64,000 nucleotides of DNA from Eledone cirrhosa (Eukaryota). Shown in pieces: positions 1-64,000 of the stretch; the first letter of the stretch is position 1, and every line of letters begins with the position of its first letter. The stretch lies in assembly GCA_964016885.1 (NCBI GenBank), contig OZ024741.1, forward strand, positions 71,982,001 to 72,046,000. Reading direction: 5' to 3'. A program made the translations under genes and the position numbers. The notes under the pieces were generated by a model, which saw only the letters and a list, made by a program, of their open reading frames with translations, searched no databases and had not been told where the DNA came from.

Positions 1-2232
1 GACTTGTCTAGGAAAGTAGTAACTACAGTAACTCAGGCTGTGATGACCCATCTAACCCATGCCAACATGTAAAGCAGATGTAAAATGATGATGACAATGT
101 TCATCATCACCATTGTTTTATGTTTGTTTTTCCATGCTTGCAGGGGTTGAATGGGATTTTTCCAGCACAGCATTCCTCCACTCATTGTGGTCCTCTATTC
201 ATCTTTGTAAGCTTCAGTGATTTGAGATCAGCTCTCACAACCTCTGTTCAAATCTTTGGTCTCCCTCTACTGTAGCTTCCTTCCACTAGGATTTGTTAAT
301 ACTTTTTCACCTAACAATCATCATCCATACACATCATATGTCGACACCATCGTCACACTACACCTGATTCCTCTTATACGCAGCTTTTCTCTTGATGGAT
401 ATGTTAAAATAGTTATGGGTAATTTTTTTTTCTGTTAGGTCAGTTCCTGGATCATGAGACTGTTGAGTGAGAGGAAGATATCTTCAAACCTGGCCTGAAT
501 ACTTGTAATATAATGGAGTTTGCTGAGAGATCCCAAGAGCCAGGTGTTGGTGGTGGAGTTAAGCCATGTGACAGAATGTCTAACATACATATGGGCCATA
601 GATGGATTTGATCCCAGAATGCTTTGAACTAGGACCAATACTGCAAGGCATCTCATTTGACATTTTAATAATTCTGCCAATCCACTATTCTATGTTGGTA
701 CTTTATTTTATCATCCCTGAAAAGATGAAAGGCAAAAGTCGACCTCAGTGTTATTTGAACTCAGAACACACAGAGCCACAACAAATACCGCAAGGCATTT
801 TGTCTCACACTAACAACTGCTAATTCACTGCCCCATGTTAAAATGATTAAACTTAGTTATGTGGTTAAGACATTTACTTTGTGACCACATGGTTCCATGT
901 CAAATCCCACTGTGTAAAACATTCAGGAAGTGACTTCTGCTATAGCCCTGTGTCGACCATTATCGTATGAGTGAAATATGGTAGATAGGAACCATGCAGA
1001 AGCCCTTTGTGTGTATATATATATACACACACACACACACATTATATATATATATATATATAACTGAAAAGTGTGTGATGTGTGTTTAGAAAGCGCTACA
1101 AAGTAAGTAGGTTAGATTACCAAGTTGGAAGGGAATTGAGAAAGTAGAAAGTAAAAGTGGGAGAAGAAGGAAAAATAAAAGAAAAAGAAATGGAAGAATG
1201 ACTGAAAGTTACTATAGCAATTTATTATTCCCAAAATTTTTCAGATAAACTATCCATTATATATATATATATTATACATACAGGATGGGTCATATTTAGC
1301 TTACGAGCTTATTTATTCCAAGACAATTCATGTAAGGTTATAGTTACATTAAATGTTCAAAGTGTTGCCTATTTGAAGCATGCCACTATTTTGTTTCTCT
1401 AATAACCAGTAACCTAATTATAGCCCACTCTGAATATATATATATATATAGTGGAATAATCCACTATTATTTTTGGTAAGTGCATTAAGCTCGATGCGTT
1501 ATTAAAGTCGATAGCATGCAGGGATCCAAGTGAAAGGTGTACTACAAAGGGTTAAGATACTTAAGACAGTGAAAGCCACAGAGCATAAATAATTAATAGA
1601 AAATGAAAACCAAAGTTGTTATTCAAATTACATCTTTAATTTCAACAATTGTTTCTATGGAGATAAATGTAATGGCAGTACATAGGATCAATCAATTAAT
1701 CAGTCAAACAACTATAATTCGGTGTGAATAAAATATTTAGATGAATTTAAGCAGTGCATTTAATGCTGATGTTTACACATAATTTAAAATATTACAATTC
1801 TAAATATTCACTGTTATTTCAAATCAGTACAACTTTATAGAAATATGCTTCTCTACCCTACACACACATCATCATCATTGTTTTTATGTCTGCTTTTCCA
1901 CTCGTGCATATATATAACAAGGGGAAAAGTTCAGGTGTAGAAAGCAATTTGAAAATGTAAGACATGGATGTTTTTTTCTTCCTGAAACCAATCTTTTTGT
2001 ATATTTTTGTATATTTTATGAAGTCTCTGGAGATACAGAATTGAGTGAAATTAAGGGTTAAAGGCAAACACCTCGAGTCAAGGATCAGATTGTAATACAT
2101 AGCTACATCTCTATATTAACAATGGAGCTGCAGTGATGTTATTCACCATTTCCCCTTTTCATATCTTTATTGTTGAACACACATAAGAACATGTAAGACA
2201 AATTATTTTATTCATCTAGGTTTTCTATCCAT

Positions 2233-2411
2233 GGATTGGCAGTATCGGTAGAGGTTCTGACGCCATGCTTTGCAGCAAAGAGTTACGGCCCTTTATGGTT
2301 TGAGTTCAAATCCCGCCGAGGTTAACTTTACCTTTCATCCTTACGGGCGTGATAAAATAAAGTACCAGTAATGTACTGGGTAATTGTTGACCTTGTGCCA
2401 AAAATAGAAAC

Positions 2412-2417
<6 letters not shown>
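2233..2417 (+). mobile_element. tRNA-derived SINE family A (other copies ~663-832 -, 5352-5503, 19965-20105 -, 24545-24664, 24674-24860, 49505-49698, 50237-50421, 50441-50600, 58832-58926 -)
   Basis: A-box-like tggcagtatcggtag, B-box gagttcaaatcc, shared body gaggttaactttgcctttcatccttacggggtcgataaaataaagtaccag. Confidence 0.85.
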
Positions 2418-2448
<31 letters not shown>

Positions 2449-2451
<3 letters not shown>

Positions 2452-5272
2452 TCATCATCATCAACGTTTAACGTCCGTGTTCCACGCTTGCATGGGTTTG
2501 GACGGGGGTAGTCCCACTTGAGGCAAGAGTGATTGTCTTGCTCGCATAGGACTGTCTGGCAGGTTTTCTACAGTTGGATGCCCTTCCTAACACCAACCAC
2601 ATTTACAGTGTGGGTCTGGGAGGTTTTTACCGTGTTGCCTACACGGCCACATTACAGCGTGGACTGTGTGTTTTTTTGTCGTGGCACCTACACGATCTCA
2701 TTTGTTTCGGCCTGGATGGTGTGGCACCAACACAACTTTACATAGAACGGGGTGGCGTGGATGGGGTGGGGGTGGTGGGGTATTTTGTTAGAGATGCCTA
2801 CTGGCTGTAGTAGGTTTTACTATGTATTTAGGTAAGGCGGGTCTTCTCTGTTACTGAGTACCGCCAAAGGTCTCGGTCCAGTGACATTGTCTTGGAGAGG
2901 TGTAAGTGTGTGAGGTCGGAGTTTATCAGCTCGTTCCAGGTTTTTCTAGGTCTGCCTATTCCGTGGCTACCGTCTATCTTTATTGCCCTGCACTTTGTTA
3001 CACAGCTATCGACTTTCATGCGCATCACGTGTCCATACCAACGTAGCCTTCTCTCGAGTAAACAACATCTGATCCCTCTTATTTCTAATTTTTTCCTTAG
3101 TTCGTTTATGCTTTGCCGTTCACGTATATTACTGTTACACATCCAGCGGAGCATGCAAGCTTCGTTCCTCTCTAGTCTGCGTATATCCTCTGCACACAAT
3201 GCCCAGGTCTCACTGCCATGCAACATTGCTGTTCGTATGCAGGCATCGTACAACCTGCCTTTCATTTTTAGGGAGAACCCTTTAGCAGCTAATAGTGGTA
3301 TAAGCTCTCTGAACTTTTTCCAACCAGTTCTGACTCTAGCTACTGTACTTTCAGAGCACCCTCCCCCACTGCTGATTTTATCACCCAGGTAACGGAAACT
3401 GTCCACTATTTCTATAGAACCCTCTGCGCAATTGAAAGAGCTAGTATTTTGTGGGCACTTGCTGCTACTTATTGCACCAGAGCACCGGCCACATGTAAAA
3501 TCTATGTTCTTAGTTAGCTTACCTGTGATCCCACTACATCTTTTATGCACCCATACTTTGCATTTAGGACATAAAATGGAGTTTCTACCTACGCCTTTCC
3601 TACACACCGAGCACGACCATTTCCCAGAAGGGACCGCCGCCTTATTTTCTTTCCTACAAACTAGAACTTTAGTCTTAGCCAGGTTAATTTTAAGGCCTTT
3701 TGATTCTAGGCCGTGCTTCCATGTTTGGAATTTCTTCTCTAGCTCGGCCATTGATTCCGCTATGAGTGTCAGGTCGTCTGCGTATAGGAGTTCCCATGGG
3801 CAGCCGGTCTTGAACTCCTCTGTTATAGCCTGAAGGGCAATAATAAATAGTAGGGGGCTGAGAACAGAGCCCTGATGGACGCCAACTTTTACGCTAAACT
3901 CTTCACTATATTCGTTGTTAATTCTAACCTTGCTGACTGTTTCTTTATACATGGCTTGTATAGCTCTCACAAGCCATTCGTCAACGCCTAGTTTTCTAAG
4001 AGCCCACCAGATAATGGAGCGGGGGACTCTGTCGAAGGCTTTCTCCAAGTCGACAAAAGCTAAGTAGAGGGGTTTACCTTTAGCTAGGTACTTCTCCTGT
4101 AGTTGTCGTACAATGAAAAGAGCGTCTGTGGTACTTTTGCCTGACACAAACCCGAACTGCATTTCATCTAGGTCAATTCTCTCTCTGATTAGTTGTGCTA
4201 TTACTTTTTCCGTGACCTTCATGACCTGGTCGATTAATTTAATGCCTCTATAGTTACTCCTATCTAGGGCGTCTCCTTTACCCTTATAACAGTTAACGAT
4301 GATGCTGCTATGCCAGTCCTTCGGAACAACCCCATTCTGTACGACTTGGTTAACTATGCGGGTGACCATGGTGTGTCCCACCGTGCCAGATGCCTTCAGC
4401 ATCTCAGCAACTATTTCCGAAGGCCCAGCCGCCTTACCCGTCTTCATATCCTTGATTGCCTTACTTATTATACTCCCCTCGACTAACACTGCTGGTCCCT
4501 CTATTGGGTCGATATGGGGGAGACTGTCTTTCTCCCATTTATTCTCCTCATTTAGTAGCCTTTCATAGTGACACTTCCAAGCTACCTTCTTATCAGCGTC
4601 GGTGATGGCAAGTGTGCCATCGTCGTTTAGTACACACTTCTCCCCGACAATATCACGGTTTTCCTTGACGCATTGCCTAGCAATCCTGAACACCTCACGT
4701 TTTTGGTCATCGCGTTGTAGAACATGCTTGAACTTTCTTTCCTCAGCTTCCCTTCTTGCTAAGTACACTTGTCTCCTAGCTTCCCTCCTGGCCACTTGAT
4801 AGTCTTCTCTACTTCCCCCATCCGGCCATACTTTCCAAGCCTGCTTTTTGGCCTTAATTGACCCCTCCACCTTACTGTTCCACCACCATGTTACTCTCCT
4901 CCTGCCTACAGGCCTGCTCCAGCCACAGACTTCGTCTGTCGCCAACAGCAGGTTTGCTTTCAGAAATTCCCACTCTCCCTCTATATTGTCCGACTCTAAA
5001 TGTTCTTCCTTACTGTCGAAAGCATCAAGTAATATGCTTTGAAATTTATTCCTGGCTGTGGGGTCCTTTAGCTTCCATATTTTTCTCCTGAGGATAGTCC
5101 TCTTCTGCTGTCGAGTACGTCTCGTCCTGACTATGAGGTCGCTAATTATCAGTCTATGTTGGGAGGTGCATTCTTCATGGGGGAGGGATTTAGTGTTTAC
5201 AACAGACACTCTGTCACGTCTTCTGGTAAGGATATAATCTACCTGGCTTGTGTGTTCCCCGGATCTATAGGT
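2449..5272 (-). mobile_element. RTE-clade LINE, 5'-truncated copy 1 (end of APE, RT, 3' UTR, (GAT)n tail)
   Basis: ORF 2828-5209 has RT motifs NYRGIKL, QFGF, FVDLEKAFDRV, GVHQGSVLSP, LYADD, FRYLG and the RTE-type C-terminus RRLRWYGHV..GRPRKTW; ~350-nt 3' UTR ends in (GAT)n next to (TA)n; near-identical to 52117-55477. Confidence 0.95.
2828..5272 (-). CDS. RTE LINE reverse transcriptase polyprotein, N-terminally truncated but uninterrupted
   Basis: Open frame of 793+ aa with YADD; frame continues upstream (SQVDYIL, end of APE domain) to the truncation point at ~5272. Confidence 0.9.
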   Translation of the reverse strand, partial: TYRSGEHTSQVDYILTRRRDRVSVVNTKSLPHEECTSQHRLIISDLIVRTRRTRQQKRTILRRKIWKLKDPTARNKFQSILLDAFDSKEEHLESDNIEGEWEFLKANLLLATDEVCGWSRPVGRRRVTWWWNSKVEGSIKAKKQAWKVWPDGGSREDYQVARREARRQVYLARREAEERKFKHVLQRDDQKREVFRIARQCVKENRDIVGEKCVLNDDGTLAITDADKKVAWKCHYERLLNEENKWEKDSLPHIDPIEGPAVLVEGSIISKAIKDMKTGKAAGPSEIVAEMLKASGTVGHTMVTRIVNQVVQNGVVPKDWHSSIIVNCYKGKGDALDRSNYRGIKLIDQVMKVTEKVIAQLIRERIDLDEMQFGFVSGKSTTDALFIVRQLQEKYLAKGKPLYLAFVDLEKAFDRVPRSIIWWALRKLGVDEWLVRAIQAMYKETVSKVRINNEYSEEFSVKVGVHQGSVLSPLLFIIALQAITEEFKTGCPWELLYADDLTLIAESMAELEKKFQTWKHGLESKGLKINLAKTKVLVCRKENKAAVPSGKWSCSVCRKGVGRNSILCPKCKVWVHKRCSGITGKLTKNIDFTCGRCSGAISSSKCPQNTSSFNCAEGSIEIVDSFRYLGDKISSGGGCSESTVARVRTGWKKFRELIPLLAAKGFSLKMKGRLYDACIRTAMLHGSETWALCAEDIRRLERNEACMLRWMCNSNIRERQSINELRKKLEIRGIRCCLLERRLRWYGHVMRMKVDSCVTKCRAIKIDGSHGIGRPRKTWNELINSDLTHLHLSKTMSLDRDLWRYSVTEKTRLT

Positions 5273-5846
5273 GATATATATATGTCTAACCCATGCTAGC
5301 GTGGAAAATGAATGTTAAACAAAGATGATGATGATATATATATAAAAGGGGGCGATTGGCAGAGGCGTTAAGATGTCGGATAGAATGATCTACGGTATTC
5401 GTCCCACCTCATTGCGCGCTCTGAGTTCAAATCCCGCTGAGGTCAACTTTGCTTTCCATCCTTTTGAGGTCGATAAAAATAGTACCAGTCCAGTACTGGG
5501 ATCTTTATCCTATCCTATCGTGCGTGCATGCGTGTATAAAGTGTGGTAAGTAGCTGAAGTGTATGGTGAAGATATATCCGTATATATACAGAGTGAGTAA
5601 CCACGACTGTGACAATGTGTATATAAATATGCACACTTTTAATTTGTAGATATGTAAATATGCCAGAAAATATAAATTTTCCTGTAAATTGAAAAACTGA
5701 TACACACCATCAATTGATTTTTGTACCTAGATGGGCTCATATATCCATTCGCTCATAGAGGTATGCTGAAATGGATGTACTAGTTTGCATATAATTAGCA
5801 CAGGTGTTAGTAGTTAATTAAGTTATATAGACAGAGTGGGTAACTG

Positions 5847-5877
<31 letters not shown>

Positions 5878-6784
5878 AGTGTGTGTTAAACATGATGATG
5901 CTGATGATATATAGGTTAACATTATCTTGCACCAATATTTTCCCCTGTTTTGCAGACAAAACCCATGTGTAGGAGGAGAATATATGAATTATAGAGATAG
6001 GGATGTTGGAAAGGGGTTAAATAGACCACATAGGGTGGTAGCATTTTGGAGAAAATCACTATAGAGAACTTCCTCTCTTTCCAAACTGGAAGAGAGAGAG
6101 AGAGAGAAACCAAATCAGTGCATGTGTATGTCTATATGTCTATATATATATATATATATAATAATGCACGTGCGTGTGGTTAAAATAAACAAACTCATTC
6201 CAAAGCTGGGTGGAAGCTATGGTGAGAGAGTGCAGCTAATGTTTGAAATGTGTGTGTGTGGTGTCAGCAATAAAGTGTGTACGTATCTTTGTGGCTGCAA
6301 GTGAGCACCTGAATGTGTGTGTGTGTGTATGTAATTGTGTATATAAAAATATATATGTATGCCTCTCTCTCACTCTCTCTGTTTATTTAGTCTGAGTTTG
6401 TATAAACATGAGCCTAAATGAAACTAAATAAATTAAGTTAGGATATTTGTATGCTTAAATTTCCATGAGTGTGTATATAAAGATATTATTAATATAGGGT
6501 TCCTGGACAAATTCCTGTAAGAGTTTTCCAGATAAATTACGTACAGCTGGATTTGTTTCAGCCAACAACAACTCCCTGAGTGGGTCATAGTGTCGAAATT
6601 TAGACTTAAATATGAAACCTGGTTTAAAAGACTTTGCCAGTTGTGGCTATTAAGTTAGACATGGCTGAAACCTATCAATGTTATCCATGGACTCTTAACT
6701 CTTGAGGGGATCCTAGGGGCACTGATGTACAGCATGTCTTGGACATTTTAAACCTGGTGGAGCTCATCCCTCTCCAGGTTTCTT

Positions 6785-6818
<34 letters not shown>

Positions 6819-6837
6819 TCAAGCACAGTATTAGAGT

Positions 6838-6973
6838 TGTAGTAAGACGCCTTATGCCCCCCTGTCGGATAATGGACCAGGCCTAGTTGTCTCCCCCTGG
6901 TTGAGAACACTATTTAAGTAAGCAGCAGTATTACTTTCTCAGACAAGCTACGGAGACAGCAAACAGCTGACGG
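6838..6973 (+). repeat. Truncated 5' LTR
   Basis: Near-identical to 9176-9312, then jumps directly into pol sequence at gacgg. Confidence 0.88.
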
Positions 6974-8852
6974 TACTCGACCCCGGCCTGAGCGAGTTAA
7001 GGTCATAGAGGATTTACCTCCACCGACCTCACTACGTCAGTTACGCCAGTTCTTAGGCCTGATCAATTTTTATAGGCATTTCGTGCCAAATTGTGCAAGA
7101 TTGCTTTTCTCCCTGACGGAAATTAAAAAAAAATTGTCGGAAGAAGAATACAGACATTTCTTTAACCGAAACTCAACTTGCTGATTTTCAGCACGCCAAA
7201 ACTGCTTTGGCTAATGCTTCTTTACTGGCTCACCCGGTACCCGGTGCAAAGCTAATGCTTTGTGTTGATGCATCGGATATCGCTGTGGGCGCAGTGCTAC
7301 AACAACACATCAATGGTTACCAGCAACCGCTGGAGTTTTTTCCCAGAAAAATGAAACCTGCTGAGACGCGCTACAGCACCTTTGGAAGGGAGCTTTTAGC
7401 CATCTATTTAGCCGTGAAACATTTTTCACACATGCTAGAGGGTAGACTATTTACTATCCTCACTGACCATAAACCATTAACTTTTGCGTTGAGAGCGAAG
7501 GCTGATAAATACTCGCCCAGAGAGACGAGGCACCTTGATTTCATCTCGCAATATACGAACGATATCCAACACATTCCAGGTTCACTGAATACAGCGGCCG
7601 ATGCTTTGTCCCGCTTACCCATGACAGCGATCTCGTCACCCTCTGACATAGATCTGACTCGATTGGTTGCGGATCAGCCTCCCCTTGAGTCATTGGATGT
7701 TACATCGTCTGAGTTTGCGAATTGCGAGATGAAATACTTGCCTCTGTCGACTGCAGTTGGCCAAATTCTCTGCAACATCTCTTTGGACATGCCTAGGCCC
7801 TTCGTTCCAGAGAATCATCGTCGGACCGTGTTTCTGGCATTACATAGTTTCTCACATCCAGGATCTGCTGCCACAGTAAAGCTCATATCAGCTAGATTTT
7901 TCTGGCCAAATATGAGGCGTGAAATTGCTGCTTGGTGCCGTTGCTGCGTCGCTGGCCAGAAATCAAAGGTCCATTGACACGTCAAGGCTCCCCTGGGTAC
8001 CTCTACTAACCCAGATGCGCGTTTTTCGCATATTCACATTGATATAGTGGGACCTTGGCCTGTCAGCGACGGTTATTCTTATCTGCTGACTATAGTTGAC
8101 CGTTTTTCGAGATGGCCTGAAGCCATCCCCTTATAAAACATCACCGCTGAGACAACAGCGCGTGCTCTTGTGCCTGGATGGATCTCTCGTTATGGAGTTC
8201 CATCCACAGTAACTACCGACCATGGACGACAGTTCGAGTCGAGCCTTTTCCTCGAACTGTCAAAATCAATTGGTGCTAAACGCATCAGAACTACGGCGTA
8301 CCATCCCGCTTCGAATGGTATGGTGGAGCTTTTTCACTGACAACTGAAGGCCTCCTTAATGGCCTCAATGGACTCGGTGCGTTGGAGCGAGTACCTCCCT
8401 ATTGTGCTATTAGGGATTCGGTCAACGGTGAAGGTCGACTTTGGATTTTCACCGGCTGAAGTACTGTACGGTGCCCCTCTGGCGTTGACGGGCAAATGCT
8501 TGCCCCTATCGATCTTGATGCCCAAGATCACGCTTCCTACGTGTCCCGTTTGCGCTCCTATTTCCAGGATTTGCTGCCAATGGACACTAGGAAACAAACT
8601 GTCAAGACTGCTGTCCCGAAGGATGTTGCCTCGTGGATGCATGTCTTTGTAAGGAAAGATTCTGTGAAGCCCCCGCTCACACAGCCTTACACTGGACCTT
8701 ACCGTGTCTTAGCGCGCTCGGCTAAGCATTTCACTCTAGATATTAAAGGGTCCAGGGAGACAGTTACAATAGACAGGCTTAAGCAGGCACACCTGGACAC
8801 GGACACTGTGGTTCCTGATCCACGAACCCCTTCATATTTGCCTGTTGAGTGA
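6974..8852 (+). pseudogene. Gypsy pol remnant (RNase H and integrase)
   Basis: ORF pieces 7207-7977, 8359-8652 and 8496-8852; in-frame stops near 7975 and 8134; GPY-type motif PYTGPYRV. Confidence 0.9.
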
Positions 8853-9175
8853 ACACCTGTTCCTGAACCACCATCATCGCCTGTCCCTACACCACCACCA
8901 TCGCCACGTTACAAGACCACAACCCGTTCAGGTCGTAGGGTCTACTGGCCCAAAAAATTTTGCAGCACCATCTATATTTAGACTGTGTTAGCTGCACCTT
9001 TTTTTTTTGCCTTTTTTTTTATGCATGCATGTTTTTTAACATTTTTCAAATCCTTATTCTGGATTTAACGATTGGTAGAGCGAATAGCTCCCCCTTGTTG
9101 CATTGTTCACTATCTTACTCCACGTGTGAGTAATAACATCGATTTTCGATGATTTGAAAATCTGGCAGGGGATAC

Positions 9176-9482
9176 TGTAGTAAGACGCCTTACGCCCCCC
9201 CTGTCGGATAATGGACCAGGCCTACTTGTCTCCCTCTGGTTGAGAACACTATTTAAGTAAGCAGCAGTATTACTTTCTCAGACAAGCTACGGAGACAGCA
9301 AACAGCAGACGGCCTTTGTACCACGAAACAGCAGACAGCCATTGGACCTCGAGATCACACAGATGTCAATACACTGAACTCCTATGCCGAAGCCACAAGG
9401 ATAGTGTTGGCCGAGCACTGGCTCATAACTGATTTCACTTTACTGGTCCCGACACATTGGTGACCCAGACGTGGGTGTTACA
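9176..9482 (+). repeat. 3' LTR (right boundary uncertain)
   Basis: Starts TGTAGT after the purine tract; candidate CA ends at 9456 or 9482, each followed by a PBS-like ttggtgaccc. Confidence 0.7.
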
Positions 9483-9867
9483 TTGGTGACCCACGACAAT
9501 TGTAATACATTGCCTTCATTTCAACTGATCATATCTATATTGGTATGTTGTTTCATTTGTAATATAACAAACACATAATAGACAAAATAAACATCATCCT
9601 TATTTACATTGTTGAATAGAACTCTCATTGTGGTTATTATCTTGTCTACACACACACCCACTCACTTGTTATAATTCTATGGAGTACCTCTCACTTACGA
9701 AAATGGTAAATAGACGAGGGACTTTCCCTCACGTCTATATTGATAAACTATCTAACAAGGATTCTTCATTACCATAGAGTGGTACTTTATTGATCTCAAA
9801 AGGTGATTTTAGTGGGATTTGCCTTTCATCAAAGTCATACACACAGACAATCATCATCATTCTGTCC

Positions 9868-9924
<57 letters not shown>

Positions 9925-10220
9925 AACTCACCAAAAATGGGAATGTATGAGTGAGATATGGTCTCCCAAACCATATGAGGGTAGTAACTTTTTGAATAAG
10001 AACTAATATAGACCATAACAAACTGTCCAACCCATGTCAACTATGAAATATTTTCAAAAACTACATATAATTTTCACTTTGGACAAACAAGAAAATAAGA
10101 GAACCACACTAAATGTTGAATTGTTTTTGTAATGATTGGACAAGACATTTTTGAGGTAGAGTTCTATGGCCCAGATGTTTAAAGACTTACTCTCCCTTTC
10201 AATATATATACACACACACA

Positions 10221-10547
10221 GGCCCATGGCTTAGTGGTTAGAGTGTTGAGCTTACAATCGTGAGGTTGTGAGTTCAATTCTCAGACCGGGCTTTACGTTG
10301 TGTTCTTGAGCAAGACACTTTATTTTCACATTGCTCCAGTCACTCAGCTGTAGAAACAAGTTGCAATGTCACTGTATCAGCCTTTGCCTTTCCTTTGGAC
10401 AACATTGGTGGTGTGGAGAGTGGAGACTGGTATGCATGGGTGACTATTGGTCTTCCACAAACAACCTTACCCGGACTTGTGCCTCAAAGGGGAAGTTTCT
10501 AAGTGAAAATCCCATGGTCATTCGTAACCAAAGGGGGTCTTTAACCC
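10221..10547 (+). mobile_element. SINE with family-B head and a different tail
   Basis: Same tRNA-like head and body up to cagctgtagaaa, then an unrelated 3' half. Confidence 0.8.
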
Positions 10548-10565
10548 CTTTTATATACATACATA

Positions 10566-10655
10566 CAGGGTGTCCCCAAAAAATTCATACACACTTTGAT
10601 TACCTGTACAAGCAATATTTATTAGAATGGTGAATACATTTTTGGGACATTTTTG
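10566..10655. mobile_element. Tc1/mariner-type MITE (second copy ~63619-63695)
   Basis: TA-CAGGGTGTCCC... with imperfect inverted end ...gggacatttttg-TA. Confidence 0.62.
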
Positions 10656-10698
10656 TACATATATATCTATCTACATACATACACACACATACATACAT

Positions 10699-10739
<41 letters not shown>

Positions 10740-11191
10740 TAAACAAGACCGTTGTTGCTCTAACCAGTCTATTTACCATCGATAACTACCCTAAATATAC
10801 ACTTCCAGAACACATATATACACTATATACACATAATTAGAACAAACACAAGTAATCATCAAATGTCCTATATGTAAACAATGTACTCAGAAAACAAAGC
10901 CAACAATGAACAAAGCATCCAGTGGACAAGACCGTCAGATTCTAAACTTGTAAAAATTACATTCGTAAAAACTGAGCCAATCATGAACTATGTGCCTATA
11001 TTAGAGTTAAGACATCCCATATAATCCCTACCTCAGTCATCATCCAGATATCCCAACCCCTACACACACACACACACACACATACCACAAAACAAAAGAT
11101 TAATTCTATATTCACACCTAAACTTCACTTTTTAACTATACCCTTTTTGTATAGAACATTACCTCACTTTTTCAACTCTCTCTCTCTATAT

Positions 11192-11528
11192 ATCATCATC
11201 ATCATCGTTAGAGATGCCTACTGGCTGTAGTAGGTTTTACTATGTATTTAGGTAAGGCGGGTCTTCTCTGTTACTGAGTACCGCCAAAGGTCTCGGTCCA
11301 GTGACATTGTCTTGGAGAGGTGTAAGTGTGTGAGGTCGGAGTTTACCAGCTTGTCCCAGGTTTTTCTAGGTCTGCCTATTCCGTGGCTACCGTCTATCTT
11401 TATTGCCCTGCACTTTGTTATACAGCTATCGACTTTCATGTGCATCACGTGTCCATACCAACGTAGCCTTCTCTCGAGTAAACAACATCTGATCCCTCTT
11501 ATTTCTAATTTTTTCCTTAGTTCGTTTA
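11192..11528 (-). mobile_element. Short 3' fragment of the same RTE family, lacking the long 3' UTR
   Basis: Encodes INELRKKLEIRG..KTRLT*; (GAT)n tail follows directly after ...ggcatctctaac. Confidence 0.9.
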
Positions 11529-13049
11529 TATATATACATATATCAGATAAAGTGTGGTGAAAACCAGGTAGACCATAACCCACCAGAGTTCTTGATACTT
11601 GCAGTAGTAGAGTGTGTAATATGAGTTTGGATCTAGTTGTTGGGGTCCTGAATCTTTTCATATATATATATATATATATATAGCCCACTTCTCTCATTTA
11701 TTACATTTATTATTTATAATGATGATGAAAATGATGATGAAATGAATGATTGACTATTATTATGCTCATTTATGTATTGAGACAGTGTTACAGTTTAATT
11801 TTCAAATTCACCCAATGCATTTAAACTCGCTGTATCTGGCCAGAATTCTCTCATCTCTTTCTGTTCAAACTGGCTGTAACAGGTCATTTATACTGATGTT
11901 AAGTCTTTTGTTATCAAAATGAATATCACAATCTCATAGATTCGATATTATGTGAGATAAAGCCTTTACCATGAAAATATAATAGTAAATATAGAGTAAT
12001 ATAAATGCTAAAGGGCTAAGTCAATGGTTGTTCACACACACAGACATACAGACACGCACATATATAGAGAGAGACAGTGCTGTTTGAAAATTATGTCAGA
12101 ATCAAGCCCCTTTTACCTTTTTGATACCAGCCTGCCCCAAATTACCTCTGCTCCTATGAAACAAAGTTATCCATTTTAAAGGGTTCCAATTTGAATTAAA
12201 ACCTTTCCATGAAATTTGAGATAAAAAGCTTTTGTTATGTTGTAACTACTGTATCAATAATGAAACACTAAGTAAATAAAAGACAGTGCATTTCATTAGA
12301 AATATAATCATAAAAGGGTTAAAAGTAAACTTAAAATAGAGAACTTTTCAATTTAGAGACAGAAATTATCCCACCTCTACCACTAGACACCAAATATCTG
12401 TCCACTTCAAGCAGCATGTCAGTTAATGTTGACTTAAGGCCCAGCCCACCCAGTAAGTGGGTGCAAGTTTGACTTAAACCCTGATTATATAACTCAGTGG
12501 AAGCAAAAATAAGGAAAAAGCCTGAGAAAGTGTGAAAGAAAAAGGACATTCTTCAATGACAAGTGAGATAAAAAAAAACAAAAAAAAAAAAAACAACAAA
12601 ACAACAAAACAAAACAACAGCAAAAAAAAAAAAAAAATAAAAAACATGTCAAAGACAAAATAAAAGTGGAACCAGTCTGTCGCAGAGAAAATATGTTTAA
12701 AGAATAACAGATTGGTTCTTCAACAAAAAAACTCTTTGTTTTCTCAGAGATAGGGAATGGAGTTGTACAACTTATCTTTGTATATTATATACCACAGATT
12801 ATTTTCTTTAAAATATTCCACTGGGATTCAAGTCAAAAGTTCAGTGAGATTTTATATCCAGAAACCCCCAATCTCTGAGTAAAATTTCACTTTCAACATT
12901 CTGGGTGGGTATACCAATAAACAGTGTTCCAGAATATAATAACGATTCATTTGTGGTGTGCAGGAGAGAAGACTGAGCATGTAATGCACATGGATAATGA
13001 TCATTAGGTAAAAAAGAAGCAGAATTTCCAAGTGAAAGGAAGTCATGGA

Positions 13050-13460
13050 AAAGTAAGACCAACAAAGACCTAGGAATCATTTATGGTGAGCAAGAGAGAA
13101 CATTGAGCAGGTATGGACGTATAATGTGCATGGAAGGAAGCCCCGGAAGAGGAAGACCAAGAAAGACATGGGAATTATATGTAATGTGCAGGAGAGACGA
13201 TTGGATTGGTAGACTTGTACTGCACATAGATGATGATCATTGGGTGAAGACGTGTCAAGAGTTCCAAGGAGAAGAAAGTCCTGGAAAAAAAAAAAAAAAA
13301 AGATGTGGGCAGAAGTGGTGAAAGCTGACTGATCTCATGATGCTGCATCTCACAAAAGAGATGACAGAAGAAAGGGACAAGTGGAGGGACGTTAGAGTGG
13401 AGAGGACTTGTCTAACCTATACAAGTATAGAAAAAAAGACATGCTGATGATGACGATAAT
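13050..13460 (+). mobile_element. Ancient RTE-like 3' remnants
   Basis: GRGRPRKTW, then ttgtctaacctat..(gat)n tail. Confidence 0.55.
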
Positions 13461-14083
13461 GGTGATATTAAGCAATCTGTAAAAAAAATTACAAATGAAA
13501 GTATATAAGGTGTGTATAAGGACTATTATAGACTATAAAGGTGCATGACTTTGTGGTGAGGGTGTTGGACTCACTATCAGAAGGTTTTTGACTGAGTGTC
13601 ATTTGTTCTTGAGCAAGATGCTTCATCTCATACTGCTTTTTATGATAGGGCTGGGTCCCCCATCATTAAAATACTGAAGAATCCTCCAATGAGATGTAAC
13701 CACATAGGTGGTCAGCTGAACCTGCATACATGTGAGAATTAAAATCCATTTAATTTCATTTTTTCATTAGAGACTGATTACTGGCTATATAATGATTATA
13801 GGAGATTTCTTGTGTGTTTTAATGAGGCTCCCAGTCTTATCATGAAAAAGCAATGTGAAAAGAAGTGTCTTTCTCAAGAACATAGTGTGCTGCCGGGCAA
13901 GGAATGAAACCCACAACCTTATGATTGTGCATCCAACAACATAACTACTCTGCCATATGCCTTCACTTCTCCTTATAATAATAATCATTATTTCAAATTG
14001 CGGTACAGAGCCAGACATTTCTTGTGTGGTGTGTCTGTGTGTATAATATATATATATATATGTTGTCTGGAGTATTTTGTCTA

Positions 14084-14120
<37 letters not shown>

Positions 14121-14958
14121 TGGTAGACAAAATACTCCAGACAACATTGACAACAAGCATTACACTAATGTACAGTGTAACAATAAGTTTATATAAACTG
14201 GGTTCCAAGATATTTTAATGATAAAGAAGGTATTTCTTTCAGGGGATTCATTTTGTTTTTCTTCTAGTTGTTGGCGACTGTTTTATATTTACACACATAC
14301 AAATACACATACTGATTATATATACATGCATATATATATATATGTGTGTGTGCATGTGTTTATTTACTTACACACCCACACACATAAAAACATACCATCA
14401 TCTTGGCATTGACAAATATCAAATCCTGCCATCACAAAAACATACCATCACATGTGCACCACCGAAGACCCCTCCTCCAGAGCATACCATCATATAAAGA
14501 AATATCATACCATCACACCCTTCCTCCTCCCTAAAATAACAAGGCAACTTTAGTGGGTATAGGGAGAACACTGTAAATATATGAAGGAACAATAGAGAGA
14601 GACTGGGTGAGAGAGAGAGAGAGAGAGAGAGAGGAATGAGAGTGAAACAGTGAGGAAGAGGGATAGGATGAGAGGGTGAGAAAGATTTAGAATGAAATTC
14701 TAGTGCCACCTCCACCATCATCATCACCACCATGCCAGCAGCATCAGTGTCATGTGACAGCTCATCACTCATTCATTCATTCAGGAATGTTATGGTTACA
14801 TAAATGTTGTCTGACGCTGCTGCAGATGTACAGATGTGCAAGTTGCACTGTGCATGTGTAACAGTAACTGTCTCACTACATTTTCTAACACTGACGTGCT
14901 ATGGTTGGTGTTTACATTTACAGGGAAACACACAGCAGACAAAAACACTACTTGGCTT

Positions 14959-14993
<35 letters not shown>

Positions 14994-14995
<2 letters not shown>

Positions 14996-15198
14996 CAAAG
15001 AAAGTGTAGTAAGAAACCAGGTGGACCATAACGCGCACCAGAGTACTCGATACTTAGGGTAGTAGAGTGAGTAATATGAAAAGAGTTAGGACCCCGACGG
15101 CTGAGCTCAGGCCTTTTCGACAGCTAGCTCTGAACTATGTTCGGATCTAGCTGTCGAAAAGGCCTGAGCTCAGCCGTCGGGGTCCTAACTCTTATCCT
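14994..15198 (-). mobile_element. Short hairpin-ended repeat family (other copies ~11545-11660, 21580-21710, 27840-27888, 57440-57640, 63870-64000)
   Basis: Shared sequence accagagtactcgatacttagggtagtagagtg..ggaccccgacggctgagctc followed by a fold-back; always next to (TA)n. Confidence 0.75.
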
Positions 15199-15912
15199 AT
15201 ATATATATATAGGATAAGAGTTAGGACCCCCCTTGACTCTGTTTTCCTATGACTTTTATATTATATATATATCATCATCATCATCGTTTAACGTCCATCT
15301 TCCACGCTAGCATGGGTCTGGACGATATATATATATACCGAATAAGCATACACGATAGCTTGGCCGTATACTAGAGGTCCGTCTATGCTGTACTAAAATT
15401 TATATATATATATATATATATATAGATATATCTGTGTGTGTGTGTATGAATCAAACAGACAGTTACATGTCTCTAATATAGTTAGACTGAAAAGATAAAT
15501 GTATCTAACTTGAGCCAAAATCTTGATGGGAGGAAGGAAGGGGGATATTAGCTAGATAAACTAAAATAATTCAGTTTCACTCATATCAGGTTCCCAACGG
15601 CAGTTTCTGGAATTAAGAAACAGTACCAATTATCTCAATAAATCAAGACAACCAATATTGGAAGAAATTTCATCATAGGGGTAATTCTTTGGAAGTAGAG
15701 AAAATATTCAATAGATAGCATCCTGATCATATCCTTGTGGAAACAGCATGTTACACTTAACATGTACGTCATTCAACCACTAAACATATATACCTCTATA
15801 TATCAGGACAATATGACAGGTTTGTAATGAGACTAGAAATAGCACCTTAAAAAACCCATCTAAATCAACTAAAATAACCAAGGAGTTCCAAATATCAAAG
15901 TTATTTGTCTCT

Positions 15913-15947
<35 letters not shown>

Positions 15948-16163
15948 TAATGAAAATTGCGTATAGTGCTCAGGTGCACTACAAAAAATTTAGTAAGACC
16001 TCTTTAATGTAGGTCCTGGTTGAAATAGAACCCCAGACCAGGATTTCCATCATCTCTGATACCTACCACTAGGCCACTGTGACGGCTAGATAGCTTAATG
16101 AAAAGATAAAGATTAAATCAGAGAAGCATTTAAACATATATAACTTAAACTAAATATATTCTT

Positions 16164-16198
<35 letters not shown>

Positions 16199-16601
16199 GT
16201 TGAAAGAAACTGTCAGGAGAGTTGGGTAGCAGAAGGTCATCAGAGAAGAAACTCTACTAAAGCAAGTGTTTCAGTCTTTAACATCTTACATTCTAAGGGG
16301 GTTGGGCCACATCCAGGTCATCACTCCTGGGAGCCCTTCTGTTGATATTTAGTCATTGGAGCCTTGATGGTACTTAAACAGTATGGAGACTTTGTTGACA
16401 GGATCTAGCTGGAACTCCTTTCCATTGTCTCTGTTTTCAAACTTACATTTATATTCAAACATTTTCTTATATATGCATACATATATATATATGCTTACAT
16501 ACGTATACACATATATATGCACACACACATGCATACACACACATATATGCACACACACACACACACACACACATATATGCACACACACACACACATATAT
16601 G

Positions 16602-16636
<35 letters not shown>

Positions 16637-16750
16637 GTATCTGCTATGGTGGCTTGGTGGGAAATACCAGAAGTGCTGGTGATCCTGGGCTATGGTTCAA
16701 TCCTGGTTGGGAAAAACTCACATATTAGAATTATATATATATATATATAT

Positions 16751-16783
<33 letters not shown>

Positions 16784-16800
16784 CACACACACATACATAT

Positions 16801-16975
16801 ACATCATTGTTTAACATCTATTTCCATGCTAGCATGGGATAGAGAGGTTGTCCTATTAGAGGCAAGTTGGGTCAGGTGACCATGTCTTGCTAATATAGGA
16901 CTGTTTCTGGCTAGATTTCTACGGCTGGATGCCCTTCCTAATGCCAACCACATTTACAGTGTGTGCTGGGTGCTT
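16801..16975 (-). mobile_element. RTE-type 3' tail that seeds the 48-bp array
   Basis: catcattgtttaac..ccatgctagcatggg..ggatgcccttcctaatgccaaccacatttacagtgtg runs directly into the first array unit. Confidence 0.8.
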
Positions 16976-19200
16976 TTTGTTGTGACTCCTAAACGATCCC
17001 CTAACAGTGTGTGCTGGGTGCTTTTTGTTGTGACTCCTAAACGATCCCCTAACAGTGTGTGCTGGGTGCTTTTTGTTGTGACACCTACACGACTAACTTA
17101 CAGTGTGGGCTGGTTGCTTTTTGTTGTGACACCTACATGACTACCTTACAGTGTGGGCTGGTTGCTTTTTGTTGTGACACCTACATGACTACCTTACTGT
17201 GTAGGCTGGTTGCTTTCTGTTGTGACACCTACATGACTACCTTACAGTGTGGGCTGGTTGCTTTTTGTTGTGACACCTACACGACAACCTTACAGTGTGT
17301 GCTGGGTGCTTTTTGTTGTGACCCCTACATGACTACCTTACTGTGTAGGCTGGTTGCTTTCTGTTGTGACACCTACATGACAACCTTACAGTGTGTGCTG
17401 GGTGCTTTTTGTTGTGACACCTACATGACTACCTTACTGTGTAGGCTGGTTGCTTTCTGTTGTGACATCTACATGACAACCTTACAGTGTGTGCTGGGTG
17501 CTTTCTGTTGTGACACCTACATGACTACCTTACAGTGTGGGCTGGTTGCTTTTTGTTGTGACACCTACACGACAACCTTACAGTGTGTGCTGGGTGCTTT
17601 TTGTTGTGACACCTACAGGACTACCTTACAGTGTGGGCTGGTTGCTTTTTGTTGTGACACCTACATGACTACCTTACAGTGTGGGCTGGTTGCTTTTTGT
17701 TGTGACACCTACACGACAACCTTACAGTGTGGGCTGGTTGCTTTTTGTTGTGACACCTACAGGACTACCTTACAGTGTGGGCTGGTTGCTTTTTGTTATG
17801 ACACCTACTCGACTATCTTACAGTGTGGGCTGGTTGCTTTTTGTTGTGACACCTACACGACTAACTTACAGTGTGGGCTGGTTGCTTTTTGTTGTGACAC
17901 CTACACGACAACCTTACAGTGTGGGCTGGTTGCTTTTTGTTGTGACACCTACATGACTACCTTACAGTGTGGGCTGGTTGCTTTTTGTTGTGACACCTAC
18001 ACGACAACCTTACAGTGTGGGCTGGGTGCTTTTTGTTGTGACACCTACAGGACTACCTTACAGTGTGGGCTGGTTGCTTTTTGTTGTGACACCTACACGA
18101 CAACCTTACAGTGTGGGCTGGTTGCTTTTTGTTGTGACACCTACAGGACTACCTTACAGTGTGGGCTGGTTGCTTTTTGTTGTGACACCTACACGACAAC
18201 CTTACAGTGTGGGCTGGTTGCTTTTTGTTGTGACACCTACAGGACTACCTTACAGTGTGGGCTGGTTGCTTTTTGTTGTGACACCTACACGACAACCTTA
18301 CAGTGTGGGCTGGTTGCTTTTTGTTGTGACACCTACTCGACTATCTTACAGTGTGGGCTGGTTGCTTTTTGTTGTGACACCTACATGACTACCTTACTGT
18401 GTAGGCTGGTTGCTTTTTGTTGTGACACCTACATGACTACCTTACAGTGTGGGCTGGTTGCTTTTTGTTGTGACACCTACATGACTACCTTACTGTGTAG
18501 GCTGGTTGCTTTTTGTTGTGACACCTACTCGACTATCTTACAGTGTGGGCTGGTTGCTTTCTGTTGTGACACCTACTCGACTATCTTACAGTGTGGGCTG
18601 GTTGCTTTCTGTTGTGACACCTACATGACTACCTTACAGTGTGGGCTGGTTGCTTTTTGTTGTGACACCTACACGACAACCTTACAGTGTGGGCTGGTTG
18701 CTTTTTGTTGTGACACTACTCGACTATCTTACAGTGTGGGCTGGTTGCTTTCTGTTGTGACACCTACATGACTACCTTACAGTGTGGGCTGGTTGCTTTT
18801 TGTTGTGACACCTACATGACTACCTTACTGTGTAGGCTGGTTGCTTTTTGTTGTGACACCTACATGACTACCTTACAGTGTGGGCTGGTTGCTTTTTGTT
18901 GTGACACCTACATGACTACCTTACTGTGTAGGCTGGTTGCTTTTTGTTGTGACACCTACATGACTACCTTACAGTGTGGGCTGGTTGCTTTTTGTTATGA
19001 CACCTACTCGACTATCTTACAGTGTGGGCTGGTTGCTTTCTGTTGTGCCACCTACATGACTACCTTACAGTGTGGGCTGGTTGCTTTTTGTTGTGACACC
19101 TACATGACTACCTTACAGTGTGGGCTGGTTGCTTTTTGTTGTGACACCTACATGACTACCTTACAGTGTGGGCTGGTTGCTTTTTGTTGTGACACCTACG
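16955..19200. repeat. 48-bp tandem minisatellite, about 46-47 units
   Basis: Unit ttacagtgtgggctggttgctttttgttgtgacacctacatgactacc with a few recurring variants; one 1-nt deletion near 18716. Confidence 0.97.
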
Positions 19201-19691
19201 CAACCACGATATACCCAGATGTCCTGAAGGTGTTTAGAAAAATATTAAAAACTTCTTTAAAAAAATTCAATAACTTCCTCAAAAATGTTTTTCCCTTTTA
19301 TATATATTGGTAGTTATTAGGTCCTAGGTTTTTGTCCTCTACTATATCTGTTGGTCGATCCAACTGAGGAATATTGGAAAGACAGAAACTATGCAGAAAT
19401 TATCAACTGATTCTATTTGAGGATCATATTAACTCTTTTGTTACCATATTTCTAATGAATTATACAACCTCTTATTTTAAACTAATTTTAAAAGTAATAA
19501 AAAAAAATGATGGTATTTATTATGATAATATAATTAACTTCCTTGTTATTAAGCAGGTGAATAGAACAACTTAGGAAAATGTTCTTACAAAAAATGATAA
19601 CAGAAAATTTAAATGTAAACATACATATATGGACACATAACTCCTGATGGAGTTATAGAGGTACCATCATTACATACGACAGGCACTTTAA

Positions 19692-19885
19692 ACCTTTAGC
19701 ATTTACATTACTCTATATTTACTATTGTAATCTCATGGTAAATAATATTGAATCTATAAGATTCTGATAATATTTATTTTGAGAACAATATCTTAATGTC
19801 AGTATGAGCAGCTGGTTATGGCAGGTTTGAACAGAATGAGGTGAGAGAATTCTGGCTGGATACGGCCGGTTTAAATGCTAAAGGG
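19692..19885. mobile_element. piggyBac-type MITE (other copies ~11810-12015, 33504-33698, 55917-56114)
   Basis: TTAA on both sides; terminal inverted repeats cctttagcattta / taaatgctaaagg; conserved interior across four copies. Confidence 0.78.
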
Positions 19886-20299
19886 TTAAACCTGGCCGAG
19901 CTCATCCTCACTCCAGGACTTAACACAATTTCTACCAGAGAAAGAGATTCAGAGGAAGAATCAATCCCAGTACTAGTATTTATTTTATCAATCTTGAAAG
20001 GATGAAAGGCAAAGTTGACCCCAGACAATCCAGAGTGTGCAGGGAGCAGGAATGAATACTGCAAAGCATTCTATCCAATGATCTAATAACTATAACAATT
20101 TGCCACCCTGTCTTTGGAATATTCAACCATTTACACTATAATATAGCAATGAGTAGACAGTTGTGTGAATTGCACAACTAGTATATTCATATATGTTGAA
20201 AACAATGTGTACGACCATTATATACACTTGCAGAAGTACACCTGCACAGAGAGAGAGAGAGGCAATGAAATGTCACTAGGTAATAGTGTAATGTGTCAT

Positions 20300-20645
20300 A
20301 TCTGTATATCTATGTATATGTGTGTGTGGCGGGTGTTATAGTGTGTACTTATATAACTATGTCTATATGTGTGTATGTGTGTGGCAGATATGTGTGTATG
20401 TGTGTGGCAGATATCAGTGTATATATGTGTATGGCAAGAGTTTGTGTATATCTATGTATATATATATGTGTGACGGAAGTTAGTGTATATCTATGTATAT
20501 ATGTATGTGTGGCAAGAGTTAGTATATATCTATGTTTATATGTGTGTGTGTGTGGCAATAGCTAGCGTATATCTATGTCTATATATGTGTGTGTGGCAAA
20601 AGCATGTGTATATCTATTTACGTATATATATGTGTGTGGTGAGAG
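20300..20645. repeat. Diverged ~40-nt minisatellite
   Basis: Repeats of gtgtggcaagagttagtgtatatctatgtatatatgt. Confidence 0.75.
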
Positions 20646-20976
20646 TTTTGTTTCCACGGGTCTAACTGACCAAATCTAACTGACCAAATCGGTCCTTTGT
20701 CACACATTGTTCAATTTAAATGTCGAACAATTATTTATTTTGTCCTCACCTTGTAAGTCTTGTTTTGTTTGTTTTGTTTACTTTATCATTCATTGTCTAC
20801 AGTCTCTACTGCATTTCTGTCTTCTTCCTTTAAAATACTTCAGGACAGTGTTAAACTATCTTGTCAGACACTGTGACCCTGAATGAACCCAGCAGTACTG
20901 CCCTTAGAGATGGAAACTGTGTAATGTGTAAGTCCACTTCAACAGCTAATGACAAAGGAGTTATTATGTTTTGCTT

Positions 20977-21041
<65 letters not shown>

Positions 21042-21371
21042 GATAGATATATTTATATACATATATATATACACACACACACGTATGTGTAAGTGTAGCA
21101 GGAGTTAGAGGAGCTGAATGGAAAAGAAATCTGGTGGGCATTGGTCAAGTAGTTTAACCTTTAACTCAGTGTCACTAACAACTAGTCAATGAATGTTAGA
21201 TATGTCCAATATCCCTGCAGGTTTGTTGACATTTTACCTGCATTTAATGATGTTTCTGTTGTCAAATTTTTTTGTTTATTTATTCCATATAGGTTATACA
21301 CACACAGCCTGACATGGACATACACAGAGGGAGAAACCGATTTCATGCATCTTGGAACACACACACACGAG

Positions 21372-21423
<52 letters not shown>

Positions 21424-22489
21424 CATATGTGTATATTTATATATATATAAATAAATCAGTTTGTAAATCTTAATTTATCCTTTTAATTAAGTCTTGTGAA
21501 CCTTATCTTTAGTCAGTATTCGCTTCACCCTGGCAGTTTTTGTCCCTTGTAATTTGAACACACACACACACATATATATCAGAATGGAAGCGGTAAAATC
21601 CGTTAGACGTACTCGATATTTGGGGTAGTAAAGTGGGTAAAATGAAAAATTCACGACCTCGACGGCTGAGCTCCTGCCGTTTCAACAGCCGGATCCGATC
21701 TAGCTGTTGTTTTTGTGTGTCACAAAAAAAAGATGGCGTAGGACAGAACAAAGGAGAGGCACAAAACAAAGAAAAGAATCCCCAGTCAGTGAAGAGGTCA
21801 CAGAATGTGTGACGAAAGAACTTTGACAATATATGAACAACCGTCCGGTTATGGAACCAACCAACCAACCAACCAACCAACTGGAAATTTATAAATTTAA
21901 TTTATAATAAATTGGAGTGAAAGCAACTGGTGCGTGTGTTTCTTATTGGCAACATGACCCTCCCAAAGCATAACTATATATATATCTCATCATCATCATT
22001 TTACGTCCGCTTTTCCCTGCTTGCAAGGGTGGGATGGGAACTGATTCTGGCTTGATTTCTACAGCTGGATGCCCTTCCTAACACCAACCTCATTTACAGT
22101 GAGTGCTGGGTGCTTTTTTGCCATGGCACCTCCACGACCACTTTGCAGTGGAATGATATGGACCCCAGTCCCTATCATCTCATTTCTACAGCTGAGTAAA
22201 CTGGAGCAATGTGAAATAAAGTGTCTTGCTCAAGGAAACAACACATCACCCGGTCTGAGAATTGAACTCACAACCATTCGATTGCAAGCCCAATGCTCTA
22301 ACTACTAAGCCATGTGCCTCCACTAATATATATATATAAATATATATCTGTACATTCATGTATACATACATACAATACTTAAAATACTCTTCAGTTTAAT
22401 GTTTTTAATCCAAATTTTCTCTGTTACTGTTTGGCATGGAATGATGGAGTCAGGGTGGATAATATTGTCATTGGTGGATGTCATTAATT

Positions 22490-22823
22490 TTAACATTCAC
22501 AAAATCAGAAAACAGCACAGCCCCCATGCCTTTCAGAAACATCTTTTTACACTCAGAGTTGCTGAAGCATGGAACAAACAAACTACCTGCATCGGTTGTT
22601 AGCTGTCGGGAGACTGTATCTTTCAAAACCTCCATGCTTCTCGAAATTTGCCAACACTACACCTGATATTCTGCCTCCGTACACACACAACCATGTATCT
22701 GTGTGTATATCATGACTCATACACTGTTCACTTTCCTGACATTTATACATTATTCTATGTACTATACATGCACCTTTGATGAGTTGTAGTGCACCCGAGC
22801 ACTGTACACAATTTTATTATTAT
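22490..22823 (+). mobile_element. CR1/L2-type LINE 3' end (a tail-only copy lies on the minus strand at ~15915-15985)
   Basis: Translates KHLFTLRVAEAWNK/LPASVVS..SFK, typical of a CR1-group C-terminus; ends gcacccgagcactgtacacaatt(att)n. Confidence 0.72.
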
Positions 22824-23053
22824 TCTAATGCTATGGCAACTGTTTTCATGGTCGAGTAACCTTCTTTAGTGTTAATCCCCCAACTGTAAAATCACTCATT
22901 TTACCATCTGAAGTAAACAGATCTGCCAAAGGGGGGTGTCACAAACATTATGTCTGGGTGCTGTAATAAGAGATATGCATGTGTGTTAGTTTATGAGCAT
23001 ACGTTCTATTTAGTCTTACTTTGTTTTAGCCCTCATCGCTAGGGATATGCTAA

Positions 23054-23095
<42 letters not shown>

Positions 23096-24544
23096 TCAGT
23101 TTTCTTGTTGCTTTGGTCACTGCGGCTGGCTTATCGGTCGCTGTCTAAACGTAATATTATAACTCTAAGGTAAAATACCTTATTGAGTGCTTAGCTGCAC
23201 ATTCCGATTGCATTCATTAGCTTAGCTGCAGCCAGAGCTTCAATTATGCTGTACTTCCATTTGTGTATGTATATATGGACGTTAAACGATGATGATGATG
23301 ATATATATATATATATATATATAGTACATGTGGTAGGTGATGGTTATGTTGATGACCAGGGCTTTTCAACAACAAAATAACTGCTACTTGACACAAATAG
23401 TAACAGGTTACCCAAAGCATTAACATATATGAATGCTGATAATGAAGATGACAACGGTGGTGAGAGTGATGGTGATAATGATTATGGCGGTAATGGTGGT
23501 GGTGTTGATAATGATAATGATTATAATGGTGTTGATGCTGGCAATGTTGGTGATGACGATAATAATGACGATGCCAGCATTGATATTTGGTTGATGTGGC
23601 AAGAAACGAAATGAAAGACGGGATAATTAATTGCTAATTAACAAGACATCATTGTCTAATCAAGAGGTGAAATCATTTAAGTGAGGGGTGACAGGAAGAC
23701 AGGGTTGGTGTGAGTAATATCCTGTACTCCCCAAGAGTTAATGCTATGCTTCTTTCCCTGGAGCCAAATACTATATTGTTTAATGGTGTATTTAGAAGCC
23801 AGTTCAACCCTTTCATTGCCATGTTTCTTACAAATGATACTGCCTATGATTTTGAAAATCATCAAGAATTCAGAGGGATTTTATAACATAACTAACTTTC
23901 TTGTTATTAAGCTCGTGTTTGAAACAAAGTTTTTTTTACAAAAGATTATGGTGGAAGGTTTTTTGATAAATATAAACTTAGTAAAATAAATAGCTTTGTA
24001 TCATAAAACCAGGGGCAGTGTATGTGGCTTTGTATTTTCTGGGTGTTAACCCATTTATGTGTGTTAACCTTTTTATGACCTTATTTCTGATGAAATACAT
24101 TCAAGTTCAATTAATTGAGGAAAAATGTTGAATGATTTACTAAAAATTACTTATTATTAAGATAGTAACTTAACATATGGTTCTTATATAAAATTATGTT
24201 GGAAGATTTTAATTTAAATAGGAACCCTTTAAAATGGGAGATTTTGTGCCCTCTGAGTTCAAATACTTTCAGAGTCAACAGATAAAGTACCAGTCTAGGG
24301 GCAGCAATATTAATAAAGAGTTAGATGGGATACATTTTACGTTCAAATGCTGCTTCCTGTTACTGAAAAGGTTGTGACACTTCTGACAGGAGTTGCAACT
24401 GGCAAATAATATCAACAATGGAAAAAACCAATGGAAACAATTTTCCCTGAGTCCTTTCCTTTAAACTGTGTTAGTTTGTACCCCTCCACCCTGCGCCACC
24501 AACCACACAAACATGTCTCCACATGCACATCATCATTATTTATG

Positions 24545-24860
24545 GTCTGAGTTCAAATCCTGCAGAGATTAATTTTGCCTTTTATCCTTACGGGGCCGAT
24601 AAAATAAAGTACCAGTAATGCACTGGGTAATTGCTGGCCTTGTGCCAAAAGTAGAAACAATTATCATCATTGTGGATTGGCAGTATTGGTAGAGGGTCGA
24701 ACACCATGCTTTGCAGCATGGTGTTACGGCCCTTTACAGTCTGAGCTCAAATCCTCCCCGAGGTTAACTTTGCCTTTCATCCTTACGGGGTCGATAAAAT
24801 AAAGTACCAGTAATGCACTGGGGTAATTGCTGTACTTGTGCCAAAAGTAGAAACAATTAT
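24545..24860 (+). mobile_element. Tandem pair of SINE family A
   Basis: 5'-truncated copy followed by a full copy. Confidence 0.85.
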
Positions 24861-25261
24861 CATCATCATCGTTTCTATGGCTACCTTTTCATGAGGGCAT
24901 GGGTTGGATGTGACTTTTTGAGGCAGTTATTCGATGGCCAGTTTTCTTTTTGTTGCTAACATATTTTTAAGCATGGTTATGTTTCGCTGACTTTTGCTAA
25001 AACCATTAAACTGTGGGATGCATTATTTATGTGAGACATAAATGCCATCACTTGCATTAAATGGTGTGGTGTTTGAAGACAAACACATAGAGCATATCTT
25101 GTTTGTTTCATTTCAATATATATATGGTATATATATATATATAGTATATACATGATATGTATATATATATGTGAATTTTACAGGACTAGAACTGCTTGTG
25201 TGTGCACATGTGAGTGTAAATATACATATACTTATATATATATATTATTTATAGTTATATA

Positions 25262-26073
25262 TACACTATATACAACTATAAACAGGAAAGGTCAGTAATT
25301 CCTTACTACCTTATTACCAGTAAGAAAAATAGCTTAATGTAAATACATCAGATGTTTTACAGAGCAGGAATATAAATTACACAATAATCAATACTATGTT
25401 CAAAACATTTTATTGCTGACAATCGTTTCTTCCAAACTTTCGTTTGGAATCATCGGAGCACTAGCAAAGTTTGGACATATAATTAACTTCCTATTCAACT
25501 GAACAATCATATAACATGGATATTAATGTTGTCATCAACAGTTTCATATTTACAAAGTGGAATGGATGTGACAGAGATTACAAGAGAATTGTATAATAAT
25601 TAAAGAGGCATTAAGGTAGAAAGTTACTCGTAAAACGAGGACATTAGCAGTACATATGCAAGCGTATAGAGAGTGCAAATGCGTTAGGCATATACAGGAC
25701 AGCTAGGTAGGAAACAAGCAATGGTACTAGGCATATATAATTACTGTATCGCAAAGGTATCACATAAAATAACACAGGTTTACAAGCATATCAAGCAGAC
25801 AAAGATGTTTGTGTATTAATACACAAACATCTTTAATTATTATACAATTCTCTGTAATCTCTTGTAATCTCTGTCACATCCATTCCACTTTGTAAATATG
25901 AAACTGTTAATGACAACATTAATATCCATGTTATATGATTGTTCAGTTGAATAGGAAGTTAATTATATGTCCAAACTTTGCTAGTGCTCCGATGATTCCA
26001 AACAAAAGTTTGGAAGAAACGATTGTCAGCAATAAAATGTTTTGAACATAGTTTTGATTATTGTGTAATTTAT
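25262..26073. mobile_element. Fold-back insertion, probably a PLE-terminus inverted pair
   Basis: Arms ~25371-25606 and ~25830-26073 are reverse complements; central 34-nt perfect palindrome 25801-25834; hammerhead in each arm; TA-rich flanks. Confidence 0.75.
25985..26031 (+). ncRNA. Minimal type-I hammerhead ribozyme (mirror copy 25414-25460, minus strand)
   Basis: tgct-CCGATGA-ttccaaac aaaa gtttggaa-GAAA-c gatt g-TC-agca, followed at once by AATAAA; GUC cleavage triplet; U4 replaced by C. Confidence 0.75.
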
Positions 26074-26734
26074 ATACTTATATATATATAAAGTCTACAG
26101 GATTAGAACTGTTTGTGTGCACACATGAATGTGAGTGAGTATGCGTGTGTGTGTGTGTGTATATATATATACACATACACACACAGATTATATATATATA
26201 TATATATATATATAATAAGGGGGGGGGGGTACACAAGACAAAGACAATGGAAAAAAAATCCTTTTCTTGATTCCTATTCAATATGGTCTTAGCAACAAGG
26301 GTCTTTTTAACAGCTATCTTATGTGTTGGTTGTGTTGCTGTACTCCGTCACTGAATGCAGGAGTCAAGGTCTCATCTGGTAGTGAAGCAATTTTGTAGGT
26401 GTTTCACCCCACCCCTTCCACTGTGACACCAGAGCTACTCGTTTGCGGGGGTTAATGCCACCCAATAATGTAAGACAGGACATTTCTGTATTATATGTGC
26501 AGCAGGCTTTCTCAGTTTCTGATTACCAAATTGCATTCAACAAGATTTTGAACAGCCAGAAGCTATAGGGGAAATGACTTGCCGAAAGTGGTGTACAAGG
26601 GAATTAAACCAAATGGTAATATGTAATTTAAGGGTGATTTCGCTGCTATTCTCAGTAGGTCATGCAGCAATGAAGAGGTACCTCATTGACATGTTTATGC
26701 ATTTATGCATGCATATATGTGTGTGTGTACACAT

Positions 26735-26794
<60 letters not shown>

Positions 26795-27142
26795 ATATAT
26801 ATATATATATTTGTGTGTGCGCGCGTGTATATACATATGTGTGTATACACTTGTATGTATGCATCTATGATATGTGCATGCATATATATGCATAAATGGA
26901 AACTAAAAAGAAGTATTTCTAATTAATTTAAGTGTGAGTTAATTAGAAGTAAACAGGATATAGTTTTTAAAAAATTGAACCTAATAATAATATTAATAAT
27001 TTGATATTAGATTTTAATCTTGAGGTCACATTTTTAGCAGTCTGACATATATCAGGAATTAATATAAAAGAAACTGATAGGTGTGGTGGTGGGTTTATGG
27101 TGAAAACAGGAGAGGAGGGTGGTGATGGAACCAGCGTGAGTA

Positions 27143-27184
<42 letters not shown>

Positions 27185-27275
27185 TTGTGTATATGTCTGT
27201 GATAAAAATATGGGTCATAAAAACCATGGAAGGTAATAAAAATGCAGAAACATTCATCCAAACATACACACAAAC

Positions 27276-27306
<31 letters not shown>

Positions 27307-27886
27307 CATACATATATACACATGCAAACAATATTTACGGACTATCACATATATTTACATTTATATATAGTCTAACTCACGAAAGCATAGAAAAATCAGC
27401 TGTAAAAATGATGTTGATACACACACACACATTAATGAAGGTATGTGGCCTTGTGGTTAGATTACTGGATTCGTATTCATAAAGTTGTGGGTTTGATTCC
27501 TTGACTGGGTGGCAAGTTATATACTTGAGCAAGATGCGTCATTCCACATTGCTTTCCATGGCATGACTAGGAGCTTTATCGTTAAAACAACCCTATGAGA
27601 TATAATCAAAGTAATCTATAAATATGTATATATACATAAGCACAAGTGTAACTGAAAGGTTAAAGATTTTGCTTTGCAATCAGTTCATTCTGGGTGCAGT
27701 TCTGCAGCATAACACCTTGGTAATGTGCCTTCTACAATATCCTTAGATTGACCAATCCCTTGTGACTGGGATTTGTTCTACAGAAACTGCAGAAGATTGT
27801 TGTATACACACACACACGCACATATATATATATAAATTAGAATGGCTGCAGTAAAAACCTATTAGACCATTACTCACCAGAGTACT

Positions 27887-28362
<476 letters not shown>

Positions 28363-28517
28363 TATATATATATACTAACACTTTGTCCTTTTTATTATTA
28401 GTATTACACTCTGCTTAGTACAACACCAATATACCTACTAGAAACTACACATCGAGTGCCCACCCTGGTGAACCTACAGTAACTGGACATTACAATCCCT
28501 AAATATATATATATATA

Positions 28518-28825
28518 TAGTTATGTAATAAACAACATAAGATAATTATTTCATTTACCAAAGGTTTCACGAAGACAGATGAGCCTGGCACAGACGTCTG
28601 ACTGCAATTGTCAGAATGAAATTTCATTCTGACAATTGAAGTCAGATGTCTGTGCCAGGCTCATCTGTCTTCGTGAAACCTTTGGTAAATGAAATAATTA
28701 TCTTATGTTGTTTATTACATAACTAAAAAGCTCTGTAGCCTACATAGGACACTCTCTTTTCCTTTACCTTTCCTATGGAAATACTTTGGAAATCTTTCGT
28801 ATCTTTGAATTTCTTTGCTTCTTTT
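28518..28825. mobile_element. Fold-back insertion: 208-nt palindrome plus ~100-nt one-sided tail
   Basis: 28518-28621 and 28622-28725 are near-perfect reverse complements with no spacer. Confidence 0.78.
28621..28695 (+). ncRNA. Degenerate type-I hammerhead motif (mirror copy on the minus strand, 28548-28622)
   Basis: atttcatt-CTGACAA-long stem II (gaag.cagatg..catctg.cttc)-GAAA-cc ttt gg-TA-aatgaaat; G8 replaced by A. Confidence 0.65.
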
Positions 28826-28826
28826 A

Positions 28827-28881
<55 letters not shown>

Positions 28882-28924
28882 TTATTAAAATATTAAAGAT
28901 TTTAGTCTTCAAATTTATTATTAT

Positions 28925-28967
<43 letters not shown>

Positions 28968-30590
28968 TACATACACACCTACACACACATATTTGATATA
29001 TATATATATATTTAAAAAAATTAAAGTTTGTCCCAAGCCATCAGGCTCATCAGGCTGGTGCTTATCTCTGCTTTCATTTTTTTCATTGCTGTTAAGTGAC
29101 TGAGAATACAATACTCCATCCTGGATAGGTCACTAGTCCATTACAGGGTTAAACCCCAGATATTGCCAGTACTCATTTTCAGCTGAGTATACTGGAGTAA
29201 CATGAAATAAAGTATTTTGCAGAAGAAAACAACACACCACCTGGTCCAGGAATGAAACCCACCTTAAGATTGTAAGTCCAAACCTTAACCAATAGGCTAC
29301 ACATATACCCATATTTGAAATATATATATATATATACATATATATACACACATATATATGTAAATGTGATTGGTGTTAGGAAGGGCATCCTGCTATAAAA
29401 AGCCCGGCCACATTTACAGTCCTCATTGGAGCAAGGTATGGTGTGGTCAATTCTGGCCAGCCCATGTCTCCCGACGTGGACGGTCTATCTAACTGATGCA
29501 AGCATAGAAAAATGTACGCTAAACGGTGGTGATGATGATAATGATGATGATGATGATGATGATATATACTAAAAAGATAAATAAATAAGAACCACACAAT
29601 TAAGATATTAATCATCAAATGTCAACTTTAATAAAATTTAATAACATAGATACCTTCTAGCTGAGTTAGCATTACACCACCACCAACACTGTGGTGTTAC
29701 TGCTGACCACCAGCACCACCACCACTTCAATTACTACAGCAGCCATCACCACCGCCACCACTACCTCCATCATTACTGCCACCACAACCCTAGCCCTTTC
29801 AACACTCCCTCTACCATTGTAAGAAATGTAGTAATACTTTCCTCATCCTCTCATCCCACTAAATGTAATTTAGATTAAAAAAATGGGTATAAAAAGAGTT
29901 AATCTTATGTGGTGGTGTCAGTGTGGTGGTGGTGTGATGGATGTGGTGGTGGCAGTAGTGCTAGTGTCACAGTGTGGTGATGATGGTAGTAGTGCTGGTG
30001 TCATGGTGGTGGTGTGTTACAGTGTGGCGATGTAGTGGATATTGTGGTGGATGTGGTGGTGTCATGGTGTGGTGTAGTAGTGGTGTGGTGGATGTGGTGG
30101 TGGTGTGTATTAAAAGAGGAAAAAAAAGGGGACAGATGAATAATTAATGAGTTGTGGTGGTGGGGGTGTAAAGATAAAAGACATTCTAATTGGTAATTAT
30201 TGTTGTGATGATGATGCTGGTATATGTGTGGATTAGGGAGGGGGACAACTTAATGGATTGCATCCTCATTTCCACCCCACACTTGACTTTTTGCCCCACC
30301 CCCACCATTTGTTTTAAAGGTCACAGTGAAAGAAGAGAGGTTAAATTTAATACAAAGTTTCCCAAGGTGGAAAATAAAACACAAACATTATATCTCTTTT
30401 GGACAGTCTGTCTCTTACACTCAGTCCTTCAGAGCACACACACACACAGGACAATTCCCGCTCATCAGCTGCCTTTGTCAAGAGCTTGGAAACTTTAGTG
30501 ATCCACAGAAGACAGCCGATGAGTGGAATTGTCCTTGCGTTTGTGTTTTCATCCACGTTTTCTAAATAATATTTATTGGTAACCACACAG

Positions 30591-30678
<88 letters not shown>

Positions 30679-31437
30679 CTGAATTCATCCGCCAAAAATA
30701 AGGGTTGCCTCCCTTGTCGAGCCCCACGTGGGTATTGGTAACGGTCAATCCTTGGCCTGGCACTTGAACTAAAAGCCTGTTGAGAAAGTGACTTCCTTGT
30801 TCAATCATCTTACCAGAAGCCTAACATTATTTGTCTAAGCGGACAGTACTTGATTTAGAAGTCGCAGAAACCCAAATGCTGGATTTTTACCAACCATCCA
30901 GGGGTCCGGGTAAATTTTTCAATCATATTTTTTTTATTTGTTTGACCCGAATTACTTGGTCGTTTCTATGGCTGTGCGGATAATGGTTTAACCATCGTCT
31001 CAGTGTGTTTGGCCTTTTAACGTATGTTGTAGCTCTGGTTCGTTAGAATTATTGAGCGCTTGCCACACATCTCGGAAGTTGTTTTTCGCTAATTTCCAAA
31101 GCCGAAATACGATTCTCGCTAATTTATATTTGTATATATATATATAGTCTACCACCCATATACAGTCCCTCTGACACACTTCATAAAAAACAATATCCTA
31201 TTATTAAAAGGAGGTTGGCTAGACCAAGAAATTTAGATATTTGCAAGACTTAAATGGTTTTAGAGGTGTTATGGCTTTCTTCACTCTCCAGGGATACCTT
31301 ACCAAATTTTTCAACTATTATTTATAGCGGTTGACTATTACTATGGTTATATCTGTGATGGGATGACTACATTTCAAATTTTCCCAATGTGTCTTAAGTG
31401 AACAGGTGTTTACATACACACACACATATATATATAT

Positions 31438-32818
31438 ATTTATTAAAATAACAGATTAAAGTTTAAGCAAAGAATCGCTGCTTTCACCCTTAACGGGATC
31501 TTCTGAAACTAACAAAGTCAATCTGTAAACACAGAAGTGGATATTTCAAAAAACGTTGCAACCGGAGGAAGACAGGAAGACGATACTTTGGTTCGTGGAA
31601 ACGTTCGTTAGCTCCCACATCAAGACGTAAAATATCCGCGTATAAATCGTACTATCCGTTAGGGTATAACGTGGGGCTGTAATACAGGAAAGTTTTGTGC
31701 AATTTATGTTTACAAGCCGAAATTGCCTCAGATTTTTTGTTTAAGATGTGGTCTGTGGCGTAGAGTATTTCCAGGGCCTCAGTGGCGCAGAGGTCACATG
31801 GTCTTTTATTTCCGTTATACGATCTAGCCCTAGCTAGGATCTCCCAGTGTAACATATTGGGTGTGGTTGTCTTTTAGACTCCAGATATAAGCTGAAAGTG
31901 ACGTCATATTCCTTCTTGGAGGGTAGCGAAAAGAATGGGTATGCATGTAAAGACGCTGCTTGAATCTATTGGCGGTTAACCCTATGTAGGCCCTATGGGA
32001 CGTGGGTGTTACAACCTTACATTTGTAGACAATGTTACTAGAGAGGCATTTCCCGGATAGTGGGCAATCAACCCAATTCCTACAATTACAGTTAGTACTA
32101 ACTACAGGGTTGCACGTGTTCCTACGGCTAGGTAGTTTAGCTAAATTAGAAGCTGTGATGTTATGTGCAAAGTTAGGAGTCGTAGAGTAAGAAATTTTAA
32201 TAGTATTTCTATTAAAAATTTTACTATACTTATGTGTAGGGGGAAAATGCTTCGTAATAAGGGAAAGAAAGATCTTAGCTAATGGTGTGGCCACCTCCAT
32301 ATTATATGGTGGGTTATACCAACAAATGCGACGGGATCTATTTCTTCTAGGTCTATTTTCGTACTCTGTATATGCTACCTTATCGACAAATCCACTTTGA
32401 GCAAGAGCTTCATTGTAATAAGTGGAATGGTCGTTGAAAATACGCTCGTTGGTGGAAAGACGGGAAAGCCTCAACGAAACGTTTCTTACCAGGTTCTTGG
32501 TTATGCTGGCAGGATGGTTGGAATGCTTACTTATGTAATTAAGCGTATCATTCGGCTTTCTATACGGGTAATACAACCCATTCATTAAATTGAGGGTAAC
32601 GTCGAGGTAATTAACGACCGAGAGATTGGCCTCAACCTGTATAGAGAGGTTGAAGCCTTTAAAGAAGGCTGTGAGTTCTTTTCTGAACCTGTCGCAAGCA
32701 CGAGGTCCGCACTTAGTCATGGTCAAAAGACCATCGTCACGGTTCTTATATATTTGATATATATTTATCCTTATCGAGCCCTCTTTGGATTTTAGTCTTC
32801 AAATTTATTATTATTACT
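31438..32818 (-). mobile_element. Penelope-like element copy 1: 5'-truncated, spliced 3' region, short inverted tail
   Basis: Frame starts at RDDG (RT catalytic motif, ~32731-32741), then VNYLDV, YRKP, WYNPPY, Cys linker and GIY-YIG domain (IVYKC..YIGLT..FKQR..H); 32741-32818 is an inverted copy of the element's terminal tail; flanked by (TA)n. Confidence 0.92.
31652..32741 (-). pseudogene. PLE RT-thumb and GIY-YIG endonuclease ORF with one frameshift
   Basis: ORFs 31830-32726 and 31652-31855 join by a frame change near 31855 (QY / LHWEILARARSY..CDLC..E). Confidence 0.88.
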
Positions 32819-32820
32819 AT

Positions 32821-32863
<43 letters not shown>

Positions 32864-35701
32864 CAGTTTAATACTGTCTTTAAATCAATAAAACTCACAG
32901 CAACCAGTGAAGTTTGATATGTTCCACTGGGTAACTTGTTCAATAAAAATGAGCAGGAAATACACCGTACTTAAAAAAAAACATGTATGGGTTGGTGCTA
33001 GGAAGGGCATTTCTGTCTCAGAAAGTCTCATCGACCCATGTTAGCACAGAAATTAAAAGCAGATGTAAAAACAATGATGATTATAAGCCCGTGTGTTTAT
33101 AAGCTTTTGCTGTATTTTGACTACAGAAAATAGTCTAACAGGGCATATAACTCCCAATGAAAATGGAAAAAAAAATGTATTGGATGCCCATTTTTTTCTG
33201 TTATGGGGTCTTATATACTATGTTATTTCATTATTTTCTGTAGGCAAAACATGTCAAAAGCTTCTAATTTAATTTTCAAATGATGATGATGTTTAGTCTT
33301 GCTGGGAAAAATGCAGGCCACAGAAACTTTGGTAGATATGTTTAGTTTCTGATAATGAAAGGGCATTTTGACATATGAAAGAAGCAATTCAGGGCCCTAG
33401 CCTGTTTGAAGCCATACAACTGCTTCAAATGCATGTTGTTTGAGTATGCAATATAGAAGAAGCGTAAGTAATACAGCAGCACAACTGAAATAAACATCTT
33501 TAACCCTTTAGCATTCACATTACTCTATATTTACTATTGTATTTTCAAGGTAAACACTTTATCTCACATAATATTGAATCTACGAAATTTTGATATTATT
33601 TATTTTGAGAACAATACCTTCATATAAGTATGAACAGCCAATTGTGGCTGGTTTGAAAAGAAAGAGGTGATAGAATTCTGGCTGGATATGGCCAGTTAAA
33701 AACCCTCAGACTTCCTTCCACATCCCAACTTAGGCCAGGCAATCATATAACATGCACCTTCACTAACTTTTTCCCGCTAGACTTAGTCCAGGCAATTATA
33801 AAATACATACACCTTCACTACAGTTTAATCCCACTCTCTGGCCTCTCTTCTAGCCAGAAATCATCAAACACACACACCTACACTACATCAATATGACACA
33901 CAGCAACAATAAGTTCACTTAAAACTTTATTTGGGGTTACCAACATCCTATTTTTTTCTGTTTTACAGATACATAAGGCAGCAAATTAGCAAATTACTAG
34001 GGCAATGGATAAAATTCCTTATAGTATTTGTGCCAGGTCTCTGTGTTCTTAGTTCAAATCCTGTGAAGGTCAACTTTAACTTTCATCCTTTCAGAATTGA
34101 TAAATTACCAATTCAGAGCAGTGAATTGGTAGAAATGTTCAAGTCTTGCATGAGATGATGCTTTGTGGTATTTACTTCAGATCTTTGCATTCTGAGTTAA
34201 AATTCTACTTTCTATTACTAGTCTCTGTGTAGTAGGAAATAGGGTCTTTGTGACCTGGCTGATAGTAATGTGTTGATTGGAGTAACTTTGTGATCAAATC
34301 AATGCAAAAAATGAGTGGAGTTTGATCTGAAGGGGGATAAATAAACATTAGGACAGAAAATTGTTTTTGCAAACTGACGAAGTACTAGCTGTTTTCTAAT
34401 AGGGTTCTTGTAAAACCGATGGTATGGTGAAAACATCTGACATTTTGGGCCCTCAAACCCCTTCCCTATTCAGATAATTTGGAATGAAGATGGATATCTG
34501 CAAGAATGGGCCAAGTGAGTTGGACTGGCTCTTTCAGTGCCTCTCCCTCACCATCCCTCAGGGTAACAAATTTACCATTTTGTTTGCTGAGACAAGACAT
34601 TTGCATAATACCTTGTGATTTTCTTTGTTTATTATATTTACAATATATATATATGGCTTAGTGGTTAGAGCATTGGCCTTGCAATCGAAAGGTTGTGAGT
34701 TCAATTCTCAGACCGGGTGATGTGTTGTTTCCTTGAGCAAGACACTTTATTTCACATTGCTACAGTTTACTCAGCTGTAGAAATGAGATGATAGGGACTC
34801 AAGACCCTATCATTCCACTGCAAAGTGGTCGTAGAGGTGCCACGGCAAAAAAGCACCCAGCACTCACTGTAAATGAGGTTGGTGTTAGGAAGGGCATCCA
34901 GCTGTAGAAATCAAGCCAGAATCAGTTCCCGTCCCACCCTTGCTAGCAGGGAAAAGTGGACGTAAAATGAAATGATGATGATGAATGATGATATATATAT
35001 ATATATAGTAATAATAATAAATTTGAAGACTAAAATCCAAAGAGGGCTCGATAAGGAAAATATATATCAAATATATAAGAACCATAGAGCAAATATTTAT
35101 TAAAATAACAGATTAAAGTTTAAGCAAAGAATCGCTGCTTTCACCCTTAACGGGATCTTCTGAAACTAACAAAGTCAATCTGTAAACGCAGAAGTGGATA
35201 TTTCAAAAAACGTTGCAACCGGAGGAAGACAGGAAGACGATACTTTGGTTCGTGGTAACGTTCGCTGCTAGTAACATTGTCTACAAATGTAAGGTTGTAA
35301 CACCCACGTCCCGTAGGGCCTACATAGGGTTAACCGCCAATAGTTTCAAGCAGCGTCTTTACATGCATACCCATTCTTTTCGTTACCCTCTAAGAAGGAA
35401 TATGACGTCACTTTCAGCTTATATCTGGAGTCTAAAAGACAACCACACCCAATATGTTACACTGGGAGATCCTAGCTAGGGCTAGATCGTATAACGGAAA
35501 TAAAAGACCATGTGACCTCTGCGCCGCTGAGGCCCTGGAAATACTCTACGCTACAGACCACATCTTAAACAAAAAATCTGAGGCAATTTCGGCTTGTAAA
35601 CATAAATTGCACAAAACTTTCCTGTATTACAGCCCCACGTTATACCCTAACGGATAGCACGATCTATACGTGGATATTTTACGTCTTGATGTGGGAGCTA
35701 A

Positions 35702-36488
35702 GTATATGTTTTGTTTATTCCTTTACTTATTTGCATAGGTAAGTATATATTACCCGTATGTTTTGTGAAGGTATGTATACCTTCTCGTACGTATATTTGA
35801 CTGTTATAGCGTATAATTTTTACATATTTTGGTATTTAGGGATTGGCTATGTGTATACGGGAGTTTTGCGTCCGCGCGAGTGTGCAGGTTCGTACGTATG
35901 GTGGGTGTGTGTATATGTGTACTTCTTGTTTTAGTTGACTTACGTCTCCGAACATTCGTGTATTTATATGTAGGTATGCGTGTGCGCTTGTTATATACGT
36001 ATTTATTTACTTATATAATTTTATATAATTATTTATTTATTTGTACACAAGCATACACACACACACATATTTATATGTGCGTGGTTTTGTATACCCATGG
36101 TAAGGTTTTGCGTATGCTTGTGTATGTACGTATCTGTTTGCGTGTATGTATTTATTTGTTTCTATTACTTCTGTATTGTATTTATTTACTTTGTTCTTAA
36201 TTCTGTAGCGGAGATTCATTTGGTCTCCTAGTTAGAATTTTAGTCTACGATTTCTGCTATACCATTTACGTGGTTTTGTCTTTGCGTGCTATTGTTCTCC
36301 ACGCTCCACATATGACTTATTATCTTCGTTTTTTCGTTCATTGCCAGAGAACGTCTCTATGCACCACCTAAGAGAACATTAGTCTACGACCTCTTTTATA
36401 CCATAAACGTGGTTTTGTCTTTGCGCGTAATTGTTTTTCACCGCTCCTATTAATGACGTATTATTCGTTTTTTCCCGTTCTTTGCCAG
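35702..36488 (+). other. Putative spliceosomal intron retained in PLE copy 2
   Basis: Starts GTATAT, ends pyrimidine tract + CAG, and is precisely absent from copy 1 (junction gagctaa|cgaacg at ~31607 on the minus strand). Confidence 0.82.
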
Positions 36489-36585
36489 CGAACGTTACCA
36501 CGAACCAAAGTATCATCTTCCTGTCTTCCTCCGGTTGCAACGTTTTTTGAAATAACTAGTTCTGCGTTTACAGATTGACTTTGTT

Positions 36586-36636
36586 AGTTTCAGAAGATCC
36601 CGTTAAGGGTGAAAGCAGCGATTCTTTGCTTAAACT
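36586..36636 (+). ncRNA. Type-I hammerhead ribozyme-like motif in the PLE terminus (also 31460-31510 and 35117-35167, minus strand)
   Basis: agttt-CAGAAGA-tccc gttaa gggt-GAAA-gca..tgc-TT-aaact; stems I, II and III all pair; U4 replaced by A. Confidence 0.68.
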
Positions 36637-39235
36637 TTAATCTGTTATTTTAATAAATAAATATATATATATATATATATATATATGCTTATTTAGAAAA
36701 TTGTTTACAGTTAGATTCACTTCATACAGCTAACACACAGTTGTGAAGCCTGGTTTTATCAAGTGATTTGCATTAAGCAAACCTCCTGAAATGAACCCTG
36801 GTTCTACGATACTAAGCTGTTTGTTTTAAAGAGTTTATATTCACAAACCTTCAGTAACCATTCACTCTAGATTTAGACATCTTTAAATATTGTAACACTT
36901 CACAAAGGTGATGATTGGCAGAGTTGTTAGAACATTTGATAGAATGTTTTCAATATTTGTTCTGGCTCACTGCACTCTGAGTTCAAATCTGTCTGAAGTC
37001 AACTTTGTTTTTCCTCCTTTCAAGTTCAGTACTGGGGTTGATTTTCCTCTCTCTCTTTTTGTGGAAAAATCGACTGTGTTCTGACCTAGAGAAGGATGGG
37101 CTCTGTCAGGTTTAAAATGTCCAATACACGTTATGTGTCAGGACAGTGCCCTTATGACCCCATCATAGGGCTCTTTACCTTTACTTGACACTTCACAATT
37201 GCACTGTTCACCACACAAGAACAAGTTCTTTAACTAGAGTAGCCAAAATTGATTTTCAGAAATATGAAAGTGAGAAGAAAACCATAGAAAAATCTATGAT
37301 AACACAGGGTTGTTAGTTACAGGGATGATATGATTGGAGGGTAACCTGGGATAATACAGAAAATTACAAGAAAGATATATACTTGTGTCAGCATTCAATC
37401 ATGATTGATTGACCATCAATGTGGATGTTGTCAATCATCTCAAGAGCAGAGTCAAGATCAGTGACAATGAAACTTTGATTCACAATGATGCCCAGGAAAT
37501 CCTTCAGATTATGCTCCATGATCCAGTTGAAAGCATAGTTAAAAGGGTCAGAATCTTCAATGTAGCAATGAATATATGCTTATGTAAAGCTATATATTCT
37601 AATTAAATTCAACTGTTTCATAGGCAATTCATCAAAGATCAAGATATTCCAGAGTTAACCCTTTTGATAATAATTCATGCCAAACTACCTGATTCTCTAA
37701 AACAGAATCACCCATTTTATAGGGTCACTGTTTAAATTAAAAAAAGGTCCAACATCACCACAAGTATCACTACCCTCACCATTACCATCATCATCACCAT
37801 AACCACAACAACCCCTTACCACCACCACCACCACCACCACCACAACATTTTTTCACAAGAAACTTTTCATAAGTTGTGTTTATAAATATCACCTTAATTA
37901 AATAATTTTAGTAAAATTCCCCAAAATTCTTCATTAAAACCAATACATTTTACCACATTAGAAATATGGTCACCTATTTCAAAGAGTTTCTGTTAAAATT
38001 AAAATTTCCCAACATAATTTATACAAGAACCATTCCATAAGTTTACTAATATCTTAATAATGAAATAATCAACAGAAATACATTTATCTTATTAGAAATA
38101 TAGTAAGGAAAGAGCTAGCTGTTGGTAGCTCCAGTGTTGTTCCAAAACCATTCTGAAGGCAAACATTTGGAACTAACTAGTGGGGGGAGGGAGAGAGAAC
38201 AAAAACTGTGCAGTCACAAAAGCACAATAACAGGGAAAACTATGTCAATAGAGAGGAGAGGAAAGGTAAAAACAGTAGAAGGGGAGAGAGAGAAAAGGGA
38301 AGAGTTATACAAGAGATAGAATGAGATGTATGGGGCAGAAGTGACATGTGAAAAGGAGGAGGAGGAAGTGAGGAAGAGTGAGAAAAAATATGTTGAGGTG
38401 TAGAGAGATGTGACACCTGAAAAAGGAGGGTGAGGTGGTAAGGAGATTTAAAGCTGAATGTAGAATGATGCAAGGAGGGGGAGACCTGTAGAACATGGTG
38501 GGTGCGGTGGTGGTAGGGATAGTTAAGAGAAAGAAAAGAAAAAGGAAAAAAGAAAGGGGTAGAGTAGAGAAAGAAAGGTGACAGGAGTAGATAGTGGGTG
38601 TATGTGTATGTTAACAGTGTGTGTGTATAACAATATGTATGACCCCCCCCCCCCCCGGTAAGTAGGAGGGGGGTGTAGATGGAAGGCCGATATAGCAAGA
38701 AACTTCTATATTTTGGTGGGGAGGTACAGGGTGCAGTACTAATCCCTATAGATACCCCCCTCTTGACACACTTATCCCCCCCCCCCCAAAAAAAAACCAT
38801 ACTTTATTTACTAAGGTTTCTTATTAAGGAGAAAGTGGGGGTAAACTGCAGAATTATTTACTACAGACCCCACCATGCATACATACCTACCCACTAACAC
38901 ACCTACATTTATAACCCCCTACCAACCATGCCTATCCACACCCTGATATACTCACGGCTACACCCTACCCAACACCCAAGACAAAGGTTTCTTTTGGGGG
39001 AAGAAGGTGGAGATATTGCCACTACCACCATCAACACCAACACTACTACCACCACCATCATCTCCACTACCATCTCATTCAGCACACACACACCATACAG
39101 ACGCGTGTGTGTGTGAAAGGTGCATGTAGATGTATAGGTGCACACATTTACAGACCCATATCTATATGGGTGTATATGAAAACAATCATAAACTATATGT
39201 TTATATCATCATTATATACAAACATATATACATAA

Positions 39236-39268
<33 letters not shown>

Positions 39269-40067
39269 TTCACATGCACACAAACACACACATATATATA
39301 TATAAGTATGTGCACACACACATGCACACAGTAAAACCGCATAATAAATCATGTAAATGTTAAAATTAGATTTTGAAACTAATTTTATTTTAATTTTTGG
39401 TTGTTGCATAAATTGTGATGGTGTTGTGGTGTTTGTGGTGATGGTATAGTGATGTTGTGGTATTGGTAGTGGTAGTGTGATGTTGGTGGTGGTAGTAGTG
39501 TGTTGGTGGTGTCTGGTGTTGATATGGTGGTGGTGTGGTATTGGTGGCAGTAGTGTGATGCTGATGGTGGTAGTAGTATGTTGGTGGTGTGGTGGTGTTG
39601 ATAGCACAGTGTTGATGTGGTATTGGTGGTGGTGGTGTCAGGTTGGAGATAGTGTTAGTGTTGATGTTAATGGTGGTGATGATGATGATGAAGACTAGTG
39701 AGTGTAATATATGAATTATGTTGCTGATGATGGTGGGGATTGTAATGATTGTAACGTATAAATGATGTTAATGATGATGATGGTGCTGATTGTAATGGTG
39801 ATAATGGTGGTGATTGTTATGATGTTGGTGATTTTGATGCTGCTGCTGATGATGATGATGTAACAATCACCTGCTGTGAGTTCCAGAAGAGAACGTTCCT
39901 ATTTCATCCATCAAGCCACTCCACATCTCTGACACACCAGTAAACTGACTGTAATGTTGTTTACATTTGGTGCAGCTTGCACCATGCCCCCTGCCATCTA
40001 CCGCCTCTCCACATACACTGCCCCAAGTGTTTCCTTGTTTTGTTCCTCTCATGCTGCAGCCATTGGC

Positions 40068-40103
<36 letters not shown>

Positions 40104-41344
40104 ACTAGTGAGAAATAAGTAAAGAAAGAGAGACAGACAAAAATACGGATCTGAAGAGCTAGGGAATGATATATATATACATATATGAATGATATATATA
40201 TATATACAGAGAGAGAGAGAGAGAGAGAGAGCTATATGCAGTGCCAGCAGCTATATTTGATGAGTCAGTGATTGGTGAGGAGAGATGGATGGTTGGTTGC
40301 TTCTAAATGGTTCGGGGGGGGGGGGGGGGGGGGGGGGTTAGGTTTGGGATAGTTCGTGGCTGACAGAAATGGTTTTAGCCTAAACGATGAATGCAAAAAC
40401 TCCTTAGCAGACATCTTCTAAATAATTGATAAAAACAGTTAAAAGAGATTGTTGTTGTGTCTGAGAGAAATATTACATGCTGCCATTGCTCTGTCAATAA
40501 CCACCACCACTATCATCGCCCTCCTCCACCATCATCCCCACCAAAGTGATCACCATCACCGCTGCTACCACCACCACAATTATCGCCATAACCATAACAA
40601 ACAATCACCAACACCATCCCCTTAACTACAATGCCCCACTATCATCATCACCATTACCAACACCACACAGCTGGGTCTACACCTATATATATATATATAT
40701 TTAAAATACTTTTAAAGTTTAAAATAATCAAATAAATAAAAGGTATGTATGTGCATATGTAGCTGCAGCATGGTCAAATGATTAAGAGGTTTGCTTCAAA
40801 TCATAAGGTTCTGGGTTTGATCCCACATTGTGGAATCTTGGGTGAGTGTTATTTACCATAGTCATAAACTGTTTGGAAGTCGACCCCTGCTCAAGATGGT
40901 TGGATAATATCCCTGAGCTTGGCTGGTCATGTTTGGGGATCCAGTCAGATCAGTTGGAGACAGTTGTTTCTGACAGGACCTGTTTGAGGACTTTGGCCCC
41001 ACAACCCTCTCAGGAATAAGTGGGCAATGAAGAAGAAGAGAAAATTTGTCATACACTGAGTCATTCTGAACCTTCTTAAGAATTACATTAAGGGACACAT
41101 ATGTCTATGGAATACTCAACCACTTATTCTATAATACCAGAAAAACTGTACCTGTGATTCAAAGGGTCAGTCTGTCTTGTTACATATTGTGTTATGCTGA
41201 ATCTTCCTGAGAATTATATTAAGTGGTACATGTGCTTATGGGATGCTCAGCCACATACATGTTAATTTCATGAGCAGGCTGTTCCATTAATTGAACAACT
41301 GGAACACTCATCGTGGAAATTGACAGTGGTCCACTCCTCCTTTA

Positions 41345-41545
41345 TATGTATGAGTGTGTGCGCATATATGTATGAGTGTGTGCGCATATATGTATGAGTG
41401 TGTGTGCATATGTGTATGAGTGTGTGTGCACATATGTGTATGAGTGTGTGTACATATATGTGAGTGTGTGTGCATATGTGTATGAGTGTGTGTGCACATA
41501 TGTGTTTGAGTGTGTGTACATATATGTGAGTGTGTGTGTGTGAGT
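41345..41545. repeat. ~22-26-nt minisatellite
   Basis: Repeats of tatgagtgtgtgtgcacatatgtg. Confidence 0.85.
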
Positions 41546-41695
41546 GTAAAAATACAACAACAGATAAATCAATGGAAAAAAAAAGAAAAAGTGACAAATA
41601 AATATATAAAAACAAAGAAATGATTCAAAAGAAGCAATTTTCCATGGTTTACTGATAAAACATTGTTGACATTTTAGTTTGGTTGGTCAACACAC

Positions 41696-44600
41696 AGTGG
41701 TGTTGTTGGTGGTGATAGTGTTAGAGGTGGTAGTGTAGGTATTGGTGGTGGTGTTAGTGGTGGTGGTGTTGTTGGTGGTGTTAGTGGTGGCGGTGTTGTT
41801 AGTGGCGGTGGTGTTGTTAGTGGCGGTGGTGGTGTTAGTGGTGGTGGTGTTGTTAGTGGCGGTGGTATTGTTGGTGGTGATAGTGTTAGAGGTGGTAGTG
41901 TAGGTATTGGTGGTGGTGTTAGTGGCGGTGGTATTGTTGGTGGTGATAGTGTTAGAGGTGCTAGTGTAGGTATTGGTGGTGGTGTTAGTGGCGGTGGTGG
42001 TGTTAGTGGTGGTGGTGTTAGTGGTGGTGGTGGTGTTAGTGGCGGTGGTATTGTTGGTGGTGATAATGTTAGAGGTGCTAGTGTAGGTATTGGTGGTGGT
42101 GTTAGTGGCGGTGGTGGTGTTAGTGGTGGTGGTGTTAGTGGTGGTGGTGATAGTGTTAGAGGTGGTAGTGTAGGTATTGGTGGTGGTGTTAGTGGCGGTG
42201 GTGGTGTTAGTGGTGGTGGTGATAGTGTTAGAGGTGCTAGTGTAGGTATTGGTGGTGGTGTTAGTGGTGGTGGTGATAGTGTTAGAGGTGCTAGTGTAGG
42301 TATTGGTGGTGGTGTTAGTGGTGGTGGTGATAGTGTTAGAGGTGGTAGTGTAGGTATTGGTGGTGGTGTTAGTGGTGGTGGTGATAGTGTTAGAGGTGGT
42401 AGTGTAGGTATTGGTGGTGGTGTTAGTGGTGGTGGTGATAGTGTTAGAGGTGGTAGTGTAGGTATTGGTGGCGGTGTTAGTGGTGGTGTTAGTGGCGGTG
42501 GTGTTGTTAGTGGCGGTGGTGTTGTTGGTAGTGATAGTGTTAGAGGTGCTAGTGTAGGTATTGGTGGTGGTGTTAGTGGTGGTGGTGATAGTGTTAGAGG
42601 TGCTAGTGTAGGTATTGGTGGTGGTGTTAGTGGTGGTGGTGTTAGTGGTGGTGGTGATAGTGTTAGAGGTGCTAGTGTAGGTATTGGTGGTGGTGTTAGT
42701 GGTGGTGGTGATAGTGTTAGAGGTGCTAGTGTAGGTATTGGTGGTGGTGTTAGTGGTGGTGGTGATAGTGTTAGAGGTGGTAGTGTAGGTATTGGTGGTG
42801 GTGTTAGAGGTGGTAGTGTAGGTATTGGTGGTGGTGTTAGTGGTGGTGGTGGTGTTAGTGGTGGTGGTGATAGTGTTAGAGGTGGTAGTGTAGGTATTGG
42901 TGGTGGTGTTAGAGGTGGTAGTGTAGGTATTGGTGGTGGTGTTAGTGGTGGTGGTGGTGTTAGTGGTGGTGGTGATAGTGTTAGAGGTGGTAGTGTAGGT
43001 ATTGGTGGTGGTGTTAGTGGCGGTGGTGTTAGTGGTGGTGGTAGTGTTAGTGGTGGTGGTGATAGTGTTAGAGGTGGTAGTGTAGGTATTGGTGGTGGTG
43101 TTAGTGGTGGTGGTGATAGTGTTAGAGGTGGTAGTGTAGGTATTGGTGGTGGTGTTAGAGGTGGTAGTGTAGGTATTGGTGGTGGTGTTAGTGGTGGTGG
43201 TGGTGTTAGTGGTGGTGGTGATAGTGTTAGAGGTGGTAGTGTAGGTATTGGTGGTGGTGTTAGAGGTGGTAGTGTAGGTATTGGTGGTGGTGTTAGTGGT
43301 GGTGGTGGTGTTAGTGGTGGTGGTGATAGTGTTAGAGGTGGTAGTGTAGGTATTGGTGGTGGTGTTAGTGGCGGTGGTGTTAGTGGTGGTGGTAGTGTTA
43401 GTGGTGGTGGTGATAGTGTTAGAGGTGGTAGTGTAGGTATTGGTGGTGGTGATAGTGGCGGTGGTGTTGTTGGTGGTGGTGTTGTTAGAGGTGGTAATGT
43501 AGGTATTGGTGGTGGTGTTAGTGGCGGTGGTGTTGTTAGTGGCGGTGGTGTTGTTAGTGGCGGTGGTGTTGTTGGTGGTGATAGTGTTAGAGGTGGTAAT
43601 GTAGGTATTGGTGGTGGTGTTAGTGGCGGTGGTGTTGTTAGTGGCGGTGGTGTTGTTAGTGGCGGTGGTGTTGTTAGTGGCGGTGGTGTTGTTAGTGGCG
43701 GTGGTGTTGTTAGTGGCGGTGGTGTTGTTAGTGGCGGTGGTGTTGTTAGTGGCGGTGGTGTTGTTGGTGGTGATAGTGTTAGAGGTGGTAATGTAGGTAT
43801 TGGTGGTGGTGTTAGTGGCGGTGGTGTTGTTAGTGGCGGTGGTGTTGTTAGTGGCGGTGGTGTTGTTAGTGGCGGTGGTGTTGTTAGTGGCGGTGGTGTT
43901 GTTAGTGGCGGTGGTGTTGTTGGTGGTGATAGTGTTAGAGGTGGTAATGTAGGTATTGGTGGTGGTGTTAGTGGTGGTGGTGTTAGTGGTGGTGTTAGTG
44001 GCGGTGGTGTTGTTAGTGGCGGTGGTGTTGTTAGTGGCGGTGGTGTTGTTGGTAGTGATAGTGTTAGAGGTGCTAGTGTAGGTATTGGTGGTGGTGTTAG
44101 TGGTGGTGGTGATAGTGTTAGAGGTGGTAGTGTAGGTATTGGTGGTGGTGTTAGTGGTGGTGGTGGTGTTAGTGGTGGTGGTGGTAGTGTTAGAGGTGGT
44201 AGTGTAGGTATTGGTGGTGGTGTTAGAGGTGGTAGTGTAGGTATTGGTGGTGGTGTTAGTGGTGGTGGTGTTAGTGGTGGTGGTATTGTTGGTGGTGATA
44301 GTGTTAGAGGTGGTAGTGTAGGTATTGGTGGTGGTGTTAGTGGTGGTGGTGTTAGTGGTGGTGGTATTGTTGGTGGTGATAGTGTTAGAGGTGGTAGTGT
44401 AGGTATTGGTGGTGGTGTTAGAGGTGGTAGTGTAGGTATTGGTGGTGGTGTTAGTGGTGGTGGTGGTGTTAGAGGTGGTAGTGTAGGTATTGGTGGTGGT
44501 GTTAGTGGCGGTGGTGTTGTTGGTGGTGATAGTGTTAGAGGTGGTAGTGTAGGTATTGGTGGTGGTGTTAGTGGTGGTGGTGGTGGTGTTGTTGGTGGTG

Positions 44601-47600
44601 TTAGTGGTGGCGGTGTTGTTAGTGGCGGTGGTGTTGTTAGTGGCGGTGGTGGTGTTAGTGGTGGTGGTGTTGTTAGTGGCGGTGGTATTGTTGGTGGTGA
44701 TAGTGTTAGAGGTGGTAGTGTAGGTATTGGTGGTGGTGTTAGTGGCGGTGGTATTGTTGGTGGTGATAGTGTTAGAGGTGCTAGTGTAGGTATTGGTGGT
44801 GGTGTTAGTGGCGGTGGTGGTGTTAGTGGTGGTGGTGTTAGTGGTGGTGGTGGTGTTAGTGGCGGTGGTATTGTTGGTGGTGATAATGTTAGAGGTGCTA
44901 GTGTAGGTATTGGTGGTGGTGTTAGTGGCGGTGGTGGTGTTAGTGGTGGTGGTGTTAGTGGTGGTGGTGATAGTGTTAGAGGTGGTAGTGTAGGTATTGG
45001 TGGTGGTGTTAGTGGCGGTGGTGGTGTTAGTGGTGGTGGTGATAGTGTTAGAGGTGCTAGTGTAGGTATTGGTGGTGGTGTTAGTGGTGGTGGTGATAGT
45101 GTTAGAGGTGCTAGTGTAGGTATTGGTGGTGGTGTTAGTGGTGGTGGTGATAGTGTTAGAGGTGGTAGTGTAGGTATTGGTGGTGGTGTTAGTGGTGGTG
45201 GTGATAGTGTTAGAGGTGGTAGTGTAGGTATTGGTGGTGGTGTTAGTGGTGGTGGTGATAGTGTTAGAGGTGGTAGTGTAGGTATTGGTGGCGGTGTTAG
45301 TGGTGGTGTTAGTGGCGGTGGTGTTGTTAGTGGCGGTGGTGTTGTTGGTAGTGATAGTGTTAGAGGTGCTAGTGTAGGTATTGGTGGTGGTGTTAGTGGT
45401 GGTGGTGATAGTGTTAGAGGTGCTAGTGTAGGTATTGGTGGTGGTGTTAGTGGTGGTGGTGTTAGTGGTGGTGGTGATAGTGTTAGAGGTGCTAGTGTAG
45501 GTATTGGTGGTGGTGTTAGTGGTGGTGGTGATAGTGTTAGAGGTGGTAGTGTAGGTATTGGTGGTGGTGTTAGTGGTGGTGGTGATAGTGTTAGAGGTGG
45601 TAGTGTAGGTATTGGTGGTGGTGTTAGAGGTGGTAGTGTAGGTATTGGTGGTGGTGTTAGTGGTGGTGGTGGTGTTAGTGGTGGTGGTGATAGTGTTAGA
45701 GGTGGTAGTGTAGGTATTGGTGGTGGTGTTAGAGGTGGTAGTGTAGGTATTGGTGGTGGTGTTAGTGGTGGTGGTGGTGTTAGTGGTGGTGGTGATAGTG
45801 TTAGAGGTGGTAGTGTAGGTATTGGTGGTGGTGTTAGTGGCGGTGGTGTTAGTGGTGGTGGTAGTGTTAGTGGTGGTGGTGATAGTGTTAGAGGTGGTAG
45901 TGTAGGTATTGGTGGTGGTGATAGTGGCGGTGGTGTTGTTGGTGGTGGTGTTGTTAGAGGTGGTAATGTAGGTATTGGTGGTGGTGTTAGTGGCGGTGGT
46001 GTTGTTAGTGGCGGTGGTGTTGTTAGTGGCGGTGGTGTTGTTGGTGGTGATAGTGTTAGAGGTGGTAATGTAGGTATTGGTGGTGGTGTTAGTGGCGGTG
46101 GTGTTGTTAGTGGCGGTGGTGTTGTTAGTGGCGGTGGTGTTGTTAGTGGCGGTGGTGTTGTTAGTGGCGGTGGTGTTGTTAGTGGCGGTGGTGTTGTTAG
46201 TGGCGGTGGTGTTGTTGGTGGTGATAGTGTTAGAGGTGGTAATGTAGGTATTGGTGGTGGTGTTAGTGGCGGTGGTGTTGTTAGTGGCGGTGGTGTTGTT
46301 AGTGGCGGTGGTGTTGTTAGTGGCGGTGGTGTTGTTAGTGGCGGTGGTGTTGTTAGTGGCGGTGGTGTTGTTGGTGGTGATAGTGTTAGAGGTGGTAATG
46401 TAGGTATTGGTGGTGGTGTTAGTGGTGGTGGTGTTAGTGGTGGTGTTAGTGGCGGTGGTGTTGTTAGTGGCGGTGGTGTTGTTAGTGGCGGTGGTGTTGT
46501 TGGTAGTGATAGTGTTAGAGGTGCTAGTGTAGGTATTGGTGGTGGTGTTAGTGGTGGTGGTGATAGTGTTAGAGGTGGTAGTGTAGGTATTGGTGGTGGT
46601 GTTAGTGGTGGTGGTGGTGTTAGTGGTGGTGGTGGTAGTGTTAGAGGTGGTAGTGTAGGTATTGGTGGTGGTGTTAGAGGTGGTAGTGTAGGTATTGGTG
46701 GTGGTGTTAGTGGTGGTGGTGTTAGTGGTGGTGGTATTGTTGGTGGTGATAGTGTTAGAGGTGGTAGTGTAGGTATTGGTGGTGGTGTTAGTGGTGGTGG
46801 TGTTAGTGGTGGTGGTATTGTTGGTGGTGATAGTGTTAGAGGTGGTAGTGTAGGTATTGGTGGTGGTGTTAGAGGTGGTAGTGTAGGTATTGGTGGTGGT
46901 GTTAGTGGTGGTGGTGGTGTTAGAGGTGGTAGTGTAGGTATTGGTGGTGGTGTTAGTGGCGGTGGTGTTGTTGGTGGTGATAGTGTTAGAGGTGGTAATG
47001 TAGGTATTGGTGGTGGTGTTAGTGGTGGTGTTAGTGTTAGAGGTGGTAGTGTAGGTATTGGTGGTGGTGTTAGTGGCGGTGGTGTTGTTGGTGGTGATAG
47101 TGTTAGAGGTGGTAATGTAGGTATTGGTGGTGGTGTTAGTGGTGGTGTTAGTGTTAGAGGTGGTAGTGTAGGTATTGGTGGTGGTGTTAGTGGCGGTGGT
47201 GTTGTTGGTGGTGATAGTGTTAGAGGTGGTAATGTAGGTATTGGTGGTGGTGTTAGTGGTGGTGGTGATAGTGTTAGAGGTGGTAGTGTAGGTATTGGTG
47301 GTGGTGTTAGTGGTGGTGGTGGTGTTAGTGGTGGTGGTGATAGTGTTAGAGGTGGTAGTGTAGGTATTGGTGGTGGTGTTAGAGGTGGTAGTGTAGGTAT
47401 TGGTGGTGGTGTTAGTGGTGGTGGTGGTGTTAGTGGTGGTGGTGATAGTGTTAGAGGTGGTAGTGTAGGTATTGGTGGTGGTGTTAGTGGCGGTGGTGTT
47501 AGTGGTGGTGGTAGTGTTAGTGGTGGTGGTGATAGTGTTAGAGGTGGTAGTGTAGGTATTGGTGGTGGTGTTAGTGGTGGTGGTGGTGTTAGTGGTGGTG

Positions 47601-48120
47601 GTGATAGTGTTAGAGGTGGTAGTGTAGGTATTGGTGGTGGTGTTAGAGGTGGTAGTGTAGGTATTGGTGGTGGTGTTAGTGGTGGTGGTGGTGTTAGTGG
47701 TGGTGGTGATAGTGTTAGAGGTGGTAGTGTAGGTATTGGTGGTGGTGTTAGTGGCGGTGGTGTTAGTGGTGGTGGTAGTGTTAGTGGTGGTGGTGATAGT
47801 GTTAGAGGTGGTAGTGTAGGTATTGGTGGTGGTGTTAGAGGTGGTAGTGTTAGTGGTGGTGGTGTTAGTGGTGGTGGTATTGTTGGTGGTGATAGTGTTA
47901 GAGGTGGTAATGTAGGTATTGGTGGTGGTGTTAGTGGTGGTGGTGTTAGTGGTGGTGTTAGTGGCGGTGGTGTTAGTGGTGGTGTTAGTGGCGGTGGTGT
48001 TGTTAGTGGCGGTGGTGTTGTTAGTGGTGATAGTGTTAGAGATGATAGTGGTGGCATTGTTGGTGATGATAGTGTTATAGATGATGGAGCTGGTGGAGCA
48101 TGAGGTGATGATGGTATTGG
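41696..48120. repeat. GGT/ACC triplet-based compound satellite with higher-order duplication
   Basis: Modules gatagtgttagaggtggtagtgtaggtatt and (ggt)n-gttagt; the line starting at 41761 recurs at 44581 (offset 2820). Confidence 0.95.
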
Positions 48121-48879
48121 TGTTGGTTGGTGGTGGTGCAGTAAAGCATGAACCACTAAATTGCTGATGTTTATCTGTGGATATAGCTTATTAACTATAC
48201 ATACGCAAAAGCAACAACACACAGAAAGATATGTATGCACACGCATACATACATACATATACACACATACATGCACACAGACACACAGGCAGATACACAC
48301 ACATACAAACATACATATACACATATACACAGGCAGACACACACACAATCAGATACACACACATATATATATACACATGCAAACACAGCTGGTTGTGATA
48401 AACATCTTGCATTTTTCTATTGTGTACACAGTTACTAAGACACACATACATTGTAACATTGCAAACAAAAGCATACAAAGTGACACCCCCACCCTCATAT
48501 ATGTGTGTGTATACACAAACCCAAATACACACTGGCTGTATTACCTTACATACATAACACATACAACACACACACACAATTTGTCAGATGCAGAGTTATT
48601 AGCTACACACAATACTCACTTGTAATAAAAAAAAAAAAAAAAAAATAACACCTCCCCATTGACTGGTGTGTATGTGTGTATGTGTGGGTGTGAATGTGTG
48701 GGTGTGTGTGGAGGTAAATGTGTATATGTATGTCTATCAAACCCTCTCATTAAGTAGTGAATCCTCAGGTGTTAAGTAGACTATGGAGAAATGACACTAA
48801 TTAAATACACATTTAGAAGAATTGGCATAACACAAGTGTGCGTGTGAGTATATACACACACACATATATATATATAAAA

Positions 48880-49025
48880 TCATCGTCATTATCATTTTCT
48901 GTCTGTTTTTCCCATGCTCACATGGGTTAGCTTCTCACCACTTGTTGCTTACAGTTCCTTCTTATCCCCTCTATGAGGTTCATCGTTTTGAGATCAGCTC
49001 TCACCACCTCTGCCTAGATCTTCCT
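48880..49025 (-). mobile_element. Old RTE-type LINE 3' end
   Basis: Minus strand reads RKI*AEVVRADLKTMNL (cf. RKTW..V..DL), then aacccatg..catgggaaaaacagacag and (gat)n. Confidence 0.7.
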
Positions 49026-49085
49026 ATCGACGAGAGGCTGTACACCTTGGAGACCTGCTGCGGATGGTGGGTACGGCCCGACTTG
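49012..49085 (-). pseudogene. 28S (LSU) rRNA fragment
   Basis: Reverse complement reads cgggccgtaccc..atccgcagcaggtctccaaggtgtacagcctct, matching the conserved eukaryotic LSU segment CCGCAGCAGGTCTCCAAGGTGAACAGCCTCT. Confidence 0.85.
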
Positions 49086-50236
49086 AGAGCTGCAGAGCCG
49101 GACCCTAGATGATCTCACTGAATACCCAAGCTAGTTCAACTAAGCTCATGGATTTTACCCAGTTATCTTGCTCGTGGTCTACCCCTGAATCTCTTGCTAG
49201 TTGGTTTTGCTCATAAAATCTGTCCAGCGATTCTTGGGGGTTATTGTTTTGTTCTATTAATAAATTCTTCAGGCAATGTATCTCATTAAAAATAAGGCAA
49301 CAAAAGGGTTAAATATATTAAACCATTAACACCAACATCTTTTACATTATTCAGTATATGTGTTTATTTGACTTTTATAGTCATTCCCCATGTTCTTCCA
49401 TCCTATATTTATAGATATTTCATATATATTTCATTGCCATATTTCTAACGAAAAATGCTGCCTATGGTTGTCAAATCATTAAAAAAATAATCAAGAATTT
49501 GGGGGGATTTAGTAATGGCAGTATCGGAAGAGAGTTGGATGCCATGCTTTGATGTATAGAGTTACAGCCCTTGCCATTCTGAGTTCAAATCCTGCCAAGG
49601 TTAACTTTGCCTTTCATCCTTACGGGGGTCGATAAAATAAAGTACCATTTATGCACTGAGATAATTGCTGGCCTTGTGCCAAAAGTAGAAACAATTATTT
49701 AGATAATTTAACAAAGGTTCTTATATAAAATTATGATAGAAAGTTGTTCCTTTTTAGATAAATATAAAAATTTTAAAATAGACAACTTTGTATCACAGAA
49801 CCAGGGTGGTTTCACGAGGTTTCGTATCAAAAGAGCTAATACATCTGTCCATGTTAATATATAAAATGCTCAATCAGTGCCAATGAAATGTCAATATAAA
49901 CAGATATTGAGAAGGAAGAGAAACTACTATTCTTCATTCTATAACAGTTTATGGAGCAGAAAATATCTAAAAATCAGGTTTGTTAATTTTAAACGATTGT
50001 AGTATTTTTATTGGTGAACAGTGTGCCAGTTGGTACTTTTCAAGAATACCTTGCTAATGCAATTTGAAGTAGTACAGTACAGGACATTGAGAGTTAAACC
50101 AAATTATTGTTAATCTTGTTGATGACATGTCTGAATATACATTTTCCTTTCTATATTTTATATCATTAAACATGTGTTTAATGATTAATCATGGATGGTC
50201 TCATTATATAATCAAACAAATCATCATTAATATATC

Positions 50237-50600
50237 GGATTGGCAGTATTGGTAGAGCGTCGGACAACATGCATGGTGGCACTGAGTTACATCCCTTTAC
50301 GATCTGAGTTCAACTCCCGCCGAGGTTAACTTTGCCTTTCATCCTTACGGGGTTGATAAAATAAAGCACCAGTAATGCACTGGGGTAATGGCTGGCCTTG
50401 TGCCAAAAGTAGAAACAATTAATATATCATTATTATCATTCGGATGCCATGCTTTCCAGCATAGTTACGTCTCTTAACAATCTGAGTTCAAATCCCGCCG
50501 AGGTTAACTTTGCCTTTCATCCTTACAGGGTCGATAAAATAAAGTACCAGTAATGCACTGGATAATTGCTGGCCTTGTGCCAAAAAGTAAAAACAATTAT
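50237..50600 (+). mobile_element. Tandem pair of SINE family A
   Basis: Full copy followed by a 5'-truncated copy. Confidence 0.85.
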
Positions 50601-51099
50601 TATCATCATCATTGATATTTTTGTGTCTGTTTTTCCCATGCTGGTTAGAGTTGGATGAGACTTTTTGATCTAGTATTCTATGGTTGGATGTCGTTCCTGA
50701 TGTCAACCCATGTTTTTTTTAAAGTATAATACTGATCTTTGCATGTTGAACTACTGAGTTTTGGGCTATAAAGAGACATTACCACCTGCACAAGTGGTAT
50801 CAAATGCAAAGTGAAGACAAACACACATATACACTCATATATGACAGACTCCTTTACATATTCCATGGCATTGGTCAGTCCAAAGCTATTGTTGAAAACA
50901 CATAACTGAGATGCTATGCAGGATTAAACTTTTATACAGAATAACATCTCAAAAAAATATATCAAGATATTTGAAATTCTCCACCTGCTTTGGTGGAACT
51001 TCATTCACATACAGAGTGCACTGCACAGACTTTCTTTAGAGGACGAGTGTCTCAGTCTTGACAGCACTGATATGCATTCTTTGCATGCAGTGCACAACA

Positions 51100-51830
51100 G
51101 AAAACCTATCCCGTGCATGTCAGATATCACGTTCCAGTAAGTTAAGTAGTTCTATGTCATCTGCAAATTCCAGCTGAATGATCTTATACCTGCCAGTTTT
51201 GATACTACTTCCAACATGGCTATGCATGTTAATTCTGTTCATGAAGATTATGAACAGAAGAAGTGACAATATGTAGTCTGACACCCATATTGAATGATTT
51301 CGACATACCACCATTTATCTGCACACAAATACTAGGGCATTGATATAGGAACTTCAAGGCAACAAGAAGCTGTTTGTCGATCCTATACTCCTGCAGATCC
51401 TTTCCCTACAAGTTCTGTGGAATGTGGTAATATGCCTTTCTGAGGTCTATGAAACAAGCACACACATACTGGCAATATTTTCAGGATTTCTCAAAGACCT
51501 ACTGCAAAACCTCTGGGGAGAATGAAATTTGGCCTGGGCTATTAAAAGAAGGTATGCTCTGGCTGATTCAAGTGTGCCAGGTAGCCTGGATCTCTGGAAA
51601 GGAAGCAAAGCAATGGTAATTGGGAGTGATAATCCCAATTTTCAAAAAGTGAGACTAGAGAGATTGCTCTAATTATAGAGGATCTCCTTGTTAAGCATAT
51701 ACTTTACTCCTCAGTAAAATGTGTGCTAAGTCTCTGGCAAACAAATATAGAGATATTTAGTCCAAGCAAGCCGATGAATTAGGTAGATTTTGTTCTAAAT
51801 GTAGAAAAGCCGATCAAATATTCACCCTCC
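51100..51830. mobile_element. Ancient RTE-like RT remnants in both orientations
   Basis: Minus strand LLFIIFMNRI..LEFADDI; plus strand near 51660 reads DCSNYRG. Confidence 0.5.
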
Positions 51831-52116
51831 TTGACTAAACACTAAAAGAAAAAAGGTTTTTATTAGAGTCAAAATTGATTAATTAACCCATTTGTTACCA
51901 TATTCCTATGATTTGCATATCAATTTGAAAATAATCAATTTAGAAGAGTTTACCTAATTTTCTCATTATTATGCTGGTGTCTGGAACATAACAAAGGTTC
52001 TTACATGAAATTATGATAGAATGTTTATAAATAAATATAAGTACTTTAAAATAAACAGCTTTATATTGTAGAACCAGGGGCAGTTTGGTATCTGAAGGGT
52101 TACATTAAATACTCTT

Positions 52117-55100
52117 CATCATCATCATCAACGTTTAACGTCCGTGTTCCACGCTTGCATGGGTTTGGACGGGGGTAGTCCCACTTGAGGCAAGAGTGAT
52201 TGTCTTGCTCGCATAGGACTGTCTGGCAGGTTTTCTACAGTTGGATGCCCTTCCTAAAACCAACCACATTTACAGTGTGGGTCTGGGAGGTTTTTACCGT
52301 GTTGCCTACACGGCCACATTACAGCGTGGACTGTGTGTTTTTTGTCGTGACACCTACACGATCTCATTTGTTTCGGCCTGGATGGCGCGGCACCAACATA
52401 ACTTTACATAGAACGGGGTGGTGTGGATGGGGTGGGGGTGGTGGCGGGACGGGGTGTAGTTTGTTAGAGATGCCTACTGGCAAGGCGGGTCTTCTCTGTT
52501 ACTGAGTACCGCCAAAGGTCACGGTCCAGTGACATTGTCTTGGAGAGGTGTAAGTGTGTGAGGTCGGAGTTTATCAGCTCATCCCATGTTTTTCTAGGTC
52601 TGCCTATTCCGTGGCTACCGTCTATCTTTATTGCCCTGCACTTTGTAATACAGCTATCGACTTTCATGCGCATCACGTGTCCATACCAACGCAGCCTTCT
52701 CTCGAGTAAACAACATCTGATCCCTCTTATCTCTAATTTTTTCCTTAGTTCGTTTATGCTTTGCCGTTCACGTATATTACTGTTACACATCCAGCGGAGC
52801 ATGCAAGCTTCGTTCCTCTCTAGTCTGCGTATATCCTCTGCACACAATGCCCAGGTCTCACTACCATGCAACATTGCTGTTCGTATGCAGGCATCGTACA
52901 ACCTGCCTTTCATTTTTAGGGAGAACCCTTTAGCAGCTAATAGTGGTATAAGCTCTCTGAACTTTTTCCAACCAGTTCTGACTCTAGCTACAGTACTTTC
53001 AGAGCACCCTCCCCCACTGCTGATTTTATCGCCCAGGTAACGGAAGCTGTCCACTATTTCTATAGAACCCTCTGCGCAATTGAAAGAGCTAGTATTTTGT
53101 GGGCACTTGCTGCTACTTATTGCACCAGAACACCGGCCACATGTAAAGTCTATGTTCTTAGTTAGCTTACCTGTGATCCCACTACATCTTTTATGCACCC
53201 ATACTTTGCATTTAGGACATAAGATGGAGTTTCTACCTACGCCTTTCCTACATACCGAGCACGACCATTTCCCAGAAGGGACCGCCGCCTTGTTTTCTTT
53301 CCTACAAACTAGAACTTTGGTCTTAGCCAGGTTAATTTTAAGTCCTTTTGACTCTAGGCCGTGCTTCCATGTTTGGAATTTCTTCTCTAGCTCGGCCATT
53401 GATTCCGCTATGAGTGTCAGGTCGTCTGCGTATAGGAGTTCCCATGGGCAGCCTGTCTTGAACTCCTCTGTTATAGCCTGAAGGGCAATAATAAATAGTA
53501 GGGGGCTGAGAACAGAGCCCTGATGGACGCCAACTTTTACGCTAAACTCTTCACTATATTCGTTGTTAATTCTAACCTTGCTGACTGTTTCTTTATACAT
53601 GGCTTGTATAGCCCTCACAAGCCATTCGTCAACGCCTAGTTTTCTAAGAGCCCACCAGATAATGGAGCGGGGGACTCTGTCGAAGGCTTTCTCCAGGTCG
53701 ACAAAAGCTAAGTAGAGGGGTTTACCTTTAGCTAGGTACTTCTCCTGTAGTTGTCGTACTATGAAAAGAGCGTCTGTGGTGCTTTTGCCTGACACAAACC
53801 CGAACTGCATTTCATCTAGATCAATTCTCTCTCTGATTAGTTGCGCTATTACTTTTTCCGTGACCTTCATGACCTGGTCGATTAATTTAATGCCTCTATA
53901 GTTACTCCTATCTAGGGCGTCTCCTTTACCCTTATAACAGTTAACGATGATGCTGCTATGCCAGTCCTTCGGAACAACCCCATTCTGTACGACTTGGTTA
54001 ACTATGCGGGTGACCATGGTGTGTCCCACCGTGCCAGATGCCTTCAGCATCTCAGCAACTATTTCCGAAGGCCCAGCCGCCTTACCAGTCTTCATATCCT
54101 TGATTGCCTTACTTATTATACTCCCCTCGACTAACACTGCTGGTCCCTCTATCGGGTCGATATGGGGGAGACTGTCTTTCTCCCATTTATTCTCCTCATT
54201 TAGTAGCCTTTCATAGTGATACTTCCAAGCTACCTTCTTATCAGTGTCGGTGATGGCAAGTATGCCATCATCGTTAAGTACACACTTCTCCCCGACAATA
54301 TCACGGTTTTCCTTGACGCATTGCCTGGCAATCCTGAACACCTCACGTTTTTGGTCATCGCGTTGTAGAACATGCTTGAACTTTCTTTCCTCAGCTTCCC
54401 TTCTTGCTAAGTACACTTCTCTCCTAGCTTCCCTCCTGGCCACTTGATAGTCTACTCTACTTCCCCCATCCCGCCATACTTTCCAAGCCTGCTTTTTGGC
54501 CTTAATTGACCCCTCCACCCTACTGTTCCACCACCATGTTACTCTCCTCCTGCCTACAGGCCTGCTCCAGCCACAGACTTCGTCTGTCGCCAACAGCAGA
54601 TTTGCTTTCAGAAATTCCCACTGTCCCTCTATATTGTCCGATTCTAGATGCTCTTCCTTACTGTCGAAAGCATCAAGTAATATGCTTTGAAATTTATTTC
54701 TGGCTGTGGGGTCCTTTAGTTTCCATATTTTCCTCCTGAGGATAGTCCTCTTCTGCTGTCGGGTACGTCTCGTCCTGACTATGAGGTCGCTAATTATCAG
54801 TCTATGTTGGGAGGTGCATTCTTCATGGGGGAGGGATTTAGTGTTTACAACAGACACTCTGTCACGTCTTCTGGTAAGGATATAATCTACCTGGCTTGTG
54901 TGTTCCCCGGATCTATAGGTAATCAGGTGATTGTCACGTTTTTTGAAGTTAGTGTTACAGATAGTTAGGTTATTTGCATCACAGTATTCCAGGATTCTGG
55001 AGCCTTCCTCATTTCTAGTACCAAACCCATAGCCTCCATGGATTTCGTCGTAGCCGTCACAATGTTGTCCAACGTGACCATTTAGGTCGCCTGCAATAAT

Positions 55101-55477
55101 TATATAGTCACTGTCAGATATTTGGGAGGTAGTTAGCAACAGTGTCTCATAGAATCTGTCTTTTATAGTGCCGGGCAGTCCGGATTGGGGTGCGTACGCA
55201 GATATTACTGTCACCGTAGTTCTATTGAGGACAAGTCTTATTTTAATTATTCTGTCGTTCACTCTATTTACGTCTATTATCTTATCTGCCCACTTTTCTG
55301 CTACCATGATTCCTACTCCACCCAGCCCATCGTCGTTTCCCACCCAGAAAAGCTTATAACATCGTTTTTTACCCTCAATGAATCTAGCAGACCCACCCCT
55401 CCACCTGGTCTCTTGAATACAACAAACATCGACCTCCTTACGTTCAAGCATTTCTACAACCTCGTTAGCGCGACCCT
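52117..55477 (-). mobile_element. RTE-clade LINE copy 2, nearly full ORF (APE + RT + PHD-like insert)
   Basis: 995-aa ORF with APE motifs (CCIQETRW, SAYAPQ, GDLNGH, VDYIL, SQH) and RT motifs; same 3' UTR and (GAT)n tail as copy 1; 5' end truncated at about KGRANEVVEM. Confidence 0.96.
52464..55451 (-). CDS. RTE LINE endonuclease-reverse transcriptase ORF
   Basis: Uninterrupted 995-aa ORF; the listed start Met is probably internal because the first APE motif is cut off. Confidence 0.93.
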   Translation of the reverse strand: MLERKEVDVCCIQETRWRGGSARFIEGKKRCYKLFWVGNDDGLGGVGIMVAEKWADKIIDVNRVNDRIIKIRLVLNRTTVTVISAYAPQSGLPGTIKDRFYETLLLTTSQISDSDYIIIAGDLNGHVGQHCDGYDEIHGGYGFGTRNEEGSRILEYCDANNLTICNTNFKKRDNHLITYRSGEHTSQVDYILTRRRDRVSVVNTKSLPHEECTSQHRLIISDLIVRTRRTRQQKRTILRRKIWKLKDPTARNKFQSILLDAFDSKEEHLESDNIEGQWEFLKANLLLATDEVCGWSRPVGRRRVTWWWNSRVEGSIKAKKQAWKVWRDGGSRVDYQVARREARREVYLARREAEERKFKHVLQRDDQKREVFRIARQCVKENRDIVGEKCVLNDDGILAITDTDKKVAWKYHYERLLNEENKWEKDSLPHIDPIEGPAVLVEGSIISKAIKDMKTGKAAGPSEIVAEMLKASGTVGHTMVTRIVNQVVQNGVVPKDWHSSIIVNCYKGKGDALDRSNYRGIKLIDQVMKVTEKVIAQLIRERIDLDEMQFGFVSGKSTTDALFIVRQLQEKYLAKGKPLYLAFVDLEKAFDRVPRSIIWWALRKLGVDEWLVRAIQAMYKETVSKVRINNEYSEEFSVKVGVHQGSVLSPLLFIIALQAITEEFKTGCPWELLYADDLTLIAESMAELEKKFQTWKHGLESKGLKINLAKTKVLVCRKENKAAVPSGKWSCSVCRKGVGRNSILCPKCKVWVHKRCSGITGKLTKNIDFTCGRCSGAISSSKCPQNTSSFNCAEGSIEIVDSFRYLGDKISSGGGCSESTVARVRTGWKKFRELIPLLAAKGFSLKMKGRLYDACIRTAMLHGSETWALCAEDIRRLERNEACMLRWMCNSNIRERQSINELRKKLEIRGIRCCLLERRLRWYGHVMRMKVDSCITKCRAIKIDGSHGIGRPRKTWDELINSDLTHLHLSKTMSLDRDLWRYSVTEKTRLASRHL

Positions 55478-55916
55478 TGCTAATTGTATTATCATGCTAA
55501 TTAAACAATTATAGCTCTTATGAAATCAAATGACAATTTGCAAACATTTTAATAAGGAATTTAAATGTCAAGTTCGGTAAATATTTCCAACACTGAAACT
55601 CAAAGATAATCAAATGATTATCAAGAATGGCAGTTTCTCCTTCAATACACTTTGAAATTTCTGTCAAGTTAAAATATGTTACCATATCTTTAATGAAAGA
55701 CACTGCCTACAATTTTAAAATAAGCATGAAAATAATCAAGAATTTGGAAAGATTTAGTAATGCTGTTGTTTGGAACATAACTAAAGAAAGGTTCTTAAAT
55801 AAAGTTATAATGGAAAATTTTTAGAACCAGACAGATGCTGTTTCAGGCAGTTTGGTATCAAATGGATCAACAAAACATGAAGCTTTAAGACCAAGGATAT
55901 AGAAACTTAAGTTTAA

Positions 55917-56114
55917 CTATTTAGCATTTAAACCAGCCATAATACTCTCACCTATTTCTGTTCAAACTGGTTGTAATGGGCCACTCATACTTATGTTAAG
56001 GTATTGTTCTCAAAATAAATAATATCAAAATCTCATAGATTTAATATTATGTGAAATAAAGTGTTTACCGTGAAAATACAATAGTAAATATAGAGTAATG
56101 TAAATACTAAAGGG
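55917..56114. mobile_element. piggyBac-type MITE, opposite orientation
   Basis: TTAA flanks at 55913-55916 and 56115-56118; interior is the reverse complement of 19692-19885. Confidence 0.75.
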
Positions 56115-56965
56115 TTAAATAGCAGTCACATCTCACACATCCTGAAATAATTTAGCAGAAAATATATTAAAACGTGTGTTCAGTCAAATGTTTAATTTCT
56201 TTAGTAGTGGATAAACCATTGTAAAAATTTGAAGTAAACTAAAATAGACTTAAATTTTTAATGTGATGCAGTCATAGTGCTGATTTCTATTTTTCACAAT
56301 TGTCTTGCTAATGTAGTTTCATGTGGTAAAGGATGTTAAGAGTTAATCAACATCTTTCTCCATTCTGTCAGTTGGGACCATGAGGTGGCTTGCATCTGGT
56401 GTTTTGACACCAAAGAGCATTCTCCCACAGCTAGCTTGTATCATAGAGGCAGCGATGGTATAGGTTGCTAATATCTTCAACATTTGTTATGAACACTAGC
56501 CATACTAGCACGTACCTGACTAGTATTCCGGTTGAAATAATTGATTTGTTAATAAATTTATCTTTTATTTTATCCTTTTTTGTAACCTGCATTTTGTGAA
56601 CAATAGTTTTGTCAGTTATGGGTTTTCAATAAGCCAATAGATGGTTCATTGCATTTAAAATAGCACAAGTGAAAAAAGATCATTTGTACAGTCTAGGCAG
56701 AATAAATAACACAAGGGATCTTTCTTCTGGGGTACCAGTTTCTCAGCAAAATATATACACCTACATAAATACATGCATGCATATTGAAAGGGAGTTGTTA
56801 TATACACACACGTACACAGAACAGTCAAGCATTAACTGAACGAGTACTCAATACATGTGAGAAGGGTTTAAGTAATTTTTTTCAGAAGAAAAAAGTGGCA
56901 GACTGTGGAAATATATATATATATATATTTTCTATACCTTTCATTTATATATATATATATATATA

Positions 56966-57423
56966 TCATCATCATCATCAACGTTTAACGTCCGTGTTCC
57001 ACGCTTGCATGGGTTTGGACGGGGGTTTTCCCACTTGAGGCAAGAGTGATTGTCTTGCTCGCATAGGACTGTCTGGCGGGTTTTCTACAGCTGGATGCCC
57101 TTCCTAACACCAACCACATTTACAGCGTGGGGCTGGGAGGTTTTTACCGTGTTGCCTACACAACCACATTACAGCGTGGACTGTCTGGCGGGTTTTCTAC
57201 AGCTGGATGCCCTTCCTAACACCAACCACATTTACAGTGTGGGGCTGGGAGGTTTTTACCGTGTTGCCTACACGGCCACATTACAGCGTGGACTGTGTGT
57301 TTTTTGTCGTGACACCTACACGATCTCATTTGTTTCAGCCTGGATGTTGTGACACCAACATAACTTTACATTGAAAGGGGCGGTGTGGATGGGGTGGGGG
57401 TGGTGGGACGGGGGTGTGTTTTG
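56966..57423 (-). mobile_element. Stand-alone RTE 3'-UTR module with an internal tandem duplication
   Basis: Matches 2449-2788; the segment ggactgtctggcggg..cacattacagcgt occurs twice (~57067-57290). Confidence 0.9.
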
Positions 57424-57439
57424 ATATATATATATATAT

Positions 57440-57640
57440 ATATGAATAAGTCAGGACCCCGACAGCTGAGCTCTTGCTGTTTCAACAGCTAGTTCAAAAT
57501 TGGAACTAGCTGTTGAAATGGCAAGAGCTCAGCTGTCGGGGTCCTGACTCATTCATATAACCATACTCTACTACCTCAAGTATCGAGTACTCTGGTGAGT
57601 AATGGTCTAACCAGTTTCTTACTGAATCTACCTTGCATCT
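57440..57640 (+). mobile_element. Second clear copy of the hairpin-ended family
   Basis: Inverted repeat 57440-57558 centred on ctagttcaaaattggaactag, then tail actctactacctcaagtatcgagtactctggtg. Confidence 0.75.
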
Positions 57641-59759
57641 TGATTTATAAAAATTAATTGTTAGAGAATACATACAGTACCAAATTCTGGAACAAATATA
57701 TTTATTGGTTTACAATAGTATTGTAGACATACTTTTGCTATATATATTCACATTATATTCCTATATAATATCCTCATTTAAAATAGATGTTAAACGATGA
57801 TGATGAAATATATGAATATACATACTGGAAAGATGAGGTTTAATAGTCTAGAAAATTACAATCTCCATGGCTATCAGAGTATATAGAAACAGCTATGTGT
57901 GTGTGTATGTGTTTGTGTGCTCCCATCTGGTTTCTAGTGAGTCAGGCTACTATTTTTAATTTTTAACCAGAAGCATGACCCCAAAACTTAGCTCCAGGTT
58001 GTGTAAGAGATATTCAGAAAGTAAGGAAAGACAGGAACAGTACGTGTAGAGATGGTGATGACAGCGATAGTGGTGGTGTGGTGGTGATAGTGGAGATGGT
58101 GGTGGTGATGGTGGTAGTGGAGGTGGTGATGGTGAGTGTGATGATGGTGGTGGTGATGGTGGTGGTGGTGATGGTGAGTGTGATGATGGTGGTGGTGGTG
58201 CAGGTGATGGTGAGTGTGGAGATGATGGAGATGGTGGTGAGTGTGGTGATGGTGGTGGTGGTATTAGACAGCTGCAACAGATGTTCTCTCAAACTCCACA
58301 TCTAACTAACCTACATCCCATGCAGATGGTCTGGGATGAAGGTGAGAGACGGGGGGGGGGGAGAAAGAGAGAGACAGGGAGACAGAGAGATGGGGGGGTG
58401 GGGGCAGAACCACCATCCCTAAATATCTTATAGAAGAGGGTATATTAGTATCACTCCCCTTCTTTCCCTTGCCCCATCTCCAGCATTCCAGTAAAGCAGT
58501 CTCTCCAGGTCTCTCCCTATAAACCAAGTGAAACTGGGTACCTTGAAAAGATGGAGTGGTGGAAGTGGTGCTGCTGGAGTGTTATATGGGGGTTGGTTAC
58601 TTGCTGGGAATATATTAATTCTTTGGTCCAGTGGAGTGAGAAAAGAGGGACTCAAATAAACACAGCAGTTTTTTTAGGGACGCAAGCTGGCGGGGGGCGG
58701 GTGGGTGGCATTGAAATGATTTCTCTGGAAGCACACTGATCACTATGTATAAGTCTTTATCTCCTTCTCTCTCTCTCTTAATACACACACACACACACAT
58801 GCATATGTGTGGGAGTGTGTATATATATATTGTTTCTACTTTTGGCACAAGGCCAGCAATTACACAGTACATTACTGGTACTTTATTTTATCGACTCCAT
58901 AAGGATGAAAGGCAAAGTCAACCTCGATATATATATTGAAAGAGTTTTATGTAAAAACATACATAGAACCAGCCAAACATTACCTGAATGAGAACTCAAT
59001 ACATGTGAGAAGTTTGTGTTTATTTGTATATCTGTGTGTGTGTGAGTGTGTGTGTATACACACAGTTGTAATATTAGTAGTAACATTCATAAAACCTGAT
59101 ATTCTGCACACCACCACCACCACCACCAACAACAACAACACACTAAACATTTACTCCTCACACTTAAACAGTCAGTGATTGAAGAGAGGAGGAGAAAGAG
59201 GGGACTAGACTAGTCCCTTCCACCACCACAACATTAGAATTAACACAGAATCAGGTGAGATGTGCAGTGATGGTTATACTATATACTGGGGGTATCATTT
59301 CATAGTAGAGAGTATAGAAGGGGGTGGAACATGTGTTGTGGCAGACACAGCAGGCTGGATGTGGTTTCATTAGAGAGAAAAAGGGGAAGATAATGAGGTT
59401 AGAGGAATGAGTTCTCTAAAATAGGGCAAATGAGAGGGAGTTTATAAACCCTAACTACCCTCTTCACTGCTGTATATAATGGAAAATAAGGTCTGTTGTA
59501 TGTGTTGCATATATACATATGTATGTACATGCACACATACAGATATATAAAGACACACACATATTGTATCTACATGCATGTATGTATACACACACACACA
59601 TTATATATATTCTTTTATTGGTTTCAGTCATTAGACTGTGACCATGTTGGAGCACTGCCTTATATAGTTGATCATATTGATCCAGTACTTATATAATAAA
59701 TTTCTTTTTTAAAGAACCTTTAAGTTACAGGACATAAAGACAAACATAAATATAAATAT

Positions 59760-60300
59760 AAACTCAGTTGCCTAATCCTGGTGAGATCTTTGCACACACT
59801 GTATGTCCACAAAACCTTCCTCTTCTTCATGTCAAAGGCAAGCTTTTACAGTGTGAGCAGTGGTATTCCAGTGTCTTCTTGAATTTGAACCTTCCATCTT
59901 GAGAAGTGTACCTTGTGGTCTTTTCCCAGGAAATTCACTTTTATAAAATTTTCTAACAAAGCTACCATCTCCTTTCCTGGTGACATATCCAAACCAGTTT
60001 AACCTCCTTTTTATTTGAGTCAGAGATGAGCTAGCAGAATTAGACAGGGTTGTGTGATGAGAATACAAATAAACCATTGAAGGTAAGTTGGATATCAGTT
60101 CTAGCTGTACTATGGGAGACAAGGGTGGTGTCTTTCTGGCAAAGTCATTGGTAAATTCTTAACTTCTTTACATCCAAGACTACTGTGAATGGTAAATAGT
60201 CACATCTTCATGCCCCAGTTTTGAACAGAACTCAATAAATCTAGAGACGTGAACTCGAAAAGAATACTGCTATGGGCAGCAGCTTAGCAGATATGACCAT
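59760..60300 (-). mobile_element. Ancient RTE-like 3' remnant
   Basis: IKRRLNWFGYVTR..GKRPQG. Confidence 0.55.
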
Positions 60301-60510
60301 GTGGTGGACAAACTTTTGTCAATAGTATATCTCAAATGATGTCACGTAGAGGAACAAAATAATAATAAAAAAATTATTGTCACTGACTGAGGTCAAATCA
60401 GCTTAGTTAGCAAGCTACTGTGATATAGATAACCTTGAGCAAAGTCTATGTTAATCAACCGCTTATTTACACTTCAATGGGCACATAATCACAAAAACAC
60501 ACACACACAC

Positions 60511-60545
<35 letters not shown>

Positions 60546-62294
60546 CCATCACCACCACCACCACATATATATACATCATTATCATCATCACCATTTAACG
60601 TCCATTTTTCCACACTGGCATGGGTATATATATATATATATATAAGTCTATCCGTGTGTGTATGTGTGTGTGTGTGTATATACATATATATTTAACATAG
60701 AGGGGTGCACAATTACATAAAAATAGACGAAAAAGTATCCCAAGTGCACCAACTGACAAAGAAGGGAGAGAACAGTGCAGGAGGGCTTAGCCAAAGGGGA
60801 CCAAATATAGAACGGAGAGGAATAGAGAAACAGAAAAGAATGACATGGACTGCAGTCCAAGATGCAGACAAAGCAAAATGACAATGAGGCATAGAAAAGA
60901 TAAAAAAGAAGAATAGAGGAAGATAGACTGGGCGGTGTGACATCTATTATATGATATATTTAAAAAAATTGATGCTATGAGTATCCAGCTTTTTAAAATA
61001 GGTACACTGTGTCCCTGCATGTCATATGAAGTGACTAACATGGTTGGCATCAGGAAGAGCATCCAACTGTAAAACATTGTCTCAAACCATCCTCTCCAAC
61101 CCATTTCAGTATGGAAAAGTGGATGTAAAAACAATGATGATCATGAAGGTGTGTATGCATGTGTGTGGATGCAACATAGCCAAATAATTAAGAAATTTGC
61201 TTCACAATCCCAGGTCCTATCCCACTGTGTGGCATTTTAGGCAAATGTTTTTTTTTTACTTACAGCTTTAGGTTGACTTGTACCTGTAATTAAAAAATGC
61301 AGCCCTATCACACTGAATCTGCCTCGGAATTATGTTGAGGGCATATGTGCTTGTGGAATACTCAGCCACTTACTCTATAATTCAATGAGTAGGGAGTTTA
61401 GTTCATAGAAGAGCAGGATTAGTCATCATAGAAACTGATGGAGATCTATTTGCTTAAAACTATGTATTGGGATAAATTGGGAACTTCAAGTGCTGTTTTA
61501 TGCCCCGATGGGAGATAACCCAATAAATATACCCAGCCATTTGATAAACAGAGATCAATAAAATGAGTTTGAGGGTAGATATTAGGTTGATATGACATTA
61601 AGATATTAAGATAAAATAGAAAGATCGAGAAGAAGGAGGAGAATAAATTAAGAAAAAAACACATGGGCATATTTAGTGAGCCATAAATACATATTATAGG
61701 ATAGGATGCCTGATAGTCAAGCTTGACCATTGGGCATCCAATCCTATAACAGTATCTGCTCTCTACTGAGTACTAAGCTGAATAATGGTTTTACTAAACT
61801 TAATTAGTATCAGCTCATCTATATACATACACACACACACACATATATAGACATATACAAACATACACACACAGATACAAATATTTGAGAATGCTAGATA
61901 TATGAAGACAGTTACCTGCCTGTTTCCCCCACCACCACCACCATATTAGTGCTGTCAAAAGTGGGAGGCATGGTAGGTTTAAAAAAATGTATGTGTGCAA
62001 CAGACTGAACAGGAAGCTGCATGGAGTTAGAAGAGTTGAGGCAGTGGTGGTGGTGGTGTTGAAAAGGGTTGAGAAAGAAGAGAAGGGGAGAACCCACTAT
62101 CAGACTTTCAGATTGAAATATAGAGAGGACCTTATGAGAGTGAGAGAATAGGGATAAAGGTAAGTAGTAAGGAGGAGGGTAGGAGAAAGATATCTCACAC
62201 ACACTGAGTATGAGTGTGTTTGTGTAGATTGTCTGTCTGTCTCTCTCTCTCTATATATATGTGTATGTAAGTATGTAAGTATGTATATATATAT

Positions 62295-62740
62295 ATATTA
62301 ATAAGAGGAATTCCAACCTTGTCTGATTTACTCGTTTTATTTACAATCCTTTAAAATTTATAATGGTATTATAATGAAATAGTATGATAGAATATTAAAT
62401 TCTAAGTGTTAATTGAACAAGTACTTTCATGCTTTCGCAATCTTCAGGTTCATAATATGTGGTGACAGTCAAGTTTGCAATTTTCAACTTTCAACCAAGA
62501 GATGTTTGGACAGTTGAAAATTGCAAACTTGACTGTCACCACATATTATGAACCTGAAGATTGCGAAAGCATGAAAGTACTTGTTCAATTAACACTTAGA
62601 ATTTAATATTCTATCATACTATTTCATTATAATACCATTATAAATTTGAAAGGATTGTAAATAAAACGAGTAAATCAGACAAAGTTGGAATTCCTCTTAT
62701 TAATATAATCTTCTATACACAATCATACACACCCGTGTAT
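62295..62740. mobile_element. Fold-back insertion with ~195-nt arms and a 22-nt spacer
   Basis: 62295-62489 versus 62512-62706 near-perfect inverted repeat next to (TA)n; hammerhead in each arm. Confidence 0.8.
62549..62587 (+). ncRNA. Minimal type-I hammerhead ribozyme (mirror copy 62414-62452, minus strand)
   Basis: tgaac-CTGAAGA-ttgc gaaa gcat-GAAA-gtac-TT-gttca; canonical CUGANGA/GAAA core and palindromic stem III region AAGTACTT. Confidence 0.8.
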
Positions 62741-62759
62741 ATCTATCTATCTATCTATC

Positions 62760-63183
62760 TTTGGCGGTACTCAGTAATAGAGAAGACCCGCCTTACCTAA
62801 ATACAAAGTAAAACCTACTACAGTCAGTAGGCATCTCTAACAAAATACACCCCCGTCCCACCACCCCCACCTCATCCACACCGCCCCTTTCAATGTAAAG
62901 TTATGTTGGTGCCACAACATCCAGGCTGAAACAAATGAGATCGTGTAGGTGTCACGACAAAAAAACACACAGTTCACGCTGTAATGTGGCCGTGTAGGCA
63001 ACATGGTAAAAACCTCCCAGCCCCACACTGTAAATGTGGTTGGTGTTAGGAGGGGCATCCAGCTGTAGAAAACCAGCCAGACAGTCCTATGCGAGCAAGA
63101 CAATCACTCTTGCCTCAAGTGGGAAAACCCCCGTCCAAACCCATGCAAGCGTGGAACACGGACGTTAAATGATGATGATGATG

Positions 63184-63185
<2 letters not shown>
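62760..63185 (+). mobile_element. RTE 3' end (last codons, full 3' UTR, (GAT)n tail)
   Basis: Reverse complement of ~2450-2868 with scattered substitutions. Confidence 0.9.
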
Positions 63186-63225
<40 letters not shown>

Positions 63226-63692
63226 GGGAGGTGAGACCTGTGTGTTTACATGAGTGTGTATATGTTCAGAATAGTATGTTTATGAGGGTGTGTATGGACT
63301 AGTGTGGAAATCAGATTTAGAGATGATAACAAATTCAGAGTTAGTTATTTACCAAGAGATGTTTGGCTGAAGTGGACCCCTTTCCCCACTCTCTCTCTCT
63401 CATATTCACACATACATACACACATATGTATATTATAGCTAATATATTTACACTAATTCAAAGTAGGGTTTCATGTACTGAGGGAACAGCAATGGGAGTA
63501 AAGTATTCTTGAAAGGACTCCTGAATATTTCTCATTAGAAAAATGAAGGGTAGCGGATTGATCATGTGAAGTTGATGAGGCAGAGAGATGGTATATGATG
63601 TGTGCATGTATATATATACAGGGTGTCCCAAAAAGGTGTATATATACACTTTTATGAGACTGGTGTTGAAGTGTGTATACATTTTTTGGGGA

Positions 63693-63856
63693 CATCATCA
63701 TCATCATCATCATCGTTTAACGTCCATCTTCCACGCTAGCATGGGTTAGACAGGAGTTGTGCCACTTGAGGTCGGGTGACCGTGTCTTGCTCATATAGGA
63801 CTATCTGGCAGGCTTTCTACGGCTGGATGCCCTTCCTAACACCAACCACATTTACA
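63693..63856 (-). mobile_element. RTE-type 3' tail fragment (related subfamily)
   Basis: (cat)n-cgtttaacgtcc..ccacgctagcatggg..ggatgcccttcctaacaccaaccacatttac, similar to the LINE 3' UTR. Confidence 0.75.
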
Positions 63857-64000
63857 TACTGTATATATATAATGAAGGAACCAGGGGGACCATAACGCAC
63901 CAGAATACTCAATACTTAGGGTAGTAGAGTGGGTAATAGGAAAATGTTCAAGACCCCATCAAAATTGCTTGAGCTTTGCCGTCGGGGTCTTGAACATTTT

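Follow-up and report, generated by a model that had tools for sequence, protein, structure and literature searches.

Copies with and without the pLTR intron of a Penelope-like element in the genome of Eledone cirrhosa

A 64,000-nt stretch of the Eledone cirrhosa genome (assembly GCA_964016885.1, contig OZ024741.1, positions 71,982,001 to 72,046,000; hereafter the window) contains two 5′-truncated copies of one repeat family, placed head to head with 2.2 kb between them. One of them holds a segment of 787 nt which the other lacks. The question raised by this locus is whether the segment is an intron that was removed from RNA before the RNA was copied into DNA and, if so, which template the element uses, given that most copies in the genome keep the segment.

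The two window copies and the element to which they belong

The features of both copies are collected in Table 1. Copy 2 reads GGGAGCTAA|GTATATG...TTTGCCAG|CGAACG on the + strand. In copy 1, on the − strand, the same two sides are joined at 31608/31607, without exactly the positions 35702-36488 of copy 2. The preliminary description of the window had stated that the difference is bounded exactly by GT and AG with a pyrimidine tract, and this was borne out: displacing the cut by 1 to 5 nt in either direction never reproduced the junction, so that a single breakpoint is possible and there is no microhomology at this join (D1). The two copies differ at subfamily markers, and are therefore separate insertions from different sources; one source shared by both is ruled out by these markers. 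The source of copy 1 is likely to have had an intron of ~790-797 nt with a GTATGT donor.

Table 1. Coordinates of the two copies and of their features in the window
Feature	Position	Strand	Remarks
Copy 1, whole	31436-32823	main arm −	
Copy 2, whole	35005-36660	main arm +	
Copy 1, main arm	31436..32743	−	5′-truncated RT/EN coding part, then spliced pLTR; stops at fixed end T1 in (TA)n tract
Copy 1, joined junction GCTAA|CGAACG	31607..31608	−	donor D1 joined to acceptor
Copy 1, inverted short arm	32739..32823	+	stops at fixed end T2, 88 nt beyond T1
Copy 2, inverted arm	35005..35267	−	from T2 back to last intron bases (CAG)
Copy 2, main arm	35268..36660	+	GIY-YIG coding end, unspliced pLTR; stops at T1 in (TA)n
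Stop codon of element ORF	35655..35657	+	44 nt ahead of donor D1
pLTR intron, 787 nt from donor D1	35702..36488	+	donor GTATAT in copy 2; GTATGT in about half of copy 1 lineage
Donor D2, TAG|GTAAGT	35739..35744	+	main donor among spliced genomic copies; 264 joined matches, 2782 unspliced
Donor D3, AAG|GTATGT (other subfamilies: GTACGT)	35771..35776	+	99 joined matches
Acceptor AG, pyrimidine tract before	36487..36488	+	common to all donors; 7291 intact matches
Hammerhead-like motif	36586..36636	+	97 nt past acceptor; Hydra layout; A at invariant core U4
Rare 2-bp frameshift deletion site	35444..35465 (copy 2); 31844-31865 (copy 1)	+ (copy 2); − (copy 1)	6 matches genome-wide, 2 in window

Despite their different subfamilies, the two window copies have one 2-bp frameshift deletion in common, present in 6 copies genome-wide. 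The likely origin of this shared deletion is local conversion of one neighbour by the other, along a tract of ~135 nt at most; recurrence is a possible one.

Several other features were noted in the window. A minimal footprint of the element lies between simple repeats at 28878-28930, where the T2 end contributes ~33 nt and the T1 end, fused to it, ~18 nt, and the 3′ part of the intron (~36235-36495) contains two imperfect direct repeats of ~125 nt, ~79% alike. Two LINE-type copies at 2828-5314 and 52464-55496 (−), 96.6% alike, have matches to RT and AP endonuclease, with a weak PHD-finger match after the RT, and the remnant of an LTR retrotransposon, matching RNase H and an integrase zinc-binding domain, is found at 7117-7977 (+). 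Spurious long ORFs are produced by a 48-nt minisatellite in 47 copies (16954-19199) and by a 6.4-kb GT-rich low-complexity array (41697-48138). Copies of a tRNA-derived SINE-like repeat are located at 34633-35003, 21975-22372 and 27970-28374, one of them adjoining copy 2, and a near-perfect palindrome of 414 nt at 62294-62707.

A longer natural copy (L028) contains a single ORF of 708 aa. Its structure was modelled with a pLDDT of 92.7, and the six best fold matches are telomerase RTs. YRDD is invariant in 103 of 103 aligned homologues, as are both Y and G of a predicted C-terminal GIY-YIG endonuclease (IVY...YIG). Pfam and PDB sequence searches with the element ORF gave no match, PF01541 being matched on the top homologue only. 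The marks given for the Hydra clade in section 11 of PMC8557442 are DKT, RWK, a CxCX5C linker, and CxxC and CxH around E and N, with no CCHH. The corresponding residues of the element are DKT, RWR, C566-C568-C574, C661/C664, E667, N680 and C689/H691, and CCHH is lacking as well. Across the 103 aligned sequences, CxCX5C, CxxC, E, N and CxH show little or no variation, and 94 of them have DKT; the RWR of the element is RWK in 74 of the 103 homologues. The Penelope-like build is present, with partial tandems forming pLTRs, an inverted 5′ arm and a tail, and (TA)n tracts are found at the ends of both window copies and of most loci inspected. The element is a Penelope-like retrotransposon (EN+) having the motifs of the Hydra clade.

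The unit measures ~3.26 kb, with a pLTR intron of 0.75-0.8 kb. The position first proposed for the intron, downstream of the stop codon and just upstream of a hammerhead, is correct for the window copies (44 nt after the one, 97 nt before the other), but in two respects incomplete. In tandem copies the segment that follows the stop codon recurs ahead of the ORF, with the ATG ~300 nt past the acceptor, which makes the intron a pLTR / 5′ UTR intron. The hammerhead core, in addition, is substituted, with CAGAAGA where CUGANGA is expected (U4A). Compared by eye, the stem layout fits that of Hydra in File S2 of PMC8557442; an Rfam search gave 8 weak matches, none of them a hammerhead, and RNA folding did not predict the hammerhead as the lowest-energy fold (z 0.75, −0.46 and −0.62). 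CAGAAGA recurs across the copies inspected and is thus a family trait, and the motif would correspond to an inactive or variant hammerhead.

Junctions at the pLTR intron across the genome

Counting the genomic copies with the exact junction, a check proposed in the preliminary description, showed that the D1 join recurs, with 9 exact matches genome-wide. When up to 3 mismatches were allowed, 11 of 15 matches were D1 joins; they occupy 10 loci, one of which is duplicated in inverted orientation together with its flanks. D1 is nevertheless a minor donor: joins to the shared acceptor amount to 264 for D2, 99 for D3, 11 for D1 and 8 for a further donor, D0. In total at least 382 of 7673 pLTR arms (~5%) are spliced, against 7291 intact acceptors (~95% keep the intron), the junction counts, made per arm from exact patterns, being lower bounds. 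The general statement that Penelope-like elements (PLEs) retain their introns is therefore valid for this one. An initial ratio, 9 against 1921, was set aside, since D2- and D3-spliced copies are among the 1921.

The joins involve four GT donors (D0 to D3) and two AG acceptors, with the features of spliceosomal GT-AG introns: a GT donor, a pyrimidine tract, an AG acceptor and precise removal. An exception class was found at 3 loci, where the join GGGAG|CCAG has no GT and has a 3-nt microhomology. As a control for scatter, we used the exon-2 starts whose third upstream base is not C (723 matches). The first 100 listed, all on one contig, were counted by hand and comprised 43 D2 joins (2 of them doubtful), 15 D3 joins, 40 unspliced copies with small changes, 1 inversion and 1 join from a likely mutated D0. 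Rather than varying from copy to copy, the breakpoints of 58 of the 60 non-intron joins among these first 100 of 723 fell on two GT donors.

Joins were also sought in sequencing data. Reads aligned to a tandem copy show other joints to the same acceptor, the D1 joint being absent among the 15 listed of 124 joints. D2 and D3 joints were recovered in the contigs of run X1, possibly the data from which the assembly was made, as well as in raw reads of DNA run X24 (3 and 1 reads), a different sample. Ten further organism codes (runs X5-X14) had 0.21-0.51 of the sampled words, and X8 gave 31 records.

Donor and acceptor choice varied with subfamily. D0 (GTG|GTAGCT) is confined to the subfamily with G as the first base of exon 2, and each of the 8 D0 joins is of the G-form; an interpretation of these 8 GATGTG|GGAACG joins as microhomology deletions was rejected, since the G subfamily has a canonical donor there. 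One lineage marker is carried by every D1 arm that includes the marker site (10 of 10). Of the 106 copies of this lineage, the first 100 were counted by hand, and 53 had lost 2 nt, D1 then being GTATGT. A second rare marker is common to copy 1 and three D2 copies showing this loss. At the other end of the intron, another lineage has a new AG, 4 nt ahead of the acceptor, in 6 of 9 intact arms, and its marker is carried by the 3 C-form joins to this upstream site. For 3 G-form joins to the upstream acceptor, no AG-bearing intact counterpart was found in the arms sampled. On the whole, junctions follow new GT or AG sites that are particular to a lineage, the behaviour expected of a spliceosome.

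We considered whether DNA deletions, RT jumps or assembly errors could have fallen on GT..AG by chance. The 3 loci with a non-GT join and microhomology might be of this kind, and the intron ends at D2 resemble each other (TTTGCATAG and TTTGCCAG). Such an origin is nonetheless scarcely credible for the joins as a whole, in view of the absence of microhomology at D1, the concentration of 58 of the 60 joins (first 100 listed) on two donors, the lineage-specific donors, and the presence of joins in unassembled data.

The D1-to-D2 interval (window 35702-35744) is itself a 37-nt GT..AG segment, and D2, TTTGCATAG|GTAAGT, looks like a recursive splice site. Recursive splicing via TAG|GTAAGT at D2 was considered; no D1-to-D2 intermediate was found among 100 listed copies of one lineage.

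How many times splicing was captured was approached with a tree of 123 arms out of 200 found, the others covering too few columns. D2 and D3 arms sit on several haplotypes beside unspliced arms, and spliced versus unspliced states require 14 changes. Splice state is clustered on this tree (18 changes for the U label, versus 41 when shuffled), the support of which is weak. Subfamilies differ markedly in their yield of spliced copies. The copy 2 subfamily accounts for 1730 of the 7291 intact acceptors, yet for 2 of the first 100 D2 joins (p 1.5e-9), and D2 joins were seen in 3 of the 12 examined among its 36 non-CAG starts; the copy 1 lineage gave 32 D2 joins per 100 listed copies. The spliced share is thus ~0.5-2% in the former and about a third in the latter. 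From its short branches in the arm tree, we infer that the copy 2 subfamily is the youngest.

These differences could mean that splicing was captured only a few times, intron-less copies having then acted as sources of most joined copies, including both arms of inverted insertions. The clustering of splice state by subfamily and the uneven spliced share are in keeping with such a history, as is the common lineage of the D1 copies, which may have had one origin. Against it, several junction types are found together with unspliced copies in each subfamily, and each main junction in several subfamilies, so that at least about eight separate captures would be needed; donor use, moreover, tracks donor sequence. 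Few captures followed by amplification of intron-less sources are, overall, unlikely.

Inverted insertions, tandems and the RNA template

In 75 of 101 inverted junctions, each outer end coincides with one or other of the fixed points T1 and T2, which are 88 nt apart. All but two of these 75 combine one T1 and one T2 end (73, of which 39 and 34 by longer arm); in the remaining 2, T2 is used twice. The splice state of the two arms agrees in 34 of the 34 inverted insertions that could be classified, 18 being unspliced and 16 spliced. Six of the 16 spliced concordant insertions had been chosen as pairs; the other 10 belong to loci selected without regard to pairing. A single cDNA that folds back on itself does not account for the inverted arms in general, because the short arm extends further 3′ in 39 of 73 cases.

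Arm concordance would follow trivially if intron-less copies were the sources. The pLTRs placed directly ahead of an ORF do not favour this, as 99 were unspliced and 1 spliced among the first 100 of 169 listed. The exception, L224, is a tandem in which the 5′ pLTR is D2-spliced, the ORF region complete and the 3′ pLTR unspliced; it is a single case, and its 5′ end is rearranged. A separate locus, C2:273376169-273382686, shows six closely spaced pLTR-to-ORF junctions, some ~409 nt apart, which suggests a short tandem array of the element start.

Joined copies could also be obtained if elements already inserted lost the intron by recombining with cDNA made from spliced RNA. Local exchange of sequence between copies may occur, as the shared 2-bp deletion indicates, and L224 could be explained in this manner. 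Both arms would however need the same conversion every time (16 of 16), and junctions agree with the flanking subfamily markers on both sides, so that we hold this process to be highly improbable.

The hundreds of precisely spliced genomic copies show that the element copies sense RNA on at least some occasions. How PLE introns persist through the RNA step was left open between an antisense and an unspliced sense template in the relevant passages of PMC3846280. With the antisense model proposed there, most copies would come from an unspliceable antisense template and only the spliced minority from sense RNA, in line with the ~95% of arms that keep the intron. We consider this division improbable: spliced and unspliced insertions have identical ends, two in number, and the same inverted build, and L224 holds both splice states in one tandem.

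Intron-less copies probably arose by reverse transcription of sense RNA that was already spliced, the RNA being mostly captured unspliced and read from two starts; this interpretation rests on comparisons of genomic sequence. The preliminary description had suggested that both RNA isoforms were reverse transcribed and integrated. Both forms do seem to have been copied into the genome, but the two window copies, being of different subfamilies, are not isoforms of one source.

The template would be a sense RNA that reads through the ORF and the pLTR into the beginning of the following unit, and that is taken up for the most part while still unspliced, probably within the nucleus. The enzyme, which is likely to be a dimer, would begin cDNA at both fixed points of one RNA molecule, and the resulting pair of truncated cDNAs would be fused head to head at a cut (TA)n tract. 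Whether the intron is retained would depend on timing and splice-site strength, not on an antisense template. Intron-less source copies may contribute, and would give concordant arms too. A more general scheme can be put forward tentatively, although we lean slightly against it in full: every insertion would derive from a single nascent sense RNA, copied twice from two fixed points, the genome would record alternative splicing (four donors and two acceptors, shifting with single-base changes), PLE intron retention would reflect capture before splicing, and the most recent subfamily would have evolved to be caught spliced far less often.

Relation to known systems

In processed retrocopies made by LINEs, splice junctions are fixed in DNA by reverse transcription, and splicing is the rule. 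The spliced copies described here are, in contrast, a minority within an element that normally keeps its intron. The element likely copies its ordinary, partly spliced RNA, which bears on the point left open in the field; in PMC8557442, at least in the part concerned with PLE introns, these are said to be of 'significance unknown'. No report of spliced genomic PLE copies was found in the PLE literature searched, which included parts of PMC11722881 and of bioRxiv 10.64898/2026.07.22.740005, the 2003, 2005, 2006, 2007 and 2017 papers of Arkhipova and colleagues being outside its reach. The splice state shared by two arms is a natural tag for the way in which the inverted structure is made, and both the arm-tag and the spliced-copy tests are applicable in any genome with many PLE copies.

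With the Hydra clade, as described in passages of PMC8557442, the element shares a C-terminal GIY-YIG, DKT, RW(K), CxCX5C, CxxC and CxH, the lack of CCHH, (TA)n targets and the hammerhead layout. It differs by its ~3.26 kb unit, its 0.75-0.8 kb pLTR intron and its U4A core, and the passages on Hydra describe no intron or spliced copies. The hammerhead sequence given there for Hydra-1_Obim is different, which makes the latter another family. Chlamys-3_cRei, from the same source, also has a 5′ UTR intron, with alternative isoforms of 398 and 751 bp; its endonuclease is N-terminal, and in the passages concerned its isoforms are seen in RNA, not in genomic copies.

Closer in intron position is Penelope of Drosophila virilis, which has a pLTR / 5′ UTR intron just before the hammerhead, and for which spliced and unspliced RNA both exist, according to portions of PMC2377424 and PMC4209133. 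Its intron is of 75 nt with one donor, and genomic copies are described there as retaining it, whereas several donors and ~5% of spliced copies are found here. Finally, Poseidon PAc of Anolis, in the sections of PMC11167929 that describe it, resembles the present element by two RT start sites that define the tail and by AT-rich targets; two internal RT starts were obtained with it in vitro, and a dimer is predicted. The PAc starts lie inside the ORF, with a tail of the 30-40 bp kind, whereas those of the Eledone element lie before the ATG, 88 nt apart.
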